NCBI GenBank assembly: GCA_030706025.1
Contig: JAUZPJ010000001.1
Location: 1,122-65,121, forward strand
Direction: 5' to 3'
Length of the DNA: 64,000 nt
Source of the DNA: Bacillota bacterium
Lineage (GTDB): Bacteria > Bacillota > Desulfitobacteriia > Desulfitobacteriales > Desulfitobacteriaceae
Both the position numbers and the translations under genes were made by a program. Each line of letters opens with the position of its first letter. The first letter of the stretch is position 1. Below are positions 1 through 64,000 of the stretch, one piece after another. The notes beneath the pieces are model-generated. The model worked only from the letters and a program-made list of their open reading frames with translations. It made no database searches and was not told where the DNA came from.

Positions 1-1
1 C

Positions 2-922
2 GTGACAGCACCTACAGGAACAATAGCAATAGCTAGTCCTAATATACAGTGGTCAAGTGTAGGTCAATCATCCTACGAGATTCAAATATTGAACAACGTT
101 AGTGCTGTTATTTGGGACACCAACGAAGTAGTAAGTACAAATTTAGCTCAAACTGCAGGAATTGCACTAGCTAACTCGTCCACATTTACAGTACAAGTAA
201 GAATCAAAAACGCAGATGGGTTATGGAGTAACTACGCTACCTCTTCAATTACTACATCCTTCACTCTTCCTGCTGCTCCTACAGCTGTAGTATCAACAAA
301 TACAGGGTATATTAGCGTTAGTGCCTCTAACCCTACGCCAACAGGAAGTCAACCTACAGTTAATGCTAATGACATTTACAGACAAAATCTAGGAGATACT
401 TCTTGGGTAAGAATAGCAGCGAGTGTTCCCGCTAATACAACATATAATGACTATGCTGTTGCTTCAGGTCAAGTCTATCAATATAAAGTAACTGCGCTAG
501 GCACTAACGGGACTTTCTTAGACAGTCCAACTTATCCAGGTTCTTTAATATTGAAGGGTATTTGGCTTCATAACGTTGCTAGTCCTTCAAGCTCTCTTTT
601 AAACATACCCTACAACACAAACAGAAAAGAAACTTGGAAACCAGAAGTTCAATTTATGAAGTTCGCGGGTAGAAAGAACGCAGTATCAGAATTTGGGGAA
701 TCAGAGGACTTAGATTTTGCAGCAGACTTAAAAATGAAGTTGCCTCAGACTACTTGGCTAAGTCTACGCTCTTTAGCTAGAGCCAAAGCTATACTCTGTG
801 CCAGAGATTATCGAGGGCGAAAGATTTTTGGCGTGATTGCTAGTCTTCCAGAGGTTGATGATGATTATGGTCAAACCATTACCCTTGATATAGTACAGGT
901 TGACTACACGGAGGCGGTATAG
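2..922 (+). CDS. Minor tail protein with fibronectin-III/Ig-like repeats (5' partial)
   Basis: Ser/Thr-rich beta-sandwich motifs (WSNYATSS, YNDYAVASGQVYQYKVTALG); runs in from the window edge. Confidence 0.6.
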   Translation: MTAPTGTIAIASPNIQWSSVGQSSYEIQILNNVSAVIWDTNEVVSTNLAQTAGIALANSSTFTVQVRIKNADGLWSNYATSSITTSFTLPAAPTAVVSTNTGYISVSASNPTPTGSQPTVNANDIYRQNLGDTSWVRIAASVPANTTYNDYAVASGQVYQYKVTALGTNGTFLDSPTYPGSLILKGIWLHNVASPSSSLLNIPYNTNRKETWKPEVQFMKFAGRKNAVSEFGESEDLDFAADLKMKLPQTTWLSLRSLARAKAILCARDYRGRKIFGVIASLPEVDDDYGQTITLDIVQVDYTEAV

Positions 923-2029
923 ATGCTATCTTTAGCGCAAGGTATTTATACAGCTTCCCAAGTTGACTCAGCTTTACACGCTGCAAGTAGAGAGGTACAT
1001 TTTCAGTATAACTTACTGGATAGCTCTAACAAATTTAAGGAAACTCTCACAACCGTATTATCTGGTCACGTAGCAAATAACTGCCTATCCAACATAAAAA
1101 GAACTGCAACATTCACTATACTAGATGACCACTCGATAAACTTTCTTAGTGACAGAATACAGCCTTGGCTACTTTTAAAGATGCCTGACGGTAACTTTGT
1201 GCCATTTCCTTTAGGGGTATTTCTTTTATCCTCTCCTAAGCGTAAGACTGACTCATCTCTTAACGTAATCAGAGAGGTAGAGGCATATGATCAGTTACAA
1301 GTTTTAATGGATGATAAGGTCACGGACAGATATACCGTACCAGCCGGAACAAACTATATAACAGCGGTACAGACTTTATTGACTAATGCGGGAATTATCT
1401 CTCAAAACCTAACTACTTGTTCAAGTGTTCTCCCTGTAGCACTAGATTGGGCACCAGGTACACCTAAGTTAACCATCATAAATGCTTTGTTGGGAGCTAT
1501 CAACTATTGGTCCTTGTTCTTTGATGCTTATGGGGTAGCTATTGCTAGACCCTATGTTTTACCGGCTAATAGAGCTGTTGATTACACGTACAAAAATGAT
1601 TCCTTGAGTGTTATATTCCCCGAATTAGAGCAAGACTTAGATTTGTTTGGAATACCTAATAAGTGGGTCATGACGGTTACCGAACCAGATCAAAGCGTAA
1701 TTACCAGCACCTACACTAATACTAATTTAGCTAGTCCTACTAGTACAGTTAGTAGAGGAAGAACTATAGTAAGCTCCTTAACCGATACCGCAGCTGATCA
1801 AGTCACATTAGATGCTAAAGTACAAAGACAGGCATTTCAAGACTCTCAGGTATATGAAACGGTCGATCTAGAAACAGCCATAATGCCTATGCACTCGGAG
1901 AATGACATGTTAAAATTGATATTCTCTCCCCTAGGCATAGGAGATAACTACAATGAAATGTCATGGGAGTTTGATTTAGTAGCCGGAGCTCAAATGAAGC
2001 ATCAAATCAGAAAAGTGGTGAATATCTAA
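923..2029 (+). CDS. Siphovirus-type minor tail / baseplate hub-like protein
   Basis: 368 aa, GGAGG RBS, motifs FPLGVFLLSSP and EVEAYDQL resembling phage tail-tip proteins; tail-operon context. Confidence 0.55.
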   Translation: MLSLAQGIYTASQVDSALHAASREVHFQYNLLDSSNKFKETLTTVLSGHVANNCLSNIKRTATFTILDDHSINFLSDRIQPWLLLKMPDGNFVPFPLGVFLLSSPKRKTDSSLNVIREVEAYDQLQVLMDDKVTDRYTVPAGTNYITAVQTLLTNAGIISQNLTTCSSVLPVALDWAPGTPKLTIINALLGAINYWSLFFDAYGVAIARPYVLPANRAVDYTYKNDSLSVIFPELEQDLDLFGIPNKWVMTVTEPDQSVITSTYTNTNLASPTSTVSRGRTIVSSLTDTAADQVTLDAKVQRQAFQDSQVYETVDLETAIMPMHSENDMLKLIFSPLGIGDNYNEMSWEFDLVAGAQMKHQIRKVVNI

Positions 2030-2268
2030 TGAGGGCAGAGGAGTTATTAGAGATCATTAAAGACCAGGGAAGTAATTCCCCGGTCTTTTTATTAGGCATG
2101 ATCCCTTCCGGATATACCACTGGAAGGCCAACGGTTAAATTTGATGGCGAAAGTACGGCAAGCACTCGAACATATCCCTATCTTAGCAGTTATTCTCCAG
2201 CCTCAAATGATAGAGTTTTACTAGCAGTTGTTGGCCATGGGGCAGTGATTATCGGAAAGATTATTTGA
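2029..2268 (+). CDS. Small tail-associated protein (OB-fold/spike-like)
   Basis: TAATG coupling; motif RPTVKFDGE...YPYLSSYSP..NDRVLL..IIGKI typical of small tail-tip proteins. Confidence 0.5.
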   Translation: MRAEELLEIIKDQGSNSPVFLLGMIPSGYTTGRPTVKFDGESTASTRTYPYLSSYSPASNDRVLLAVVGHGAVIIGKII

Positions 2269-2282
2269 GAGAGGTGGATTAT

Positions 2283-2657
2283 ATGTCTATCTTAGAACAG
2301 TTTGGAAACAGTATGTCTATCAACCCCTCGGATGGAAAACCCCAACCAAATGTAGCCGCTACGATAGTTGGGAGTTTAGCGAACAACCAAACTAACGCTG
2401 TAGTTATTGCAAACACTAATATTTTTACTGCAAATTACACGGCTTCAAGATATTCCAAGTCAGTTTTACAAGTTACGACAAACACATCGGGAGTTTTATC
2501 TCTTGTAGTAGATGGTGCCGCGGGAACTTTAAATAGTGGGATTGCACTTACAGCAAACGCGTGGTATGAGTTTGAGATATCTTTGCTTTCAGGGTCGACC
2601 TACAATCTACAATTATCTGTAGGTGCAATAATGCAGATTAAATGGCAGGTGATATAA
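2283..2657 (+). CDS. Putative virion beta-sandwich protein
   Basis: RBS GAGAGGTGG before ATG 2283 (ORF track starts 2265); beta-rich composition. Confidence 0.45.
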   Translation: MSILEQFGNSMSINPSDGKPQPNVAATIVGSLANNQTNAVVIANTNIFTANYTASRYSKSVLQVTTNTSGVLSLVVDGAAGTLNSGIALTANAWYEFEISLLSGSTYNLQLSVGAIMQIKWQVI

Positions 2658-3759
2658 ATGGGATCACCATTACAGGGTAGTGTTACACCAAGTCAGTTTA
2701 ATTCCTTACAGACTGATGTAAATCCATTGTCTGAAGTAAGGGCTATTAACGCTGATACGCTTAAGGGAATAATTAATACATCATCAACAACGGTGATTAA
2801 TTTTGTAGGCGATAGCATAATGGAGGGTTTAAAAGCTTCACCAAACTTTAAGGACGGAGGTTTTGCTGGATTACTTAGAACATATTTACAGAATAAGTAT
2901 GGTAGCCTTGGCGGTGGATATACCCCCTATTACTACCCATATGGCAGTCCATCCATGATCTTTACTGGTAGTTGGAATTATTATAATGGTTTCGGCACTA
3001 CTAATATTTATGCACAAAGTGTAGCAGGTGCGGGAAGTTCCGTTGAGTTTGATATTAATGGTATTGGGGTTGAAGTTTATTATAGCCAAGGTGCTTTAGC
3101 TGGAACATATGATTTGTATTCGGATGGGGTATTGATTGAATCTGTTGATACAATTGGTTCTGCTAACCCGATTAATTCTCATGTAACAAGGGGATTATCC
3201 GATGGGCCACATCATATAAAACTCGTAAACACTGGTTCGAAAGCGTTATTTTTGCTTGGATTTAGGGAAGTAACATCCAATACTATTGGTGTATTAACTA
3301 ATATGTGTGGTAGGTATGGTACAAAAACAACAGATGCAATTCCAGCAAATTCATTGGCTTGCACTGAGTATTTTAATCCAAATTTAACAATTATAGCATA
3401 TTTGGCAAATGATTCGTCTATTCAGCTTGATATAGCAACTTATACGTCAAATTTACTAACGCTAATTAATTCTGCTCAGAAAAACGGTGGAAAGGTGTTG
3501 TTAATTGCTGACGGCGTTCATTACCCAACGACAACCCCATTGACGGAAATTCAGTACACGAATGCTATGAGAGCCGTGGCAATAAAAAAGGGTTGTGCAT
3601 TTGTTGATATAAATTATGCATGGGGATATGATGGATATATAGCAAATGCACTTTCTTATTTAGGAGATGGCGTACATCCTAGTACCGCAGGTCATGTATA
3701 CATTTATAAAATAATTAAATATATGCTTGGAGAATAGCTTAAACTTCGCTAAAGGCCCA
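2369..3759. repeat. Imperfect 15-bp inverted repeat pair (2369-2383 and 3745-3759) flanking the SGNH cassette
   Basis: TGGGAGTTTAGCGAA vs reverse complement TGGGCCTTTAGCGAA, 13/15 identical. Confidence 0.55.
2658..3737 (+). CDS. SGNH/GDSL hydrolase-domain protein (virion-associated esterase / receptor-binding)
   Basis: Block I FVGDSI, block III LAND, block V DGVHP motifs. Confidence 0.85.
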   Translation: MGSPLQGSVTPSQFNSLQTDVNPLSEVRAINADTLKGIINTSSTTVINFVGDSIMEGLKASPNFKDGGFAGLLRTYLQNKYGSLGGGYTPYYYPYGSPSMIFTGSWNYYNGFGTTNIYAQSVAGAGSSVEFDINGIGVEVYYSQGALAGTYDLYSDGVLIESVDTIGSANPINSHVTRGLSDGPHHIKLVNTGSKALFLLGFREVTSNTIGVLTNMCGRYGTKTTDAIPANSLACTEYFNPNLTIIAYLANDSSIQLDIATYTSNLLTLINSAQKNGGKVLLIADGVHYPTTTPLTEIQYTNAMRAVAIKKGCAFVDINYAWGYDGYIANALSYLGDGVHPSTAGHVYIYKIIKYMLGE

Positions 3760-3843
3760 GAGTAGTTATTAGTGGGTATAAATACCCACAAATTAAGACA
3801 AATGTACTATTGTGTCATATAATTGTCCCAAGGGGATGAGAGT

Positions 3844-4005
3844 ATGGCAACGATCAAGAAAAACTACTCCGTCGATGAAAAAACCTATAATGAATTCGTC
3901 GAAATCGCAGAGACAAAAGGAATTAAGGTTTCACCCTGGATCACACAGCAGATGAAACGGTTTATCGAGGAAGAAAAGGAAAGAGAATCTAAAAAGAAAA
4001 AGTAA
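3844..4005 (+). CDS. Ribbon-helix-helix DNA-binding protein, copy 1
   Basis: MATIKKNYSVDEKTYNEF..., 53 aa; RHH beta-strand pattern; own TATAAT promoter and terminator. Confidence 0.7.
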   Translation: MATIKKNYSVDEKTYNEFVEIAETKGIKVSPWITQQMKRFIEEEKERESKKKK

Positions 4006-4194
4006 AGGCATCCTACGGGGTGTCTTTACTTTATGGGTAATATTGTGTATAATTAAGTAAAGTTAAGTATAATTACTTATTTGTATTCATTCTAAAAAGA
4101 CTGCATAATGGTTATTTATACTCATTAATGGGTATAATCAGAGACAAAGGGAGAATTTTGCCATATAATTGTCCTCAGAGGGGAGGACGGAAGT

Positions 4195-4350
4195 ATGGCA
4201 ACGATCAAGATCAACATAACGGTTGACGAAGATTATTATGCACGATTCCTGAAAATCGCTGAGGAGAATGGAATCAAGACATCAACTTGGATAAGCGCAC
4301 AAATGAAAAAGTTTGTAGATAAGATGGAAGAACCAAAGAGCAAAAAGTAA
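4195..4350 (+). CDS. Ribbon-helix-helix DNA-binding protein, copy 2 (not in ORF track)
   Basis: MATIKINITVDEDYYARFLKIAEENGIKTSTWISAQMKKFVDKMEEPKSKK, 51 aa; GGGAGG RBS; paralog of 3844-4005. Confidence 0.75.
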   Translation: MATIKINITVDEDYYARFLKIAEENGIKTSTWISAQMKKFVDKMEEPKSKK

Positions 4351-4376
4351 GGCACCCTTCGGGGTGCTCTTTACTT
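4350..4376 (+). terminator. Intrinsic terminator after RHH copy 2 (related hairpin at 4006-4032 after copy 1)
   Basis: GCACCC-TTCG-GGGTGC followed by TCTTTACTT. Confidence 0.6.
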
Positions 4377-4561
4377 GTGGAGGAATTGATTATGGATGGA
4401 AACTAATGTATACTAATAAATATAAATAATAATTAATACGTATTTAGAATCATTCTTTAAAGACCCCTTTATCGAACCAAATAAAGAAGATTGTAAACTA
4501 AAAGCAGCTGATCAAAGTTTACAATAGAGAAGCCCCAAGCGTAATGCCTGGGGCTGAATTC

Positions 4562-5389
4562 TTATATCGCTGAATACTTATCATACATGTTCATTTTGGT
4601 TTGCTCATCGAGCATTGCATATCGTTTAGTTGTGTCTGGTCTTGCGTGTCCCAACTCATCCTGGATAAAACCAAGATCGGCACCATTCTTGTAAAGATTA
4701 GTCGCGAATGTGTGACGCATCACGTGGGGAGTGACCTTTGCCCGTAGACCGGATGCTAAACCCATTTGTTTGACCTGTAGCTCGACAGAGCGTATTGAAA
4801 GCCTCTTGCCATAGCGATTAATAAACAAAGCTGGATTTTCATCGGTCCTGGGGGAAAGATAAGCAATCAGACAGAACTTAGCGATTACCGAGAAATGCAC
4901 GAGACGTTCTTTGTTGCCCTTTCCTCGTACCTTTATTCGACGGAAGTTCATGTCTAGATCATCTCGATTAAGCTGGATCATCTCGCTAATCCTCATTCCG
5001 GAAGAGACCAAGAGCTCGAGGATAGCCTGATTTCGGATACTCTTTTCATGGAATCTCAGGCGGTCGAAATCTTCTTTGGTTAATGCCTTAGGAAGCAAAA
5101 CCGCTTCCTTGGGAGTCTTGATTTTGCGCGTGGGGTTCTTCTCTAGGTACTCTTCATCAACTAACCAAGTGTAAAATGCTTTGACAGTGCTTATTTTCCG
5201 AGCTATTGAGTTTTGAGACATATTCTGAAATTGAAGTAAGTATTGACGCAGGTCGTTTGTTGTAGCTTTAACCGTAGGGATATCAAGGTAATTCGCAAGC
5301 TTAACCAGTTCACGTTTGTATTGATCTAAGGTACCGGGTGCCAGTCCATCCAATTTACGGGCTATTAAAAATTCTATGACGTATTTCAT
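4562..5389 (-). CDS. XerC/D-like tyrosine recombinase (no arm-binding domain)
   Basis: Catalytic motifs SGMRISE, GKGNKER, HVMRH, LGH...TKRY; N-terminal SAM-like domain. Confidence 0.95.
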   Translation of the reverse strand: MKYVIEFLIARKLDGLAPGTLDQYKRELVKLANYLDIPTVKATTNDLRQYLLQFQNMSQNSIARKISTVKAFYTWLVDEEYLEKNPTRKIKTPKEAVLLPKALTKEDFDRLRFHEKSIRNQAILELLVSSGMRISEMIQLNRDDLDMNFRRIKVRGKGNKERLVHFSVIAKFCLIAYLSPRTDENPALFINRYGKRLSIRSVELQVKQMGLASGLRAKVTPHVMRHTFATNLYKNGADLGFIQDELGHARPDTTKRYAMLDEQTKMNMYDKYSAI

Positions 5390-5440
5390 TCTCTTTTCGC
5401 TCCTCTTGTTTTTACCGGAGCGTTACCTTACAATACAAGT

Positions 5441-5510
5441 AAGGTGCTTCGGCATCTTGTGATAAGCACTCGTTCTTAGCTGGCAGGCGGAAACGGGTGC
5501 TTTCTTATTT
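5441..5510 (+). ncRNA. Candidate cis-antisense sRNA to the recombinase leader
   Basis: TTGTTT-17-TACAAT promoter (5406-5434); hairpin AAGGTGC-TTCG-GCATCTT; 11-bp terminator-like stem 5464-5502 with T-rich tail. Confidence 0.5.
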
Positions 5511-5687
5511 GAGTACCTTAATAATGTTTTCAACTTTAGTTTTTTCCTCTTCAGATTGATTTTGTTCCCAGGATTTAAACGCCTCCTCCATAATTGCCGT
5601 TTTATCCTTTTTAAGAATTAAAGACCAGGCGGCAATTCTTAATGTCATTTCTGGTTCAAATCTATAAAATGTTCCTTTCTTCGTCAA
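5505..5687 (-). CDS. Small RHH-like regulator upstream of the recombinase
   Basis: GGAGGTG RBS; MTKKGTFYRFEPEM pattern; palindrome TATATCTAGATATA upstream (about 5720-5733). Confidence 0.55.
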   Translation of the reverse strand: MTKKGTFYRFEPEMTLRIAAWSLILKKDKTAIMEEAFKSWEQNQSEEEKTKVENIIKVLK

Positions 5688-5800
5688 TTAATCACCTCCA
5701 CAACATAAATATTACCAAATATATCTAGATATACAATAGGACAATAGTCCTTCTTTTTTTGCCTAAAGTCCTAATATTGCTAAGTAAAGGAGGTATTAGC

Positions 5801-6709
5801 TTGAATTTAGGTCAAATTCGTGATCTTACACTTAAACTTGTAAATAGTTATAGTGCTGATGGAGTACAACTTCCCTTGTCTGATACGGCAGATATTCGCC
5901 TTGCTTTCAACGATTTCCTAAACACCGCGTACAACAAAGCGATCCAGTATGATCCTGTTGAAGCTGTATTCTCAATCACTCAAAATCCAATTCCTAATCT
6001 CCTAAATGTTTATGATTCGTTCAATTTAAAACAACATCTTGACGAAGATATCATCGTTTCCGCAATAGGAGTTAAGGCTTATTATTTTGAAGTAGATCAC
6101 CCTGCAAATGTCTATCTTGAAGAAAATATCAATGGAGTATGGATCAATCTAGCTACAGTAGTGGTTACTGGAATAGCGTCATTCACAGCTTATAGTGGTT
6201 TAATAACTCCATCGAATATAGCAAACACTGTTAGAATGCGCTTCTCAGGTAGTTATCCCTATAACATTAGGAGAACTGCTCTTTATGGGTATACTTTTGC
6301 ATCCTCAGCAGACATACCGAAGTTTCAACCATATATCTCTTATCCGTTACCGAGTGATTATATTCGACTTAATAAGTTGGTTCAGAACTCTGATAATCGA
6401 TTGCATCAAACAATGATTGATTATAGCATTGAGAAACGTTCGTTAGTTATTAACTATTTTTACTCAGGTTCCTTTGATGCTTATTACTTTAAACGTCCAG
6501 ATCCCTTAGTTTTAGATACAGATGTGCCAGAAATTCAAGTACAGAATCACAATTATTTGGCTTATTTCGCGGCTGGTCAATGGTTATTCAGTAATGGGCA
6601 ACAAGCAAATGGTATTGTCCTTTTGAATCTCTTTGACGGGTTCATGCGAGAGATTACTCCTGCGATTGATGAAGTAAATTCGAGTATAGTCAATGCGAAT
6701 AACTGGTGA
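5801..6709 (+). CDS. Head-tail adaptor / tubular tail protein (P22 gp4-like)
   Basis: TTG start after AAAGGAGG (ORF track starts 5759); YPLPSDY and PEI...H..LAYFAA motifs; lies before the stabilisation protein. Confidence 0.6.
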   Translation: MNLGQIRDLTLKLVNSYSADGVQLPLSDTADIRLAFNDFLNTAYNKAIQYDPVEAVFSITQNPIPNLLNVYDSFNLKQHLDEDIIVSAIGVKAYYFEVDHPANVYLEENINGVWINLATVVVTGIASFTAYSGLITPSNIANTVRMRFSGSYPYNIRRTALYGYTFASSADIPKFQPYISYPLPSDYIRLNKLVQNSDNRLHQTMIDYSIEKRSLVINYFYSGSFDAYYFKRPDPLVLDTDVPEIQVQNHNYLAYFAAGQWLFSNGQQANGIVLLNLFDGFMREITPAIDEVNSSIVNANNW

Positions 6710-6740
6710 TAATATTCCCAAAATGCGGTATAATATAGGA

Positions 6741-6808
6741 GTGGGATAGTGATAGCTACACGACAAGCGAGTTTCCTAGCTCGTTTCCCACATTGAATTA
6801 CTAGGAAA
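6741..6808 (+). ncRNA. Structured 5' leader RNA (three-way junction plus pseudoknot) of HNH gene 1
   Basis: TATAAT 6729-6734; GTGGGA/TCCCAC; AAGCGAG/CTCGTTT with loop TTTCCTAG complementary to CTAGGAAA 6801-6808. Confidence 0.6.
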
Positions 6809-6836
6809 AAGAAAACCTTTAGGAGGGTTATTTATT

Positions 6837-7967
6837 ATGTCCGAAATGAAAACATGCACTACTTGTGGAGATGAATTCCCGGTTACCATTGAGTATTTTA
6901 GGAAAAGTAAACGAAATAAAGATGGTCTTAAAAATGAATGTAAAAATTGTTCAAAGGCAAAAGACAAATCATATCGTGAAGCAAACAGAGTAATAATAAA
7001 AGAGCGAAATAGGTTGTTCTATGTAGATAACAAAGAATATATCGATGCTAGGAATAAAAAATATGTTCAATCTAATAAAGAAGCGGTCGCGGAAAGGATG
7101 AGAAAGTATCAACTGAAAAATAAGGAATCTATTTCTAAATATCAAAAACAACGTTACAAACATAACAAAGAATTATTTCCAGAAAAACAGAAATTATATC
7201 GTCTTGAAAATAAAGAATCTATTCGTGAAAATTCAAGAAGGTATCGATTAAAAAATAGGGACACTGAATTGAAAAGGCTTAGTCTTTATCGAGAGAATAA
7301 TAGAGCTTCATTGGTTGAAAAAGGAAGGATATACCGATTAGAAAATAAAGTTATTATTCGCGAAAAGCAAAAGAAACGGCAAATAGAAAACAAAGATGCT
7401 ATTCGTGAATACAGCAAAGAATATCATCGAGTTAACAGGGAATCAATCGCTAAAAAGACTAGGATATACTATCAAGCAAACAGGGATTCGATCATTAGAT
7501 ATGTTAAGAGTTACTACCAAAGAAATAAAGAAGTTATCGCAGAAAAAGGAAAGATATATTACAAAAAGAACAGAGAACATATCGCAAAATACGCCAAACA
7601 ATACGCAAAAGATCATAGGGAAGAATGTTCCTTGCGTGGACAACGTTATGAAGCGAAGAAGCGCAAACTTCCAAGCACTTTAACTATTGAGCAATGGGAA
7701 AATGCTAAGTTATATTTTGGCCACAAATGTGCATATTGCGATGGAATTTTTCCATTAGCTAGGGAACATTTTATACCTGTAGACAATGGCGGAGAACTAA
7801 CTAAAGATAATATTATCCCCGCTTGTAGAAGTTGCAATAGTAGCAAAAACAACAAAGAGGCTATATCCTGGTTTAGGCGTCAACCTTTTTACTCCAAGGA
7901 CAAGGAAGACAAGATACTAAATTACTTATGCTACAAAAACCAAAAACAACAACTTAGTATATTTTAA
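6837..7967 (+). CDS. Free-standing HNH endonuclease with N-terminal Zn finger and long helical repeat region
   Basis: CxxC..CxxC N-terminus; about 15-aa K/R/Y repeats; CAYC..EHFIP..GG..NIIPACRSCN HNH motif; ends QQLSIF. Confidence 0.9.
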   Translation: MSEMKTCTTCGDEFPVTIEYFRKSKRNKDGLKNECKNCSKAKDKSYREANRVIIKERNRLFYVDNKEYIDARNKKYVQSNKEAVAERMRKYQLKNKESISKYQKQRYKHNKELFPEKQKLYRLENKESIRENSRRYRLKNRDTELKRLSLYRENNRASLVEKGRIYRLENKVIIREKQKKRQIENKDAIREYSKEYHRVNRESIAKKTRIYYQANRDSIIRYVKSYYQRNKEVIAEKGKIYYKKNREHIAKYAKQYAKDHREECSLRGQRYEAKKRKLPSTLTIEQWENAKLYFGHKCAYCDGIFPLAREHFIPVDNGGELTKDNIIPACRSCNSSKNNKEAISWFRRQPFYSKDKEDKILNYLCYKNQKQQLSIF

Positions 7968-7978
7968 AAGCTCGAATT

Positions 7979-8004
7979 AAGCACTCCAAAAGGGGTGCTT
8001 TTTC
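7979..8004 (+). terminator. Intrinsic terminator after HNH 1
   Basis: AAGCACTCC-AAAA-GGGGTGCTT followed by T-tract. Confidence 0.7.
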
Positions 8005-8029
8005 TATGCCATGAAAGGACGGTGAAATA

Positions 8030-9847
8030 ATGGCACAACTCAAAATTCCGCGTTTTGCCAACACCCAACGTGAGCTAATCTATTCCGATTTTTCTTCTGG
8101 TTTGAATTATAAAGATAATCCTTCATTGATCAAACCTAGTCAAAGTCCAGAAATGCAGAATGTTCGCATCCGTGATGGTACGGTAGGAAAACGCCCAGGT
8201 TACAAACGCCTATACCCTACTTCGCTTGGCACTGGACAAGTAAATGGAATTGGCATCTATCGCAAGGCTAACGGAACAACTTACCGGCTTATTTGTCATA
8301 GCACAAATATCTATACACAATCAGGAAGTTCACAACCTGTCCTATTAAAGAGTGGTATTGCAAACGCAAGGTCCGCTTTTTTTACGTTAAACGACAATTT
8401 CTTCATCCTAAACGGGGTAAACTTTCTTGTATACGATGGGTCTACATGCGCTGATGTTGTTGGATATATTCCAACGGTTTTAGTTGGTAGGAGTCCATCA
8501 GGGGCACCAAATGCAGGTACTATAAATGAGAAATTCAATCTTTTGAGTGCGGGATTTAAAATCTCGTTCTCAGCGGATGGAACCTCTACGACTTATGCGC
8601 TTCCATATACTAGCCTTGATGCGACGACCATGGTAGCTGTGGTCAATGGAGTGAATAAGGCAGAAACAACTGATTTTACAGTGAATCGCACAACAGGAGT
8701 AGTAACCTTTAATGTCGCCCCAACCACTGGCACAAACAATGTAATTATAACTGCTTACAAGGCATCCCTAACTCATCCTGAGTATATTAAGAACTGCACT
8801 ATTGCAACAGTTTATGGTGGTAAAACAAGTGCAACTGTATTTTTTTCGGGCAATCCCAACTTTCCAGACCAAGTATGGCACAGTCGCTTATATGGGAGTA
8901 ATTATTCGGCAGACTATTGGCCTGATGATGCTTGGCAGAAAGTACCCGGTAATGTTGCAGGACTAGCTCATATCTTTGACCTTCTCTATATTTCACATAG
9001 TAAAGGGCATGGATACTTTTCTTATGTAGATGGCACATCATACCCAATTTTCCCTTATGCAGACATAAACCTTGAGAAAGGTTCGGACATACCAGGAAGC
9101 ATTCAGGAAGTTGATAACACGGTTGTATGTGCTTCTAGTGTTAACGGAGTCCTGCAAGTCCTGAGTAATACGACAGTTAATAATCGTCTATCGGTCAATG
9201 ATGTCAGTGTTCTCATTAATAAAGCAGGAGTTGAGCGTCAGGACTTGGGCTTACTCCGTCAAGCTAATTTACAAAACGCAGTAAGTTACAATTTTGATAA
9301 CTATTACGGTCTGTGTGTCAATAACGTCTGTTATGTTTGGGATTATAAATCAAACGCATGGCTCTACGACACAAATATTCCTGCTTCATGCTTTGCGACG
9401 ATTGATAATACTCTCTGTTTTGGTAGTAATACTGACGGATTGGTCTATCAGTTTGATCCATTAACAATGAATGATGATGGGGTAGCAATAAATTCTTGGT
9501 ATACAACCAGAGAAGAAAATGCAGGAAGTCCAACTAGGATCAAGGTAGTAAATCGCCTTGACTTGATAGCTAAGCCAATGAATAGGTCCTCTGTGAATAT
9601 TCTCTTTCTTTCAAGGCAAAGCAACGGGGATATAACATTGCAATTACAGACAAATGCGTTCTGTTTTGTTAATTTCAACTTTTCCAATTTTACGTTTAAT
9701 ACGTCTTTTTTCCCTGTCCTTAAAAGAAAACGTGTCTCAAAACGTGCGAATTATTTTCAGTTCAAATTCAGTAACAACAATTTAAACGAGGGGATGAGTG
9801 TCATATCTCTCGGCGTTCAATTTGATCAAGGAAGCGAGATGAGATAA
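8030..9847 (+). CDS. Tail stabilisation / nozzle protein (P22 gp10-like beta-propeller)
   Basis: 605 aa; N-terminal FSSGLN...SPEMQNV...GTVGKRPGY pattern typical of podovirus stabilisation proteins. Confidence 0.7.
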   Translation: MAQLKIPRFANTQRELIYSDFSSGLNYKDNPSLIKPSQSPEMQNVRIRDGTVGKRPGYKRLYPTSLGTGQVNGIGIYRKANGTTYRLICHSTNIYTQSGSSQPVLLKSGIANARSAFFTLNDNFFILNGVNFLVYDGSTCADVVGYIPTVLVGRSPSGAPNAGTINEKFNLLSAGFKISFSADGTSTTYALPYTSLDATTMVAVVNGVNKAETTDFTVNRTTGVVTFNVAPTTGTNNVIITAYKASLTHPEYIKNCTIATVYGGKTSATVFFSGNPNFPDQVWHSRLYGSNYSADYWPDDAWQKVPGNVAGLAHIFDLLYISHSKGHGYFSYVDGTSYPIFPYADINLEKGSDIPGSIQEVDNTVVCASSVNGVLQVLSNTTVNNRLSVNDVSVLINKAGVERQDLGLLRQANLQNAVSYNFDNYYGLCVNNVCYVWDYKSNAWLYDTNIPASCFATIDNTLCFGSNTDGLVYQFDPLTMNDDGVAINSWYTTREENAGSPTRIKVVNRLDLIAKPMNRSSVNILFLSRQSNGDITLQLQTNAFCFVNFNFSNFTFNTSFFPVLKRKRVSKRANYFQFKFSNNNLNEGMSVISLGVQFDQGSEMR

Positions 9848-9848
9848 A

Positions 9849-11258
9849 TTGTCATTCACTACGAAAGATTCCTTCGTCTTTGATTTTGCGTCGCAAGTAG
9901 ATTATCCGAATTGGACTCCTGCTCAGACGAAACAGAATTTAAACGCTCGTGGCGAAGAATTAAGGTTAGCATTAAATGCCGTGGTTAATCTACTTAATTC
10001 TGTAAACTCAGGAGCGACAGGAGCGGATAATATTGGGGCGACTGCTCCAACCGGATTGACCGGGGAAACAGTTCAGGCGATTCTTAATTCCTTAAAAACT
10101 GCAATAGATGGAGTTTCGCTAGGTGCTATACCTGATGGTTCCTTAACGGATGCAAAACTTTCCCCTAACTCGAAGAAAACTATTCCTCCCGTGGTAACTA
10201 CAAATGTAGGTAATGCTTATTCTGTAACAGTAACAGGGATAACAGCATTAAGCGATATGTTGCCTTTATGTGTGAAATTCAATGCCGCAAGTACGGGAGC
10301 GATTACGGTCAACCTGAATAACTTTGGTGCGATAAGCGTTGTTGATTATTTTGGTAATGCGGTTACGAATGTCAGAACAAATCTTATTGCTAATTTACGG
10401 TATGATGCCGTGAATCAAAATTTTCAATTACAGGGTAAAGGAGGGGGTGGAAACGCAACTAAAGCACAATTATTAAATGGTGCAACGGCTACGGTAGATT
10501 CGGGACCAATTACAGGAGACATGCCAGAGAATGGGCCTTTGAATTATACGCCTTCTGCTTCTCCGCAAATTATACCGGAAGGACATACAACGGGTGGCAC
10601 TGTCGCTGCAGTAACATTTAATGCAGCTAAGGTTTTAAATGATACAACAATTGCAGGAACTAAAGGGACAATGGTTAATCAACCTGGAACAACTACAGCG
10701 AATAATTGGTATGCTGATGGTGCAGGAACCTTAAATCATTTTATACCTTATGGGGCATATCTGACAGATAGTGGAAGTGGTAGTGGAACCCCTAATGTGA
10801 AAGCATATGATCCTAATTTTATTCCTTCAAATATTCTTATTACTGCTAGAGTTTTTGGATTACAAGGAACTATGATTCCTTTTTCCAATGGTCTTATTGC
10901 GGGAAGCGCACAATATTTAAGTGATACTACCTCTTACAGTAGCACATCAACTTCTTGGACAAAAGTAGGCAAACGATACACTGTCAATTACTCAGGAAGT
11001 ATTCGCTTCTCATTTCAGGGATTCCAAACTGTTGTAGGGCAATTTCAGGTTTATAAAAACGGTGTAGCATTTGGAACATTAAGAAACGGTACTGCTGGTC
11101 AATGGGTTGCATGGACAGAGGATTATACATGTAATGCTGGTGACTATTTTGAAGTCTATGTTGCAAGTGGCACATCCAATGCAAGTTATCCTATTGTTAT
11201 ACAATATACGACGATTAGTTTAGGTAATATGTCTACTCCTGCGGTTACGGCTGTTTAA
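9849..11258 (+). CDS. Tail fibre protein
   Basis: IPDGSLTDAKL motif, LQGKGGGGNAT linker, repeated ITGxM / GTM fibre motifs. Confidence 0.75.
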   Translation: MSFTTKDSFVFDFASQVDYPNWTPAQTKQNLNARGEELRLALNAVVNLLNSVNSGATGADNIGATAPTGLTGETVQAILNSLKTAIDGVSLGAIPDGSLTDAKLSPNSKKTIPPVVTTNVGNAYSVTVTGITALSDMLPLCVKFNAASTGAITVNLNNFGAISVVDYFGNAVTNVRTNLIANLRYDAVNQNFQLQGKGGGGNATKAQLLNGATATVDSGPITGDMPENGPLNYTPSASPQIIPEGHTTGGTVAAVTFNAAKVLNDTTIAGTKGTMVNQPGTTTANNWYADGAGTLNHFIPYGAYLTDSGSGSGTPNVKAYDPNFIPSNILITARVFGLQGTMIPFSNGLIAGSAQYLSDTTSYSSTSTSWTKVGKRYTVNYSGSIRFSFQGFQTVVGQFQVYKNGVAFGTLRNGTAGQWVAWTEDYTCNAGDYFEVYVASGTSNASYPIVIQYTTISLGNMSTPAVTAV

Positions 11259-11276
11259 TAGAGGGAGGTGTAAGGA

Positions 11277-11783
11277 ATGCTTTATAAATATCAATATACG
11301 AATTCAACTGATCGACAACAAATTATTGACGGTAATGCGAATAAATCACTTATCGAGGAAGACAATATTGCCGATGGTAATTTTTTAGTATTTTCGGATC
11401 AAGTAATTGAAGGTGGCGACTTAGGGGTAGTAAAGTCGTTAAAAATATCCCAGATAAATAACCTTTACAATCAAAAACTTGCTGAAGGTTTTACCTCATC
11501 TGCTGGTGGAACCGTGGAATCTTTCGGATATACCCAATCTGACCAGATTAACTTCATGAATGCAGCATTAAAGGTACTTCTAAAAGGCACAACTGCTTTT
11601 CCTATAAATATCTACCAGAAAAATGGTGCGGCTGTTACTTTAGACCAAGCACAGTACAGTCAATTGGTTGATGACATAGCCGGATTCTTTGAACCTCTCA
11701 AGGAAAAACAACACGACTACATTACTCAGGTCAACGCTTGCACAACAATAGACGCAGTTAATGCTATAACGGTGGTGTTCTAA
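11277..11783 (+). CDS. Tail fibre assembly protein (DUF4376-like)
   Basis: Follows the fibre gene; DQINF and C-terminal INACTTIDAVNAI-type signature. Confidence 0.6.
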   Translation: MLYKYQYTNSTDRQQIIDGNANKSLIEEDNIADGNFLVFSDQVIEGGDLGVVKSLKISQINNLYNQKLAEGFTSSAGGTVESFGYTQSDQINFMNAALKVLLKGTTAFPINIYQKNGAAVTLDQAQYSQLVDDIAGFFEPLKEKQHDYITQVNACTTIDAVNAITVVF

Positions 11784-12004
11784 TGGGAAAGTATTTTTAT
11801 AATATCCTTATTGGAATTGACCAACTATGTAACACCATTCTCGGCGGTGATCCGGATGAAACAATCTCCTCAAGAATGGGTAAACACCTGGCAAAACACG
11901 ATTCTCCAATCTCAAACATCTTGTGAATGCTTCTTAATATGATCCAGGAGGATCATTGTGTCAAGGCGATCGAATCTGATAGGGGTAATAACGCAACTCT
12001 TTAG
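11783..12004 (+). CDS. 73-aa phage protein (GGDPDETISSR family) with in-frame UGA at codon 48: candidate selenoprotein, otherwise a pseudogene
   Basis: TAATG coupling; MGKYFYNILIGIDQLCNTILGGDPDETISSRMGKHLAKHDSPISNIL-TGA(11924-26)-MLLNMIQEDHCVKAIESDRGNNATL-TAG; hairpin 11939-11956. Confidence 0.6.
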
Positions 12005-12052
12005 AGAGGCTAACGACCTTTCTTTTCTTATGCTCGAAAGGTGGTCGATTGA

Positions 12053-13147
12053 ATGGCTACTGTAGCCGAACAATTAAGAGATGGAACTATGAGGACTAAT
12101 TATGATGTAACTGATAGAATGGCAAGAGATTTACAGGCTGCAAGTGATAGGGCAACGGCGGCCAATTCTTCTCCTGGAGACATTGGTAGGGGAGATAGGG
12201 ATTATAATTCAAGTTATGCATCCACTCAACCTGTAACTCCTACTTCAACTACGGCAGCGAGCACAACAGCATCCACTACTACCCCAGCAGTTGACTACGT
12301 TTCTCAATACAAAACTCAAGCAGATACCATTGCCAAAGCTTCTGCCGATGCCTTAAAGCCAGTTTATGATAATCAACTCCAAGCAACGATCAATCCCTAT
12401 AAAACTGCTCAAGCTCAGATACCAACACAAACAGCTTCATTAAATAATCAAGCATCTTCGCAAGGCATGGTCAACGCTCAACATATTCGTAACGCATTAG
12501 CACAAATGGGCCTTCTGCAATCAGGAGAATCGGCATCTCAACAACTAGCCAATGATACAGCGACAGCTAATAATATCAATGCAAATAACTTAGCAGCACA
12601 ACAACTTGATGCTTCGTATAACGATAAGATTGCGGCGGCAACAGCTCAGAACGCTCTTGATTATAACAATGCTGTAACTCACGCTTCTGAATTTGCACAA
12701 CAAATGGGATTATCCGAGGCTCAATTGGCGAATACAATCAATCAACAGGGAATTGATAATGCCTATAGGGACAAAGCCTTAGCTCAGTCTGCTTCTCAAT
12801 TTGCCCAACAATTAGGATTATCACAACAACAGTTTAATGCCGGATTATCACAATGGGCGCAAACATACGCGGCTAATCAGGCTCAAAACGCATTTAATAA
12901 TGGAATTGCTGCTTCAAACTTGACAGGATATGTTGCTCCGGTTGTGTCTAATTTATATCCGTCTACATCTTCGAATAACAAAGTTTCATCAAGTGCAAAC
13001 ACTTCATCTTCATCTGCTTCGTTACCTTCTTCCGTTGCCGCTATGTATCCAGGTGCCACTAATGTATCGTCGTTAGGAAATGGTACTTATAAATTTAACG
13101 ATTCTAGCGGAAATTCTGTTTATTATAATGCCGGGGTTGGGAATTAA
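12053..13147 (+). CDS. Internal virion / DNA ejection protein
   Basis: Ala/Gln/Asn-rich helical protein, first of three genes after the tail genes. Confidence 0.55.
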   Translation: MATVAEQLRDGTMRTNYDVTDRMARDLQAASDRATAANSSPGDIGRGDRDYNSSYASTQPVTPTSTTAASTTASTTTPAVDYVSQYKTQADTIAKASADALKPVYDNQLQATINPYKTAQAQIPTQTASLNNQASSQGMVNAQHIRNALAQMGLLQSGESASQQLANDTATANNINANNLAAQQLDASYNDKIAAATAQNALDYNNAVTHASEFAQQMGLSEAQLANTINQQGIDNAYRDKALAQSASQFAQQLGLSQQQFNAGLSQWAQTYAANQAQNAFNNGIAASNLTGYVAPVVSNLYPSTSSNNKVSSSANTSSSSASLPSSVAAMYPGATNVSSLGNGTYKFNDSSGNSVYYNAGVGN

Positions 13148-13199
13148 GAGAGTTATATTAAAACTCTCTTTTCCTATTTCTCAGAAAGGATGATGAAAT

Positions 13200-14516
13200 A
13201 TGGCTCTATATGGACTAGCTGCTGATGTTCAGGCAAATCCGGATCGAAACGTTCTTCTCTATACTCCTGGGAAAACACAATTAACTCCACAGGATGTATT
13301 TCTTGGTGGTCCTGGGACCGGAGTTGATGATAGTCAGCTTAACGGCGCAACAAGAATCTTCGGGAATGATGCTGCTGGAACTCGCGCTGCCCTTAGCCAT
13401 TACGAAGGTGATCTCGCTTCGCAGATTAAAGCGGCCCAGAATACCAATGCTGCTCCAAGGATAGATGCAAACATTGGAATGCCAACGATGGCTAGGCAAG
13501 CTATGGAGATTCAACAAGCTAAGGATAAGATTGCAAATGACCAAACTTCAGCTCAGTTAACGGGTTATTTGTACGGTTCACCGACAATGGCTCAAAAAAC
13601 GTATGATCATGGGGTAGCCCAAGATCAGTTTAATAATGGCATTACTGTTGGGCAATTAATGGGTAGTTACAACGGTTCCCCAACTTTGGCGCAGAAGGCA
13701 CAGGATATCCAAAATGCTCAATTCAGGGCAAGCCAAGCGCAAAATGAAAGTCAGTTCGGAAGGTCATTGGCTATTCAACAACAAAACGCAAATACAAGTG
13801 CTGGTATTTACCCTAATACAAGCACAAGTCCATATTCTTCATCGGTTAATAAGTATGCCGATCAGTATGGTGTGCCGGCTAATCTCATTGATGCGGTCAT
13901 TGGTCAGGAGAGTAGAGGGAATAATGGACTGACTAGTTCAGCAGGGGCAAGTGGATTAATGCAATTGATGCCTGATACTGCTAAGTCCTTGGGGGTTACT
14001 GACACTTCTAATGTGGATCAGAATATTATGGGTGGTACAAAGTATCTCAGTCAACAATTAAGTAAGTATGGCAGCACGGAATTAGCCTTAGCCGCTTATA
14101 ATGCAGGACCAGGAGCCGTGGATAATGCCATAAAACAAGCAGGAAGTACCAATTGGGCAGATGTATCTCAATATCTCCCGACTGAAACGCAGAAATATGT
14201 ACCTTCCGTATTAAATAGCGTTGTGACTTCTAAAGGAAAACAAACTGTAGGTCAAAAGGGAGATGACGCTACAGCTATGGCAATAGAAGCAATCCAGAGC
14301 CAAGCACCGAATATGACCAGAAGTGAGTTCGATAGTGCTATGACCAATATAAAACCTACATGGATCAGGGATGGTGCTAACCTTAAAGCTATTCAGGAAG
14401 CAATTGATAGTGCGGTTACTAAAGATGAGACTCCTGCTGCTATGGCCGCCGCAAAAGCAGCTAACGCAGCAGCTTATAACGCCAAAAAACAATGGTGGGA
14501 AGCGACTGTAAAATGA
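13200..14516 (+). CDS. Ejection protein with soluble lytic transglycosylase (SLT) domain
   Basis: AVIGQESRG, SAGASGLMQLMP and ALAAYNAGPG motifs. Confidence 0.9.
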   Translation: MALYGLAADVQANPDRNVLLYTPGKTQLTPQDVFLGGPGTGVDDSQLNGATRIFGNDAAGTRAALSHYEGDLASQIKAAQNTNAAPRIDANIGMPTMARQAMEIQQAKDKIANDQTSAQLTGYLYGSPTMAQKTYDHGVAQDQFNNGITVGQLMGSYNGSPTLAQKAQDIQNAQFRASQAQNESQFGRSLAIQQQNANTSAGIYPNTSTSPYSSSVNKYADQYGVPANLIDAVIGQESRGNNGLTSSAGASGLMQLMPDTAKSLGVTDTSNVDQNIMGGTKYLSQQLSKYGSTELALAAYNAGPGAVDNAIKQAGSTNWADVSQYLPTETQKYVPSVLNSVVTSKGKQTVGQKGDDATAMAIEAIQSQAPNMTRSEFDSAMTNIKPTWIRDGANLKAIQEAIDSAVTKDETPAAMAAAKAANAAAYNAKKQWWEATVK

Positions 14517-14550
14517 TTTTTTATTCAATTTCCTTATGGGAGGCGAATAG

Positions 14551-17500
14551 ATGGCTTACAACTTAATGGACTATACCAAAAATGATCAATTTAGTAATAA
14601 TAAATATGACCTAATGAAATATGCAAAAGCAAATGAAACCTCATATCCTTCATCTATGGCTGACTTCCGCAAGATTGAAGACACAACACCATTGCCTGAT
14701 ACCCCTCCCGTGAAACAACCTTCTCTATGGGATCAAATAAAGGTTGGAGACATCAAGGGACTGTCGAGTAGAATTCAACCCTTTCACGATGATATGCCTG
14801 ATTCATATTATCAAAATCAAGCTCCACCCATTTCACAATCTGATGCCACTCTTATTCAGCACAATCCTTCTCTATTAGAAACGCTGGGAAATTCCCTGAG
14901 CGGTATCGGTAAGGCTTTTAAATCAGGGGGAGAAAATTCCCCCTTGGTTACCGGTCTTACGAAGGCATTTCTTGGGGATCAATACAATTCAACACCAACA
15001 CCTACTCCATATACCCCACAAAACATTCCTGAAAGTATTGCGTCAGGCATAGGTGAACAGGCGGCAGAATGGCCTTTGTGGATGGCAGGCGGTGCATTAT
15101 CGAAGGGATTAATGGGTGCAGAGAAGGTAGCACCAATAATAAGTAAATTACCAGGCTTAGTACAAACTGGAATTGACGCAGGTTTAACTTATGGTGGAGC
15201 GGTCGCTCCTATGGAAACAGCTTTGCAAGGTGATGGATCACAAGGACTAATAGAGCGTGAAAAACAGGTTCCTGCATTTATGTTAGGAGGCGCGGCATTA
15301 CATGGCGCAGGGCAATTAATAGGCAAAGGTATTGAGGGAGTAGGCAACTACCTTGCTGACCGTAGATTAGGAGAATTAACCCAACCATTAGGTGAAGCAG
15401 TACAGAATCAATTCAATGCTCCTTCTCTCCATGATGTTCAATTAGCTAATCCCATTACGCGCTCAGTTCAACGTAGTGCAGACTTGGGGCCTCTTAGAAT
15501 AAGCGATACTCTTACTCCTGAATACAAAGCAAAGCAAGCTGAGTTAAACGATGTATTTAAAAATAAACCACTCGCTGAACAACCCCTTAATCCGGTTACT
15601 AATACTACATTACAGCAGAACATTGATAACAGTTTAGGTATTGGAAAGTCTACAGAGCAATATCAGGGCTTAGATGTGTTTGGAAAACCTCTTCAAAGTT
15701 ATAAGATCAATAACGATACGCAGAATGCCATTGCTGAGATTTCATCTAAGATGGATCAACAAGTTCAGGATATTGCTTCAAGTCTTAAACAAATGGATAA
15801 TCAAACAAGGGTTGGCAGTATTCGAAATCAAATTAAGGATTTGGGTGGAATATCGCAAGGTAATCCAAATATCTTTGAGGAACAAAAAGTAATTCCAAAT
15901 TGGATTAGAAATAACATTACCGGAAGACCTTTAGATGAGGTAGCGGACACCCTTGGAATGAATTCAGACGAACTATTAGCTGCTATAAGCGATTCTGCAT
16001 ACAAACCAAGGGATTATGTCACCGAGGCCTACAGGATAGCTCACAATGACCCCGAGTATCAAGCATTGAGTAATACGTTGGATACACTAAAGAATGAGTT
16101 ACCCGGGAAGAAAACGCTTCAAGAAGCTATTCCTAAACATGATGGCATTATGACTAAAGCGGATATTAATCTGAAACCAAGAGAACTAACTTCTAAGTCC
16201 GAACAATTGCCAAATGAGCAACTGAAAGGTCTTTCATTATCTGGTAACTTGCCAGTAGATGAACCATTGGCTAGACCCGTGAAGAAATTACAGCCCGTAA
16301 AAAGAGAACCTTTAACTTGGACCAATAGGGATAATATTCCCGTTTCTAATACCGAATCGATTAAGCCGATGCCTGAACAGACGCTGGAAGAAGCTTTAAA
16401 GAGTGGGGATAGTGGGCCGCAAACGATTACTTCGAATGAGACTGTTCCTGCGCCAATTGGAGAACCAAAGCTTGCTACGGAACAACCTTCCATTAACCTC
16501 GCTGATACTAAGATACCCGATACTTCAATTCAACCTTCGGTGGATGATAATACTTTCTGGAACAAGATTAAAAGCGCGTTAGGTTGGAAGGGTAATGTTA
16601 GTGTATTACAAAATGGTATTAAAACAGGTAAGGTAGATATTGGAGAACTTCCAGTAGAAGATCAATCTCGTATTAAGATGAATCTCCAAATGTTTGCAAA
16701 ACCAAATGAATATGTAGATACCAAGCCAATAGATATCAATATTGGAAAAAGTGACAAGCAAACTGCGATTGATACTAGACAGGGGTACGTCGGAAAACTC
16801 AATAAACAAATAGTCACAGGTAATCAGTTAAGAGATACGATGCAACAACTTGCACCAAAGGAACAGGAAGGGATACAACTCTTCCTTGATGCTGGTGGAG
16901 ACATAAATCATCTTAATGAAATGGCCAATAATCCCGATCCTGTGCTGGATAGTTTTATTCCCAATACCAAGACAACGTACATAGAAGCATATAATCAAGC
17001 CCTTAATCTTTCTCCAAATGCTCACAAGGCCGCAGAAATGGCTCAGAAGTATTATGAGGAATCAGGAAAGTATGCCTTAAATACCGGATCAACGAGAAGC
17101 ATCATTGAGAATTATGCTAATCGTATGTGGAAACAAGAACCAAGTGGGAATGTTAAAACAGAGGTTAGGCAACCCGGTCTTAATCCTTTTACATCTCACT
17201 CCAAGCAAAGATTCTATGAGACAATGGGTGAAGGTATTTTAAACGGCAAAGAACCTGCTACACTGAATGCCGGTGATCTACTTAGTATTCACAATCAAGA
17301 AATGGCGAGAGCGAATACAAATAGGGAATTAGCTAAAGCATTAGAATCTAAGGGACTAGGAGTATACCAATTTGAGAAACCAACTCAAGGATTTACTGCA
17401 ATCGATAGCTTAAGCAGGGATATACCAACAATGCACGATGGCAAACCGGCTATAATTCGTCAAAACTTTGTTATTCCTGATGGTATAGCTAAGGGATTGC

Positions 17501-19125
17501 AAGCCATAACTGATCCTAATTATATGGCTAAAGTTGACGCCTTAAGGCATTTGCAAGCATATCAAGGTGTTGTAAAAACTATCGACTTGTCATTTTCCTT
17601 ATTCCATCACATCACACTAGCTGCTGAAGCGTTATATAATTCCAGAGGTGGTTTAGACTTCATTAAAAATTGGGACAAAATGAGCAAACTTGGAAGTGAA
17701 TCCTTTAATGCTGCCGAGAAATGGGGCGCAGAACATGGCTTAATGACCACAAAAATTGATGACAACTATGATATTTTAAGACAATTAGCTGGCAAGGGGA
17801 GTATTATTGACAAGGCGTGGAATTCTGATAATAAACTTGCTAAGGGTGCCGCTGCTATTCCTAAAGGACTTGCTTCATTATCGAATAAAAACTCAGAATT
17901 TTTATTTGGTAAAATTCAAAGATGGCTCAAGGTTATGGACTTCCAAAACAAAGCATCTGAATTCGTGGGAAAGAATCCTAATATGAAAAACGCAGAAGTG
18001 ACAAAGGGATTAAGGCAAATAGCTTCAGAAATCAATGATTCTTATGGTGGTTTGAATTGGAAGGCCATGGGGGTTACTCCAAGCGTTCAAGCCTTGTCTC
18101 GACTTGGATTCTTGGCTCCTGACTGGACGTTTTCTAGCGCAAGAATGCTTGGACGAGCAACCGGTTTAGGAAATATTGAACGTGGGGCCGGTATATTACA
18201 AAATACCAAAAATGTAATTAAGGGTAATCCCGGAAATGCAGCAGCTAGGACAGAATTTGCTGTGGCATTAGTTGGTGGAGCTATTCTTACAGAAGGTCTA
18301 AATAAGATTCTGACGGGTCATTATACGAACCAAAATCCAAAAGGCCATGAGTTGCAAGTGGAGGTTCAACCAGGAGTCTTTATTTCCTTTTTCCGGTCTG
18401 GAATTGGTGATGTTACAAAATGGTCCGCTAATATGCTTACTCAAGGGCCATTAGGTGGTACGATAAATACGATTCAAGGAAAAGGTAGTCCTTTGGTTAG
18501 AACTCTCGTAGGGCAATTAGCGAATAAGCAATTTACTGGTGCTCCCATTACGAATTCAAAAAATACTCCATTGCAGAATGATCTAGCAAGAATAAAGGAG
18601 TTGGCGAGTAGTTTTGCTCCTATGCCTTTTGGCATTTCCGGTACTGCAAGATATCTCAAAAGTGGAGATGCTACGCCATTAGGTACGGGATTAACCGGTA
18701 CTGGTGCTGCAACATATTCGAAAGTTAATCCTTTAAACCCTCTAGCCAATCCTTCGAGTGCTTACGCTGGAAACTGGCTAAATGACTTATTATCTCCTTC
18801 TAGTTCTGCGAGTGATGCTCTTATATCTAAGATTAATGCTCAGAACAAAGCGCAGAACAATCAAACGACACTCATTAAGCAATCTTTAGGAAAAGCGTTA
18901 ACAACAGGTGGATCAACCTCTGATGTTTTTTCCAAATACAATGTTCCGGTAAGTGAAAGGTCGCAACTACTAAAGGATGCCAAGAGTGCCATAGTTGAAA
19001 GTCAGAAATCCCCATTGGTTCAGAAGTTTGATAGTCTAAGCAAGTCGGGACAACAGAAGTTCCTGCAAAGTCTTACTTCAAACGAAAGAGCTACCCTGAT
19101 GCAGGAAAAGCCTAAATTAAAATGA
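14551..19125 (+). CDS. Large DNA ejection / injection protein
   Basis: 1524 aa, last structural gene, Gly/Ala-rich hydrophobic segments; internal KMNLQMFAK motif. Confidence 0.6.
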   Translation: MAYNLMDYTKNDQFSNNKYDLMKYAKANETSYPSSMADFRKIEDTTPLPDTPPVKQPSLWDQIKVGDIKGLSSRIQPFHDDMPDSYYQNQAPPISQSDATLIQHNPSLLETLGNSLSGIGKAFKSGGENSPLVTGLTKAFLGDQYNSTPTPTPYTPQNIPESIASGIGEQAAEWPLWMAGGALSKGLMGAEKVAPIISKLPGLVQTGIDAGLTYGGAVAPMETALQGDGSQGLIEREKQVPAFMLGGAALHGAGQLIGKGIEGVGNYLADRRLGELTQPLGEAVQNQFNAPSLHDVQLANPITRSVQRSADLGPLRISDTLTPEYKAKQAELNDVFKNKPLAEQPLNPVTNTTLQQNIDNSLGIGKSTEQYQGLDVFGKPLQSYKINNDTQNAIAEISSKMDQQVQDIASSLKQMDNQTRVGSIRNQIKDLGGISQGNPNIFEEQKVIPNWIRNNITGRPLDEVADTLGMNSDELLAAISDSAYKPRDYVTEAYRIAHNDPEYQALSNTLDTLKNELPGKKTLQEAIPKHDGIMTKADINLKPRELTSKSEQLPNEQLKGLSLSGNLPVDEPLARPVKKLQPVKREPLTWTNRDNIPVSNTESIKPMPEQTLEEALKSGDSGPQTITSNETVPAPIGEPKLATEQPSINLADTKIPDTSIQPSVDDNTFWNKIKSALGWKGNVSVLQNGIKTGKVDIGELPVEDQSRIKMNLQMFAKPNEYVDTKPIDINIGKSDKQTAIDTRQGYVGKLNKQIVTGNQLRDTMQQLAPKEQEGIQLFLDAGGDINHLNEMANNPDPVLDSFIPNTKTTYIEAYNQALNLSPNAHKAAEMAQKYYEESGKYALNTGSTRSIIENYANRMWKQEPSGNVKTEVRQPGLNPFTSHSKQRFYETMGEGILNGKEPATLNAGDLLSIHNQEMARANTNRELAKALESKGLGVYQFEKPTQGFTAIDSLSRDIPTMHDGKPAIIRQNFVIPDGIAKGLQAITDPNYMAKVDALRHLQAYQGVVKTIDLSFSLFHHITLAAEALYNSRGGLDFIKNWDKMSKLGSESFNAAEKWGAEHGLMTTKIDDNYDILRQLAGKGSIIDKAWNSDNKLAKGAAAIPKGLASLSNKNSEFLFGKIQRWLKVMDFQNKASEFVGKNPNMKNAEVTKGLRQIASEINDSYGGLNWKAMGVTPSVQALSRLGFLAPDWTFSSARMLGRATGLGNIERGAGILQNTKNVIKGNPGNAAARTEFAVALVGGAILTEGLNKILTGHYTNQNPKGHELQVEVQPGVFISFFRSGIGDVTKWSANMLTQGPLGGTINTIQGKGSPLVRTLVGQLANKQFTGAPITNSKNTPLQNDLARIKELASSFAPMPFGISGTARYLKSGDATPLGTGLTGTGAATYSKVNPLNPLANPSSAYAGNWLNDLLSPSSSASDALISKINAQNKAQNNQTTLIKQSLGKALTTGGSTSDVFSKYNVPVSERSQLLKDAKSAIVESQKSPLVQKFDSLSKSGQQKFLQSLTSNERATLMQEKPKLK

Positions 19126-19145
19126 GGATGGTTTTTAACCATCCT

Positions 19146-19313
19146 CTACCGTTCGTAAACTTCATAAATCACTATCGCAACGCAAAAAAATGAAAATACT
19201 CCCCATAATAATGTTATCCAATCGGAGCTCACTTTTGTAAATGGCAGTATCATTGTTAATGTTATTGTTACAAAAAGACCGACAAAGATAAATATGGATT
19301 TATCCTCTGTCAT
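19146..19313 (-). CDS. Small two-TM membrane protein (not in ORF track)
   Basis: MTEDKSIFIFVGLFVTITLTMILPFTKVSSDWITLLWGVFSFFCVAIVIYEVYER; AAGGTG RBS; hairpin at about 19126-19146. Confidence 0.55.
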   Translation of the reverse strand: MTEDKSIFIFVGLFVTITLTMILPFTKVSSDWITLLWGVFSFFCVAIVIYEVYER

Positions 19314-19409
19314 TTTTAACACCTTCTCTTATGTTCTTTTTTATGTAACAGTTTACCACTTATTGCTTAATTATGGTATAAGAGGAGTGGTTATTATGGT
19401 ATAATATAT

Positions 19410-19477
19410 ATGGGAGAACAGGGAGTCATGACCCTGTTAAAACGGTTTTCCTGACCGGCTCCCCATTAAAACAGGAA
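19410..19477 (+). ncRNA. Structured 5' leader RNA (three-way junction plus pseudoknot) of HNH gene 2
   Basis: TGnTATAAT 19397-19405; ATGGGAG/CTCCCCAT; AACAGGG/CCCTGTT; CGGT/ACCG with loop TTTCCTG pairing CAGGAA 19472-19477. Confidence 0.6.
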
Positions 19478-19503
19478 CAAATGCTAAGGAGGCGTTTTTT
19501 ATT

Positions 19504-20274
19504 ATGGAAAATTTTAAAGCGTGTTCAAAATGTGGAGAAAGAAAACCTGCGACCAGTGAATATTTTGTTCGTAAAAAAGACTGTAAAGATGGTATTTCCG
19601 GAACGTGCAAGTCTTGTAAGAGTAAACGAGATAAAGAATATCAGGAAAGAAATAAAGAGTCTATAAAAAAACAAAAACAAAGATATATACTTAAAAACAA
19701 AGATAAAAAGGCTGAAGCCGACAGAAAATACTACCTAGAAAATAAGAAATCAATACTAGAGTACAGGAGACAGCATTATTTAAGAAATAAAGAAAAAAGA
19801 AACAATCAAAGTAGGATGTACTACATTAAAAACAAGGAAAAGATTGATGCGTGGCAAATAAAATACCATGAAGATAATAAAGAAAAAATAAGCAAGTACC
19901 GTAGGCAATACGGAATAATTAACAGAGAAACATATAATATGCACGGACATAACCGAAGGGCTAGGGAAAGAAAACTAGTAGCAACATTAACCCAAAAACA
20001 ATGGGAGCAGATTAAGAGTTTGTTTGGCAATCGTTGTGCATATTGTGGGAAGAAAAAGTTCTTGACTAAAGATCATTTTATCTCATTAACAAACAATGGG
20101 GAATTTAGTCATAATAATATAATCCCTGCTTGTCTTAACTGTAATTGTAGTAAAAAGGATAGATCATTCTTTTCCTGGTATCCGACCTTCAAACACTACT
20201 CCAAGCAACGTGAACAGAATATCCTCAAATACTTAGGTTATACCAACGGAATTCAACAATTATCCTTAATTTAA
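19504..20274 (+). CDS. Free-standing HNH endonuclease, paralog of 6837-7967
   Basis: CSKC..CKSC; CAYC..KDHFI..NIIPACLNCN; ends QQLSLI. Confidence 0.9.
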   Translation: MENFKACSKCGERKPATSEYFVRKKDCKDGISGTCKSCKSKRDKEYQERNKESIKKQKQRYILKNKDKKAEADRKYYLENKKSILEYRRQHYLRNKEKRNNQSRMYYIKNKEKIDAWQIKYHEDNKEKISKYRRQYGIINRETYNMHGHNRRARERKLVATLTQKQWEQIKSLFGNRCAYCGKKKFLTKDHFISLTNNGEFSHNNIIPACLNCNCSKKDRSFFSWYPTFKHYSKQREQNILKYLGYTNGIQQLSLI

Positions 20275-20281
20275 TATTTCC

Positions 20282-20314
20282 ATAACACCGTATTCTTGTG
20301 CGGTGTTATTTTTT
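20282..20314 (+). terminator. Intrinsic terminator after HNH 2
   Basis: ATAACACCGTA / TGCGGTGTTAT stem followed by T-tract. Confidence 0.7.
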
Positions 20315-20357
20315 ATTTATGGGTTTCAAACGAAGGGACTGAGAAAGAGGTGTATTT

Positions 20358-20561
20358 ATGTCTGTGCAATGTACCGCTGATAATCCATGTGTAGCTATGC
20401 AATTACTTACCCAAAGGGCAGTTAATCAAGAAGAAAGGATTGATAAGATGGAACTACTTATCGAATCAATGAGAAATAGGCTTCCCTTATGGGCAACTAT
20501 GGCCTTAACTGCTTGTGGTGGAACTATTGGGATATTGGTAGGATTACTTACGAAAGGATGA
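20358..20561 (+). CDS. Holin-like / XhlA-like protein
   Basis: Coiled coil plus C-terminal TM helix immediately upstream of the endolysin. Confidence 0.6.
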   Translation: MSVQCTADNPCVAMQLLTQRAVNQEERIDKMELLIESMRNRLPLWATMALTACGGTIGILVGLLTKG

Positions 20562-20565
20562 TTTT

Positions 20566-21213
20566 ATGCCTTATCAAATTAGTGAACAACTTATCAAATT
20601 TAACAGGTCTGGACAATCTTTATCCCCCCAAGGATTCGTTATTCATTCTACCGATACACCGAACGCAACCGCGCAAAACGAGCATGATTATTTTAATTCA
20701 GGGAATCGGCAGGCATCAGCTCATTACTTCGTTGATAGTTCTAGTATAATTCGATGTATTCCCGAAAATGAAGTAGCTTGGCATGCTGGAACTACTGCTA
20801 ATCATAGGTTTCTTTCCGTGGAAATGTGTGATGTTGAGTCATTCCAGGAGGTATGGAATAGAACCGTATGGTTAGTCGCTGATGCTTGCGTAAGGTATGG
20901 GTGGACTACTGGACCAAATGTTTATTCTCATCGGGGCATATCGGCAATGTACAAAGAAACAGATCATACAGACCCTATTCAATTCTTGGCTAATCACGGT
21001 AAAACGTGGGATCAATTACTTGCCGCCATTGATTCGGAAATAGAAAATGTTAAGAAAGGAGTGGTTAAAGTGGCAGAAGCGGAAACTCCCAAGAAAATAA
21101 TTGCCCCGGATGATATTTACCTGTCTGTTCGCGTTCGCGAATCATTGGCAGATCAAGCTATCTTAGACATAAATAAACTTGGTTTCGCTGCTAAAAAAAT
21201 GGATTTAGCCTAA
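20566..21213 (+). CDS. Endolysin, N-acetylmuramoyl-L-alanine amidase (Amidase_2)
   Basis: VIHSTD, ASAHYFVD, AWHAG, SVEMC and H..DHTDP zinc-amidase motifs. Confidence 0.92.
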   Translation: MPYQISEQLIKFNRSGQSLSPQGFVIHSTDTPNATAQNEHDYFNSGNRQASAHYFVDSSSIIRCIPENEVAWHAGTTANHRFLSVEMCDVESFQEVWNRTVWLVADACVRYGWTTGPNVYSHRGISAMYKETDHTDPIQFLANHGKTWDQLLAAIDSEIENVKKGVVKVAEAETPKKIIAPDDIYLSVRVRESLADQAILDINKLGFAAKKMDLA

Positions 21214-21231
21214 GAAGGGAAATGATTAATT

Positions 21232-21378
21232 GTGATCCAACTTCCTATTTGGCAAATTAATGTAACTCAAACGTGGGAAAGGGAAAGCCCATGCACAAAA
21301 TGCCCTAATAATCCGATGGTAAATGAATTTGCTACGGGTTTCTGTAATTGTACTTTGGGAACTCAAGTTTGGTATTAA
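21232..21378 (+). CDS. Small Cys-rich hypothetical protein
   Basis: GTG start; ...SPCTKCPNNP...GFCNCTLG; 48 aa. Confidence 0.4.
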   Translation: MIQLPIWQINVTQTWERESPCTKCPNNPMVNEFATGFCNCTLGTQVWY

Positions 21379-21395
21379 GAAAGGAAATGATTAAA

Positions 21396-21776
21396 ATGAC
21401 AAATCAAAAATTAACTTCTCCGTTGTTCTGGACAGCCATAATTGGAGCTGTGAAAATTGTACTCGATACCGTAGGAATCCAAGTCATTGATAACCAAAAA
21501 GTAGATGCTTTAGCCAATGGACTTGCGGCCGCAGCAGTTTTAATCGGAGTAGTAGTGGACCATGGTGCTAAGGTTGAGCCGGTGACGGCACAAGGTATTC
21601 TTGATGCCGTTACTAAATTAGTTAATGATTTACAACCTATTGTTACGCAACCTACAATTTCCCCTGTTACCTCTGTAGTTTCTCCTGCTAGTTTTTCTAC
21701 TACTCCACCCATCGAAACCCCTGTAACTCCCCCAGAAGTTTCACCAACAGTTGACCAATCCATTATCAATCCCTAA
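21396..21776 (+). CDS. Holin with Pro/Thr/Ser-rich tail
   Basis: KLTSPLFWTAIIG plus a second TM helix; follows the endolysin; AAGGA RBS. Confidence 0.7.
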   Translation: MTNQKLTSPLFWTAIIGAVKIVLDTVGIQVIDNQKVDALANGLAAAAVLIGVVVDHGAKVEPVTAQGILDAVTKLVNDLQPIVTQPTISPVTSVVSPASFSTTPPIETPVTPPEVSPTVDQSIINP

Positions 21777-21819
21777 TCAAAACTAATGCCCACTTCCTTA
21801 ATTGGAGGTGGGCTCTTTT

Positions 21820-22071
21820 TTATTTTATCCTTATAAAGTTATCGAATATTCCGAGCGTAACCGATCCGTTATCTTGAAAGAGTGTTGCAAAATATAAGTC
21901 CGTCACATTCGCTGAAGTTTTTGCAGCGGCATCACCGTAAAAATGTAAGGCATATCCTGTTATATTTGGATTTGAATTAGCCAGGACTACTAAAATAATT
22001 GCGAGTATAATTAAGAACCTTTGTGCTTTCGATAATTCTACTTCTTGTAATTCTTTAATGATTTCGTCCAT
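21820..22071 (-). CDS. Hypothetical membrane protein
   Basis: GAGGT RBS, one TM helix, converges on a terminator at about 21788-21820. Confidence 0.45.
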   Translation of the reverse strand: MDEIIKELQEVELSKAQRFLIILAIILVVLANSNPNITGYALHFYGDAAAKTSANVTDLYFATLFQDNGSVTLGIFDNFIRIK

Positions 22072-22206
22072 GGTTGCTTACCTCTTTTGACTTAAAATTT
22101 ATTAGGTAGTATGTCCCAAATCGTTGAATTTAGTCATTATTTCTCGTGGACATGATACTATTATGGTACTACAATATAGATAAAGTGTATTTGAAGGAGA
22201 GGTAAA

Positions 22207-22371
22207 ATGGCCAACAATAAAGATAAGACATATAAACCTCATATCAAAGTGTATTTTGAAACTGATGAAGAGGTTGAGAAGATAAAAGGAGTTGCTAAAA
22301 GCCAAGGTTTATCCGCAAGTGCCTGGTTCAGAAATTGGGCATTGAAGCAGTTTAGGAAGGGTAGGAAGTAG
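22207..22371 (+). CDS. RHH-type regulator (not in ORF track)
   Basis: MANNKDKTYKPHIKVYFETDEEVEKIKGVAKSQGLSASAWFRNWAL; GGAGAGG RBS. Confidence 0.6.
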   Translation: MANNKDKTYKPHIKVYFETDEEVEKIKGVAKSQGLSASAWFRNWALKQFRKGRK

Positions 22372-22373
22372 GA

Positions 22374-22622
22374 ATGGGAAACTTACTCCAATTAAGGCCA
22401 AAGATAAACCCTAAATTAATTCCTAAGAAAAGTGATATCGTAGAATTTATAGAGACATTGAATATATTGAGGGAATTGTACATTGAGGGTTATATCGAAG
22501 ACATACTTATTCTCATAAATGGAGATGGAGATAAAACTTGTGCAGGAAATGGATTGAGCGTTCAAGATGCCAAAGAAATGTGCAGGGATTTTATAAGTAA
22601 CCCTAATGAGTATATGGATTGA
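22374..22622 (+). CDS. Hypothetical protein
   Basis: Tightly packed plus-strand operon. Confidence 0.5.
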   Translation: MGNLLQLRPKINPKLIPKKSDIVEFIETLNILRELYIEGYIEDILILINGDGDKTCAGNGLSVQDAKEMCRDFISNPNEYMD

Positions 22623-22638
22623 GAAGGAGGACTCGTAA

Positions 22639-22911
22639 ATGCCCGTAATATGCCAATACTGCAGAAGGGATATGCAAAGAACAAAGTCATGTGACGAATT
22701 TATCATTGGGAGTAACGATGGTAAGGACTTTCATCCTATCCCGTTCGGAAAAGAAACTAGATTTGACGACTATAATCCTGTCTTTAGTGATACATGCCCT
22801 GATTGTGGCGTAAGGTTTGGAGGTTTTCATCATCCCGGATGTGATTGGGAAGAATGTCCGATATGTCATGAACAGATAATCTCTTGCTATTGCCATGAGG
22901 AGGGGGAATAA
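22639..22911 (+). CDS. Cys-rich hypothetical protein (CPDCG..HHPGCD..CPIC)
   Basis: GGAGG RBS; multiple Zn-binding motifs. Confidence 0.6.
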   Translation: MPVICQYCRRDMQRTKSCDEFIIGSNDGKDFHPIPFGKETRFDDYNPVFSDTCPDCGVRFGGFHHPGCDWEECPICHEQIISCYCHEEGE

Positions 22912-23215
22912 GGTGGATTTAGATCATCAATCTATTATGGAATTAATTCGTAAAGATACATATAAAGCAACACATGATGTTAAACCAACATATATGGTTA
23001 GTTCAGGAAAGGTATCTATGCCATTTACTAATGAGCATCTAGCATTTTATTGGCATAAGTATATGGAAATTCAAGGTGTTGAAACAGTTATTTATGAATT
23101 AAAAAACTATGATTGGGAAACAAATTTAGCCAATATAAAATTTCATGATACTAGTACGCCGGATGGTCAAAAGGATTTATTTCAAACCATAAGCGGTAAG
23201 TCGGTAATAAATTAA
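22895..23215 (+). CDS. Hypothetical protein
   Basis: Operon packing; RBS. Confidence 0.45.
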   Translation: MRRGNKVDLDHQSIMELIRKDTYKATHDVKPTYMVSSGKVSMPFTNEHLAFYWHKYMEIQGVETVIYELKNYDWETNLANIKFHDTSTPDGQKDLFQTISGKSVIN

Positions 23216-23237
23216 TCTAGATTAAGGAGGACACCAC

Positions 23238-23441
23238 TTGAACATGAAGGAAAATTATGAAGGTATTCACGGTCAATTCAAAAAATGCTCAATCCTGACA
23301 GATATCGAAAGCCATTATTCTAGTTCATCGGAAAAGATAGAAACAAAATGTAATCACGAATATATCAGAATGCAATATGCAGAAGAGGAATTCAAGTGTG
23401 TAAGATGTGGAATGGCAAGACCGGAGGTAGACTATGACTAA
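23238..23441 (+). CDS. Hypothetical protein
   Basis: AAGGAGG RBS; CNH..CVRC. Confidence 0.45.
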   Translation: MNMKENYEGIHGQFKKCSILTDIESHYSSSSEKIETKCNHEYIRMQYAEEEFKCVRCGMARPEVDYD

Positions 23442-23781
23442 ATACCAACACTACAAAGGTGGAATCTATACTCTTCTATCAACATCAGTATGGCATACTG
23501 AAACAAACGAACGATTAGCCGTGTATGAGAATTCAGAGGGTAAAACGTTTGCTAGGCCATACGATATGTTTTTCGGTAAAGTTGTTGTTGATGGTGAGGA
23601 AGTACCGAGGTTTAAGGAAATAGATAACAAAACAACTTCTAACCAAAGAGAATATCCGACACTCAAAGGAAAAGATGCAGAAGTATTTTTAAAAAGGAAT
23701 GATGAACACCTTATAAAAGCTAAGTTGAGGGCTAATAACTACATGAACACCTTACTTACGAAGTATGGGAGGGAAAAGTAA
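23434..23781 (+). CDS. DUF1653-domain protein
   Basis: YQHYKGGIY...HTETNE..AVY...ARPYDMF...PRF signature. Confidence 0.8.
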   Translation: MTKYQHYKGGIYTLLSTSVWHTETNERLAVYENSEGKTFARPYDMFFGKVVVDGEEVPRFKEIDNKTTSNQREYPTLKGKDAEVFLKRNDEHLIKAKLRANNYMNTLLTKYGREK

Positions 23782-23997
23782 TTGGAATTATTCACAACTG
23801 CCTGTTCGAAATGCGCTCATCTTCTAGTCTGTAAGTATAAGGGAGAATATGCAGAACTCGTAGAGAGATTTAACTATTCTATTAATAATCCATTTATCCT
23901 TTCATTACACTGTAATTTCTTCAGAAGTGACTCTTATTCTTCCAACTATAAAGATTTTACTCCTTCAAAATTAAAGTCTGAGGTTAAATTTGCCTAA
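23782..23997 (+). CDS. Hypothetical protein
   Basis: GGGAGG RBS; CSKCAH..VC. Confidence 0.45.
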   Translation: MELFTTACSKCAHLLVCKYKGEYAELVERFNYSINNPFILSLHCNFFRSDSYSSNYKDFTPSKLKSEVKFA

Positions 23998-24022
23998 TAA
24001 TAATATGGGGGGATAAATTAGT

Positions 24023-24217
24023 ATGAAATACTCAGATGATGTCATGCGTAATGTACATATGGTGCTTTCTCTCAAAGATGATGAAATAAATAAATTAACA
24101 AAAGAAGTTGGGTCACTAAAGAAGGAGATAGAAGTTTATAAAGAAGTAATTCAGAAATACGATGATATGAGAATAAGGAGAAGTATTGCAGATCTTTTGG
24201 TAGGTGGAAATCCATGA
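24023..24217 (+). CDS. Hypothetical coiled-coil protein
   Basis: GGGGG RBS; heptad pattern. Confidence 0.45.
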   Translation: MKYSDDVMRNVHMVLSLKDDEINKLTKEVGSLKKEIEVYKEVIQKYDDMRIRRSIADLLVGGNP

Positions 24218-24341
24218 AACAACGAATAACCTCTGATACAACGGCGGTTGTAGCTTCAATGAAGCACTGGAATATGCTTTTAATAACAAGGAGTGACAAA
24301 AAACAAAAGCCTTACTCAAAAGAGCGAAGGCTTTTTCACAT

Positions 24342-24992
24342 TCATAGGGCAAGTAGGGGTAATAACTTCAAGGCCATTAACGCCAAACCACCAATGATCA
24401 TTGTATTACCCAACCTTACTGCGTTTGCGGCATCATTCTTGGGAGCTGGAATCTCTACTGGATTTGGTGTTTCATCAGGCAATTCACTGATATTATTCTT
24501 GATAATTTCGAGATATTTTTCAAAGTTATCATTGTTTTTAAAGTGATCAACGATCTCGACTTTAACTTCTTCCTTGATACCATCAACTGTTACTTCTCGT
24601 TTATAACTCAGTGTATCTTTTGGTTGTTTTACGGTTGACTTACTGCTGCCTTTAAACCTATTTCCAAGTTTAGCCGTGATGTACTTTCCAAGATTGTTTC
24701 CTAACATAGCAGCATTAATTTTATATCCTTCTGGTAGGCCAATCACTATTTGTTTATCGGGAACAATTTGACTCCACATTCCCAAACTGTAAGCCCCCAT
24801 TTTAGGATTTGATTCAGAGAAGAATAGAGAGGTTTGGAGAGGGCTATTCGATGGGTAGGGATATAAGTAGTAGAGTTTTGATTCAGAGGCACTAGCAATG
24901 TTTGGCAAGCTGAGACAAGTTCCTACTAATATAAGTAGTATTGAAATTGCAAGAGTGCGCTTGATGGATGATTTGCGGAGGACTAGTAGCAT
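24342..24992 (-). CDS. Exported / membrane-anchored hypothetical protein
   Basis: N-terminal signal peptide and C-terminal hydrophobic helix; last gene of the minus-strand operon. Confidence 0.55.
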   Translation of the reverse strand: MLLVLRKSSIKRTLAISILLILVGTCLSLPNIASASESKLYYLYPYPSNSPLQTSLFFSESNPKMGAYSLGMWSQIVPDKQIVIGLPEGYKINAAMLGNNLGKYITAKLGNRFKGSSKSTVKQPKDTLSYKREVTVDGIKEEVKVEIVDHFKNNDNFEKYLEIIKNNISELPDETPNPVEIPAPKNDAANAVRLGNTMIIGGLALMALKLLPLLAL

Positions 24993-24993
24993 A

Positions 24994-25425
24994 TTATTTG
25001 CCCCCTTTAACTTTCTTTTTTAGATCCTCAATTAACCCATCATGATCTCGTACAGCTTTTTCTAACCAAGGAGCTAGTAAATCTTTTTCATCCTTTGGAA
25101 GTTGTTGAAAAAACTCCGCAAATTTTTCTTTTGCTAATTCTGGGTTACTACGGTAAGGATTTACAAAGAAATAATCTCTCAGATTACCGTTTTCATTAGA
25201 GATTATAATGAATTCAAAAGGTGTCAGGGGATATTTTGTAGGGATTCCGAAAGATGTAAATCCTCCCGTGGTGTCAGGAATTCTAATCTCATAATAAAGC
25301 TTGTTATCCGTAACGATAATATTATTGTTTGAATTACTTGACATCAATGAGATTGGCGAAAGAACCAGCAATGAAGCTAAAAGCAAACCGACAAGTTTAA
25401 CCATCACAGGATTAGCTACTGGCAT
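24994..25425 (-). CDS. Exported hypothetical protein
   Basis: N-terminal signal/TM; GGAGG RBS. Confidence 0.55.
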   Translation of the reverse strand: MPVANPVMVKLVGLLLASLLVLSPISLMSSNSNNNIIVTDNKLYYEIRIPDTTGGFTSFGIPTKYPLTPFEFIIISNENGNLRDYFFVNPYRSNPELAKEKFAEFFQQLPKDEKDLLAPWLEKAVRDHDGLIEDLKKKVKGGK

Positions 25426-25427
25426 AT

Positions 25428-25697
25428 TTATCTTCCTCCTTCAACAATAAAACCAAGTTCAATCAACCTATCTCTAATATTTAGCCTTTCGCAAATGGCG
25501 TCAATCTGTTCCTTAGGTGTAAGCCTCCAACAAAGTTTATTTATCTCAACAAATAAACCATCAATTCTATCTGGATCATTATCGTCGATTTTATCTTCAA
25601 TATTTTGTTCGATGGTTTCTAATTGAGAAGTTAACCATGTGGCAAGTTCGCAAGGGGTTACGTTATATTTATTGAGAATAGCCATGATTTGATCCAT
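25428..25697 (-). CDS. Hypothetical protein
   Basis: GGAGG RBS; operon packing. Confidence 0.5.
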   Translation of the reverse strand: MDQIMAILNKYNVTPCELATWLTSQLETIEQNIEDKIDDNDPDRIDGLFVEINKLCWRLTPKEQIDAICERLNIRDRLIELGFIVEGGR

Positions 25698-25698
25698 A

Positions 25699-26037
25699 TC
25701 AAACCCTCCATTTCAAATACTTCTTAACCTCGATAACAGACATTCTTTTTGTTGCTTTAGCAAGTCTGCTACCCTTCCAGCATCCATAACGGTGAATGGT
25801 TCTCGCTTTGTCCAAATCTTTTATATCGGCGTAATCAAATGTGTTAAGGCAGTCGAAACAATTGTGACCTTTATTCTGATTGCAATAATTTATATCCCAT
25901 CTGCATGATCCACAAATGGATAGCTTATCAGTTTTTAAACAAGAGTGATATTCGCGGCAAATAGGACATTTCACATTATGAATAATCATTTTTGATTCAA
26001 TTTCGGGAGAGATTAAGCTATTTTCCAACAAGATCAA
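25699..26037 (-). CDS. Cys-rich hypothetical protein
   Basis: CPIC, CGSC and CFDC motifs. Confidence 0.5.
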   Translation of the reverse strand: MILLENSLISPEIESKMIIHNVKCPICREYHSCLKTDKLSICGSCRWDINYCNQNKGHNCFDCLNTFDYADIKDLDKARTIHRYGCWKGSRLAKATKRMSVIEVKKYLKWRV

Positions 26038-26043
26038 TCCTCC

Positions 26044-26736
26044 TCATTTCTTCAAATATCCCATCGGATCAATCGTTTTCCCTCCAACTCGAATTTCAAA
26101 ATGCAAGTGCGGACCGGTTGAATTACCTGTATTTCCACTCAAACCTAATTGACTTTTGGAAAATACATGCTGACCTTTAGTAACCGTTACCTTCGATAAG
26201 TGAGCATAAAGAGTTGCCCATTGTCCTCCGTGATCAACCATTACATAGTTCCCATAAACATTATCAGAGTTAATGGCCATTACGGTTCCATCTCTAGCCG
26301 CCTTAACTGTTGTTTCTTCATTACAAGCAATATCTAAGCCGTGATTTTTATCATTATATCCTTGCGTTATTTCCCCTTTGACCGGCCATTCAAAGCGAAT
26401 TGAACTTGGTCTTATTTTTTCCCATAGTGTGATTGATGGGGGATATTTTGATGCACCTGTTCCGACAATAGGGATTGATTCCTTAGCTTCAGGATATGAA
26501 TTAACCGTGTCTGTAACCGATTGAACGCTATCCTTGACTTTTGAATAAGTAACACTTGCATTATGAATATCATCGAATAGTTGAGTTACGCGTGGTCCTA
26601 TTGCAATTAATAAGGTTAGGATCAATGCTGACCAATAGATATATTTAAGTAGGTGTTTTCCAGCAGGAAAAGCCAATTCAACAAAGGTTCGGGTGATTAC
26701 ATACATAAAGGCTAATTGAGCGATCGACTTAATCAT
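26044..26736 (-). CDS. Membrane-anchored M23 (LytM) peptidase
   Basis: HGLDI (HxxxD), YAHL and STGPHLHFEIR; start at 26736 (ATGA overlap) gives two N-terminal TM helices. Confidence 0.9.
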   Translation of the reverse strand: MIKSIAQLAFMYVITRTFVELAFPAGKHLLKYIYWSALILTLLIAIGPRVTQLFDDIHNASVTYSKVKDSVQSVTDTVNSYPEAKESIPIVGTGASKYPPSITLWEKIRPSSIRFEWPVKGEITQGYNDKNHGLDIACNEETTVKAARDGTVMAINSDNVYGNYVMVDHGGQWATLYAHLSKVTVTKGQHVFSKSQLGLSGNTGNSTGPHLHFEIRVGGKTIDPMGYLKK

Positions 26737-26954
26737 TGCCATATCCCCTTTGATGCTTGACCAGCTATTGCCATGAATTTGCTCACATACTGATAACCGA
26801 TCAACGCAAAGGTTACTCCACCAATGAGCCATATTACTTTCATGAAGCGTCCCCCTTGACCTGTGATGTCTGCTATTTGTTGGCATACCCATATGAACCC
26901 TACTAATTTCAGAAGATTAAACATTAGCTTAATGGCAATTTCGGCGGCATCCAT
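26733..26954 (-). CDS. Small two-TM membrane protein (SpoIIIAC/AD-like topology)
   Basis: MDAAEIAIKLMFNLLKLVGFIWV...; AAGGAG RBS; 73 aa. Confidence 0.55.
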   Translation of the reverse strand: MDAAEIAIKLMFNLLKLVGFIWVCQQIADITGQGGRFMKVIWLIGGVTFALIGYQYVSKFMAIAGQASKGIWQ

Positions 26955-26955
26955 T

Positions 26956-27654
26956 TTAGACCAACTCCTTCTGTCTTCGTTCCTCCCTTTTTCTGAGTAC
27001 AATTCGCCAACTGATTTTCTTGAGTTTGTCTAGTTGGTAGAATTCAAGCCTTACATTTTTCATTCCAGATAGTTCTCTGACTAGTTGGTTTTTGAGAGTT
27101 TCGTAAGATCCCGTTGTAACAACCATTAGGTTTAGAATCTGATCTTCGGCAAATGTCTGAAATAACTTCCTGTAATTCTTATTCCACTTGTTTCCAGACT
27201 CAAGGACTTGAAATTCTCCAAAATAGAAGATTTCTCCATATACTTTGTGTTTCATAACTCCGTAATCATCAATAATAGGAAGTGTTTTGTCCTGGTCAAA
27301 GAATTTCCTTTCCTCTGATTTGAAGTAGGTAAGTTCTTGATTATTTTGAGAGTCTAGGGACTTCATATGCCAAGCTGTATAAATCCACGCTTTTCCTAAT
27401 CGATGCTGAATCTGGTCTGGACGTTTCTCGTCGTAGAGATAAAACCAATCTGGTATATCGGACCAGGACATTTTTACTCTGCGGATCAACTTATCTTTCT
27501 CTAGTCTTTGAGTGCAGCGGTGACTCATTTCGGTGCTGACGTTCCAAAACTCAAGCAAATGGATTTGTTCCTGACTTAAGCATTTTAATTGATCGAGATG
27601 AGCCAGAACCCTGAGATCGCGTTTGTGTCCTTGGACGTGGGTAGTTTGGTTCAT
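26956..27654 (-). CDS. Replication-relaxation (Replic_Relax-like) protein
   Basis: N-terminal wHTH (RDLRVLAHL...LSQEQI), conserved His (QIQHRL), degenerate PD-(D/E)xK C-terminus; adjacent to FtsK. Confidence 0.65.
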   Translation of the reverse strand: MNQTTHVQGHKRDLRVLAHLDQLKCLSQEQIHLLEFWNVSTEMSHRCTQRLEKDKLIRRVKMSWSDIPDWFYLYDEKRPDQIQHRLGKAWIYTAWHMKSLDSQNNQELTYFKSEERKFFDQDKTLPIIDDYGVMKHKVYGEIFYFGEFQVLESGNKWNKNYRKLFQTFAEDQILNLMVVTTGSYETLKNQLVRELSGMKNVRLEFYQLDKLKKISWRIVLRKREERRQKELV

Positions 27655-28915
27655 ATTCGTACACCTCGCCTTCGATGTCTGTGTAGGGGAGAGGTATTTT
27701 AGGTAGTTGGGACATAAGTTGATTAAATAACTTTGGATGTTTGTTTTCTGTCGGGAAGTATGGTGTCTGAACCTCTTCCTCAGTATCGTATTTGTATATT
27801 GCCCTGCCTGGTGTTTTGGGTATATATGCTGCTTTGTCGCTTTCGAGAATCATTTGACTGTTAATACGATCTGCCATTCGAAAGGCAATTCTGGCCTCAA
27901 ATTGACTCTTATACTCCGTAAATAAGTTATTGTTTCCCCATGCCTTTGCCGAAGGACGTTGGGTTGCAGAGATACAATAAATTCCCTGTGAACGATATTT
28001 CTTAACTGATTTTAGGAGTAATTCGGCACAATATTTATCCTCTCCAACCATATCAACCTCATCAACAAGTAACACTGCATAGGGCATACTGTTTCCCTTG
28101 ATTGAGTTATACTCCAAGATATCCCTGCATTTTCCGAGTTTGTTTTTGCGCTCCTTGTCTGCCTTGTCGATTAAGAACAGAAGTTTTAGGTAATCAAGTT
28201 CTTCATGAACGAAGGTTGCTCCGTAATCCTCGAAGTATTCAAACTCCTTATTTTTAGGACCTATGATTGCGACTTGAACATAATCCTTTCCAGTGATCTT
28301 ATTGAGTAGTAGCAGGGTGTAAATGATTTGGTGCATGGCGGTTGATTTTCCCTTTCCCCTGAGTCCTACGATGAGCAAGGAATAGATAACGGTCAAGTCC
28401 TGTACGATGGGTCCATTTACACCTTGGCCGATCAGGATAGGAAGTTTCATGGTTTTCAAGTAGGGAGTTGGGTCGAAGGAATAGGAGTATTCTTTTTCAA
28501 GGGAAATGTTTGAAATGGTCATATATACTGCTTCACCATTGCGCTCTATCTCTGCCGATCCACCAACTGCAGTTGCAAAGTGTCCTTCCCTTGACTTGAA
28601 TTCGGAATACTCGATGCCGGGGGGCAGGTGAATCACTAAAAACCAAGTTTGCTTCTTCTTCGGCCTGACTTTAATCCAATGGACAATTTCCTGAGCAGTA
28701 AACTTTTTAGGTAGGTTTGGCTTAAGATTATTTTTCTTTTCCGATGGAGAAAGTAAGGTTTTTTCGAAGATAAATGGTTTCATAGGGTATTTCTTGTAAA
28801 GTATTTCAATGGTATCCCAGACTGCCGATGGTATTTCATCGTCAGGTCCACGGTATAAAGCTCTCATGAAAGTATCTTTGAGGTTATTCACGAATTCATC
28901 ATTTTGTTGCTTCAT
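27551..28915 (-). CDS. FtsK/SpoIIIE-family ATPase
   Basis: Walker A GLRGKGKST, Walker B VLLVDEV, ATQRP and PGRAI motifs. Confidence 0.92.
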   Translation of the reverse strand: MKQQNDEFVNNLKDTFMRALYRGPDDEIPSAVWDTIEILYKKYPMKPFIFEKTLLSPSEKKNNLKPNLPKKFTAQEIVHWIKVRPKKKQTWFLVIHLPPGIEYSEFKSREGHFATAVGGSAEIERNGEAVYMTISNISLEKEYSYSFDPTPYLKTMKLPILIGQGVNGPIVQDLTVIYSLLIVGLRGKGKSTAMHQIIYTLLLLNKITGKDYVQVAIIGPKNKEFEYFEDYGATFVHEELDYLKLLFLIDKADKERKNKLGKCRDILEYNSIKGNSMPYAVLLVDEVDMVGEDKYCAELLLKSVKKYRSQGIYCISATQRPSAKAWGNNNLFTEYKSQFEARIAFRMADRINSQMILESDKAAYIPKTPGRAIYKYDTEEEVQTPYFPTENKHPKLFNQLMSQLPKIPLPYTDIEGEVYEYEPNYPRPRTQTRSQGSGSSRSIKMLKSGTNPFA

Positions 28916-29094
28916 GTGTTTTTTGGTATCACTCCTTTCTCTTTCAACTTAAGTCGGATACCATCACGAATTAAATCTGATAGTTCACCTTGTTCGAGTT
29001 TCTTTTTTGGTCTTTGTTCTGCGAGTTGTTTTAATCCCTGCCTTATGTCGCGGTCCAAACGGCTCCTGAGTCTTACGCGAAGATCATTTTGCAA
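28912..29094 (-). CDS. RHH protein heading the FtsK operon
   Basis: LRVRLR...ELSDLIRDGIR; AAGGAGG RBS. Confidence 0.65.
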   Translation of the reverse strand: MQNDLRVRLRSRLDRDIRQGLKQLAEQRPKKKLEQGELSDLIRDGIRLKLKEKGVIPKNT

Positions 29095-29319
29095 GTTTTA
29101 CCCTCCTTTTGTGGTTAGATTGTGGAACAAATTTTCTGTTAAATTTTGCGGAGCTATAAAACTCCGCACAAAATTTTGTCCGATAGAAAGGGTATAATTG
29201 AATCCTAGAGTCGAATTATTTGATTACTATGGGTGACTCTGTGATAGATAATATTAACGATAATTAATAAAAATGCACGTACAAAAAATAAAAATAAATT
29301 AAAAAAGACCTGACTTTTT

Positions 29320-29505
29320 TTAGTCAGGCCAGAGGTATTCTATAGGATAAACGAGTGCTTTTGAAATTTTCTTTGCTGTCTCAAGATTTATGGATTTTCT
29401 CTCATTGACAATACGACTTAATGTAGTCTGGGATATACCTGTCATATGTGATAATTCTTCCTGAGTTATCCCTCTCCTTTTCATAATTTCCTTGATTCTA
29501 TTCAA
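29320..29505 (-). CDS. XRE-family HTH regulator
   Basis: NRIKEIMKRRGITQEELSHMTGISQTTLSRI; likely TTG start at 29505. Confidence 0.85.
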   Translation of the reverse strand: MNRIKEIMKRRGITQEELSHMTGISQTTLSRIVNERKSINLETAKKISKALVYPIEYLWPD

Positions 29506-29527
29506 TTTTTCATCACCGAGGAAATTA

Positions 29528-29655
29528 TTTCCACGCAAATTTCGTAATTCCTTCTGACAAAAAACGAGTAAAAATACTGCCAATACTAAGTTAATATTAC
29601 CTTTCGTTAATATAATTTTTTTCGTCAATATGCCTAATTTTTTGCGATTTCGACA
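29528..29655 (-). promoter_or_regulatory. Sigma-H-like promoter and two Spo0A boxes
   Basis: Minus strand GAAGGAATT-N11-GTGGAAA (29554-29528); TGNCGAA at 29621-29627 and 29649-29655. Confidence 0.45.
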
Positions 29656-29958
29656 CGTGATATATAATATACTTCACGTAACGAAATTAATTACAATAAA
29701 GGACTAAAGACCTATTGTAAAATAGGAAATTATTCCTATGGGTAGCAAGCGAAGGAGATGAATTGACCCACTAAAGACAGAATATCATAACGTATATTAC
29801 TATTGAGGGATCATATGCACAAAGAAAGGAAGTCCGAATCCAGGGCATTGAGCTTCGGACTTCCCCTACAGAAAACAACCTCCGAAAAGGTGTCTTGTCA
29901 GCTTCATTTTACATCATTGGATACCTTTCGGCAAGGTATGAAAGAAGGTTTAAGGTAA

Positions 29959-30210
29959 ATGTTTAACCTTATGATTACCTTAAGGACAGCAAGGGAATTG
30001 AATGGTTACACAATTGAAGAAGTCGCAGAGTTTTGCGATTTAACCATTGGGGAATATGAAGAAATTGAAAAAGATCCAAGTAACTTCTCACTAAGAATAA
30101 TCTCTACCATAGCAAACCTATATGGGGTATCATTGAAATACATCTATGCTGGAACTGAAAATGATTGTGTTTCGCACAATAAATCACGCAAAATTGGAAA
30201 CGATGTTTGA
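29959..30210 (+). CDS. XRE-family HTH protein
   Basis: ITLRTARELNGYTIEEVAE...EKDPS. Confidence 0.8.
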   Translation: MFNLMITLRTARELNGYTIEEVAEFCDLTIGEYEEIEKDPSNFSLRIISTIANLYGVSLKYIYAGTENDCVSHNKSRKIGNDV

Positions 30211-30452
30211 CCACAGAATGACCACATAATGACCACGCAACCAAGTAAATATTACGATATTTCGTTAAGTATGTTACACCTTCATATTTAAAATTATCAC
30301 ATTTCATGCACACTTATCGCATATAATAAAAGATGTTACACGAAATTTCGTAATAATAACCTCATGGGCGGCATGATGTAACGTTGACCAAAAAGGTAGA
30401 CGTACCAATGGTTAGACGCTATGATGTTGCGCATTGACCACTTTTTGACCAC
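30208..30452. other. attP: core ATGGGCGGCATGATGTAA (30364-30381, groEL 3' end) with TGACCAC arm sites
   Basis: Core encodes MGGMM*; TGACCAC at 30208, 30219, 30230, 30435 and 30446; directly downstream of the integrase. Confidence 0.85.
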
Positions 30453-30467
30453 ATAAAGAAGATATTT

Positions 30468-31646
30468 TTAGAGGTTTCTCATGAGTTCGCTGAACTTTTG
30501 AGAAGCCTCTTTTTTCATTGTCTTTGTTACGTGCAAGTATACCCTTCTGGTTATTTCATCGTCAGAGTGTCCTAACCTTTCCATAATTTCTTCTAGGCCA
30601 ACTCTTGCTTCAGCTAATAACGATGTATGGGTGTGTCTTAATGAGTGGGGAGTTAAGTTTGTATTTAGTCCTGCAAGTTTAAGCAATCTATTCATTCGAT
30701 TTTCGATCTTCTTGATATATATTGGATAACCATAATTCTTTTCGGTCATAGAAAATATAAAATCTTTATCGTGGTAAACTTTCCTGTGTTCCATTTTTAC
30801 AATCTTTTGGCGAGATTGGTGTAATTCTAGTTCGGCTAAGACAATAGCATCTATTTCTATTATCCGAATGGAACTCTTTGTCTTCGGGGGTAGTAATTGA
30901 TATTTTCTGATGTTGTTTTTCGGATTGTAATAAGTTTTAGTGATACTTATTGTCTGGTTCTCGAAATCAATATCTTTCCATTTCAAAGCACATAATTCTC
31001 CGGCCCTCATACCGGTATAAGCTAAAGTAAGGAAAATTATATAGTCCATTTCAAATCCATTTTCTTTTGCCATTTTTAAAAATGAAGATAGTTCATCTTT
31101 TTCAAGATATTCTGGCACTTCTGTCTCGGATTCTATTTCATCAACTGTTTTTTGGGTTCTAGGTATTATTGCGTATTGAGTAGGATCTACTTTTATATAA
31201 CCCAATTCAACGGCCTTTTTAAAGATCATTCTTCCAGTACAATGAATACCTTCAAGCGTAGTGTGTGCAAGCCCTTTATCTTTAAGGTCATTCAAAGCGG
31301 ATTGATATAACTTTCGGGTAATATTTTTCATCTTATATTTTGCGAAGTAAGCTAAGAGTCTCCCTGACTCATGCTCCCTAACCCTTACGGTACTTACTTT
31401 AACTCTTCCTGTTGCTTGGTATAATCCGAGCCATTCTCCTTTAAAATCTTCAAAAGTTATTTCTGCTTCTTTCACATAGGTACCCTGGTCTAACTCATTC
31501 ATTAGCACGGCTGCAGCAAGCTGTGCTTCTTTTTTTGTCTTAAATCCCCCCTTGCTTCGCTGGTCCCTATCTCCTGTATCTGGTTTTATTCCTACGTCAA
31601 TTGTGTAGTACCACGTTTTGCCACGTTTTCTGTAATATCCCTTCAT
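30468..31646 (-). CDS. int: Phage integrase (tyrosine recombinase with arm-binding domain)
   Basis: GFKTKKEA arm domain; TGMRAGEL, HSLRHTH, RLGH...VYLH. Confidence 0.96.
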   Translation of the reverse strand: MKGYYRKRGKTWYYTIDVGIKPDTGDRDQRSKGGFKTKKEAQLAAAVLMNELDQGTYVKEAEITFEDFKGEWLGLYQATGRVKVSTVRVREHESGRLLAYFAKYKMKNITRKLYQSALNDLKDKGLAHTTLEGIHCTGRMIFKKAVELGYIKVDPTQYAIIPRTQKTVDEIESETEVPEYLEKDELSSFLKMAKENGFEMDYIIFLTLAYTGMRAGELCALKWKDIDFENQTISITKTYYNPKNNIRKYQLLPPKTKSSIRIIEIDAIVLAELELHQSRQKIVKMEHRKVYHDKDFIFSMTEKNYGYPIYIKKIENRMNRLLKLAGLNTNLTPHSLRHTHTSLLAEARVGLEEIMERLGHSDDEITRRVYLHVTKTMKKEASQKFSELMRNL

Positions 31647-31677
31647 GTCGCAAATTACTCCTTTTGGGAATCCAAAT

Positions 31678-32049
31678 TTATTTAACTACTCTAAAAATAC
31701 CTTCGCTGTCTCCTGATCTCAAACAATCTGAATCAGTTAATAACTTTTCATTCAGATATAATTGCAACCTCTTGATTCCATAATCATTAAGAAGCTCGAT
31801 TCCACTTATTTTCTCGATGATGGAATCATGCGTTTCTTTAATAGTGCCAACTTTTCCTGTTGCCAGGTAATCAACGGTTACGCCAAAATAATCAGCCAAC
31901 TTAACGGCACTCTCAAATTTAATATCTTTTAGTTTCTTTTTAATGATGCTATCCACTGTTGTATAAGGCATTTCCGTATCTCTTGCAATGTCTGATATTT
32001 TAACTTTCTTTTCATCTACCAACTTTTGAAATACTTCCCAAAGTTCCAA
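31678..32049 (-). CDS. CI-like XRE repressor
   Basis: HTH ending KLADYFGVTVDYL; divergent from the Cro-like gene. Confidence 0.8.
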   Translation of the reverse strand: MELWEVFQKLVDEKKVKISDIARDTEMPYTTVDSIIKKKLKDIKFESAVKLADYFGVTVDYLATGKVGTIKETHDSIIEKISGIELLNDYGIKRLQLYLNEKLLTDSDCLRSGDSEGIFRVVK

Positions 32050-32114
32050 GGTTTTTTCGCACCTCCGTTTCCTGTTTCAATATAAAGGCTCTACTAACGC
32101 CATTATATATTATC

Positions 32115-32190
32115 TACGAAAATTAGTAAATCTATACTTGACCTTCTACGAAATATCGTGTAATATATAATCAAGTTACGAAACATCGTA
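32115..32190. promoter_or_regulatory. Lysis-lysogeny switch: three 14-bp operators and a rightward promoter
   Basis: TACGAAAATTAGTA 32115, TACGAAATATCGTG 32147, TACGAAACATCGTA 32177; TTGACC-17-TAATAT (32138-32166). Confidence 0.75.
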
Positions 32191-32193
32191 ACA

Positions 32194-32454
32194 ATGAAGG
32201 GAAGTGAATTCGAAATGTTTTACCCAACTTTCAAGGCAGAAGTTGCTAGAAGGGGATTAAAACCGGTGGATGTTGTTATGGATGCCTTGAAATGTTCTCA
32301 AAAAACCGCACACAACAAAGTAACCGGTACAACGTCAATTACATTAGTTGAAACAACTATCATCCGAGACAAGTATTTCCCCAAGATGACCCTAGATGAT
32401 TTATTTCTACCTATCGAAGTATCCACAGAAGAGGACGTGCAATCTTATGGATAA
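32194..32454 (+). CDS. Cro-like HTH protein
   Basis: YPTFKAEVARRG...IRDKYFPKMTLDDLF signature. Confidence 0.75.
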   Translation: MKGSEFEMFYPTFKAEVARRGLKPVDVVMDALKCSQKTAHNKVTGTTSITLVETTIIRDKYFPKMTLDDLFLPIEVSTEEDVQSYG

Positions 32455-32638
32455 TCTTCCAGAAATACTTACAGCGAAGCACATAGCATCGTACTTAGGG
32501 ATATCACGAAGGCGTGTTTATGAATTATTTCAAACTCTTCCCAAGGCTGGGGGAATTCCAAACTTTAGTATCGGTGCTTCTAAGAGGGTTGAGAAGAAAG
32601 ACTTCATTAAATGGATTAGTGATTGTAAGAAAAGGTAA
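32447..32638 (+). CDS. Excisionase-like HTH_17 protein
   Basis: LPEILTAKHIASYLGISRRRVYEL...IGASKRVEK..FIKW. Confidence 0.8.
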   Translation: MDNLPEILTAKHIASYLGISRRRVYELFQTLPKAGGIPNFSIGASKRVEKKDFIKWISDCKKR

Positions 32639-32660
32639 AAAAACTAGCAAGGTGGTTTTA

Positions 32661-33191
32661 GTGAAGAATAAATTTCTAATCCTTGGAGATGTAACTGTAA
32701 TTTTTCTTCAAAAAGTAAGGGGCAAACAATTGAGGACCATTATTGACACAGTTGACTTGCCGAGAGCGCAAGAATTTCCTCATACGTGGACAGCGGGAAT
32801 TAAGGATCATTATGTTAGGGGTAAATTTCAAGAACCAAGAAATGGGAGAAAAAATCCTCCTATTCAGACGGTATCTCTTCATCGTTGGATAACGAACGCT
32901 TCTTCAGGTCTTCAAGTTGACCACAAAAACCATATACCACTTGATAATAGGCGATCTGAAAATTTAAGAATTGGTACTCAGTCGCTTAATCAACAAAATA
33001 GAAAAGAAGCTTATTGTAAAAGCGGTTATAGGGGAGTTTATCCCAAGGGCAATAAATGGAAAGTGGAAATCATGGTTCAAGGCAAAAGATTTTATCTCGG
33101 TATCTATGGCGATAAAAAATTCGCAGCACAAGTAGCATCCGAGGCAAGAGCAGCGTGTATGCCGTTCACCCAAGAAATCTTAATTAGTTAG
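32661..33191 (+). CDS. HNH endonuclease with AP2 domain
   Basis: SLHRWI..VDHKNH.PLDNRRSENLR; SGYRGV...YLG AP2 motif; GTG start at 32661. Confidence 0.85.
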   Translation: MKNKFLILGDVTVIFLQKVRGKQLRTIIDTVDLPRAQEFPHTWTAGIKDHYVRGKFQEPRNGRKNPPIQTVSLHRWITNASSGLQVDHKNHIPLDNRRSENLRIGTQSLNQQNRKEAYCKSGYRGVYPKGNKWKVEIMVQGKRFYLGIYGDKKFAAQVASEARAACMPFTQEILIS

Positions 33192-33487
33192 GGCCATGAA
33201 ATCTATATCGAACCATCTGAAGGTCAACTTAATAACTTTGCATCCAAGCTAGTCAAATAGCCTTTTATTTAAAGGAAAAGTAGGACAATCCATATTTCCA
33301 AGCTATCTAGGTCAAGCCTGACAATCTATCACAAAGGGGAGATATATAAGGAGGAATGAGCATGATCAAGGTTCTCGTGAACAAATCAAGAGAGAGTTTA
33401 AGTTTTGCCATTGGTTTTGTTGTAATAACTTTTCTAGTCATCGGCATTATGGCTCGTCCATTCATCTTGAAGTAGGAGGTTATTTAT

Positions 33488-33898
33488 ATGGCAAAAACTC
33501 TTTCATTTCCAACGATTGATGATCGCAAAAATGTTCATGGTTTAATCAATCTCTATTCTCTTAATAAAATTAGCCGGGACGATTTTATGCGGTTTGTAGC
33601 TAACATTATTAGTAAGTACAAAATTGGTAGCTTTCCGGTGTTCGGTTACTCGGTCAAAATCCTCCAATGGTACAAAGATGTTCCTGTAATAGCTATCAAG
33701 TCGGACATAATCGCTGATGTTTGCCCAAGTTGTGGTTCTGGAACAAATGAGGCTCGGTACTTACGGACGGAAAAGGAAAATTTTGATCTTGATTACGATG
33801 TTATAAGTCTTAATTGTCTTGGTTGTGGTTGCGTTTATGCTGCAAAAGGGGAAAATCATCGGACAAATAAAAAAATGAAGGTCGAGGTAATTAAATGA
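33488..33898 (+). CDS. Hypothetical Zn-ribbon protein
   Basis: GGAGG RBS; CPSC..CLGC. Confidence 0.5.
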   Translation: MAKTLSFPTIDDRKNVHGLINLYSLNKISRDDFMRFVANIISKYKIGSFPVFGYSVKILQWYKDVPVIAIKSDIIADVCPSCGSGTNEARYLRTEKENFDLDYDVISLNCLGCGCVYAAKGENHRTNKKMKVEVIK

Positions 33899-34140
33899 AT
33901 AATCCAGCTAACGAAATCAGTCTCTCCGCTAAGAAAGCAGGTCTATCCTACTGGTCCTACATGGCTAAGAAGTATCCTAATCGTGTACAATCCTACATTT
34001 GGGCACCAAAAGCGAAAAAGTTAACAAGGAAAGAACGTTCTGAAATCATGGGAGATATCTTAAGTCGGATGCATGGAAAAATGGGGCTCAAGTTTTTGTC
34101 TGGTATTCGTAATCTGATTAGCGGCAGAGGGGCGTATTAA
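33895..34140 (+). CDS. Hypothetical protein
   Basis: Overlapping operon gene with RBS. Confidence 0.45.
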   Translation: MNNPANEISLSAKKAGLSYWSYMAKKYPNRVQSYIWAPKAKKLTRKERSEIMGDILSRMHGKMGLKFLSGIRNLISGRGAY

Positions 34141-34141
34141 G

Positions 34142-34408
34142 TTGAGGATCGATATTGGACCTAATCACTGTCTAACCTCAGACAGTTCCCAAGTAATAAT
34201 CAATGAAAAAAGTGTGAACAAGAAAGTTGACTCAGAGAACTTCGGCAAGGAAGTTTTAAGACCAATCGGTTATGTCAGGACTCTACGGCAAGCTTATTAC
34301 TTCTTACTCCATAGGAAACTAAGGGAATCTGATGCAAATGGTTTTAAGGAAGTCTTGGCAGAATTATTACGGATCGAAAAAGAACTTAAGGAATCTATTC
34401 GTATCTAA
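34142..34408 (+). CDS. Hypothetical phage protein (DUF5405-like)
   Basis: LTSD..QVII...IGY pattern. Confidence 0.45.
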   Translation: MRIDIGPNHCLTSDSSQVIINEKSVNKKVDSENFGKEVLRPIGYVRTLRQAYYFLLHRKLRESDANGFKEVLAELLRIEKELKESIRI

Positions 34409-34456
34409 CGGAGTTGATACAAAATTAGCATTCTAACATACGAAGATGTTCACAGA

Positions 34457-35116
34457 ATGTACATTGTCGATGGTAGGTCTGATTCGGAAATTGCTAAACA
34501 TTTTGGAATTGATCGAACGGCTGTTGTTCACTTCAGAAAATATCACGACATTCCAACTAGAATTTATACTGGGGAAACTGGCGAGGGGATTGTCGCATTT
34601 GAACTACAGAAAAACGATTTTGTTGTAGTCAATATGAATCTTCGATCAAAAATTCATCCATTTGACTTACTGGTTAACGGAAAGGTTCGCATCGATGTAA
34701 AGTCAGCGATTATGTATCAAGGATCTTGGAAATTCAACTTTGGACAGAAACCACAGTCTGGAATTATTGAAAGTGATCATTACATTCGTCTTCCTAACGG
34801 TAGAATGAAGAAGCTTTTTAGTACAGTTTGTGATTTCTTGATTCTATGTTGCATTCACGATGATAATCATTTCTTATTTGTTTTGCCAACCTCTGTAATA
34901 CCCGATACCCAACAGACAATTGCTATTTATTCTTCTGGGGTGGGTAAATGGTGGGAATGGAAAGATAGGTTTGATCTTATCTGGGGGGTGATTAGAAATC
35001 AATCATACTCAGGCAATATTTCTAGGTCATGCGATTCCAATGTTAATAGTCCTTCAAATTTTAATGGAGATTTATGTCTTGCAAAAGAAAATGGACCGAA
35101 AGCTCGGCAAAGCTAA
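34457..35116 (+). CDS. HTH plus PD-(D/E)XK endonuclease
   Basis: SDSEIAKHFG HTH; GE..PFDLLVN..RIDVKS. Confidence 0.7.
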   Translation: MYIVDGRSDSEIAKHFGIDRTAVVHFRKYHDIPTRIYTGETGEGIVAFELQKNDFVVVNMNLRSKIHPFDLLVNGKVRIDVKSAIMYQGSWKFNFGQKPQSGIIESDHYIRLPNGRMKKLFSTVCDFLILCCIHDDNHFLFVLPTSVIPDTQQTIAIYSSGVGKWWEWKDRFDLIWGVIRNQSYSGNISRSCDSNVNSPSNFNGDLCLAKENGPKARQS

Positions 35117-35196
35117 CGGACCAAAAGAAAATTAACTCACTAAAGATTATAGCTCAACCGTTGTAATTATTCCATATCTACAGAGAGGGGATATTT

Positions 35197-35442
35197 ATGA
35201 ACGTTGACAAAAGGCGAAAGGCTGAATGTTTTACTTTTGATTGCAAATATGCGGAAACACGTTGCATTGTTTTTCACGGTAACGATTGCGTTAAATTAGG
35301 CGGCAATAAAATACCGGTCATGCGAAGTCTAGGTAATCCTAAGCCAAAATCAGAAAAGCCATCATTGATTAAGCCAAAGTTTGTAAATCTAGAAGGTTGG
35401 GACATTGAAAGTATTTTAAGGAGTGAGGTTGATTATGCGTAA
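35197..35442 (+). CDS. Hypothetical protein
   Basis: GAGGGG RBS; Cys cluster. Confidence 0.45.
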   Translation: MNVDKRRKAECFTFDCKYAETRCIVFHGNDCVKLGGNKIPVMRSLGNPKPKSEKPSLIKPKFVNLEGWDIESILRSEVDYA

Positions 35443-35698
35443 AAGTACAGGTTTGGTCAGAAGAATAGATGATCTTGGTAGGGTAGTAATACCCATGGAA
35501 ATTCGTAAGTCTTTTGGCATTGAGGATAAAGATCCCATGGAAATTTTCACGGATGAAAACGGAGAAATCACTCTTCGCAAGTACGAACCTGGCTGCTCCT
35601 TCTGCGGGAATACAGAACATCTACTCCAACACAAAGGAAAAATGGTTTGCGTAGATTGCGTAAACATACTTGCCCCTTTTGCCACAACCGCTAAGTAG
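35435..35698 (+). CDS. abrB: AbrB/SpoVT-family transition-state regulator
   Basis: MRKSTGLVRRIDDLGRVVIPMEIRK...LRKYEPGCSFCG. Confidence 0.88.
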   Translation: MRKSTGLVRRIDDLGRVVIPMEIRKSFGIEDKDPMEIFTDENGEITLRKYEPGCSFCGNTEHLLQHKGKMVCVDCVNILAPFATTAK

Positions 35699-35869
35699 GT
35701 GATCGGATGGAGTCATACCACTTGTCCTATAGTCCATTTCTTAAATTTCTAGAAACATGCGAGGGATGCATTGTCGGATCAATACACCAAAAACAATGCA
35801 GATTTTCTGCCAGATGTGAAATTGCAGAATCATTGCAGCAGAGAGGGTTGGTAACTAATTCAGAAGATC

Positions 35870-36301
35870 TTGTTAGGTATGTTCATTGTCGTGACATTGA
35901 TCGCTATAAGTCCGAGAGAGGTTATTGCCCCAATATTACCAAAGTCGATGGCGTTGGACCTTGTGAAATCGAATAGGCCAGTGGTTGTTAGTCGAAGTTT
36001 ACCCAAGCCTAGGGTTGAAAAACGAGTGATGAGGGTTACGGCTTATTCTCCCATCGACAAAGGCATGAATGGGCTAAAGATTACAGCAAGCGGAGAAAAG
36101 GCGGTTGAGGGTCGGACGGTTGCGGCAGATATGAAATATTCTTTTGGAACACAGATTTATATCCCTGTCTTGGAAAAGAACCTAGTTATTACTGATCGTG
36201 GTGGAGCGATTAAGGGAGATAGACTTGATCTTTATTTTGATAGTCGAAGGGATGCTATAGCGTTTGGCGTGCAGTATCTTGAGGTGTTTATTAAAAAGTG
36301 A
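35870..36301 (+). CDS. 3D-domain cell-wall protein (YocH/YuiC-like)
   Basis: VTAYS..ITASG..TVAAD..FGT..DRGGAIKGDRLDLY; N-terminal TM. Confidence 0.88.
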   Translation: MLGMFIVVTLIAISPREVIAPILPKSMALDLVKSNRPVVVSRSLPKPRVEKRVMRVTAYSPIDKGMNGLKITASGEKAVEGRTVAADMKYSFGTQIYIPVLEKNLVITDRGGAIKGDRLDLYFDSRRDAIAFGVQYLEVFIKK

Positions 36302-36304
36302 AGG

Positions 36305-36721
36305 GTGGATTTAGTTATGCATGCAAGAGAATTGATTGGTAAAAAGGCAATTAGAACTGGTCCGGTTGACTATGGCAATGGTCGTAAGGATTTTTCATAT
36401 ACAACTGATGGCCTTTTTATCTTGGCGGTTACAGGATCGCACATTGTTTATGAGCACTGTGATAGCTTTTTAGAGGGCAAAAGATCAATCCTTGATAATC
36501 GCTGGCTTGATGAAAATTGGGGCGATTACGATGAGTTGATGCGTTTGGCCGATGAAACAAAAACGGATTGCAAAATACATTCCCTGAGTTTGGTTCAGCG
36601 TGAATATCAGCCCGAAATTGAGCAGCCCGAATCTCGGGATATTGATCATAGTCCTGAAAGTGATGAAACTCCACAAGTTGTTCATGATAAAGAAGTGTCT
36701 GACGAGGGGGATAAGCTTTGA
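36305..36721 (+). CDS. Hypothetical protein
   Basis: Operon packing. Confidence 0.45.
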   Translation: MDLVMHARELIGKKAIRTGPVDYGNGRKDFSYTTDGLFILAVTGSHIVYEHCDSFLEGKRSILDNRWLDENWGDYDELMRLADETKTDCKIHSLSLVQREYQPEIEQPESRDIDHSPESDETPQVVHDKEVSDEGDKL

Positions 36722-36891
36722 AACATGGCAAAAAACCTTCGCTTAAACAACGTCAACGCATTAAAGCTCACGGCCTAAACCCCAAAGAATGGATGGTATG
36801 TAAAGACTGTTCGAATTGTTTCGAAATTGTTCAACGGGATACAGGGGAAGTTAAAAAATTGAAAACTAGAGAGGAGAATTCACTTGGATAA
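36718..36891 (+). CDS. Small conserved phage protein (MKHGKKP family)
   Basis: MKHGKKPSLKQRQRIKAHGLNPKEWMVCKD; GAGGGGG RBS. Confidence 0.6.
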   Translation: MKHGKKPSLKQRQRIKAHGLNPKEWMVCKDCSNCFEIVQRDTGEVKKLKTREENSLG

Positions 36892-37261
36892 GCCAGATAA
36901 ATTCCAAATTGAAGTTTATAATGCCCTCCGAGAATTGGGCATTCCAGCACATGTCAAGGGTTATGAATTTTTGAAGACAGCCATGAACTACCTTCGTAAC
37001 AATCCAAACGCTATCTATTCCATTACCAAAGAGCTTTATCCGGAAGTCGCAAAGATGCACGGGGAGAATGTCAAGTCATCCCATGTCGAGAGAGGAATTC
37101 GTACTGCACTTGGTTTGAGCAGGGCTAATGATGACAAATGGTATAGCGTGATGGGTAAGGTTGGTCCGATGCCAAACGGTGAATTCCTTGCGACACTTAA
37201 TGAAAGCATTAAGGTTAAGATGGCTATGGAAGAGGTGGAGAAGAAAAATGAGCAAAATTAA
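36884..37261 (+). CDS. Spo0A C-terminal DNA-binding domain protein, lacking the receiver domain
   Basis: LGIPAHVKGYEFL...ITKELYPEVAK...SHVERGIR...PNGEFLA. Confidence 0.92.
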   Translation: MDKPDKFQIEVYNALRELGIPAHVKGYEFLKTAMNYLRNNPNAIYSITKELYPEVAKMHGENVKSSHVERGIRTALGLSRANDDKWYSVMGKVGPMPNGEFLATLNESIKVKMAMEEVEKKNEQN

Positions 37262-38945
37262 GCGTTTGGAAATCAAAAATTACCTTGGCATTTCGGAGTT
37301 TTCCTTTGATTTTGGAAAAGTAAATTTTCTTACCGGAAGAACTGGCGAGGGCAAAACCTCAATCATTGAATCACTAGAAAAAGCTTTTACTAATAAGTCG
37401 CGTAGAACTGAAGTCATTCGGCATGGTGAGGATGAAGCTAGGATTTACGTCCAAACGGATGATGGGTTGGAGATTGAACGCAAGATCAGATCTGATAAAG
37501 GAGATTACCTGAGAGTCAGAAAGTCGGGCCAGAGCGTTCCTTCAACTCAAGGATTTCTAAATAAGTTCATTAGTGGAGAAGTATTTCGTCCTTTAGAATT
37601 CGTGAAAAAATCCTCTGAGGATCAAGCAAAAATTATCCTCAATATGCTTGATATCCCCTGGTCAACGAATGACATTCAGACTTGGTTTGGGGAATTGCCG
37701 GGAGTTAACTACGAGGCACATATCCTACAAGTTTTAAAGCAAATCGAAAGCCTTTACTATACACAGCGCGAGGCCGTTAATCGGGAAATTAAGGTTCTGG
37801 AAGCTCAAGTTTCTGGAATCAGAAACGAGTTGCCGCCTAACTATGACGGTGAAGAGTGGAGGTCCAAGAAGGTTTCGGAGTATTACGGAAAGGTTGCTCA
37901 AGCCGAAGAAGTTAACCGTAAGATTACTGCTGCCAAAAACCTGATTGAAGGTTTGGAGGAAAGAATTGCTACCCTTAAGGCCGAAGCTGAAGCAGATAAA
38001 CAATCCAAGAAAAATGCTTTTGACCGGCAGAGGGCAGATGTTCGGGAGTTTATTCAGTTCATCAATCAAAAGGTTGAAAAGGCAGAAACGGTTATTGCAG
38101 GGGTTGGAGAAAGGTTGGCGGCATCAGAAAAAGACATAGGCCAAAAGTTCGAACTCGACGTTGAAAAGGCTAATTCCGAGTATCAAATGAAGTTGCAAGA
38201 ACTAAAGGAACTGCATGAAATGAAACTTCAAAGCTTGAGAAATAATGCAGAAATTGCTTCACGTGAGGCTAAAGCATTTCTTGATCAAGAGGTTTCCAAG
38301 GCCCAAAGCGATATTTCTAACTGCAAAAACTCCTTAACTGCTAAAGAGCAAGAACTCCTAAATATTGACACTCTTGAAGAACAGGCACTTGCTTCTATAG
38401 ACGAAAACACCAACCAGCGCATTGAAACAGAAAGTGCCAAAGCTGGTAATGCCAAAGAGGATTCAGAGAAGAAACTTATTGACATTGACCCACTTCAGGC
38501 CGTTGCCGAAAAAGTTGCCCATATGCAAAGTTTCCTACGTGAATTTGACCGCATGGACGATATGATCAAAACAAAGATAGCTCCCAAGCAAGAACTCTCT
38601 CAAACCCTCACAGCTCGCATTGAAACGGCGCGAACAATGCCTATGGAATTATTGAAAACGGCTGCAGTACCTATTCCGGAAATTGCGGTTGATGGAAACG
38701 GTAAGATCCGCATAGGTGGTACTTTGTTGGATGGGCTTTCCGAAGGTGAACAACTTGATTTGGCTCTAAGGGTTGCCAAGGCACAAGCAGGAGAATTAAA
38801 GCTAATTTGCATTGATGGAATAAGTAAGATTAATCCGTCTAATCGCAAGTGGCTGGAAGATGAAATGCTTGTCGATGAGTATCAATATTACATCTTGGAT
38901 ACCACAGACCAGGATTTAACCGTAAAGATCGAGGGGGAGATTTAA
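37248..38945 (+). CDS. SMC/SbcC-like coiled-coil ATPase
   Basis: Walker A GRTGEGKTS, long coiled coil, LSEGE signature, ICIDG. Confidence 0.85.
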   Translation: MSKIKRLEIKNYLGISEFSFDFGKVNFLTGRTGEGKTSIIESLEKAFTNKSRRTEVIRHGEDEARIYVQTDDGLEIERKIRSDKGDYLRVRKSGQSVPSTQGFLNKFISGEVFRPLEFVKKSSEDQAKIILNMLDIPWSTNDIQTWFGELPGVNYEAHILQVLKQIESLYYTQREAVNREIKVLEAQVSGIRNELPPNYDGEEWRSKKVSEYYGKVAQAEEVNRKITAAKNLIEGLEERIATLKAEAEADKQSKKNAFDRQRADVREFIQFINQKVEKAETVIAGVGERLAASEKDIGQKFELDVEKANSEYQMKLQELKELHEMKLQSLRNNAEIASREAKAFLDQEVSKAQSDISNCKNSLTAKEQELLNIDTLEEQALASIDENTNQRIETESAKAGNAKEDSEKKLIDIDPLQAVAEKVAHMQSFLREFDRMDDMIKTKIAPKQELSQTLTARIETARTMPMELLKTAAVPIPEIAVDGNGKIRIGGTLLDGLSEGEQLDLALRVAKAQAGELKLICIDGISKINPSNRKWLEDEMLVDEYQYYILDTTDQDLTVKIEGEI

Positions 38946-39151
38946 TGCCTATCGGGTTGAGAACTTGCACCTTCGAGGGTAAAAAACATTACTTCCATAT
39001 GTGGTTTCAAGAGGGTGGATTCGATAGCAGAAATTCTGCTGTGATGGATGGAAGTATTGATATTGGAGCTATTCTTGAGGATGAAAACGGCAATATCCAA
39101 AAGGTTTGGAAGATAAACGAAATTAAGTTTGATGTGGAGGAAAAACAATGA
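38945..39151 (+). CDS. Hypothetical protein
   Basis: LRTC...YFHMW...AILEDENG. Confidence 0.5.
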   Translation: MPIGLRTCTFEGKKHYFHMWFQEGGFDSRNSAVMDGSIDIGAILEDENGNIQKVWKINEIKFDVEEKQ

Positions 39152-40071
39152 GTAATGAATTCGAATTAGCCCTAAAACAAGCTGTACCGGCAACGCAAAA
39201 CGCTGCTATTCAGACCACGAACGGACGTTATAATCAGGAAATCCAAGGCATGATATTTATGGCCAAGCAATACCCCAGGGATCAATTCGCAGCCTATCAA
39301 AGAATCAAGCAAGCTTGTGAACGTAAATCTTTGGCCATGATTGCATCTTATGAATACCCAAGAGGCGGTCAAAAAGTAACCGGACCGTCAATTAGATTGG
39401 CTGAGGTTGTGGCTCAAAACTGGGGTAACATGACGTATGGTGTGACCGAACTTGAGCAGAAAAACGGTGAATCAACTTGCATGGCCTATGCTTGGGATCT
39501 GGAAACGAATGTTCGCTCAGAAAAAATTTTCACAGTGAAGCATGAACGCAAGGCAAGGGGAGCAATGCAAAAGCTGGATGATTCACGCGACATTTATGAA
39601 TTGGTTGCGAATATGGGAGCAAGACGGCAAAGAGCTTGTATTCTGGCAGTAATTCCTAAGGATGTCATTGACGCTGCGGTTGAAGAATGCGACAAGACTT
39701 TAGCTGGTAAAAATACGGAGCCAATTATTGACCGGTTGAAAAAGATGTTCGATGCATTTAAGGCGTTCGGAGTTACTAGGGAAATGATCGAAAAGCGTGT
39801 TGGGGTTGGTATCGATAGCTTTACCGAGAAGGATTTAATTGGATTAATTAAGGTTTATAACAGCTTGAAGGATGGAATAGGCAAGCGTGAGGACTTCTTT
39901 GAAGCGGACAAGCCACAACAAGGAAACGATGCCTTAGCTGAAGAGTTTAAGAAGCAACAAGAATCTAATAAGGCCCCTACGGATGGATTATTCAATCAAG
40001 ATGCTAGTAAGGCACTGGACGCTGAATTAGCGGCTAAGGAGGAAAAGAATGTTAGTTCTAAACAGAAGTAA
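39148..40071 (+). CDS. Putative ssDNA-annealing recombinase
   Basis: YPRGGQKVTGPSIRLAE..WGN motif; located between the ATPase and the exonuclease/SSB. Confidence 0.6.
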   Translation: MSNEFELALKQAVPATQNAAIQTTNGRYNQEIQGMIFMAKQYPRDQFAAYQRIKQACERKSLAMIASYEYPRGGQKVTGPSIRLAEVVAQNWGNMTYGVTELEQKNGESTCMAYAWDLETNVRSEKIFTVKHERKARGAMQKLDDSRDIYELVANMGARRQRACILAVIPKDVIDAAVEECDKTLAGKNTEPIIDRLKKMFDAFKAFGVTREMIEKRVGVGIDSFTEKDLIGLIKVYNSLKDGIGKREDFFEADKPQQGNDALAEEFKKQQESNKAPTDGLFNQDASKALDAELAAKEEKNVSSKQK

Positions 40072-40840
40072 CTACCATTCCCTCCTTGCTAATCAGGACT
40101 ATATGAGCAGAGGGCAATATCTAGATTTCCTAACCTGTGAAGCTCAAGCATTAGCAAAAGTTAAGGGTGAATGGATTGAGGAACCTTCGGACGCTCTGTT
40201 AGTCGGTCAATACGTACACACATTCAATGATGGGACAAGGCCAGAATTCATTTCCCTTCATCCAGAAATGTTTAAGAAAGATGGAGGGTTAAAAGCTCCA
40301 TTTGTTGTGGCAGATAAGATGATTGCTACCCTTCAGGCAGATCCATTTGCTATGTATGTGTTAGAAGGACAAAAAGAAGTTATCTTTACTGCCGAGCTAT
40401 TTGGTTGCTGGTGGAAGGTAATGATCGACTCCCATAACATCGAGAAACGCAGAAACGTTGATCTTAAAACTACTAGGAGCATTACGGATCATGCATGGAG
40501 TGAAGAAATTCGAGAGAAGGTTAGCTTCGTTGAGAAATACAACTATATGACTCAAGCAGCCCTCTACTCGGAAATTGAGCGCATAGCAAACAGTAGACCT
40601 CTGGAAGATTGGCTTGATTTCTACATCGTTGCGGTATCGAAGCAAGACGTACCTGATAAGGAAGTTATTAGCATGGTTGATCCTGAACGCTACAAGATTG
40701 AGTTGATTAATATTAGGTCAAACATGCCAAGAATTTTGGCGGTTAAGTCGGGGCAGGCAGAGCCGGAGCATTGTGGACATTGTGATTATTGCAGATCACA
40801 AAAACAACTTACAAGGGCAATTCATTACAGTGAACTTTAA
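40049..40840 (+). CDS. PD-(D/E)XK exonuclease (DUF3799 / RecE-like)
   Basis: ALLVGQYVH, WKVMID, VDLKTT, Y..QAALY, CGHCDYC. Confidence 0.82.
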   Translation: MLVLNRSNYHSLLANQDYMSRGQYLDFLTCEAQALAKVKGEWIEEPSDALLVGQYVHTFNDGTRPEFISLHPEMFKKDGGLKAPFVVADKMIATLQADPFAMYVLEGQKEVIFTAELFGCWWKVMIDSHNIEKRRNVDLKTTRSITDHAWSEEIREKVSFVEKYNYMTQAALYSEIERIANSRPLEDWLDFYIVAVSKQDVPDKEVISMVDPERYKIELINIRSNMPRILAVKSGQAEPEHCGHCDYCRSQKQLTRAIHYSEL

Positions 40841-40882
40841 GAAAAAGGTGACAGATAGAGTTAATTTAAGGGGGCTACTTAA

Positions 40883-41287
40883 TTGCTTAATCGTGTAGTT
40901 TTAATCGGAAGATTGACGAAGGACCCCGAATTGCGTTATACCCCTACCGGGGTAGCGGTAACTAATTTTACATTAGCGATTGATCGCAATTACAAAAACG
41001 CTCAAGGAGAGCGAGAAACAGACTTTATTCCCTGCGTAGTTTATCGTCAACTTGCGGAATTCACCGCTAATTATTTAGCAAAAGGAAAAATGGCGGCAGT
41101 GGATGGTCGAATTCAGGTTAGATCGTTCACCACAGATGATGGTCAGAAACGATGGGTTACTGAGGTTGTAGCTGATCAAGTTCATTTATTGAGTCCTAAG
41201 GATAGTGGAGGTCAAGAATCTTCTGCTCCGAGTGGATCAAGATCTCTAGGCCGCGAAGTTTCGCTAGATGATGATATTCCCTTCTAG
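40883..41287 (+). CDS. ssb: Single-stranded DNA-binding protein
   Basis: [19 protein letters not shown]...DDDIPF. Confidence 0.96.
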
Positions 41288-41315
41288 GATTCGTTAATCA
41301 GAAAGGATGAGCTAA

Positions 41316-41738
41316 ATGAGTAATATGATAAATCTTGGTATAAGTGAGGACATGGTTAAGCCAATCCTTGAAAAACAAATACAGGCAGCCATTCTTGCGA
41401 ATATGGGTAATCCGGAAGAATTAATAAGAAACGTTGTCTCTACGGCATTGAGGCAAAAGGTTGATAAGGATGGAAAAGTATCTTCTTATTCCTCAGACAA
41501 TAGATACGATTACCTAGACGTTTTAGTTGGGAAAACCATCAGGAAGGCAGCGGAGGATTCCTTGACGGAATGGCTTAAAGAAAACTCTCAAATGGTCAAA
41601 GCATTAGTTATTCAAGAAATGAATAAGCCAGAACGTCAGAATAGTCTTGTTGGGGCATTTGCTAAATCTGTTGAGGATTCTCTCAAATGTTCTTGGAGGT
41701 TCAATTGTGATGTGAGGTTCGATAAAATCGATGATTAG
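41316..41738 (+). CDS. Hypothetical protein
   Basis: AAAGGA RBS; 140 aa. Confidence 0.5.
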   Translation: MSNMINLGISEDMVKPILEKQIQAAILANMGNPEELIRNVVSTALRQKVDKDGKVSSYSSDNRYDYLDVLVGKTIRKAAEDSLTEWLKENSQMVKALVIQEMNKPERQNSLVGAFAKSVEDSLKCSWRFNCDVRFDKIDD

Positions 41739-41862
41739 GTCGCAATAATTAGTTAGTTTTGGCTCGAATAACCGTACTCCGTTTCGGGTGCACACGGAAC
41801 AATCATTCTCATTCTGGCCATTTCATATAAACCAAAAATAATAAATAAGGACGTGAAGATAA

Positions 41863-42231
41863 ATGGTACAAACCCGTAAAGTCAATCTTCTTGAATTGGC
41901 TAAAGGAGCAATCATGGAACAAGTGGATAATGAATCAGCAAAGATTCTCTCGAACATTCTTGATCCTAACACTGATGCCACGAAAGCAAGAAAACTCACG
42001 ATTACTGTTACCTTTAAATCCGATGATAAGCGCGAATTTATCTCTTGTGAAGCGCAAGCTAAATCGACGATTGCACCAGTGATGCCCATTACCACAAAGC
42101 TTCTTGTTGAACAGGATATGGAGGGTAATCCGCGGGCTATGGAAATAACTCGTGACGATCCAAATCAAGTACACATGTTTGAGGAAACCGAACCTGAAGT
42201 TAATGTATTGCAATTAAGGAGCGTGAAGTAA
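41863..42231 (+). CDS. Conserved phage protein (ILDPNT..KARKLTI family)
   Basis: LAKGAIME...NILDPNTDATKARKLTITV signature. Confidence 0.7.
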   Translation: MVQTRKVNLLELAKGAIMEQVDNESAKILSNILDPNTDATKARKLTITVTFKSDDKREFISCEAQAKSTIAPVMPITTKLLVEQDMEGNPRAMEITRDDPNQVHMFEETEPEVNVLQLRSVK

Positions 42232-42234
42232 ACC

Positions 42235-42551
42235 ATGATTAAAGCAGCACTTCAATATGTTATGTCCTTCCGTGATACCGAGATAACCGAACATAACGGC
42301 TATAAATATGCCAATCAGTTTCCAAGGTTACGATTAAACCGATTGTTAAACTGGCTCCTTATAGAACTTTTGTTGAGGTTGAACAACCGGAAAGTGAATT
42401 CTTGCTTCGATTGCGTAAGGGACCAGACGCAGCACTCTTTGAGGCTGATGGTGGAGCGTGGAAGTTGGCAGCGCGAAAGAGTATCAAGCAGTATTTCGAG
42501 CAAACTCTTGGTGATTTAGTCTTATCTGGCAAGGTTATTGTTACTGAGTAA
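42235..42551 (+). pseudogene. Frameshifted, probably internally deleted, conserved phage gene
   Basis: N-terminus MIKAALQY.. in one frame; C-terminus ..LAPYRTFVEVEQPESEF..ALFEADGGAWK.. in another frame from about 42315. Confidence 0.7.
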
Positions 42552-42859
42552 TGGAGGGCATCAAATTGAACAGATTGAGTGAATGTGCGATCTCAGCTCC
42601 AAAACAAATGTCTATTTTGGAAAATGAAATTGGTCTTCTTAGAGGTGAGGTCTTAAGAATAGGCCAACTTTCCGATAATATTTCCCATATCTTACGGCCT
42701 CCTTCTCCAATTGAACCTTGTGAAACTCAACAACAGGCTTTGACGGTGGCTGATTCTTTAAGAGATATTCGTACTATTGCAGAAATTGCAAGATCAAATT
42801 TTGAGTCAATTTCTATTTGCCTTGAAGAACAATTGGGCAGCTTGAAACTTGAGTATTAA
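42551..42859 (+). CDS. Hypothetical protein
   Basis: TAATG coupling. Confidence 0.45.
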   Translation: MEGIKLNRLSECAISAPKQMSILENEIGLLRGEVLRIGQLSDNISHILRPPSPIEPCETQQQALTVADSLRDIRTIAEIARSNFESISICLEEQLGSLKLEY

Positions 42860-42922
42860 TTAAATTAAACACCTGACATCATTGGGGCCAATTACATAAC
42901 TTTAGGGCCCCTTTAATTTAAC

Positions 42923-43198
42923 TTGGAGGTAATGTCGATGCAAGAATGTTCTCTTAAAAATAAATGCCGTAGATCTTTTTGTGATGATTGCGATATTGCA
43001 CAAGCATTGGCAGAAGCAGAAAAACAGCCATCAACCTATGTCACTGCTAAACTTACAGATGAGCAATTCAACTGGCTGTTAAAAAGAGATTGCATAAAAG
43101 TCGAGAAGTCCTATCATTTCTTACCCAACAATGCTTCTATTTGGTTTTGGATCGCGGTTGCTGTTATATCGGTTTTTGGGATTATTTATAACCATTGA
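42923..43198 (+). CDS. Hypothetical membrane protein
   Basis: GGAGG RBS (start probably 42938); C-terminal TM. Confidence 0.4.
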   Translation: MEVMSMQECSLKNKCRRSFCDDCDIAQALAEAEKQPSTYVTAKLTDEQFNWLLKRDCIKVEKSYHFLPNNASIWFWIAVAVISVFGIIYNH

Positions 43199-43208
43199 AG
43201 GTGATTAA

Positions 43209-44015
43209 ATGACCAAGGGATGGATCAGTATTCATAGAAAACTCCAATGCCATTGGTTATGGGATGATAGGCCATTTAGTAAAGGCCAAGCATGGGTTGA
43301 TTTACTATTATTGGCCAATCATGAGGATAATAAATTTCTCCTTGGTGGTCAGCTTGTGGATGCAAAAAAAGGTGACGTGATAACAAGTGAACACAAATTA
43401 ATGGCTAGGTGGGGATGGTCCAAAACAAAGGTACGGTCTTTTCTTGAATTACTCGAAAAAGAGTCAATGATCGTTAAGAAAACTGATAAAAAAAAGACCT
43501 CTCTGAGCCTAGTAAACTACAGTGTTTGGCAGGATTCGCAAACCACAAAAGAACCACTGAAAGACCACTCAGAGACCACTGAAAGACCACTGAAAGACCC
43601 AATCAATAACTCTAATAACAATAATAATTCAAATAATAATATATCTTCTCGTCAGCAAAACAAGTTTGCGGACAATTCGATTGAGTTATTTCTAGCATGT
43701 GAACTTTACAATTTGATCCTTATCAACAATCCAAATGCCAAGGAACCAAACTTTCAATCATGGGCAGCGGACATTGATAAAATGATTCGGATTGATAAAC
43801 GATCAGAAGAGGATATTAGGACTCTGATTTCTTGGAGCCAGAAAGATAATTTCTGGAAAGGAAATATTCTTTCGGCGGCAGCACTCAGGAAACAGTTTGA
43901 TAAGCTGACGGTACAAATGAAAACAAGGTCAGTACAGAGCAATAAAACAACTCCAAATTTCGGAACAAATAGAGCACCGGAAAAAAGCGGAAAGTACGAA
44001 GGGTTTTATCTTTAA
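43209..44015 (+). CDS. Phage replication initiator (DnaD-like / lambda O-like)
   Basis: GWISIHRK..HWLW..AWVDLLLLANH; FWKGNILS..LRKQFD.L; internal iterons. Confidence 0.85.
   Translation: MTKGWISIHRKLQCHWLWDDRPFSKGQAWVDLLLLANHEDNKFLLGGQLVDAKKGDVITSEHKLMARWGWSKTKVRSFLELLEKESMIVKKTDKKKTSLSLVNYSVWQDSQTTKEPLKDHSETTERPLKDPINNSNNNNNSNNNISSRQQNKFADNSIELFLACELYNLILINNPNAKEPNFQSWAADIDKMIRIDKRSEEDIRTLISWSQKDNFWKGNILSAAALRKQFDKLTVQMKTRSVQSNKTTPNFGTNRAPEKSGKYEGFYL
43541..43645. repeat. Replication origin: 11-bp iterons (GACCACTGAAA-like) plus an AT-rich tract
   Basis: About five tandem copies at 43541-43600 followed by AATAAC/AATAAT repeats. Confidence 0.75.
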
Positions 44016-44026
44016 GGAAACGTGGT

Positions 44027-44296
44027 GTGTATATGAACCCGGAGGAATTTTGGAATTGGGTTGATTATGTTTATGAAATTTATGGCAAAGATGTAGCCTG
44101 GCCATGCAGTAAACAATACTACTGGGAAGCGTTTAGGGGATTAACATTTGCCAAATTAAAGATAGCAACAGATATTTTATACAAATCAAACTCGACAACT
44201 TATGTTGCAAATGATAAAAGACAAGCGCGTTGGTTAGTGACTTTACTTCCGGTAATTAATGATTTTGAAATAGTTTTTAAAGCGATTGAACATTAA
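44027..44296 (+). CDS. Hypothetical protein (position of a helicase loader/inhibitor)
   Basis: Immediately after the initiator. Confidence 0.4.
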   Translation: MYMNPEEFWNWVDYVYEIYGKDVAWPCSKQYYWEAFRGLTFAKLKIATDILYKSNSTTYVANDKRQARWLVTLLPVINDFEIVFKAIEH

Positions 44297-44501
44297 GATT
44301 TAGGACACAGAATTGAGGGGTTTAAAGTGATAGATTACAAGGATTATCAATTTGATACGCATGAACTAATGGAACAACTCAAGAAAGAAACCGAAAAAGT
44401 ATTTGATCCAAACAATCAATCAGAAGAGTATCAAAACTTCTTCAAAAAAGTAAATGGGTTAATCAATGAAATCCAAAACAAGCTGAACTAAGGAGTGAAG
44501 A

Positions 44502-44918
44502 ATGACGCGACCTTTAAACTTTGATGAAGAGATAGCTCTAAAACTCTATCACGAACTAAAATCAGACCGTGAAATAGGCGCAGTAGTAGGCAAGAGCTCA
44601 AACACTATCGCATTATGGCGAAACCGAAGAAATCTGCCAAGCCTAACAATTGATAAGCGAACCGGAATGAATTATCAAGTCGGATGTAATTTTCGCAAAG
44701 TCCTAACTCCACAACAAGCTGTAGAAATGGACCGTTTTCTCCAGGCATTATCTTGGGCAGCACGACAGGCCATTGAGGTTGGAGTAAAACCGGACATTAA
44801 TAATTTCATCAATCGTTGGTCTGGCCGAGGAAGGAACGTGGAAGAACAAAAGTTCAAACACAAAATGGTCATGAGAAAGATTAGGGACAGAAAGAAATCG
44901 GTTATTCAAGGAGGATAG
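44502..44918 (+). CDS. HTH-containing hypothetical protein
   Basis: SDREIGAVVGKSSNTIALWR. Confidence 0.55.
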   Translation: MTRPLNFDEEIALKLYHELKSDREIGAVVGKSSNTIALWRNRRNLPSLTIDKRTGMNYQVGCNFRKVLTPQQAVEMDRFLQALSWAARQAIEVGVKPDINNFINRWSGRGRNVEEQKFKHKMVMRKIRDRKKSVIQGG

Positions 44919-44924
44919 ACCCAC

Positions 44925-45863
44925 ATGGGGAAACGCACATATGGAACAATCCTCATCGATAAATTAGCACGAGAAAAAACAAAACCAGAAAAAACTCCAT
45001 GTGTCAGATATTTTATCGATGAAAATGGAGAGGCGATAACCAAGCCAGAGATATTTAATCCTGACAAATCGGCACTCTTGAAGGGTGAAGAATACTGGAA
45101 GGCGGGAGAAAGCTTGAAAGGTAATCCAAACGCGGTTATTAACAAGCCGACTAAGCAACAGTTGGCTGAAGATATTAAAACAATGAGCAATCAGGAAATA
45201 GCTGATAAGTATCAAATGGGAAAATCAACAATTGCTCGTTACCTCAGCGACTATGGCCTTAAACGAGATGAGGAATATTTTAAAAAGTTAAGGTCTGGGG
45301 AGAAGGGCGATTCATCTCCAAAAGTTGAGCATAACGAAATAACCAATTCGTCAACAGAGGGCGTATTAGATGCATCAAGGGGTAGTGTTAATACACCTGA
45401 GTATGATTGTGCCAAAAGGGATAATCAGGAGGTAGAGAAGACTGTTTTAATAACCAAAGAACAGATTAAAGATGAAATTAAGGAACGTAAGTGTTTTGGT
45501 AATTATTCCCTGAACACTGATTGCACAGATTTGGATTGCGATAGGATGGAGGAATGTTACCTCACTGAAAACCCTCCCGAAGAAACTAAGGATGATCTAC
45601 CTTTTACCGATGATACAGAAAAAAATATTCTTAATGGATTAGTTGAATCTGAACCGGCTTGGAATGTTAATGCCAGGAGATACATTCTTGAACCAATCAA
45701 GAAACCTTTCGGCGAGGAATTAAACGATGAGGATATTTGGGCCTACGTTGGTGAGTGCATCGAGGAACTTAGGATTCGGGCTAGGCGAAGGGCTGAAAAA
45801 GAAGTCATGGATAGATTATTGGTCATGACGGGATCATTCTCTATGGAGGAGTTGAGTAAATAA
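44925..45863 (+). CDS. Hypothetical protein with HTH
   Basis: SNQEIADKYQMGKSTIARYL; GGAGG RBS. Confidence 0.5.
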   Translation: MGKRTYGTILIDKLAREKTKPEKTPCVRYFIDENGEAITKPEIFNPDKSALLKGEEYWKAGESLKGNPNAVINKPTKQQLAEDIKTMSNQEIADKYQMGKSTIARYLSDYGLKRDEEYFKKLRSGEKGDSSPKVEHNEITNSSTEGVLDASRGSVNTPEYDCAKRDNQEVEKTVLITKEQIKDEIKERKCFGNYSLNTDCTDLDCDRMEECYLTENPPEETKDDLPFTDDTEKNILNGLVESEPAWNVNARRYILEPIKKPFGEELNDEDIWAYVGECIEELRIRARRRAEKEVMDRLLVMTGSFSMEELSK

Positions 45864-46492
45864 TGGCTTGGCACGATGAATATCCACATTCAGTTTTCGC
45901 CTCTGTTTTACTCCTAGATGGAAAAATAGAAAACTGGAAGATTGGCGGACATCCTAAAAAACATGCTGGCGATTGGAGCAACTTCTGGAAGTTGGATAGG
46001 ATCAATGACTATACCGTGGAACACACGGAGTTCATAGTAAATAACCAGAAGGAACATAATGAATCATTTGAAAGGTTAGCTCCCGAATGGTTTAAGAAAT
46101 GGCAAATAGCAAGTGAATTTATAGGGAGTAAGCCTTATAGGGAAGATGTTAAGAGATTGATAAAGGATGAGATATTGGTGATGGAACCAGGGAGAGAATT
46201 GGATGCGTTAGTAGCCGAAAAGGTTATGGAATGGGAACTTTGGAATAATCAATGGTCGGATAAAGAAAAGAATTTAATTGCTCCGTCTGACCTATGGAGT
46301 CCGTCAACCGACATATCAGCAGCATGGGAAGTAGTTAAAAAGTTAACCGAACTAGGAAAGACGGTAGAGATTAATGCTTTCGCTTCTGGAAGAGTTGTAG
46401 TACGTGTTATAGGTAAATTCCAAAAGGATGTTTTTAATTCCGCACCAGAGGCAATCTGCAAAGCCGCATTGTTGGCCGTGGGGGTGATATAG
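45863..46492 (+). CDS. Phage ABA-sandwich-domain protein
   Basis: RELDALVAEKVM...STDISAAWEVV...APEAICKAAL. Confidence 0.7.
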   Translation: MAWHDEYPHSVFASVLLLDGKIENWKIGGHPKKHAGDWSNFWKLDRINDYTVEHTEFIVNNQKEHNESFERLAPEWFKKWQIASEFIGSKPYREDVKRLIKDEILVMEPGRELDALVAEKVMEWELWNNQWSDKEKNLIAPSDLWSPSTDISAAWEVVKKLTELGKTVEINAFASGRVVVRVIGKFQKDVFNSAPEAICKAALLAVGVI

Positions 46493-46494
46493 CG

Positions 46495-47031
46495 GTGATA
46501 ATCATCGGTATTGATCCTAGCCTTACATCTACAGGAATTTGCGTAATGAGTGAACATGGTCAAGTTATTGAGTCTCAAGCTATTCAGCCAAAAAATAAAG
46601 GACCAGAGAGGTTGGCGTTATTTAGGCAATCACTTGTAAATCTAATATCCCTAAGAAGCAATGTTCATGCCTTTATTGAAGGGTATGCTTTCGGGGCTAA
46701 TAACCAAAGAGAAGCATTAGGGGAATTAGGTGGGGTTTTGAGATTAACGCTATATGATCAAAATGCAAACATGGTAATAATTCAGCCTACAGCACTAAAG
46801 AAATTCGCAACAGGAAAAGGAAATGCTGACAAAATCGCTATGGCTGTAGCTCTCGAAAAGCAGTTTCAACTTGAATATCCAACTTCAGACCAAACAGATG
46901 CTTTTTGGTTAGCAACATTTGGTAGATCCTACCTTGGATTAATGCCAAATCTTGCTAAGGAACGATTGGAAATTATCGATGGCATAAAGAATCCAAAAGT
47001 TAAGAAAAAGAAGGCGAAAAAAGATGAATGA
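46495..47031 (+). CDS. RuvC-like Holliday junction resolvase
   Basis: IIGIDPSLTSTG, IEGYAF, LKKFATGKGNADK, DQTDA. Confidence 0.88.
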   Translation: MIIIGIDPSLTSTGICVMSEHGQVIESQAIQPKNKGPERLALFRQSLVNLISLRSNVHAFIEGYAFGANNQREALGELGGVLRLTLYDQNANMVIIQPTALKKFATGKGNADKIAMAVALEKQFQLEYPTSDQTDAFWLATFGRSYLGLMPNLAKERLEIIDGIKNPKVKKKKAKKDE

Positions 47032-47135
47032 GCCAAAGAAAATTAAAAACTGCACGAATTGTCCGGCTAAATATATGCATGTAACTGAAAGACCATGTCG
47101 TAATTGCAAGCCTTGTGGTAAGGGGGTAGCGACGA

Positions 47136-47666
47136 ATGGATAAGAGTTGTTTAAATTGTAAAAATATAGATTCCAAAGAATGCCCAGAATGCTTTAAACA
47201 AGATGATTACATTAACTGGGATCTTAAAATAAATCCTATTCCCGTCAAGCTCATAAACACCGATGATCCTCAATTCATGCCATCACGGAAACATCCTGAA
47301 GATGCAGGCGCGGACTTGCGGGCTAGAATTGACCATAACATTGTCCTGTTTCCCAATGACAGCGCCAAAATTCCAACAGGCATAGCAATGGAAATACCGT
47401 CAGGATATCTCGGAGATATTCGACCAAGATCAGGCGCAGCTCACGAAGGGAAATTAACCATTTCTGGAACTATAGACAGTAATTATCGTGGGGAAATATC
47501 TCTGAATGTTGTAAATATCACTAGCAAGACGATAACGATTGTACCTGGTGAACGATTAGCGCAGATTGTTATTTTACCTTATCTTGTGGCTGATTTTGAG
47601 CAAGTGGATGAACTTAGCGAGAGTGATCGAGGAACAAATGGATTCGGATCGACGGGGAGGGTTTAG
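47136..47666 (+). CDS. dut: Trimeric dUTPase
   Basis: AGADL, PRSG, GTIDSNYRGEI, ERLAQ, RGTNGFGSTG. Confidence 0.95.
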   Translation: MDKSCLNCKNIDSKECPECFKQDDYINWDLKINPIPVKLINTDDPQFMPSRKHPEDAGADLRARIDHNIVLFPNDSAKIPTGIAMEIPSGYLGDIRPRSGAAHEGKLTISGTIDSNYRGEISLNVVNITSKTITIVPGERLAQIVILPYLVADFEQVDELSESDRGTNGFGSTGRV

Positions 47667-47873
47667 GGTGGAAGTTGAGATAATTTTTAAAGATGCGTCA
47701 AAACCGAAGAAAATTGAAAATGTAAGTGATATTTATACCAAAGGAGAAATGATCTGCGTAAGAGTAGGGGATTTTATATTCAAGTATCCACTCATGAATA
47801 TCTTTAGTATTTGTCATAAGCATGGATTTCACTGGGGAAGTAAAGCTCACCAAAGTGAATTGGGAGGAAAACA

Positions 47874-48203
47874 ATGAAAAACCTTAATGACTTAAATCAT
47901 TTGCGGATTATCGATGATGGCGACGAATATAACGGAGCCTTTGAAGTAAAAATCAAAGGAGAAAAATACTTTGTTATAGTAAGCAACGGTCTGGATTGGG
48001 AACATGTCTCTGTTTCGAGTAAGCACAAAATACCGAGTTGGACGACCATGAACACCATCAAAGATATGTTCTTTCATGAGAATGAGGCAGTAATTCAAAT
48101 TCATCCCCCAAAAAGTGATTATGTCAATGTTCATAAAAACTGTTTGCATTTATGGAGGCCGTTAGGTGCCGAAATGCCTTTACCGCCTAAGATTTGCGTA
48201 TAA
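47874..48203 (+). CDS. Conserved phage protein (WEHVSVS family)
   Basis: DWEHVSVS..PSW..M..IKDMFF..HPPKSDYVNVH.NCLHLW. Confidence 0.7.
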   Translation: MKNLNDLNHLRIIDDGDEYNGAFEVKIKGEKYFVIVSNGLDWEHVSVSSKHKIPSWTTMNTIKDMFFHENEAVIQIHPPKSDYVNVHKNCLHLWRPLGAEMPLPPKICV

Positions 48204-48219
48204 GGATGGAGGGTTTGAA

Positions 48220-48642
48220 ATGAAAGCTATATCACTATTACAACCATGGGCTTCACTCATAGCAATTGGAGCCAAAAAGATCGAAACCAGAAGCTGGGCA
48301 ACCAAATATCGAGGACCATTGGCAATACATGCTAGCAAGGGATTTCCAAAATTACTTAGAGAACTATGCAATACTCAACCGTTTAAAGCAATTCTTTCGA
48401 AAGCTGGGTTTGATTCAGATAAGTTACCGCTTGGAAAAATTATTGCGACATGTAATCTCGTCGATTGCATAAAAATGACTCCTGAATTTATCCAGACAGT
48501 GAAGAGTCCTGAGTTGGATTTCGGAGTTTATGCAGTGGGCCGATATGCGTGGATTCTCGAGGATGTTAAGCAATTAGAAAAGCAAATTCCAGCCAAGGGA
48601 GCGTTAAGTATTTGGAATTGGGAGGTTTCTAAAAATGTGTGA
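48220..48642 (+). CDS. ASCH-domain protein
   Basis: MKAISLLQPWASLIA.GAK.IETRSW..YRGPLAIHA. Confidence 0.88.
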   Translation: MKAISLLQPWASLIAIGAKKIETRSWATKYRGPLAIHASKGFPKLLRELCNTQPFKAILSKAGFDSDKLPLGKIIATCNLVDCIKMTPEFIQTVKSPELDFGVYAVGRYAWILEDVKQLEKQIPAKGALSIWNWEVSKNV

Positions 48643-48948
48643 TTGCCGTAAATGCAAAGGGCAAGCCTGTCAATGCAAAACCTGCCTATCGAGAGTAGGA
48701 TGCAAATATGTTTATACGGATGATTGTAAGCTGGTTGAGATTGGAGCGTTGAAGGGATGAACGGATTTCATATTTGCCATTCGTGCGGTGAAATGATGCC
48801 GATAAATCATGCTTGTAAAATGAGAATCGAAGAAGATGGCATTATTTCCAGTTATCATATTTCCTGCCCAGAACCTAAAAAATGTCCTGATTGTGGTTAT
48901 CATCGAAATGTTTGCGAAGAATGCTGTGAGCAAGGAGAGTGAGAAAGT

Positions 48949-49395
48949 GTGACTAGGGATGAAATTTTTGCCATGAAACCAGGGAAAGAATTAGATGCGT
49001 TAGTAACTGAGAAGGTTATGGGGATAAGCACTACTGCAAAATGGTGTCGCGATGCTGGTGAGAAAGAGATGTGCTTATGGGATGAAGGAAATTATGAGTT
49101 TGGTTGTGATTATCTAGATAAGCACAAAACGAATACCTTGTGTCCTGTATACCTTAAAGATGAACTAAATAACTACTCAACCAACATATCCGCAGCGTGG
49201 GAAGTAGTGGAGAAGTTATCCGAAATCGATAATGGAGATTTTTCAATAGGCATTTATCAGCGTAAATCATTTAGTCCTTTATGGCGTTGCACTATAACTA
49301 CAGAGGATTGTAAACAACATCCAACGTATGAACCGGCAACAGCACCAGAAGCAATATGCAAGGCCGCATTATTGGCGATGGAGGTTAAGTCATGA
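48949..49395 (+). CDS. Phage ABA-sandwich-domain protein, second copy
   Basis: ELDALVTEKVM...YSTNISAAWEVV...APEAICKAAL. Confidence 0.7.
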   Translation: MTRDEIFAMKPGKELDALVTEKVMGISTTAKWCRDAGEKEMCLWDEGNYEFGCDYLDKHKTNTLCPVYLKDELNNYSTNISAAWEVVEKLSEIDNGDFSIGIYQRKSFSPLWRCTITTEDCKQHPTYEPATAPEAICKAALLAMEVKS

Positions 49396-49664
49396 AAACA
49401 ATCTATGAACTGCGTAAAGAAGGCCGCGAATACTGCCAAACTGAAGGAAGCGAACACTACAAAGCTGTTGACAAGCTTGAACCTATTGACCTTATCATAG
49501 CCAAAGGATTCGCGGAAGACTTCTGCCTATCTAACATAATCAAGTACGCTACTCGATTCAAACAAACTCAAAATCTTAATGATTTAAAGAAAGTCTCTGA
49601 TTATTCGCATATTCTGTGCGGCATAAAACTTCAGGAACTAGGTGAGCAAGATGCAAAAGTGTAA
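49392..49664 (+). CDS. DUF3310-like protein
   Basis: HYK...EPIDLI...FCLSNIIKY..R...DLKK. Confidence 0.75.
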   Translation: MKTIYELRKEGREYCQTEGSEHYKAVDKLEPIDLIIAKGFAEDFCLSNIIKYATRFKQTQNLNDLKKVSDYSHILCGIKLQELGEQDAKV

Positions 49665-49875
49665 TGACAAATTCTGCTCTAATCCCGAAATAAAATCCAT
49701 TAAAGATGCTGAAAAATGTAAAGAAACAATTATGAATAATCATCCTGGATGGAACAAAAGGTGCTTTTATCATCGAGCCGGCGAAGGTTGCCCTGAATGC
49801 GGTGGTCGAGTAATCAGGCAAGGTGGATGTCAAAATTGTGTTTCTCCTTCATGCGCTTGGTCTGTTTGTGGATAA
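49642..49875 (+). CDS. Zn-ribbon hypothetical protein
   Basis: CPECGG..GGCQNC..C.WSVCG. Confidence 0.5.
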   Translation: MSKMQKCNDKFCSNPEIKSIKDAEKCKETIMNNHPGWNKRCFYHRAGEGCPECGGRVIRQGGCQNCVSPSCAWSVCG

Positions 49876-50036
49876 TATGTGGACAAACCTGTGATTAAAA
49901 TTAATAAAGTGAGTGGATAAAACATGTTAATTATTAAATTTATTCTTGACAGTGTAATTTCTGCTTGCGTCGGTTATGCGATATGTTCCTTTATGGTCTG
50001 TGCAAAAGATGCAGATAAAAGGGCAGGGATTGACTA

Positions 50037-50510
50037 ATGGCATATGAATTTTACGTTACACCTACAGAATATACGATAGCTGAAAGTAATGGGATACATC
50101 ATAAACTTGTAGATCAACGTGTCCGTCAATATGGATGGGATAAGGAAAGAGCCATTACTCAACCTCCTAAAGTCGAGAATAAAACAAATAAGAAATGGCT
50201 TAAGGTCGCTGAGAAAAACGGGATTTCTTATAAAACTTTTTTGAGTAGATTAAAAAAAGGATTAAGTCCCGAAGATGCATCGACATTACCGATATATTAC
50301 AGCGATCATAAGCGAAGGTATCCAAAAGAGTACACCGAGAAGGCAAAACAATTAGGCATATACAGGACTTTCATCTGGAGAATGCACAACGATTGGGATA
50401 TCGAGAAAGCTTGCTCAACTCCTGCTATGACAAAACAAGAGGTTGGGAAGATTGCTAAAAGTAAATCAAAGTGGAGGGCAGAGGCCACGTCTAGAAAGCG
50501 AAGGTACTGA
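50037..50510 (+). CDS. Conserved Firmicutes-phage DNA-binding repeat protein
   Basis: Repeated AEKNGI...R...GW..E.A.T.P units. Confidence 0.65.
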   Translation: MAYEFYVTPTEYTIAESNGIHHKLVDQRVRQYGWDKERAITQPPKVENKTNKKWLKVAEKNGISYKTFLSRLKKGLSPEDASTLPIYYSDHKRRYPKEYTEKAKQLGIYRTFIWRMHNDWDIEKACSTPAMTKQEVGKIAKSKSKWRAEATSRKRRY

Positions 50511-50590
50511 TATGAGGATTGATAATTGGGATCTTGCTTTTATATCTACACTTTGGTTTGCAATCGGATTTTTGGCTTGTTTAATGATTT

Positions 50591-51220
50591 TTGGTTAGGG
50601 GGGAAGTAAATTTGGATATTTTTGAATTTGCCAAAATGCTTAATGGCAATGAAATTGGTCACGAGATAAGTACAGTGGACGCTATAAGGGCTAAAGAACT
50701 AGGATTTGTAGTTGTTTTTGGGTATTCAGATGACAATGCAGAATTCCGCGGGGCCATTGACGAAGAAGTTGGATCTTACGATGGTACAACAATTTATCTC
50801 GATGAAAAAGGAATCTTTGAAAAGTGCGATAGTGAATGCTCACATTTCGTATTAGCTAAAGAAAAATGCAAAACAATTGAAGTCGTATGGAATGATGACG
50901 GGGATAAGGGGCCAGCATGGACCTATAAAACGGATATTCCTCATGCGACATTCGATATTATGGAAGATGGAGAAGTTTTCTGCCGTGGAATAGTGTTCGA
51001 AATTAAAAATTTAGGACAATGGGATGGTCCTGCCGAAGTAATGGACGAAAAGATGAAAGAAAACTTATTAAAGCTCTCAAGTTTACTTAAAATCTTCTTT
51101 GAGGCCGGAGCTATTGAAGCAGAATTTGAAGCCTTCACCGGATATGAGGAACCAATAGAAACTATAGAACAGCTTATAGAAGCTATGGAAGTTGAAATGA
51201 GTTATTGGGAAGCTGAATAG
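50591..51220 (+). CDS. Hypothetical phage protein
   Basis: VVVFGYSDD..EFRGAI...WTYKTDIPHATFDI...CRGIVF. Confidence 0.6.
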   Translation: MVRGEVNLDIFEFAKMLNGNEIGHEISTVDAIRAKELGFVVVFGYSDDNAEFRGAIDEEVGSYDGTTIYLDEKGIFEKCDSECSHFVLAKEKCKTIEVVWNDDGDKGPAWTYKTDIPHATFDIMEDGEVFCRGIVFEIKNLGQWDGPAEVMDEKMKENLLKLSSLLKIFFEAGAIEAEFEAFTGYEEPIETIEQLIEAMEVEMSYWEAE

Positions 51221-51237
51221 GAGGTAGCATATGAGCC

Positions 51238-51771
51238 ATGATAAAAGAAAGCCAAAATATACTTGAGGAACGCTTGAAGTTATATAAAAAGCACAAGGCC
51301 GAAGTAATCACCACTCAACAAAGGATATCCGTATGGGAAGAAGCATTAAAGGCAGGGGAGTTGTGGGCATTTGAATATCACACAAGCAAGGTATTAGGAA
51401 TGCCCCACGTTACGACTACTAGCTCTCCTACTGAGTCTATGGCAAGTGATAGAGAAGTAACAGCCGAACTGGTTCAGGAATGGATTGACGAAGATAAATC
51501 AAGAATGAGATATAAAATAGTCGAAATTGAACAGATTGAAGAAGCGTTAAAGGCATTGACAAGAGAACAAAGAACCGTGATAGAGTGTAAGTATTTTGAA
51601 CTAATGACTTGGAAAAACATTGAAATTCAGTTTAATGAGCAACATTCTAGGGGAAGGGTATTTATTCAGACCGATGGTATTAGGAAGATCAACAGTGAAG
51701 CGTTAGAAATCCTTTGGCAAATACTTGGTCCGTTATTTCAGAGATATCTTTACTTCAGGAAGGCAGATTAA
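51238..51771 (+). CDS. ArpU/RinA-family late transcriptional activator
   Basis: Last early gene; IEEALKALT.EQR.VIE.KYF...W sigma4-like C-terminus. Confidence 0.75.
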   Translation: MIKESQNILEERLKLYKKHKAEVITTQQRISVWEEALKAGELWAFEYHTSKVLGMPHVTTTSSPTESMASDREVTAELVQEWIDEDKSRMRYKIVEIEQIEEALKALTREQRTVIECKYFELMTWKNIEIQFNEQHSRGRVFIQTDGIRKINSEALEILWQILGPLFQRYLYFRKAD

Positions 51772-51962
51772 CAATTCTCAGTTTTTTATCAGTATTTTCC
51801 CAGAAAAGTCACAGTTTCAAAGAATTGGACATGCTAAAATGATATCGTGAGAATCTTAAGAGTAGATCACAATTGCTCATCTACCATGTGTAGAAGGAGC
51901 AAAAAATGCGCCTAACAAAATTAGTTGGGCGCATTTGGTATTTTATCAGGGAGTTGATTTGT

Positions 51963-52157
51963 ATGGCTAAAACTTGCAAGGAATTTGTTGAAGCTTACAA
52001 ATCCGAATACATTAATTGTTTCACCTGTAGACATTGGGATCGCGAAGACTTTGCATGCAATGAACCAGGCGAATTAGCCAAGCGAAATAAAGTCAGGGAA
52101 TTCAATGCTTTTGACAAGCAAATGAAGCGCAATAAAAGCGTGATTGGGCCATTGTAG
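51963..52157 (+). CDS. Hypothetical protein
   Basis: GGGGAG RBS before MAKTCKEF; CFTCRHW. Confidence 0.45.
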   Translation: MAKTCKEFVEAYKSEYINCFTCRHWDREDFACNEPGELAKRNKVREFNAFDKQMKRNKSVIGPL

Positions 52158-52193
52158 GCAAAAAAAGACCCGATAGGTTATTCTCCTAACGGG

Positions 52194-53087
52194 TTATTTA
52201 TTATCATTTGGTAAGGGTATGAACTCCCCGACTCGTTTGTTAGTCGGATGGGCGTAAATTGAGGTTGTTTTCAACGACTTATGACCCATATACCAAGACA
52301 CATCCCGAATATCTGCTTTTTGGTCTAGTGCCGTAGTCGCAAAGCTATGTCTCAGAAAATGAGGGGTAGCTTTTTTATTTATTCCTGCTTTCTTAACTCC
52401 GCTCTCGATCCATGTCCTAAGTGTAACGCTTGAAGCTCGTTTTTTGCTTGGGTTTAAAAAGATCGGGGAGTTATCCTGGGGATTAATTTCTTTACCGACG
52501 AAGTTTTTAATTATTTCCCAGACATCCTCCCTTAGTGGTAAAAGTTGATATTCGCCGCCTTTTCTATGGACATTTATGCAAATCGAATTATCAGGCATCT
52601 CAACAAAACTTGACCAACTCAATTCCCATATTTCGGATATCCTCATTCCTGTAGCTACAAGGAGAAGGCCGAGAACATAATGCTTTTCATTCGTTTCCTT
52701 AAGAGCCCTTAATAATTTATCAATTTCCTTCACGGTCAAAAAACGTTCTGCGCTGCGATTTGGGGCCGCCTTTTGTTTCACTACCGCAAAAGGATTTCCT
52801 GTAATTAAGCCGCATTTCATGGCGAAGTCATAGAACTTTTTCAAAGTGGATATTTGACGTTGTGTTGTTGCTTCAGCTTTATTCGATTTCAGGAATTCGC
52901 TGTATTTCAAGGCATCAAAAGGAGTTATCTCACGATATGGCTTGTTTATCCAAGATAGAAAGTATTTTATTGTACTGTGGTAGGTCCTAGATGTTCCAGG
53001 GCTTTCTTGGTTTTTGACAAAGTATTCAACGACTTTGGAAGTTGGCATGATAGCCAGTTTTTGTGATTCCACCGCTAATTCATGCAT
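52194..53087 (-). CDS. XerD-like tyrosine recombinase
   Basis: TGMRISE, RKGG, HFLRHSFAT, MGH..TTSIY. Confidence 0.95.
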   Translation of the reverse strand: MHELAVESQKLAIMPTSKVVEYFVKNQESPGTSRTYHSTIKYFLSWINKPYREITPFDALKYSEFLKSNKAEATTQRQISTLKKFYDFAMKCGLITGNPFAVVKQKAAPNRSAERFLTVKEIDKLLRALKETNEKHYVLGLLLVATGMRISEIWELSWSSFVEMPDNSICINVHRKGGEYQLLPLREDVWEIIKNFVGKEINPQDNSPIFLNPSKKRASSVTLRTWIESGVKKAGINKKATPHFLRHSFATTALDQKADIRDVSWYMGHKSLKTTSIYAHPTNKRVGEFIPLPNDNK

Positions 53088-53347
53088 AGTGATTCCTCCA
53101 ATCTTGGCATGAGATAGTTTTCCAGTGTGGACTTTAACACTAACAGTTTCCCTTCAGTTTCTTCACCGTCAAGATATGTTTCGATGGTACAAATGATTTC
53201 GTTATAATCCGTATCGCTTTTGGCAATTTGGACTTTCAATAAATTTACATGCCCCATAAAGCTAAGAAACGCGCAATACTCTGTATTTTCATTGACCAAG
53301 TAAGCTAGGGCCATAACTTCACTTAATAATTTTACGGGCTTACACAT
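53075..53347 (-). CDS. Hypothetical protein
   Basis: GGAGG RBS. Confidence 0.5.
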   Translation of the reverse strand: MCKPVKLLSEVMALAYLVNENTEYCAFLSFMGHVNLLKVQIAKSDTDYNEIICTIETYLDGEETEGKLLVLKSTLENYLMPRLEESLCMN

Positions 53348-53414
53348 GGTTTATTCCTCCTTTTTGAGAGGCCGCGCTGCTCTCATTTTGTTCATTCCAC
53401 TGCTACGAGCTAGT

Positions 53415-54035
53415 TTAATCCAATAACCAAGTTAACTTCATTGACGGAGCTTCTAAGGTTTGCCCTCCATGCCAGAATCTCCATTCGCCATTATACAAGC
53501 TTGGGGAAAAGGTTGACTCCTCACAATTACGAATGTCATATTCGAGAGAGGCCAGGTTAACAAGTGAATCCTCTTGACTGTAGATTTTACGACCTTCAAC
53601 CATTTTTGATCGTGGAGTGATTCCCTTTTTAACGTTGATATGTTGGATCTTAACTCTGCCGGTCTTAGTAATCGTTAGGACTTTGACCAGGCTTTCACGG
53701 TCCGTATTGTACCAACCTTGCTTTCCAAAGCCTGATTTGAAAATTTGCTTGGCATATTCGGCGGCTGTTAAGCCGTTTTTGTCTGTGGTGGGCTGTGCGG
53801 CTCCAAGGGGCATGAGGTTTTCTATCCTGGTGTCGCCGCCTTTATTGCTCTTGGTCCTGTCTTTCTTCAGTTTGGCAAGGTAGACGGTCGTAAACTCCTT
53901 ATCTTTGCCGTACTGATGATAACCTTCGATCTCATAGATTCCGCGCCATTCCTTGACCTGGCATTGTTGGCCAACTTTCCAACCTTGGACCTCTTTTAGA
54001 TTGGCTTGCTCTAGAGTTAACGGATAGAATGACAT
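53415..54035 (-). CDS. Hypothetical protein
   Basis: AAGGAGG RBS. Confidence 0.55.
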   Translation of the reverse strand: MSFYPLTLEQANLKEVQGWKVGQQCQVKEWRGIYEIEGYHQYGKDKEFTTVYLAKLKKDRTKSNKGGDTRIENLMPLGAAQPTTDKNGLTAAEYAKQIFKSGFGKQGWYNTDRESLVKVLTITKTGRVKIQHINVKKGITPRSKMVEGRKIYSQEDSLVNLASLEYDIRNCEESTFSPSLYNGEWRFWHGGQTLEAPSMKLTWLLD

Positions 54036-54111
54036 TTAATTTTCCTCCTTTTGATTTCTTCATTCGCTCACGCACCCTAAGCAGGATGTATGAGCGAGGG
54101 AAGAACCCCTC

Positions 54112-55029
54112 TTAATATGCTTTGGCTATGCGTTGGGCCGCTTCATTTGCCCTTGAACTTCTGTAACTCTGCCAAGCTCCTATACTTGGGGTCCATCTAA
54201 ATCCATTTTTCTTTAACTCTGTTCTGACTTCGGCATCTGGTTTGCCGGGGAAGAAAATTTGTAGTCTAGCCGCTTCGACATTGTCAACTATGCGGATTCC
54301 CTTGGATTCTGATTCCACTGATTCAATTATGATTTCCGTGTTTCCTTTCGCTCGTTCACGTTCAAGTTTATTTATGCGTTGTTTGGTGTTTCGGATTGTG
54401 GCGTTATTGTTGGTCAAGTGGTACGAGAAGCCTATTCTTCCACAAAAGTCTGGTTGAAGTAGTCCGTGAGCTTTCGCTTCGCCGAAACCAATTGCCTTGA
54501 GCTGTTCAACTTTTTCCTCATCTGTAAGCTTCTTCTTCCTGAGTATAGCGTTAGCAGCTTTCATGGATTCCTGTAGTTTTTCGAGTTCTTCAAGTTTAGC
54601 CTGAAGTTTTTCAATTGCGTTTGCATCGTTTGATCTAATAACCTTGTCACCGGCCACAATTGAAGAGATTTTATATTCAGGGTTCTTGAATTCTTCGTAT
54701 TCTTCCCAAAGCTTACCTTCACGGCTTAAGTATCTTTCATGCGCTCTCATGTTGTAGTTAGCAGGTCCGGCAATCATTACGCTAACATGCTTGGCACCGC
54801 TTGCATTCCTGCGATTGATCCAACTCGCATATCTGGCCTTATAGGATTCAAGAAAGCGATCTAATTTTGCTTTACCTTCTTCGGATACCATCGGTTTTGC
54901 GGCTTCGATTAATTCAGCAATTCTGGCGATTTCTGAGTTATACTCGGCGGTTGCGCTTCCTGGTTTGTAATCACTGAAGCTCATATTTTCTTTGCTTCTG
55001 CGGGCTAATTCCTCGTTAATTACTGACAT
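54112..55029 (-). CDS. DUF3560-like protein (mobile-element early-gene family)
   Basis: SVMIAGPANY, AIEKLQAKL, LTNNNATIR, RLQIFFPGKP..R.ELKKNGFRW.PS.GAWQ. Confidence 0.65.
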   Translation of the reverse strand: MSVINEELARRSKENMSFSDYKPGSATAEYNSEIARIAELIEAAKPMVSEEGKAKLDRFLESYKARYASWINRRNASGAKHVSVMIAGPANYNMRAHERYLSREGKLWEEYEEFKNPEYKISSIVAGDKVIRSNDANAIEKLQAKLEELEKLQESMKAANAILRKKKLTDEEKVEQLKAIGFGEAKAHGLLQPDFCGRIGFSYHLTNNNATIRNTKQRINKLERERAKGNTEIIIESVESESKGIRIVDNVEAARLQIFFPGKPDAEVRTELKKNGFRWTPSIGAWQSYRSSRANEAAQRIAKAY

Positions 55030-55125
55030 TTTACATTCCTTCTTTCTTAGTTTTTAGACTTCGCCCTATCTCCTGCGGTTGAATTACTATTAGGAGCTAG
55101 AGCCAAGGCTAAAAGCCTTGAGGGG

Positions 55126-55320
55126 TTATGCTTCCATAGCTTCTTCATAAAAGGCTCTTGCTTCTTCGTGAGTCTCGAAGGTGTCAACATATTCATCGAA
55201 GTTTTTGTGCTCAGTGAATGGTGTTAGGTCGTCGCCTTCGTGGATTTCTGAAACCTCTGCAAATACATGACCGTTGTCGTAGTAGCGTTGAGTGACTTTG
55301 AATTTTTTCATTTTGTTCAT
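55126..55320 (-). CDS. Small acidic hypothetical protein
   Basis: GGAGG RBS; Glu/Asp-rich. Confidence 0.5.
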   Translation of the reverse strand: MNKMKKFKVTQRYYDNGHVFAEVSEIHEGDDLTPFTEHKNFDEYVDTFETHEEARAFYEEAMEA

Positions 55321-55631
55321 TGTGCAACCCTCCTATTTCTGTTAATCCTTGTTTCTCTGTCGATATATTCAGGGGTTGTATAAAGGACTTTTTCCTTACC
55401 ACAAACAATCTCAACGATTGAAAAGATTTTATTATCAGTTGTTGAATAGTGGTATTTATTACCCGTTACCAGTTCGAGAGTTTCACCTAATCCGCAAAAG
55501 TAAAATGTCCTTGTATTTTTCACACCTTCTGGATTATTAAAGTTTTCTGGTTCCTCATGAGCTTCTTGAATTTTCAATAAAGCATCGATCATTCTTTCTA
55601 AGGTTTTTTCTTTAATTTCCCTCTTTGTCAT
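55317..55631 (-). CDS. Hypothetical protein
   Basis: GAGGT RBS before MTKREIKEK (ORF track starts 55697). Confidence 0.5.
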   Translation of the reverse strand: MTKREIKEKTLERMIDALLKIQEAHEEPENFNNPEGVKNTRTFYFCGLGETLELVTGNKYHYSTTDNKIFSIVEIVCGKEKVLYTTPEYIDRETRINRNRRVAQ

Positions 55632-55660
55632 TTGACCGACCTCACTTTCAATTGATTTAT

Positions 55661-55697
55661 TGATACCATGATACCACGATACCAAATGATATGTCAA
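55661..55697 (-). promoter_or_regulatory. Sigma-A promoter overlapped by three TGATACCA repeats
   Basis: Minus strand TTGACA (55692-55697) ... TGGTATCAT; repeats 55661-55684. Confidence 0.65.
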
Positions 55698-55783
55698 GGA
55701 TATTTTCTAAGGTTTTCAAACACAAAAAAACCGCTTATCATGCGGTTTCTAGAGTTTATATTAATTTTCTAGGAATTATTTTT

Positions 55784-55936
55784 CTAAAGTTTTTTACCCA
55801 AATATTCTTCAACCTTCTCGATAAAAAAGGTTTGTGCTGACTTATCGTCATCAATCAGTTTTTTCATAAATTCCTTATGTTTATCTAATGGAATGCGTAC
55901 TGGAATAGTCTTGAAGTCTTTTTCTGTTGCTGGCAA
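55784..55936 (-). CDS. RHH protein, ParG/omega-like (not in ORF track)
   Basis: MPATEKDFKTIPVRIPLDKHKEFMKKLIDDDKSAQTFFIEKVEEYLGKKL; GAGGTG RBS. Confidence 0.65.
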   Translation of the reverse strand: MPATEKDFKTIPVRIPLDKHKEFMKKLIDDDKSAQTFFIEKVEEYLGKKL

Positions 55937-56183
55937 ATGGTATCACCTCTCTTTAGTATAATGATACCATGATACTATAGTTTTAATCAAGAAAATCTAA
56001 CTGCTCGACTGTCAACTAAAAGAATCATAAATCATTGGCCGGCAGAGAAACAAATCCTTGAGTGATTAGAGAGCAGGGAAAAGATTCTACATAGAAATAC
56101 ACTCAAATTAAATTAAAACATCCGCAAACAGCTTATACGTGCTGTGAGGATAAATTATTAATCTTATTAGAAGGTGATTTATT

Positions 56184-56741
56184 ATGGCTGCTGCTGTAGG
56201 AAATCAATATGCGTTGGGCTGCACGAATAGCGGCAGACCTGCAAAGTACAAAACACCTGAAGAAATGCAGATCGTTATTGATAAGTATTTTGAGGATTGC
56301 AAAGGCGAAATGCTTATTAATAAAGAAACTGGCGAGCCAATTCTAAATAAGTACGATGATCCTATTTATACAGGGGCAAAGCCGCCAACTATTACAGGAT
56401 TGGCTTTAGCATTGGGATTTAATACCAGATTATCATTATTAAACTATCAGGACAAAAAAGAATTTATGAACACGATTTCTCAAGCCAAGTCTAGAATAGA
56501 GGAATATGCAGAGACTAGGCTCTTTGATCGTGATGGGGTTAATGGTGCTAAATTCAGCCTAACGAACAACTTTAAAGGCTGGAAGGAGACTCAAGGTATA
56601 GAGATAACCGGTGCCGATGGTGGGCCGATCTTATTAAATCAAATCTCTGCCCTATCTGATGCCGACCTTAAACAACTCGAAGAGATCATGGCACGAAGTC
56701 AGATCCAAGGGGAAATAGTGGATATTGAGCCTTCTGAATAA
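56184..56741 (+). CDS. terS: Terminase small subunit
   Basis: GNQYALG..GRPAKYKTPEE, PTITGLALALG, GAKFSLTNNF.GW, EITGADGGPI. Confidence 0.85.
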   Translation: MAAAVGNQYALGCTNSGRPAKYKTPEEMQIVIDKYFEDCKGEMLINKETGEPILNKYDDPIYTGAKPPTITGLALALGFNTRLSLLNYQDKKEFMNTISQAKSRIEEYAETRLFDRDGVNGAKFSLTNNFKGWKETQGIEITGADGGPILLNQISALSDADLKQLEEIMARSQIQGEIVDIEPSE

Positions 56742-57345
56742 AAACTTTAAAGAAGCGTTATTTTCAAAAGTTTTTAATCCATTGAATAGCCTTGTTCATC
56801 AAGTCCGATATGCTTAAATTTGCATCGTTTCCGATTCAATATAGTCTAGTAGGGGCCAGGTCTTTTCTTCTTCTCTCTGTCTTTTTCTTTTGCCTTGTCC
56901 TGGCAGCGGCAGCGACCCTCCTTGACTATCTTGGTTTCTCTGACTTTATGGTTTTTGAATTTGACCCTCCCCATACCCACGAACCACCAGCTCGGCTAAA
57001 GGTCGATTTATATAACTATTACTCTAACAATTTCTAACCATTTTATTACCAACAAATACTAATGTTTTGCTTAATGATAAAAAATGAAAATAGAATGATA
57101 CCCCCCATACACCCAAAAACAACTTAGGTACTTAAAATAAAAGTGACCACCTTTTTATATATAAGTTTTGGATGAACTAAAGACCGATCCATGCATTTCT
57201 ACCAAGTATACTATATGTAGGTTTGCATGGCCTTATTAATCAAAGGCTTACGTATCAATGGTTTCAGCATTTTTAACCCCTCAAAATTTAGGTGCAAAAT
57301 CGGTCAAAAATGCACCCGTAAAATGAGGTTTTCGGAGGTGTATTT

Positions 57346-57876
57346 ATGGGCTTCAGGGAGACTATTTATTATGATGACGAAGGTAAGGAAACTGGAAAAA
57401 AGAAGATATACCTTCCCGATAGGTTTGATGATAAGAAGGGTTATCTATTTTGGAATCAGACTAACTTTGTGAAAACATTCCAAGATGTTGAATTACCAAA
57501 AGAGTTGAGAAAGGTTGATATTGCCAACCTTTTTTTGTTGAGTAAAAAAGTGTACGCAGATACTAATATGATTGGATACCGGGGTAATGGTGGAAGTCCA
57601 AGGCCTATGACAATTAACCAGATGTCTGAGGTAATTAAGGATACAGAAAGGCACACCACTACGTTTATAAAGCGAATGATTAAGGCTAGGATCATTGCAA
57701 AAATTGACGTAAAAATTGGTGACGATAAAACGATTCAATATTATTTTAATCCAATTTATTTTTTCAGTAGTAATCGTCTTTCGCTTAATTTATATGCATT
57801 ATTCCAAAAAGACTTAGACCCATTTTTATCTAACTATGCCAAACAAAGATTTAGTAAGTTGATGGTGGTTAAATAG
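57346..57876 (+). CDS. RepL-like winged-helix protein
   Basis: Central HTH (TINQMSEVI..TERH) and YYFNPIYFF motif resembling Firmicute plasmid RepL. Confidence 0.5.
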   Translation: MGFRETIYYDDEGKETGKKKIYLPDRFDDKKGYLFWNQTNFVKTFQDVELPKELRKVDIANLFLLSKKVYADTNMIGYRGNGGSPRPMTINQMSEVIKDTERHTTTFIKRMIKARIIAKIDVKIGDDKTIQYYFNPIYFFSSNRLSLNLYALFQKDLDPFLSNYAKQRFSKLMVVK

Positions 57877-58174
57877 GGGTTCCTTCCCGGTAACCTATCT
57901 TCCTAATTGTTGTTCGTTCGTTCCTCACTCTTCTTTTTAGTTCAAATACATAAATTTTAAGCCATTTTTAACTTGTCCACCATTCAGTACAGGTAATGAA
58001 ATAGTAAATGTAGTGTGAAACGTTCTAATCAACGTTTAAGACTAGTCTTGGAGGATAACCCATGCAGGAAAACAGATCTTGTGCCAAATTCAAACCACTT
58101 GAAATGGGTCTTAGATGCAATTGTACCAATTGTAAACGATGGAATATAACATAGCATAGATGTCGTGAAGAAAT

Positions 58175-59854
58175 ATGGGTGAAGGAATGGTTGCAATGGC
58201 AGTAAAGGGTGATGGATCAAAAAAAGAAAGAGTCAAAAAAGATACTGCCAAAAATCCAGTTGAACAAACTGAAACACCTCTAAAACAAGATAAGAAACCA
58301 AGAATTAAACCTAGTGAATTGCCGACTTTGGATGCAGTTCGGCAGGAATTGGGGAGAAGAAGTTGCCAATATTTCACTGAAAAATTCGTTAAGATTGAGG
58401 ACCGTGATTCTGCTGAATTGGCGGTTCCTTTTACTTTGTGGCCAGGCCAAATACAAGCGTTAGAAACTTTTCTGAATAACAGGCTGAACATTGTTCTAAA
58501 AGCTCGTCAATTAGGACTCACGTGGTTAGCATTGGCTTATTCAGTTTGGAAAATGATTCATCAACCTGGTTATGCTGTTGTTGCTATGTCAAAACGTGAA
58601 GAGGATTCTAAAGAATTATCTAGACGCGTTGGATTTATTCTTAAATATCTTCCTGCAACAATGATTCGAGAGAAAAAGACTGCTGGTAAATGGAATGGCC
58701 CAACATGGGAAGCAACAACTTTAGTTGTTACCATCAACCATCCTGGAAAAGAACCAAGTGTTTTTAATTCCTTGACTGCAGCACAAGATTCAGGACGTTC
58801 ACTAACCGCAAGTTTGGTAATTCTTGATGAATGGGCGTTTCAACAATGGGCAAGGGAAATCTGGGCAGCAGCATACCCAACTATTAACCGTCCAACGGGC
58901 GGTCAAGTTATTGGGTTAAGTACAGCCAAGCGCATGACTCTTTACGAAGAAATATGGCGCAAAGCAACACAGGGAGTTAATACATTCGCAAGAGTGTTTC
59001 TTCCGTGGAGTACAGATCCTAGACGTACAGAGGAATGGTATGAACAGACCAGAAAAGACTTAGGCGAACAGAAAACAAAGGAAGAGTACCCAAATACTCC
59101 TGAAGAAGCATTTTCTGCAGCAGAAGGTGTTGCGTTTCCTGAGTTTAGTTATGATCTTCATGTTGTCAAACCGTTTGACATACCTGCTCATTGGCGCAAA
59201 TGGAGATCTGCTGATAATGGATATACTGATCCGTTTGCTTGGTACTGGTATGCAGTAGATGAATTTGGGACCGTTTATGTTTATAGGGAGTACACAAGGG
59301 ACCCAAAAGAACCAAAAGTAAGTTATTCAGATCAAGCTAGGCAAGTAACTCTTAAAACAGGAAATGAACATATTGGTTTTACTGTAGTTGGTCATGATGC
59401 ATGGGCAGTTAATCCTCTCACAAGAAGCAATAATACTCCACAAGGTAAATCGATAATTGATTTCTATATTGAGGGTGGCGTAAAAGATTGTATCAGAGCT
59501 GTTACAGACCGTATTTTCAGAAAGGCAACTATTCACGAATATCTTAAGCCTTATTTTGATGAAAATGCCGAAGTAATGACGAGCAAGGTTAAGATATTTA
59601 GCACTTGCGAGAAGTTGGTTGAAACATTGCCTCAAATGTTGATTGACGACCGTGACCCTGAAAAATATCAGGAAAACGACATAGATCATTGGGTAGATAG
59701 TTTTGGTTATGGAATCATTTCTCATCATTCCAATAAGACGATGTTGGAAGAGAGAAAGGTTAATTACGATAAGCTTCCTGAAGACATAATTGAAGATCTT
59801 GAGAGAGCTGATCCTAAAATGAGAGAGTATATTTTATCAAAGGTTGGTAGATAA
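58175..59854 (+). CDS. terL: Terminase large subunit
   Basis: LKARQLGLT Walker A, VILDEWAF Walker B, RSADNGY and DHWVDS nuclease motifs; start may be 58196. Confidence 0.93.
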   Translation: MGEGMVAMAVKGDGSKKERVKKDTAKNPVEQTETPLKQDKKPRIKPSELPTLDAVRQELGRRSCQYFTEKFVKIEDRDSAELAVPFTLWPGQIQALETFLNNRLNIVLKARQLGLTWLALAYSVWKMIHQPGYAVVAMSKREEDSKELSRRVGFILKYLPATMIREKKTAGKWNGPTWEATTLVVTINHPGKEPSVFNSLTAAQDSGRSLTASLVILDEWAFQQWAREIWAAAYPTINRPTGGQVIGLSTAKRMTLYEEIWRKATQGVNTFARVFLPWSTDPRRTEEWYEQTRKDLGEQKTKEEYPNTPEEAFSAAEGVAFPEFSYDLHVVKPFDIPAHWRKWRSADNGYTDPFAWYWYAVDEFGTVYVYREYTRDPKEPKVSYSDQARQVTLKTGNEHIGFTVVGHDAWAVNPLTRSNNTPQGKSIIDFYIEGGVKDCIRAVTDRIFRKATIHEYLKPYFDENAEVMTSKVKIFSTCEKLVETLPQMLIDDRDPEKYQENDIDHWVDSFGYGIISHHSNKTMLEERKVNYDKLPEDIIEDLERADPKMREYILSKVGR

Positions 59855-59934
59855 CCATAAATTTACTAAATGCGAATTTCAAGTATCCTATTGGGTACTT
59901 TTTTTATGCCCATTTTTGAGAGGGGTGATAACCA

Positions 59935-62136
59935 TTGCTTGACAAACTTAAACAGCTAGGGGGTGGTATTATTAGCAAGGTTAAATCTTCAATAGAACAA
60001 TCAAAATCAGACCAAGAACAAAACCTACGTCTAAAAAATTGGCAAGACAAACTCGCATTAGCCCTTAATGGGGCAAACTTAACTCTTCGCGACGAACGCG
60101 AAATGATCTATCTTGGAACGGCTGATGTTGATAAGAATATAAATAGTACCAATATGCAGAACGGAAAGAGAAAGAAAGCAAATAACGTCGTTAATCTAGT
60201 TCTTGAGTTCATCGAAACAAATGTCGATGCGACAATACCTCAACCCTCAGTAAGAACTAAATTACCTGGTTATGAAGCTCAAGCATCAATGATAGAGGAC
60301 AGTCTAACGAGCGACATAACAGAACTTGGCATAACTGCCATTAATGATATCAATGAGCGCATAACCCCTGTTCAAGGATTCTCGGCTATGTTAGTTGGGT
60401 GGAATCCTGATTTCAAACACCATCTTTATCGTGGAGAGTTAACTATAGAGTCAATCCATCCGAAGCGAATAATCCCGCAGCCAGGAGTTTGGGATTTGCA
60501 GAAGATGGATTATTTCTTTATCCTTTCTTCGGTTACAAAGTCCTTTATCAAGAAGCGATATGGAGTTGACTTAGAGAGTGAAGGGGATCAATTTCCTGGT
60601 TTCAATTCCATAAATACAAATGCTTCTCAGCCCCATAATCCCGATATATTAACCGAAATTGTATGTTGGTACAAAAACGAAGATGGGGAAATTTCTAAGT
60701 TCGTTTGGTGTGATAACGAAATTCTTGAGGACTTACCTAACTTCTTTGCTCGACGGATTAACGGAAAAATTGAGACAGAGGAAACCCTCGGAAATGATGT
60801 TACTTTATCGAGTGGAGAAGTTTTGAAAGCTGGAACAAAAGTTCCCTACTTCACGCCGACACGTTATCCTCTTATCGTTCGCGAAAACATCCCTTTAAAC
60901 TTCGCGTTTGGCGGTCAATCAGATGTCGATGTCATTCGTGACCAACAAGATGCAATGAAGAAAGTTGTATCTACTATTGAGGAAAAGATCATGCGTGGTA
61001 GTGCGGTTGTAACTGCATTAGATGGACATCGTTTCAATCTCACAAATGATCTTTACGCCGTTATCCGTGGTTCCCAGGCTGAACTTAATGCTCTTAATGT
61101 CAAGAATCTATCCGCAGACATTAGTCAGGATCTTGTTTTTGCTCAACAACAGTACAAGGCAGCACAAAGTACCCTTGGAATAACAAATAGTTTTCAAGGA
61201 AAATCAGACTCCACGGCTGTTAGTGGTATTGCAAAACAAATTCAGGTTAATCAATCAAGTGGTCGCCTTCGATCCAAGGAGGCTAATAAATACGAAGCAT
61301 ACAAGCAGCTATACGAGACTTTGTTTGAATTCAAATTATCATTTTATGATGAGTTAAGACCATATGTAACAAAGGATGCAAACGGTCAGGATAGTTATGG
61401 AGATTTCAATAAGTATGCCTTTTTAGTTAGGGATAAGGCCGGTCAACTTTACTACAATACAGATTTTATATTTCATGCTGATGCAGGGGCAGGACTTCCT
61501 AGAGATAAGATGTGGCTATTTAGTCAGTCAACAGAGATGCTAAAATATGGGGCTTATAATCCGGGTCCAGCAGCAATTACTTATTGGACTCAACTTGTTA
61601 ATCAAAAGTTCCCGAATGCAAAAATAATTCTTGATACGATTAACCAAAATTGGCAAATGCAAATGCAAATGCGGTTGTCTGCAGCTCCACCTAAAGAAAC
61701 GATCAATTACAAAGATCTTAGTCCAGAAGCACAAGTTCAAATGCTACAAAAGATCGGTATTAATGTACCGCCTTCTGACACAACAACTGAAGATCGCATA
61801 ACTGAAACTGTAGCATTTAAGGATCTCCCTCCATTTGCTCAGATGAAAATGCTCGATAATATGGGCATTGGATTAAATTCAGGTCAACAAGGGCAACAAC
61901 AAGTTTTAAATCAATCATTAGGACAGTCGCCAGTTCCGCAGAGTCAACAAGGTCAAATTAACCCACAAGCTAATCCTCAACAACTCTTGCAAAGTGCAGG
62001 GCAACAACCAGAACCGAATGTTCAACAACTTATTCAGGAAGCATTCAAGCATATGACACCCGAAGAACAGGCGAAGTTCAAGAGTTTGCCTGATGATTTA
62101 AAGATAAGAATTCTTCAAGAGATGATCCAGGGATGA
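59935..62136 (+). CDS. Portal protein (P22-like, Gln-rich C-terminus)
   Basis: 733 aa after terL; FGGQSDVDVIRDQQD, LGIT.SFQG..SG.A motifs. Confidence 0.85.
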   Translation: MLDKLKQLGGGIISKVKSSIEQSKSDQEQNLRLKNWQDKLALALNGANLTLRDEREMIYLGTADVDKNINSTNMQNGKRKKANNVVNLVLEFIETNVDATIPQPSVRTKLPGYEAQASMIEDSLTSDITELGITAINDINERITPVQGFSAMLVGWNPDFKHHLYRGELTIESIHPKRIIPQPGVWDLQKMDYFFILSSVTKSFIKKRYGVDLESEGDQFPGFNSINTNASQPHNPDILTEIVCWYKNEDGEISKFVWCDNEILEDLPNFFARRINGKIETEETLGNDVTLSSGEVLKAGTKVPYFTPTRYPLIVRENIPLNFAFGGQSDVDVIRDQQDAMKKVVSTIEEKIMRGSAVVTALDGHRFNLTNDLYAVIRGSQAELNALNVKNLSADISQDLVFAQQQYKAAQSTLGITNSFQGKSDSTAVSGIAKQIQVNQSSGRLRSKEANKYEAYKQLYETLFEFKLSFYDELRPYVTKDANGQDSYGDFNKYAFLVRDKAGQLYYNTDFIFHADAGAGLPRDKMWLFSQSTEMLKYGAYNPGPAAITYWTQLVNQKFPNAKIILDTINQNWQMQMQMRLSAAPPKETINYKDLSPEAQVQMLQKIGINVPPSDTTTEDRITETVAFKDLPPFAQMKMLDNMGIGLNSGQQGQQQVLNQSLGQSPVPQSQQGQINPQANPQQLLQSAGQQPEPNVQQLIQEAFKHMTPEEQAKFKSLPDDLKIRILQEMIQG

Positions 62137-62165
62137 CAATAAAAAAATTAAGGAGATGTTCAGTG

Positions 62166-62438
62166 ATGGCAAAGAAACAAACTGGAAAATCAATTCAAAA
62201 GGTAACGAAGTCTACAAAGGGAGCAACAAAACAAGGTATGCCAATGATGCCGCCAATGGGTAATATGGGTGGACAAAGTGGATTGCCTAAAGGAAAATCG
62301 CAACCTTCCACACCAACTCCCCCTAAGGGTAAAAAACCCATGCTCAAGATTGATATTATGATGGCTAAGGCTGCTCCTGGAATTGGATCAAACGGAAAAC
62401 CGGTAAAAGGCGGTAAGAAAAATGGCAAAGGTAAGTAA
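62166..62438 (+). CDS. Highly basic Lys/Gly/Pro/Met-rich small protein
   Basis: AAGGAG RBS before MAKKQTGK (ORF track starts 62133). Confidence 0.5.
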   Translation: MAKKQTGKSIQKVTKSTKGATKQGMPMMPPMGNMGGQSGLPKGKSQPSTPTPPKGKKPMLKIDIMMAKAAPGIGSNGKPVKGGKKNGKGK

Positions 62439-62520
62439 ACATCCTGGGTCCGTGCAAGAATTTTGCACTAAAGAAATGGAAGCATTAAAACAAGTTTCAA
62501 AGATGAAAGGTTGAGTTTAA

Positions 62521-62973
62521 GTGGAAAAATATATTGGAACAAAGATTATCGAGGCAGAACCTATAAATCTCGGTGACTACAACAAATCAAGAGGATGGAC
62601 AATTCCAGAGAATGAAGATCCATTAAGAGAGGGATATAGAGTAATTTATCCTGATGGTTACGTCAGTTGGTCACCAAAAGAAATCTTCGAAGAGGCTTAT
62701 CGCAAAACTGATGGATTAACCTTCGGTCTTGCCGTGGAAGCCTTAAGAAAGGGGAAAAAATTAGAACGTACCGGATGGAATGGCAAAGGAATGTTCGTTT
62801 ATTATGTTCCTCCTGCTTGCTATGATACACAAACAGAAGTAGCTAAAAAAGAATTCGGACATAAAGCACTTTATAACGCCTATCTAGCGATAAAAAATTT
62901 AAACGGAACAGTTAGCACATGGGTTCCATCAATCAATGATGTTCTAGCAGGAGATTGGCGCATAGTCGAATAA
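62521..62973 (+). CDS. DUF2829 / Tad2-like anti-defence sponge fused to an N-terminal domain
   Basis: C-half TFGLAVEALRKG..RTGWNGKGMF...WVPSINDVLAGDW matches the Tad2 signature. Confidence 0.8.
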   Translation: MEKYIGTKIIEAEPINLGDYNKSRGWTIPENEDPLREGYRVIYPDGYVSWSPKEIFEEAYRKTDGLTFGLAVEALRKGKKLERTGWNGKGMFVYYVPPACYDTQTEVAKKEFGHKALYNAYLAIKNLNGTVSTWVPSINDVLAGDWRIVE

Positions 62974-63041
62974 TTTACCAAACACAAAAGCCAATAGGCT
63001 TTTTTCTATTTTAGCTCTTATTGAAAGCGAGGTGAAAAACT

Positions 63042-63182
63042 ATGGCAAACAAAACAAATTCCCAAGATGCAAACTACTCCATTCCCCAAAACAGTGCAGG
63101 ATATGTTGCTGCTAAAAGCATCAATAAAAAGAATCCTGCACCGGTCAAAACTACCGGCAAAGACCTTCGTTCTGGAAAATAA
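63042..63182 (+). CDS. Small basic head-module protein (not in ORF track)
   Basis: GAGGTG RBS; MANKTNSQD...TGKDLRSGK, 46 aa. Confidence 0.55.
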   Translation: MANKTNSQDANYSIPQNSAGYVAAKSINKKNPAPVKTTGKDLRSGK

Positions 63183-63286
63183 GGCGGCAATACAAGTCGC
63201 CTTTTCTTTTGCCTAATTTGGGGCAGGGTTCATCTTCCTCATAGATGCAATACGTGGGCGCACGCATACGCAAAGGAGAAAATAAC

Positions 63287-64000
63287 ATGCGAAAATTATC
63301 ATTCATTGCTATGAATTTACAGCTTTTTGCTGAAGAAGGCGGCGCAAGTGGGGGTGTCGCTGCTCCCCAGGGAACAGAAGGATCATCAAGTGTCCAATCA
63401 TCAGGAGAAAATACCGGAAGCGTAACCGGGACAGAAGGTAGTAGTAGCCAAGGAACCCAAGTAAATGAAGGAGTGCAGGGAACCGAAGGAACACCTTCTA
63501 GTGGTACTGAGTCCGCTACTCAGACTAAGCAAACTCCTGAACAAAATGCCGCCTTTGCAGAGATGAGAAGAAAAGCAGAAGCGGCCGAAAAACGTGCTAT
63601 GGAAATCGAGGCACAACGTCAACGAGATATCGAAATTGCTAAAAAATATGGTCAATACGGTATCTATTCCGATGCTGATGTAGCAGAGAAGTATGGTAAG
63701 TCTCATGGATTAAAGACCGTAGCCGATTTTGAAGCACAGTTACAGCGTGAAGAATATCAAGCCAAGGGCATTGACCCAGACATGATTAAGAAGTTGGTTG
63801 ACGAGCATCCTGCCATTAAAAGTGCACAACAAGCTCAAGTTGCAGCGGCTAAAGCACAAATGGACAGATTTCTCGTTGATAATTTTAATGATTTAACAAA
63901 AGAATTCTCGGAAATAGTCAAAGCTGAAGATGTACCGGCTGATGTTTGGCGTTTGTGGAGAAATGGAGAATCTGGGATATCCCTCAAACAAGCATATGTC
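63287..64000 (+). CDS. Capsid scaffolding protein (3' partial; not in ORF track)
   Basis: AAAGGAG RBS; MRKLSFIAMNLQLFAEEGG..., low-complexity region, then QTPEQNAAFAEMRRKAE; open to the window end. Confidence 0.8.
   Translation, partial: MRKLSFIAMNLQLFAEEGGASGGVAAPQGTEGSSSVQSSGENTGSVTGTEGSSSQGTQVNEGVQGTEGTPSSGTESATQTKQTPEQNAAFAEMRRKAEAAEKRAMEIEAQRQRDIEIAKKYGQYGIYSDADVAEKYGKSHGLKTVADFEAQLQREEYQAKGIDPDMIKKLVDEHPAIKSAQQAQVAAAKAQMDRFLVDNFNDLTKEFSEIVKAEDVPADVWRLWRNGESGISLKQAYV

What the first reader, a model, noticed from the sequence alone, without database searches (positions are those of the whole stretch)
6729..20314. Two autonomous HNH modules share a conserved pseudoknotted leader RNA
Seen: both paralogous HNH genes (6837-7967, 19504-20274) have the layout TATAAT promoter, about 68-nt RNA, RBS, HNH, terminator. 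The leaders differ in sequence but share one fold: an outer stem (GTGGGA/TCCCAC; ATGGGAG/CTCCCCAT), hairpin P2, and hairpin P3 whose loop TTTCCT(A)G pairs with a downstream CTAGGAAA or CAGGAA. Both P2 loops contain a self-complementary hexamer (TAGCTA; TCATGA), which could form kissing dimers. Known: some HNH-containing nucleases use an upstream ncRNA (IscB with omegaRNA/HEARO), but these proteins show no RuvC domain. Inference: an uncharacterised RNA-plus-HNH mobile unit. The RNA could be a translational switch, an antitoxin-like RNA, or a cofactor bound by the long basic helical region.
Basis: partly seen in the sequence, partly recalled or inferred. Interest (0 to 1): 0.8.

Follow-up and report, generated by a model that had tools for sequence, protein, structure and literature searches.

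The report
Self-pairing int-alpA leader before phage nucleases
Both selfish DNA-cutting genes of this phage begin with a real folded RNA leader, a divergent form of the catalogued but untested int-alpA family, which likely throttles translation and whose self-complementary hairpin loop suggests that two copies may pair to sense their own abundance.

Summary
The leaders (6741-6829; 19410-19497) share a covarying three-way junction, a pseudoknot and a fourth hairpin carrying the ribosome-binding site. A model built without them finds both.

They are not an HNH-specific unit. The RNA is a Firmicutes branch of Rfam int-alpA (RF02996): the window copies miss the cut-off, but 4 of 14 leaders from the same HNH family pass it. 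It also heads GIY-YIG, NUMOD4/AP2-HNH, other nuclease-like and antirepressor genes. Only 33 of 114 close HNH relatives carry it; 36 instead have a small divergent gene, ribbon-helix-helix-like in the 9 scanned. A guide or cofactor role is therefore unlikely.

The P3 loop covaries with two downstream sites, one over the Shine-Dalgarno sequence (53 of 96 elements, 3.8 expected), so it is likely a translational brake. This scan reported that two-site leader on other DNA many times.

What I did not see in the earlier notes: the P2 loop is palindromic in 55 of 77 distinct hairpins (16 hexamers; null 7.3), and several exceptions carry the GACG kissing tetraloop. The rule is weaker in a second branch. 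Dimerisation is inferred, not tested.

The parts
6706..6734 (+). sigma-A-type promoter of module 1 (-35 overlaps the stop codon of the upstream gene; -10 TATAAT)
   Evidence: 10 of 12 matches; TATAAT lies 5-14 nt before P1 in the family (partly by construction of the pattern)
6741..6791 (+). leader 1 core: three-way junction P1/P2/P3 (int-alpA-like)
   Evidence: 77.8 bits, model built without it
6753..6758 (+). palindromic P2 loop TAGCTA (predicted kissing loop)
6772..6779 (+). P3 loop L3 (TTTCCTAG), complementary to sites A and B
6801..6808 (+). site A, pseudoknot partner of L3
6814..6829 (+). hairpin P4 with site B and the Shine-Dalgarno sequence in its loop
   Evidence: (helix 4: 4 of 4 pairs with two-sided change)
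6837..7967 (+). HNH endonuclease 1, 376 aa: Cys4 module, long basic helical repeats, HNH domain
7979..8005 (+). intrinsic terminator of module 1
19397..19405 (+). extended -10-like promoter (TGGTATAAT) of module 2
   Evidence: sequence; not listed by the -35/-10 scan
19410..19466 (+). leader 2 core, long-armed variant; P2 loop holds TCATGA (19426-19431); L3 19447-19453
   Evidence: 29.1 bits
19472..19477 (+). site A of leader 2
19479..19497 (+). hairpin P4 of leader 2 with site B and the Shine-Dalgarno sequence in its loop
19504..20274 (+). HNH endonuclease 2, 256 aa, same architecture with fewer helical repeats
20282..20314 (+). intrinsic terminator of module 2

Best explanation
Each HNH gene sits in an optional, self-contained cassette whose 5' leader is an int-alpA-family RNA that likely acts as a cis translational brake: its P3 loop matches two downstream sites, and would leave the ribosome-binding site open when paired with the near site A and block it when paired with site B over the Shine-Dalgarno sequence. 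Shown: the fold, its covariation, the two covarying sites, the palindromic P2 loop, the optional nature of the cassette, and the mutual exclusion of this RNA and a divergent ribbon-helix-helix gene. Inferred: the nucleases are free-standing homing endonucleases that must be kept scarce; site A is transcribed first and captures L3 (ON); the switch to B (OFF) is most likely promoted when two leaders meet through their self-complementary P2 loops, so that repression rises with transcript concentration (phage copy number, superinfection). The RNA is not needed for cutting.
For: Covariation of P1-P4. L3 against site A: 4.65 vs 2.75+-0.16 paired nt in permutations; against site B: 5.05 vs 3.36+-0.16 (57 distinct loops, 0 of 2000 permutations as high). 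Two sites of 5 nt or more in 53 of 96 elements vs 3.8 expected; A starts a median 9 nt after P1, B ends a median 12 nt before the start codon. The same holds in an independent branch: 53 of 75 vs 3.1. Downstream genes are unrelated: of 57 scanned, 15 GIY-YIG, 7 PF01844 HNH, 5 HNH_3, 5 CapR/DUF4379/DUF7487, 1 TnsA-like, 3 AntA, 5 zinc-finger/HTH only, 16 no hit. Of 114 close HNH relatives 33 have the RNA and 36 a divergent small ORF; none of the 33 has an RHH-like divergent ORF by eye; 9 of 9 divergent ORFs scanned hit RHH-type or RHH-like families. Empty alleles L342 and L343, and differently filled alleles L344 and L345, exist at site 1. A relative's HNH gene is 96% identical while its flanks are 78-90% identical, and its leader core is replaced. 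P2 palindromes: 55 of 77 vs null 7.3; terminator control 2 of 27. Precedent: RBS-sequestering hairpins and autorepression limit T4 homing endonucleases (PMC2988022, passages); palindromic and GACG loops drive retroviral leader dimers (PMC7357161, passages).
Against: No expression, translation or dimer data. L3-A and L3-B duplexes are equally strong on average (-7.7 kcal/mol each; A stronger in 49, B in 33 of 92), and in both window copies A is stronger, so the default state and the trigger cannot be read from sequence. In the GGC-stem branch, which includes members above the Rfam cut-off, six-base palindromes are not enriched (4 of 41 vs 2.9); only four-base ones are (22 vs 10.8, max 20), and 15 of 41 have neither these nor GACG. 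Several hexamers (TAATTA, ATTAAT, TTATAA) self-pair very weakly (-0.2 to -0.6 kcal/mol). The HNH tree is poorly resolved (7 of 105 branches supported), so the intermixing of RNA and RHH labels is suggestive only. My automatic labelling misses some divergent genes, so the 'none' class (37) is inflated.
Confidence: 0.62

Rival explanations
1. Purely intramolecular timer: L3-A forms first during transcription and allows a short burst of translation, then the RNA refolds to an L3-B loop-loop pairing. The P2 palindrome is structural or incidental.
For: Order A before B and equal duplex strengths; B sits in a hairpin loop; weak palindromes in the second branch.
Against: It does not explain 16 different palindromic hexamers, each change needing two coordinated substitutions, nor the GACG class.
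Confidence: 0.2
2. c4-like antisense immunity: the P1-P3 core is released from the leader as a small RNA and silences site B of other copies in trans (superinfecting phage, paralogues), with the P2 palindrome as a second contact.
For: Stable 5'-end stem at the predicted start site; leaders also precede AntA antirepressors, as c4 does in P1 (PMC8198154, passages); Rfam types int-alpA as sRNA.
Against: No terminator or visible processing signal between core and site A; a relative carries two leaders with the same site A on one contig, so specificity groups are not kept apart.
Confidence: 0.1
3. The P2 palindrome works as DNA, as an operator for a dimeric repressor or a methylation site just downstream of the promoter.
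For: It lies about 12-20 bp after the predicted start site; the alternative cassette uses an RHH repressor.
Against: One palindrome (AGCT core) goes with five protein classes and one HNH family uses 12 palindromic cores; only 3 of 77 P2 arms are perfect DNA palindromes; 43 of 364 stem pairs are G-U; unpaired 5' purines break the dyad.
Confidence: 0.05
4. One reading: the RNA is bound by the basic helix and is needed for, or aims, DNA cleavage, as omegaRNA does for IscB.
For: Long basic helix; RNA directly upstream.
Against: Absent from most close relatives (33 of 114 have it); shared with GIY-YIG, antirepressor and other genes; core replaced in a 96%-identical allele at the same site; the same L3 occurs at four loci whose flanks show no similarity to the window's; longest leader match to empty alleles 8-10 nt, the 10-nt one on the opposite side of the locus from the junction.
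Confidence: 0.03

Closest known systems
int-alpA RNA motif, Rfam RF02996 (typed 'Gene; sRNA'; that it comes from Weinberg et al. 2017, PMC5737381, is recalled: the main text does not name it and the supplement could not be read)
   Same: Three-way junction with UAG and GA(A/C)AAG junction strands, P3 loop complementary to a 3' tail, about 70 nt. Leaders of the same HNH family score 37-42 bits against a cut-off of 35.8; my model finds 17 of 20 GGC-branch loci at the motif position.
   Different: The window copies are below cut-off (no hit at E<10). This branch has a GGGA/UCCC stem, a GACAAG junction and long-arm variants. The Rfam model stops at site A and leaves out P4 and site B. Six-base palindromic loops are typical of this branch only.
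RBS-sequestering hairpins and autorepression of T4-type homing endonucleases (I-TevI, segB, mobE; PMC2988022)
   Same: Free-standing endonuclease genes kept low by an RNA structure over the RBS or by a repressor at the promoter.
   Different: Those are simple hairpins removed by a late promoter that starts inside them; here the promoter lies upstream of the whole element and control would rest on a loop with two partners.
Retroviral dimer initiation loops (HIV-1 DIS; Moloney GACG loops; PMC7357161)
   Same: Six-base palindrome in an apical loop with flanking purines, or a GACG tetraloop, in a 5' leader, linked to masking of a start-site region.
   Different: No homology; a bacterial phage mRNA with no packaging role known; dimerisation untested here.
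P1/P7 c4 antisense RNA (PMC8198154; mechanism details recalled)
   Same: RNA at the 5' end of an operon that represses a downstream antirepressor gene.
   Different: No Rfam c4 match; one variable targeting loop, and no evidence of processing.
IscB / omegaRNA (HEARO), recalled
   Same: An HNH gene with an upstream structured RNA.
   Different: No RuvC, no guide segment; the RNA is dispensable and shared with unrelated genes.

Membership tests
int-alpA RNA (RF02996) | Score at or above the gathering threshold of 35.8 bits for the window copies | tested here: not met
   No hit at gathering, none at E<10, none in the genome search
int-alpA RNA (RF02996) | Homologous leaders of the same family pass the threshold (transitive membership) | tested here: met
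   4 of 14 HNH-family loci at 37.2-41.8 bits; 13 of 20 GGC-branch loci; 0 of 40 other GGGA-branch loci, 3 sub-threshold hits; reciprocal hits with my model
int-alpA RNA (RF02996) | Three-way junction P1/P2/P3 with UAG and GAAAA-like junction strands | tested here: met
   Leader 1 has UAG and GACAAG; leader 2 is a variant (AA and UUAAAA)
int-alpA RNA (RF02996) | P3 loop complementary to the 3' tail | tested here: met
   the Rfam consensus loop and tail are complementary as printed
free-standing HNH homing endonuclease | Intact HNH domain joined to a DNA-binding-like region | tested here: met
   Pfam PF01844 above cut-off; His and two Asn positions conserved in 65 rows; fold matches HNH domains
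free-standing HNH homing endonuclease | Optional insertion with empty alleles in related phages | tested here: met
   Site 1: L342 and L343 empty, L344 and L345 filled with another variant; a contig joining 6707 to 8099. Site 2: no clean empty allele among the 6 loci examined
free-standing HNH homing endonuclease | Cleaves or nicks the empty allele and is over-inherited | not testable with these tools
   Only indirect: gene 96% identical between phages whose flanks are 78-90% identical
IscB/omegaRNA (OMEGA) | Split RuvC domain around the HNH | tested here: not met
IscB/omegaRNA (OMEGA) | Obligate RNA with a variable guide matching the target | tested here: not met
kissing-loop RNA homodimer (DIS-like) | Self-complementary apical loop kept through sequence change | tested here: met
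   55 of 77 in this branch; weaker in the GGC branch
kissing-loop RNA homodimer (DIS-like) | Physical dimer formation | not testable with these tools
   Co-folding favours homodimers, but any hairpin gains from an extended duplex, so this does not discriminate

The most novel reading that the evidence does not exclude
int-alpA leaders are protein-free concentration sensors: two mRNAs recognise each other through retrovirus-like palindromic or GACG kissing loops, and the dimer swaps the P3 loop from its own site A onto the partner's ribosome-binding site. Translation of nucleases, antirepressors and replication genes would then shut down as copy number rises, or when a phage with the same loop code superinfects. 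The exchangeable P2 and L3 sequences would form a natural two-key address system.
Probability: 0.3. Interest if true: 0.8.

Novelty: new variant of a known kind. Interest (0 to 1): 0.47.

Why it matters
It gives a testable mechanism to an orphan Rfam family; one narrow pattern for its GGC-stem branch alone matches an estimated 2,600 viral-contig stretches, about three quarters of the distinct sampled matches folding as the motif. It shows two interchangeable ways (RNA leader or small repressor gene) in which selfish phage nucleases appear to be held in check. If the kissing-loop step is real, it would be a rare case of a bacterial mRNA leader regulated by homodimerisation, and a compact programmable translational switch. 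As an 'RNA-plus-HNH' system it is not new, and the two-site leader has been noted repeatedly by this scan.

Tried and rejected
Rfam on the window and on each leader: nothing beyond chance hits; the link to int-alpA came only through relatives.

Single-protein locus search found 3 loci; the alignment-based searches were needed.

Guide hypothesis: tested by flank comparison and by matches to empty alleles, rejected. Operator hypothesis for P2: disfavoured. P2 hexamer pairing with a second copy in its own mRNA: 6 of 64 vs 4.9 expected, rejected. General palindrome bias of hairpins: P3 control 1 of 101, terminators 2 of 27.

The mean site-A energy printed is invalid (empty regions); it was recomputed. 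Of 112 model hits, 3 failed to parse, 3 were duplicates and 5 were mis-parsed and dropped before the counts.

Empty allele for site 2: not found among the 6 of 10 amidase-neighbour loci examined. No RNA holder was listed among sequencing runs. The letters of the replaced leader core and the full difference profile of the flank in the related contigs remain unseen, so a co-conversion gradient is not claimed. Weak model hits at window 6180-6269 and 20110-20188 (minus strand) are treated as chance. The protein tree was too poorly resolved to count gains and losses.

Literature: 'int-alpA' gave 2 papers that only list or reuse the name; 'Rfam' plus 'int-alpA RNA' gave 0; searches found no description of this leader's function or dimerisation. 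The Weinberg 2017 supplement could not be read and may describe the pseudoknot or the palindrome.

Full report
Context. The window is a phage or prophage contig (G000:C1) with structural, lysis, integrase and replication genes; named relatives of its HNH proteins are mostly Bacillota. The two HNH genes are 38% identical over the best local alignment. Both have an N-terminal Cys4 module, a basic helical repeat region and a C-terminal HNH domain above the Pfam cut-off, with no RuvC hit. The AlphaFold model of the 256-aa protein (65-row alignment, mean pLDDT 94, pTM 0.59) shows helix from residue 36 to 155, and its best structural matches are HNH domains.

Is the RNA real? Yes. Alone they fold only modestly. 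I collected 210 loci of the protein family with an alignment of 65 proteins and 121 loci with a DNA pattern that leaves P2 and P3 free. An alignment of 42 short-armed leaders, leaving out the window copies and the near-copy L016, gave 96.3% paired cells, two-sided changes in 15 of 19 pairs and in all four helices, 0 of 500 shuffles as high, and 44-52% pairing in slid controls. These controls do not remove relatedness, and the structure was drawn from these sequences. The model from that alignment finds both window leaders (77.8 and 29.1 bits) and nothing else in G000 at E<=0.05 (150 of 545 candidates scored).

What family? The window copies have no Rfam hit. Three of 20 short family loci gave sub-threshold hits to int-alpA, and 4 of 14 leaders in front of this very HNH family pass its cut-off. 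A second pattern with a GGC stem retrieved another branch in which 13 of 20 loci pass, and my model finds 17 of those 20 at the motif. The window leaders are therefore a divergent branch of RF02996. They fail its formal score, so I call them a variant. I found no description of its function: see the searches. Of PMC5737381 I saw passages of the main text only; its supplement was unreadable. Earlier notes of this scan reached the same family and the two-site reading on many other genomes; I had written that reading down before looking, and they are not independent support.

Not an HNH cofactor. Of 57 genes behind leaders found by DNA pattern or beside the query gene (many cut to about 78 aa by short loci), 15 are GIY-YIG, 7 PF01844 HNH, 5 HNH_3, 5 CapR/DUF4379/DUF7487, 1 TnsA-like, 3 AntA, 5 zinc-finger/HTH only and 16 without hit. 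Among 114 distinct close relatives of the window's HNH, 33 have the RNA, 36 a divergent 35-75-aa ORF, 2 a co-oriented one, 37 neither by my rule and 6 were too short. Nine of 9 divergent ORFs scanned hit RHH or RHH-like families, some below cut-off, including the one beside a third HNH gene in G000 that has no leader. Two of the 33 RNA loci had a divergent small ORF, neither RHH-like by eye. On a poorly resolved tree the RNA label is not clustered (27 changes vs 28.3 shuffled). The same L3 occurs at four loci whose flanks show no similarity to the window's.

The cassette is optional and mobile. At site 1, L342 and L343 join the two flanking structural genes directly; L344 and L345 carry a different leader and a different HNH-family gene there. 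In three of four public DNA runs of one study, a contig has the HNH gene at 96% identity (43-45 differences in 1168), flanks at 78-90%, and positions 6738-6800, the RNA core, replaced by 70 other letters; one low-depth contig joins 6707 to 8099. This fits homing and exchange of the leader (inference). No clean empty allele was found for site 2.

How it likely works. After P1 come an AU-rich linker, site A, and hairpin P4 with site B and the Shine-Dalgarno sequence in its loop. From 112 model hits, 101 parsed cleanly and 96 had a start codon. Cognate loops pair with A and with B far better than swapped loops, which also carry anti-SD bases, and two sites of at least 5 nt occur in 53 of 96 elements against 3.8 expected; the GGC branch gives 53 of 75 against 3.1. 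One loop with two mutually exclusive partners, one over the ribosome-binding site, is the anatomy of a translational switch. Homing endonucleases of T4-like phages are limited by RBS-hiding hairpins or autorepression (PMC2988022, passages), and the RHH alternative points the same way. Which state is the default is not shown: A and B duplexes are equal on average.

The P2 loop. A palindrome of 6 nt or more sits at the P2 apex in 55 of 77 distinct hairpins (null 7.3, maximum 16 in 2000), with 16 different hexamers; P3 hairpins give 1 of 101 and terminators 2 of 27. With a slightly wider centre tolerance the 77 split into 57 six-base, 12 four-base, 5 GACG-tetraloop and 3 other loops. Six-base palindromes with flanking purines and GACG loops are the two kissing motifs of retroviral leaders (PMC7357161, passages). 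The palindrome does not follow the protein family, rarely makes a perfect DNA dyad, sits on stems with G-U pairs and does not recur downstream, which favours RNA self-pairing over a DNA operator. Against: in the GGC branch only four-base palindromes are enriched (22 of 41 vs 10.8), six-base ones are not (4 vs 2.9), and 15 have neither these nor GACG; AU-only hexamers would pair very weakly; sequences are related, so counts overstate independence. Two word searches of the scan's notes for this feature returned none holding all the words, and the short summaries shown do not mention it.

Verdict. A real element, ordinary as a homing-endonuclease cassette, a variant of a catalogued orphan RNA, likely a translational brake. 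The dimer-sensing step is the novel and untested part.

Noticed in passing
L342:3187-3205 and L343:4906-4928: In both empty alleles the 605-aa structural gene appears to start at an ATC codon behind a strong RBS, whereas the filled window allele has ATG.
   Followed up: no
window 6706-6711 and 7979-8005: The cassette's -35 box overlaps the stop codon of the upstream gene, and its terminator lies inside the structural-gene run, so downstream genes would need read-through.
   Followed up: no
L215:1507-2520 (G000:C445): A third gene of this HNH family in the same genome has a divergent RHH_3 gene instead of the RNA leader.
   Followed up: yes
L279:1433-2620: Three leaders in tandem with the same P2 arm (two seen in full, a third parsed alike) but different L3 loops; two precede AntA antirepressor genes.
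   Followed up: partly
L365:1501-1588 (G030): A close relative of leader 2 with half of P2 deleted, followed by a two-codon ORF: probably a decayed cassette.
   Followed up: no
L366-L475 (GGC-stem branch): Many leaders precede genes that look like phage replication initiators, primase-helicases, antirepressors and tail chaperones (labels by eye and recall, not scanned).
   Followed up: partly
window 4562-5389 (-), 30468-31646 (-), 52194-53087 (-): Three tyrosine-recombinase-like genes in one phage; the first (Pfam-confirmed) sits reversed inside the structural module.
   Followed up: no
window 19124-19322 (-): A 58-aa hydrophobic ORF runs divergently from HNH module 2 and ends at a terminator shared with the 1524-aa gene.
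   Followed up: no
L004:5919-6725: Sub-threshold group I intron matches near an HNH cassette.
   Followed up: no

Follow-up and report, generated by a model that had tools for sequence, protein, structure and literature searches.

An in-frame UGA codon, probably read as selenocysteine, in a small tail-module gene of a temperate phage

The sequence analyzed here (the window, 64,000 nucleotides) makes up most of a 67.7-kb contig, C1, in the genome bin G000 (3.19 Mb in 511 contigs, 79.7% complete). Its gene content reads as that of a temperate phage, with tail and virion genes, an endolysin, a holin, integrases, a repressor-like gene, a terminase, and a portal. A probable tail fibre gene (positions 9849 to 11258, forward strand; phrog_14469 tail fiber, E = 8e-12, and phrog_28171) heads a module in which a profile match identifies a DUF4376/PHROG 1348 gene (11277 to 11783, forward strand), a predicted tail-fibre chaperone, directly upstream of a 73-codon gene of PHROG 3342 (11783 to 12004, forward strand). 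The ATG of this small gene at position 11783 overlaps the stop codon of its neighbor in a TAATG sequence (11781 to 11785, forward strand) that couples the two genes. Codon 48 is an in-frame TGA (11924 to 11926, forward strand) that falls in a conserved cysteine column and likely encodes selenocysteine (Sec), and 25 open codons follow it up to a TAG at 12002 to 12004. When the coordinates were rechecked in the sequence, they agreed with a preliminary description of the locus, which had reported the coupled frame, its internal UGA, and the 25 further codons. TGA terminates 10 of the 41 window ORFs of at least 150 codons, which indicates that the phage uses the standard code with TGA as a normal stop and speaks against a phage-wide code change.

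Several other features of the window deserve mention. Three tyrosine-integrase genes are found on the one phage contig (4562 to 5389, 30468 to 31646, and 52194 to 53087), and an integrase gene 3′ end (30435 to 30524) matches many genomes of the bin's order, at up to 96% over 48 to 90 bases, and may hold an att core. There are several HNH or endonuclease VII genes (6837 to 7967, 19504 to 20274, and 32514 to 33191), two of them inside the structural and lysis region. FtsK/SpoIIIE-like and peptidase-domain genes (24342 to 28915, minus strand) run opposite to the late genes, and two ORFs of 364 and 1,524 amino acids with no PHROG match, possibly ejected inner-core proteins, flank a transglycosylase-domain gene between 12053 and 19125.

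DUF4376 proteins have been named tail-fibre chaperones in the Alteromonas phages V22 (gp27) and A5 (gp9) (PMC10579305), whose modules resemble that of the window, in gene order only, by running from tail fibre to DUF4376 chaperone to a small gene of unknown function. The gene immediately before the family member is of the PHROG 1348/DUF4376 type in the window and in all of the 7 other UGA alleles described below except L084, while a DUF4376-like gene precedes 21 of 46 loci with a sense codon at the same column, the upstream gene being of another kind in the other 25. Gene order and translational coupling give roughly even odds that the 73-residue protein is an accessory of tail-fibre assembly that works with the DUF4376 chaperone. 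It had been suggested earlier that the protein belongs to a virion module or is lysis-adjacent; the former stands, as a tail module with a tail-fibre chaperone, and the connection to lysis does not.

The PHROG 3342 HMM, whose function is unknown, matches residues 1 to 67 of the protein (E = 9e-19), and the likeness resides in the shared D13, N17, G22, E26-T-x-S-S-R, H58, and E64; phrog_34710 and phrog_23985 are related. No match was obtained in Pfam or NCBIfam for the 73-aa protein, and the family comprises 3,543 representatives at 50% identity. The predicted model (mean pLDDT, 81) consists of four helices (residues 2 to 19, 28 to 38, 42 to 54, and 58 to 61). A fold search of the PDB returned nothing at an E value of 0.001 or better (best Z score of 3.0 in a wide search), and fold matches in BFVD were uncharacterised phage proteins only. 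Across 147 distant representatives of the family, His58 and Asn17 are invariant (147/147 each) and Asp13 is present in 146.

The nearest full-length homologues, which reach 77% identity, have cysteine at column 48, and the 48 viral loci with a sense codon there mostly use TGT or TGC. These alignments place the UGA at a conserved Cys, as the preliminary description had proposed, and the motif that it gave, C..L....HC, proved right in substance, the actual form being C48-x9-H58-C59 (codons for His58 and Cys59 at 11954 to 11959, forward strand). The residue at column 59 co-occurs with that at column 48: in the closer set, both are Cys in 177 proteins, neither is in 25, only column 59 is in 8, only column 48 in none, and 8 combine the UGA with Cys59. 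Corresponding numbers for the 147 distant representatives are 95 with both, 37 with neither, 13 with Cys59 only, and 2 with Cys48 only. Most relatives thus have Cys at column 48, and 50 of the 147 distant ones lack it, so Sec is not needed for the function of the family. Most members of PHROG 3342 carry Cys or another residue at this column, while the UGA members have no upstream CxxC and are annotated as proteins of 46 to 62 residues. Among 177 Cys alleles, 125 have a CxxC motif ahead of Cys48, versus 0 of 26 UGA or short alleles, a count that overstates independence since the alleles are kin.

The UGA is a recurrent feature of the family. TGA occupies column 48 in eight distinct DNA alleles (the window, L074, L083, L084, L088, L090, L091, and L137), and since seven of these lie outside the window, a sequencing error cannot account for the pattern. 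A UGA confined to this assembly had been one of four observations set out in advance as refuting, none of which was made. Search patterns without any base downstream of the stop brought up six of the seven alleles outside the window; L137 was recovered solely by a pattern that included the hairpin loop. DNA scans that allowed TAA gave 1, 2, 6, and 1 stop matches, all of them TGA, and scans that allowed TAG gave no TAG match at column 48. At the protein level, a first search and a second one that started from short members together yielded 192 family proteins, 20 of which are short; in 19 of these 20, which form 15 clusters at 90%, the last residue is the one just before the Cys column. The stop codon is known for 3 of these 19, namely, the window protein, P0123 (matching L083), and P0071 (matching L084), the two matches each extending over 47 aligned columns.

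Further searches delimit this distribution. One scan of the genome collection for additional UGA alleles gave 0 matches, and the single match of the other was not a family gene; a pattern with 42-nt spacing gave 0 matches, and L138 was rejected as a chance match. A protein search of 400 genomes of the phylum found no homologue. Among 103 genomes of the order, the sole homologue was a frameshifted Cys-type copy, L086, in the complete same-genus genome G026 (contig C1 of that genome, about 4448640 to 4448810). Family homologues in cultured phages amount to 28 records, all below 60% identity; Caulobacter phage Percy is a cultured phage with a homologue. A second UGA lineage (L090, positions 3001 to 3009; L137, 4001 to 4009; L091, about 5055 to 5069) has extra cysteines beside the Sec site, two of these alleles reading U-R-C and one C-x-x-x-U.

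All eight UGA alleles stay open for 23 to 27 codons past the UGA. Over codons 49 to 69 they are 49 to 79% identical in DNA, with a pN/pS ratio of 0.30 (28 pairs of the 8 alleles), indicative of purifying selection on the residues encoded past the stop. Trees of the family from which the trait columns had been removed (55 of 236 rows, 62 columns) split the UGA alleles into two groups that lie among Cys alleles, with 3 to 4 state changes. A single UGA clade was not rejected (p-AU, 0.10 and 0.18), and on these sequences either several origins or one origin with reversions could account for the pattern. Codon 48 is in any case a real and conserved recoding site, and without Sec the product would end at 47 residues and lose the invariant His58 as well as Glu64.

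A bSECIS-like hairpin follows the UGA (11939 to 11956, forward strand), supported by folding and by covariation across UGA alleles. It has a 7-bp stem (11939 to 11945 paired with 11950 to 11956), an AGGA loop (11946 to 11949), and a C-G closing pair, and the distance from the UGA is 12 nt to the stem and 19 nt to the loop, exactly as first described. The published model of bSECIS elements calls for a loop of 3 to 9 nt, a stem of 4 to 16 bp, a G in the first two loop positions, and 16- to 37-nt spacing, with an energy of at most −7.5 kcal/mol (PMC13188914). The window hairpin agrees with all four structural features of that model (PMC13188914), and its energy is −7.8 kcal/mol for the 18-nt hairpin alone and −12.2 kcal/mol over 48 nt. 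As 18-nt hairpins, only that of the window reaches −7.5 kcal/mol, the other UGA alleles ranging from −4.9 to −7.4; over 48 nt, 7 of the 8 alleles reach it (6 of the 7 outside the window). By itself the window hairpin stands out only slightly: its z score is −2.16, 9 of 200 shuffled sequences fold equally well, and with synonymous redraws the p value is 0.049 for energy and 0.085 for the number of pairs. The hairpin alone being modest evidence, the case rests on the comparison with relatives. A loose bSECIS screen was passed by 3 of the 172 TGA-ending window frames of at least 30 codons, with the codon-48 site the strongest. The exact motif, defined as at least 6 of 7 pairs in the window's register plus a C-AGGN-G loop, lies downstream of 3 of the 111,365 TGA triplets in G000, one of them the codon-48 site, and occurs once in each of three other phage records, every time in a PHROG 3342 gene.

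Comparison of alleles separates the UGA members from the Cys members. In seven UGA alleles, 6 to 7 of the 7 pairs form and the C-AGGN-G loop is present (7/7), and the eighth allele shares the loop; an AGGN loop at 19-nt spacing with 6 to 7 pairs is found in 8/8. By comparison, 30 distinct Cys alleles (after exclusion of nine rows that have a different residue in that register) average 3.4 pairs, and the C-AGGN-G loop occurs in 0/30, so the possibility that Cys-encoding homologues share the hairpin, which had been raised as a test, did not refute the reading. The Cys allele L042 reaches 6 of 7 pairs, with a different loop. Across the UGA alleles, 3 of the 7 stem pairs change on both sides, a covariation score that 0 of 500 shuffles reached, the shuffles taking no account of kinship among alleles that may share one origin. 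Slid registers pair at 22 to 57% versus 90% in the true register, and synonymous difference among UGA alleles is 0.51 inside the hairpin versus 0.96 after it. The hairpin also leaves a trace in the protein: the residue pair at the loop is commonly Gln-Lys, Glu-Lys, or Asp-x, and it is Gln-Glu, Gln-Val, or Gln-Ala in the UGA alleles because the loop sequence requires those codons. Among the alleles compared, the hairpin is specific to those with UGA and covaries.

The bin that contains the phage contig is equipped for Sec. G000 encodes selA, one selB with a SECIS-binding wing, tRNA-Sec, and a selD with its own UGA, which answers in the negative whether the host, itself assigned indirectly, lacks the selABC genes; it also has dsrA. 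All 18 genomes sampled from the bin's genus have selD, which is frameshifted in this assembly of G000. On C177 (L059, L060), the reading frame of this UGA-bearing gene shifts after about residue 190, by assembly error or real decay. Host selenoprotein genes were found by family searches, a loose genome-wide hairpin scan and a self-BLAST having been too noisy; two fdh genes, grdB, and selD bear a UGA, and FlpD of G000 has no in-frame stop. In these four host hairpins, the stem begins at +11 to +13 and the loop at +18 or +19, no more than 2 nt from the phage positions (stem from +13, loop from +20). Host loops are G rich in 3 of 4 and AGGN in 0 of 4, and that of selD has no leading G. In 24 selD loci of the order (L097 to L120), the stem is kept at about +11 to +13 and the loop sequence varies freely, which suggests that the SelB of this group may need no fixed loop.

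Since comparison of C1 with the rest of the bin gave no att or spacer match (and no cas1), we infer the host from DNA similarity. The strongest matches of window positions 28000 to 47000 among the 103 order genomes fall in the genus of the bin; the integrase matches there at 68 to 75%, and another gene of the region, which we take to be ssb, at up to 80%. An SSB sought in three phage records as a means of placing their hosts was not found. DNA of L074 matches 25 of the 41 other genus genomes versus 1 of 70 others, and that of L084 matches 15 of 41 versus 2 of 70. One record of the L088/L090/L091/L137 lineage had no match among 401 genomes of the phylum. The similarities thus point to a host genus for 3 of the 8 UGA alleles (the window, L074, and L084), linking these three phages to the Sec-using genus of the bin. 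Judged by its gene content, this genus is probably Desulfosporosinus.

Collectively, the UGA at a Cys column, the selection past it, the allele-specific hairpin, and the machinery of the linked genome argue that codon 48 is read as selenocysteine, with a probability that we put at roughly 0.88. The hairpin 12 nt past the UGA would recruit SelB and tRNA-Sec of the putative host; SelB would bind the AGGA hairpin, and Sec would be inserted at codon 48. The product would be a 73-residue, predicted helical protein that may aid tail-fibre assembly and in which Sec48 may bond to Cys59 and so fix the His58 helix. The arrangement resembles bacterial SelB/bSECIS selenoprotein genes of the Escherichia coli fdhF type in its UGA at a Cys column, its short-stemmed hairpin, whose loop lies 19 nt downstream with a G among the first two bases, and the Sec machinery of the linked genome; it differs from them in that the 73-codon gene is phage borne and sits in a tail module. 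Unlike the catalogued bacterial selenoproteins, the protein is predicted to be all helical, and its likely partner Cys is 11 residues away. It falls outside the thioredoxin-fold or CxxU/UxxC redox selenoproteins, having neither motif in its sequence and no Trx-like fold in the predicted model. 

Three other readings of the site together hold a small share of the probability. In the first, which we consider very improbable, SelB-dependent recoding would insert Cys by way of a tRNA-Sec-shaped tRNA-Cys or a tRNA-Cys with a UCA anticodon. A tRNA-Sec-shaped tRNA-Cys has been reported for Desulfotomaculum nigrificans (PMC11415595), so a system of this kind is described; the relatives do have Cys at column 48, and contig C214 of G000 starts with a tRNA-Cys body that has a TCA anticodon (positions 6 to 79, L143). 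This tRNA is probably an assembly error, lying at a contig start with a mismatch that breaks its acceptor stem and recurring in 0 of the 41 other genus genomes; no tRNA was called on the phage contig C1. At 80% completeness, G000 yielded only a single SelB and a single full tRNA-Sec, and keeping a UGA and a hairpin just to encode Cys brings no evident benefit.

Recoding sets product ratios in phage late genes, and a near-cognate tRNA (Trp or Cys) might likewise read the UGA leakily, stimulated by the hairpin, so that little full-length product would be made relative to the 47-residue form, and none of it with selenium. Selection on the downstream codons would be expected from any read-through. 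That leakage alone explains the site is scarcely credible, however: the stop is only ever UGA and only at the Cys column, the loop sequence and spacing are fixed in 8/8 near the arrangement of the host's Sec genes, and the 47-residue product would be without the invariant residues. An ordinary nonsense mutation (TGY to TGA is a single change, and a decayed copy exists in G026) or a gene split with an ATG restart (TGA-ATG occurs in the window and L091) has a negligible chance, as does a code change, given that the ATG is absent after the TGA in 6 of 8 alleles, that purifying selection and covariation continue past the stop, and that TGA is a normal stop in the window.

What the selenocysteine would do is a separate matter. 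From the co-occurrence of columns 48 and 59, we tentatively propose, at somewhat less than even odds, that a selenenyl-sulfide bond between Sec48 and Cys59 replaces a disulfide and staples helix 3 to helix 4. Alternatively, Sec48 might be a metal ligand or catalytic residue together with Cys59, His58, and the conserved acids D13, E26, and E64, the protein then being a small enzyme or a metal-binding cap carried along with tail modules. The near-invariance of His58 (147/147), Asn17 (147/147), and Asp13 (146/147) in distant representatives is consistent with such a site, and the CxxC before Cys48, present in 125/177 Cys alleles and in 0/26 UGA or short alleles, suggests a changed metal or redox site. 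In 37 of 147 representatives, however, neither Cys is present although His58 is retained, a pattern more in keeping with a dispensable bridge than with a catalytic thiol, and we regard this alternative, the main rival of the bridge, as the less likely.

Among viruses, poxviruses have glutathione-peroxidase selenoproteins. The earlier statement that few or no phage selenoproteins have been characterised is borne out within the literature searched, in which, with few subscription papers covered, no phage selenoprotein was found. A 2026 catalogue of 119 prokaryotic selenoprotein families, the source of the bSECIS consensus model (PMC13188914), does not contain the words "phage" and "virus" in its main text, and none of the entries in its Table 1, compared by description only, is described as such a protein; both words are likewise absent from the main text of BSepDB (PMC13326102). 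In Basilisk-like phages, a phage-encoded tRNA-SeC has been called (PMC6145125), which shares with the present case the connection between phage and Sec, but theirs is a tRNA call and not a selenoprotein gene. Judging from sequence comparison, the window gene very likely encodes a phage selenoprotein from a family outside those catalogued, its function being deduced from context.

A broader scenario, improbable as a whole on the present evidence, is that this selenoprotein family is specific to phages: in phages of anaerobic, Sec-using Bacillota, the tail module would have switched from a conserved Cys to Sec repeatedly, its coding sequence being remodelled each time into the same SelB hairpin with loss of the CxxC; the Sec48-Cys59 staple would withstand the reducing conditions of an anoxic cell; and the phage could finish its tail fibre only with host selenium and SelB, a new constraint on host range. 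The gene offers a small, testable case with natural controls: the same 73-residue protein exists in putative Sec alleles and in Cys alleles, the hairpin is present or absent together with the UGA, and a host genus is linked. If the selenocysteine reading is true, it adds a helical family without a redox motif to the selenoproteome, accounts for at least 15 protein clusters annotated as truncated, and makes host SelB a possible requirement of phage late genes.

Follow-up and report, generated by a model that had tools for sequence, protein, structure and literature searches.

A nine-gene operon in a temperate phage

The window analysed here, 64,000 nucleotides of contig JAUZPJ010000001.1 (assembly GCA_030706025.1), comes from a phage contig that was binned with a spoIIIA-bearing Bacillota. 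Genes for terminase, portal, tail, holin, amidase, integrase and repressor give the context of a tailed temperate phage, and the contig looks like an unintegrated one, with the integrase gene in its middle. At 24342..29094, nine minus-strand ORFs follow each other at spacings between -104 and +6 nt, transcribed opposite to the phage structural genes. A terminator-like hairpin (29307-29330) parts them from the upstream gene (29320..29514, minus strand), which encodes an XRE-family HTH protein (PF01381, E 1.7e-16) and often lies immediately upstream of the module.

The first ORF, with a TTG start, encodes a small basic protein of 60 aa (28912..29094, minus strand). Homologues were found by tblastn upstream of FtsK in many relatives, and the gene heads the module in one clade. 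It is a putative RHH regulator or relaxosome accessory, a label given by eye, as no family, Pfam or PDB match was obtained. An ATPase, a nuclease and two membrane hairpins come next (see below), followed by four further minus-strand ORFs. Two of these, the Cys-rich o112 (112 aa, 25699..26037, GC 35%), which is likely an insert, and the acidic o89 (89 aa, 25428..25697, GC 34%), had no homologue in any fetched locus. The third, o143 (143 aa, 24994..25425), has a signal/TM leader and no family match; the leader resembles genes that, in a few relatives, follow the nuclease (E 0.007 to locus L014, 22 bits to L106). The last, o216 (216 aa, 24342..24992), has an N-terminal signal/TM segment and a C-terminal TM, and is conserved in one clade as the closing gene of the module. 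Six distinct relatives were found; the protein has no family match and no ESM Atlas lead, and its predicted model was unreliable (pTM 0.29). The exported genes after the module core vary among relatives. The sequence-only reading had taken all nine ORFs for one operon; their positions and spacing bear this out, but the operon is larger than the conserved unit, and o112, o89 and o143, judged from sequence comparison, are not conserved module parts.

Could the operon serve the virion, as an aid to DNA injection or packaging? Such a role was proposed for phage Pony (excerpt of PMC3853050), and the module adjoins lysis or packaging genes in several phages. We nevertheless consider it very improbable, since the module runs against the structural genes of the window phage, which has its own terminase and portal, and since the comparable operon of phage 0305phi8-36 is, in the part of PMC3357382 that deals with it, not needed for plaque growth.

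A membrane-less FtsK beside a relaxase-family nuclease

The second ORF (27551..28915, minus strand) encodes an FtsK/SpoIIIE-family ATPase of 454 aa, as had been proposed (PF01580, E 4.6e-7, 30 bits for a cut-off of 24; phrog_1358, E 4.8e-40), with intact Walker A/B and TQRPS motifs. It lacks the N-terminal TM, which together with the score against NF007615 (40.5/1566 bits) ruled out an ortholog of the chromosomal FtsK/SpoIIIE. Its matches to TraB, EssC and FtsK profiles were weak and under cut-off (NF041214, TraB, 24.6/800 bits).

The neighbouring 232-aa protein (26956..27654, minus strand) draws no Pfam match of its own, yet Replic_Relax (PF13814) is matched by 11 of the 14 relatives aligned with it, and residues H84, D129, E147 and K159 are invariant in the alignment. 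Its predicted model fits PD-(D/E)XK nucleases, best of all the nickase N.BspD6I (2ewf; Z 9.0, rmsd 3.4, 128 aligned), and D129 and E147 provide the D..E-x-D/Q core of this fold. Foldseek returned nothing from the PDB at E 0.001; in a viral structure library, the best match was a Bacillus phage JL protein. The protein is probably a Replic_Relax (MobC-like) wHTH plus PD-(D/E)XK nuclease, a predicted relaxase or nickase. With these PF13814 relatives, the nuclease fold and the operon of 0305phi8-36, the proposed logic of a relaxase beside a coupling ATPase is supported at family level.

The pair was presumed to occur in Bacillus phages with no settled function. It is indeed a known pair: the module core, made of a membrane-less FtsK, a Replic_Relax/MobC-like nuclease and a membrane anchor, is the phage "DNA translocation operon" already reported, without an explained function, by Pathria 2012 (PMC3357382). 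According to the sections of that paper on orf200-207 of 0305phi8-36, a MobC/Replic_Relax-type nuclease is encoded beside a TM-less translocase and separate membrane proteins, as in the window. There, however, the ATPase is VirD4/AAA_10-like and is accompanied by VirB6- and MreB-like genes, whereas in the window an FtsK-type translocase is followed by SpoIIIAC-like hairpins, one of them fused to M23. The passages searched of PMC3357382 contain no "spore", "sporulat" or "SpoIII". Bacillus phages DLc1, 268TH007, BtCS33, GBSV1 and PK2 also carry an FtsK/SpoIIIE and replication-relaxation pair. Known phage translocation operons or pairs often sit between lysis genes and the integrase.

Membrane hairpins with a family-level likeness to SpoIIIAC

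Two hairpins of two TM segments follow the nuclease. Hairpin 1 is a 73-aa protein (26733..26954, minus strand), and many of its relatives bear leader peptides, which look cleavable in some; hairpin 2 is fused to an M23/LytM domain in a protein of ~230 aa (26044..26736, minus strand). The small protein had been likened by eye to SpoIIIAC/AD, and this was found to hold for family profiles, but neither for the window sequence alone nor at curated cut-offs. When the hairpin-2 profile was run blind over 61 whole genomes, 4 prophage matches were followed by 20 straight spoIIIAC places (E 1.6e-5 to 5e-3), and spoIIIAC accounted for 29 of the 44 non-phage places. Among 12,414 host ORFs, SpoIIIAC was the best non-phage match of both hairpin profiles (E 0.015, 0.04). 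In the other direction, a host-only SpoIIIAC HMM applied to 16,045 ORFs found itself, then 8 module hairpins (best E 4.8e-4), and gave 26.2 bits to an untrained hairpin of locus L184. Hairpin 2 and SpoIIIAC were aligned by hhalign at 91%, with a score of 33.5; none of 25 column shuffles exceeded 12.9, and the reversed profile gave 17.8. In a Pfam-wide scan of 52 hairpin segments (62 extracted, 14 near-duplicates and apparent non-hairpins dropped, 4 others added), SpoIIIAC was the most recurrent family (9/52), before DUF485 (6/52) and Spore_III_AE (3/52).

No hairpin passed the curated SpoIIIAC/AD cut-offs (best PF06686 20.2/24 bits, TIGR02848 15/56.65), the window copies giving no match. Likewise, comparison of the window's own hairpins with host AC, AD and AF was not significant, with 11 to 242 of 300 shuffles scoring as high. 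The hairpin-1 profile placed five membrane proteins of ~300 aa above spoIIIAC, and the three examined were NrfD/PsrC-like; by hhalign, hairpin 1 reached 92% with the NrfD type and 67% with SpoIIIAC. ESM Atlas leads for the 73-aa protein were all below 0.8 (TcpD 0.75), and searches with host SpoIIIAD and with the hairpin profiles turned up no solved structure. Reciprocal profile homology to SpoIIIAC spans the whole hairpin for hairpin 2; it is weaker for hairpin 1, which has an NrfD-type rival. We conclude that profiles of the families of both hairpins recover host SpoIIIAC, which is new here, and that the likeness holds at family level, with better support for hairpin 2. Membership of the SpoIIIA operon was rejected, the hairpins being in a phage module, outside spoIIIAA-AH.

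The M23 domain fused to hairpin 2 is clear (PF01551, E 2.8e-32). The first zinc-ligand His is replaced by Asn in the window copy (NHGLD, compared to HHGxD in 18 of 21 sequences), and HxH is kept. The idea that its N-terminus resembles SpoIIIAF did not survive comparison (hhalign 13%, 78 of 300 shuffles as high): the hairpin is closer to SpoIIIAC, and the C-terminal domain is M23, the ring-building domain of AF being absent. Nor did a likeness to SpoIIQ, a protein with one TM that is made in the forespore: NF053738 gave 68.6/250 bits, far under the cut-off and only the 7th NCBIfam M23 match, and the window protein has a two-helix anchor. What the module shares with SpoIIIAA-AH/SpoIIQ is two-TM hairpins that align end to end with SpoIIIAC (SpoIIIAC/AD, PF06686), a membrane-anchored M23/LytM domain, degenerate in the window copy, and sigma-E-like promoters in relatives. 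It differs by scores under the family cut-offs and by encoding no AA ATPase, AB, AE, or ring-building AF, AG or AH.

Comparison with conjugation systems

Streptomyces TraB carries DNA in double-stranded form and needs no relaxase, in contrast to the module with its predicted one. The TraB-Spd system of pSVH1 (parts of PMC4447253) resembles the module in combining an FtsK-like pump with small membrane proteins as well as wall-binding ones, which move, or in the module would move, element DNA within a cell community; it differs in being a plasmid system, and its profile match (NF041214) is weak. The module also resembles MOBC (CloDF13 MobC, PF13814)/TcpA conjugation, by its PD-(D/E)XK relaxase-like protein beside an ATPase pump and by pilin-like genes in some relatives. 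One could see it as a stripped conjugation module, with MOBC-like relaxase, TcpA/TraB-like pump, pilin-like membrane subunits and wall hydrolase, that would move the phage genome without virions to neighbouring or chained cells, as in TraB-Spd spreading. This would fit the VirB2-like pilins (weak T4SS pilin matches) that replace hairpins in one Bacillales subgroup (6 of 7), the leaders of hairpin-1 relatives, the single TrbC match given below, the VirB6-like and relaxase genes of 0305phi8-36 (PMC3357382, in part), the M23 motif intact in those 18 of 21 sequences, and the passage of walls by TraB and Spd in the portion of PMC4447253 concerned.

We think it unlikely, however. No VirB4-, VirB6- or VirB8-like gene was seen in the window module, no mating-pair apparatus was found, no conserved oriT appeared in repeats of 28900-30500 or in k-mer counts, and the nuclease of locus L032 had no plasmid match in PLSDB. 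The pilin-like set scored at most 1% by hhalign against hairpins 1 and 2, and a VirB2/TrbC pilin identity was discarded for the window hairpin families (TrbC, E 0.015, in 1 of 28 only; none in own-genome phage copies). The hairpins of Bacillus-type phages, unlike those of the window, are encoded upstream and fail to match SpoIIIAC (hhalign 10%); no link to hairpins 1 and 2 or to SpoIIIAC was obtained for either the Bacillus-type or the pilin-like hairpins. Cell-to-cell transfer would also leave the SpoIIIAC likeness and the sigma-E motifs (below) unexplained.

Conservation and host range of the module

FtsK adjoins the nuclease in 51 of 80 IMG/VR loci, many of which are near-duplicates; 46 of these 51 have a profile-scored hairpin and 19 the M23 fusion. 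The conserved unit is FtsK-nuclease-hairpin(s).

Whether the module is restricted to spore-formers had been put forward as a check; in the samples taken, it is associated with them. In an order where 150 of 151 genomes have spoIIIAE, 28 of the 151 carry the nuclease family, next to FtsK at 25 of 29 loci; in an order where spoIIIAE is absent from all 152 genomes, the family was found in none. The comparison sets a single lineage against a single other, and its profile was trained on phages of spore-formers. In a draw over the phylum, the 7 module genomes beyond our own were all spoIIIAE+, which is not significant for a background of 326/401 (0.81^7=0.23). On the other hand, phages recorded on non-sporulating hosts carry module parts: hairpin and FtsK in LIS04 (Listeria), FtsK and nuclease in SpaA1 (Staphylococcus) and TS-12 (Stenotrophomonas). 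Bacillus phages make up 178 of the 209 phage records with this FtsK, Salasmaviridae and Herelleviridae among them, and 257 of the 361 matches for phage FtsK/SpoIIIE genes.

These data bear on another explanation, by which FtsK and the nuclease would act at the septum of vegetative division, where they would segregate extrachromosomal phage DNA or resolve it, with the hairpins as a generic anchor. It agrees with the customary annotation (as excerpted from PMC11526630), with the proximity of ParA in locus L003, with the unintegrated aspect of the contig, and with phage Fah, whose FtsK is expressed as a delayed gene in ordinary infection (excerpt of PMC4113786). Yet the module is also found in integrase-bearing phages and in lytic Salasmaviridae and Herelleviridae, it is absent from the sampled non-sporulating order, and the M23 domain and sigma-E motifs would be superfluous; we judge such maintenance quite improbable.

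Promoters of the module

Of 58 loci, 15 had the sigma-E-like pattern ATA-N15-17-CATA upstream of the module leader; counted by cluster, these are 11 of 40, against 16 among 308 AT-rich control sequences (p 4e-5), and ATA/CATA ranked first among the 3-mer/4-mer pairs tested, the pattern having been fixed after the sequences were seen and the leader calls being automatic and partly wrong. ATA is the -35 of sigma-E, which controls spoIIIA, as stated in sections of PMC3789822. A weighted score showed no overall shift (p 0.27), the motif was not in the window leader (-120..-20), and none of 9 Bacillus-type loci had it. No enrichment was found for sigma-H or sigma-70 promoters. Spo0A regulation was set aside: two boxes precede the XRE gene, but the window holds 36 for 27.8 expected, and they are not enriched before modules. 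In the oriT k-mer counts, the sole exception was the word GGACAAA, located inside some promoters.

The SpoIIIAC likeness and sigma-E motifs also fit with sabotage of sporulation, in which SpoIIIAC mimics would poison or rewire SpoIIIA-SpoIIQ while nuclease and pump damage or divert host DNA, so that the host stays lytically usable or competitors are excluded. The restriction-type nuclease fold and the variable exported genes are in keeping with this. As the nuclease comes from a relaxase family and usually sits beside the pump, and as host spores benefit a temperate phage, sabotage seems to us no better than a poor candidate, below cell-to-cell transfer.

A proposed delivery of phage DNA into the spore

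Given the gene set and the SpoIIIAC-like hairpins, delivery of phage DNA into the developing spore is likely among the roles considered, and we take a sporulation-linked module that pumps phage DNA into the forespore as the best reading, at slightly less than even confidence. Phage DNA would receive a nick from the Replic_Relax nuclease and be pumped by the membrane-less FtsK, the two SpoIIIAC-like hairpins and the M23 domain anchoring the pump at the mother-cell/forespore membranes; the outcome would be a phage copy inside the dormant spore. In keeping with this role, 0305phi8-36 forms plaques without its operon. We infer expression in the mother cell, contacts of the hairpins with FtsK and with SpoIIIA, and the direction and substrate of transport. 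The module would be most important for extrachromosomal phage copies (new infections, induced or lytic phage), because host SpoIIIE would not reliably carry these over. A bolder version is possible, though doubtful: phages of spore-forming Clostridia-like hosts may have captured SpoIIIAC and brought it, along with a relaxase and an FtsK pump, under the control of sigma-E, so that the whole would dock onto the sporulation complex and send the phage genome into the forespore; this would be a dedicated viral spore-entry machine, or "conjugation into the spore".

To our knowledge, no transport of DNA by the host SpoIIIA-SpoIIQ complex is known. If true, the likeness to SpoIIIAC, with the sigma-E-like promoters, would be the first indication that phages borrow a SpoIIIA-SpoIIQ component, with a bearing on the role of SpoIIIAC and on whether this apparatus can pass DNA. 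Our literature search, subscription journals being outside its scope, found no paper in which SpoIIIAC is tied to FtsK modules of phages; a phage spoIIIE is listed in PMC10294663, whose main text, supplements aside, has no "spoIIIA". Phage FtsK/SpoIIIE genes occur in hundreds of Bacillus phage records without a shown function, and the module touches on how phage genomes become trapped in spores. Phage CP-51, which becomes trapped in spores according to a passage of PMC4113786, encodes an ATPase together with this nuclease.

Organisation of the operon

Nine tightly coupled ORFs were found as described at 24342-29094 (minus strand), and the FtsK/SpoIIIE ATPase and the M23 peptidase both gave direct family matches. 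The 232-aa protein, first read as a replication-relaxation-like nuclease, is probably a divergent member of Replic_Relax: PF13814 was matched by 11 of 14 aligned relatives, though not by the window protein itself, and its predicted structure (pLDDT 73) aligns with PD-(D/E)XK nucleases. At E 1e-10, the nuclease profile matched 403 clusters. Family and structure searches gave no confirming match for the RHH label of the 60-aa protein.

FtsK adjoins the nuclease in 51 of 80 IMG/VR loci, kept out of 240 found, with few samples supplying many; 46 of these 51 carry a profile-scored hairpin and 19 an M23 fusion. Downstream, six different relatives carry o216, every relative locus compared lacks both o112 and o89, and o143 has only its leader in common with relatives. 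Because of these adjacency counts, and of the lack of conservation of o112, o89 and o143, the module core is, as read from sequence, (small leader)-FtsK-nuclease-hairpin 1-hairpin 2(+M23), hairpin 1 being the 73-aa two-TM protein. This type of phage module is already known; the version here is new. PMC3357382 describes such an operon for phage DNA translocation, which is non-essential and encodes a MobC-like relaxase, a translocase lacking TM segments and proteins that serve as anchors.

The closest full relative, L024, has an FtsK 80% identical; its 64-kb contig, CAYGDX010000005.1, belongs to a MAG titled Gammaproteobacteria and is probably a mis-binned phage. A one-TM gene lies near the module at 21820-22071; by eye, similar 83-94-aa genes directly follow o216 in three relatives (L001-L003).

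Phage and host

Genes for terminase, portal, tail, holin, amidase, repressor and integrase mark the window, most of a 67,685-base contig in a 3.19-Mb, 80%-complete genome bin, as a temperate tailed phage. The operon is flanked by the lysis block and the integrase, a placement shared with the Bacillus phages 268TH007 and BtCS33. The integrase is mid-contig, and the adjoining non-coding stretch is bounded by short direct repeats TGACCACA (30207-30232 and 30434-30459); because phage genes lie on either side, this stretch looks like an intact attP. The contig may therefore be an unintegrated phage form, so that three things tie the phage to its host: the binning itself, a second module within the bin, and the modules present in genomes of the same genus. 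The spoIIIAA-AF genes are present in the same bin, on a different contig.

The second module (G000:C445; L032 89-2643) is divergent, with an FtsK 34% identical, both hairpins and an intact M23; its nuclease matched zero plasmids in PLSDB. Elsewhere, the window holds a Tad2-like anti-defence gene (62521-62973, E 1.8e-22), two more tyrosine recombinases beyond the main integrase (4562-5389 and 52194-53087) and, inside the virion gene block, a 1524-aa ORF (14551-19125) without Pfam or PHROG match.

Relationship of the hairpins to SpoIIIA proteins

The sequence-only reading had likened the small TM protein to SpoIIIAC/AD. Taken singly, the window's hairpin sequences gave no family match and nothing significant against host SpoIIIAC, AD or AF, and both hairpins fell short of the curated SpoIIIAC score. 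The lead holds at family level, for SpoIIIAC. When hairpins were scanned against all of Pfam, no family recurred more often than SpoIIIAC (9/52; best 20.2 bits, below the cut-off of 24); DUF485 came up in 6/52 and Spore_III_AE in 3/52. Over 12,414 host ORFs the best non-phage match of both hairpin profiles was SpoIIIAC. Over 61 genomes, the hairpin-2 profile gave 4 prophage matches, then 20 consecutive spoIIIAC loci; overall, spoIIIAC took 29 of 44 non-phage places. After SpoIIIAC itself, module hairpins were the next 8 matches of a host-only SpoIIIAC HMM over 16,045 ORFs; an untrained hairpin scored 26.2 bits with this HMM and 11.8 on Pfam. With the hairpin-1 profile, spoIIIAC accounted for 20 of 31 non-phage matches, and five ~300-aa proteins ranked above it; the three of them that were read resemble NrfD/PsrC both in sequence and in gene neighbourhood. 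Between the two hairpin families, hhalign gives 92%, so they are alike. Weighing the profile matches against these NrfD/PsrC-like ranks, hairpin 2 is probably, and hairpin 1 possibly, a remote SpoIIIAC homologue.

Comparison with SpoIIIAF lent no support to the likeness proposed for the M23 N-terminus, and the M23 protein scored far from the SpoIIQ family. Its first zinc His, kept in 18 of 21 sequences, is Asn in the window copy; a zinc ligand is also missing in B. subtilis SpoIIQ, according to a passage of PMC12720343. Basic loops suggest that both hairpin ends face outward, and the M23 domain would thus be outside. The single host-genome match of the TrbC/VirB2 model was the SpoIIIAF N-terminal hairpin (G000:C335:12010-12138, E 0.2), a faint hint of a pilin-SpoIIIA likeness.

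Promoters and proposed role

The sigma-E -10 element is CATA. ATA-N15-17-CATA, a pattern chosen after the sequences were seen, was found 20-120 bases upstream of the module leader in 15/58 loci (11/40 clusters), against 24/529 control leaders (16/308 among the AT-rich ones), with leaders called automatically, errors included. The ATA/CATA excess over controls falls at spacings 15-17. A weighted promoter score gave a tail excess only (9/53 versus 10/253; overall p 0.27), and the pattern had no match in the window leader nor in 9 Bacillus-type loci. CATACCTT occurs in the host's spoIIIAA leader, and likewise in three relative loci (L080, L084, L118). In C. difficile, sigma-E promoters have ATA as -35 and sigma-E drives spoIIIA (passage in PMC3789822).

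Together, the family-level SpoIIIAC likeness and the sigma-E-like leaders point to a module that would act in the sporulating mother cell. The most likely mechanism, which we hold tentatively and with slightly less than even confidence, is that the module would carry phage DNA into the forespore; we infer each functional step. Excerpts of earlier work report that spores trap CP-51 DNA and that the Fah FtsK is a delayed gene (PMC4113786), guess at segregation (PMC11526630) or injection (PMC3853050), and list a phage spoIIIE, with entrapment proposed in general terms (PMC10294663); parts of PMC2703783, PMC12720343, PMC7924749, PMC12651245 and PMC4447253 served as general background.

Host range and variants

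Bacillus phages make up 178 of the 209 phage records matching FtsK; in a comparison of the ATPase alone, another 52 records, from Mycobacterium phages, match just its core. Association with spore-formers is favoured by a contrast of two orders, single lineage against single lineage: the nuclease was found in 28/151 genomes of an order with spoIIIAE (150/151) and in 0/152 of one without (0/152). In the phylum draw, the nuclease profile matched 23 of 401 genomes, with FtsK adjacent in 8, and spoIIIAE in 8/8 of these was not significant against a background of 326/401. The Listeria, Staphylococcus and Stenotrophomonas phage records LIS04, SpaA1 and TS-12 are exceptions; the SpaA1 match coordinates are identical to those of Bacillus phage BceA1.

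In Bacillus-type modules the hairpin is upstream and does not match SpoIIIAC. In a Bacillales subgroup (L209, L235, L237, L239-L242) the nuclease is followed by a gene resembling VirB2/T4SS pilins (Pfam matches in 6/7, below cut-off), and many hairpin-1 relatives bear a leader peptide, with a TrbC match in only 1/28. Since the slot holds Bacillus-type hairpins, VirB2-like pilins or leader-bearing hairpins by lineage, the module looks like a stripped conjugation unit with a varying membrane part. Among lytic Herelleviridae, TsarBomba and P59 (L178, L183) have two-TM, polytopic and long FtsK genes, and CP-51 (L176) has a large ATPase and a nuclease adjoining a sigma factor.
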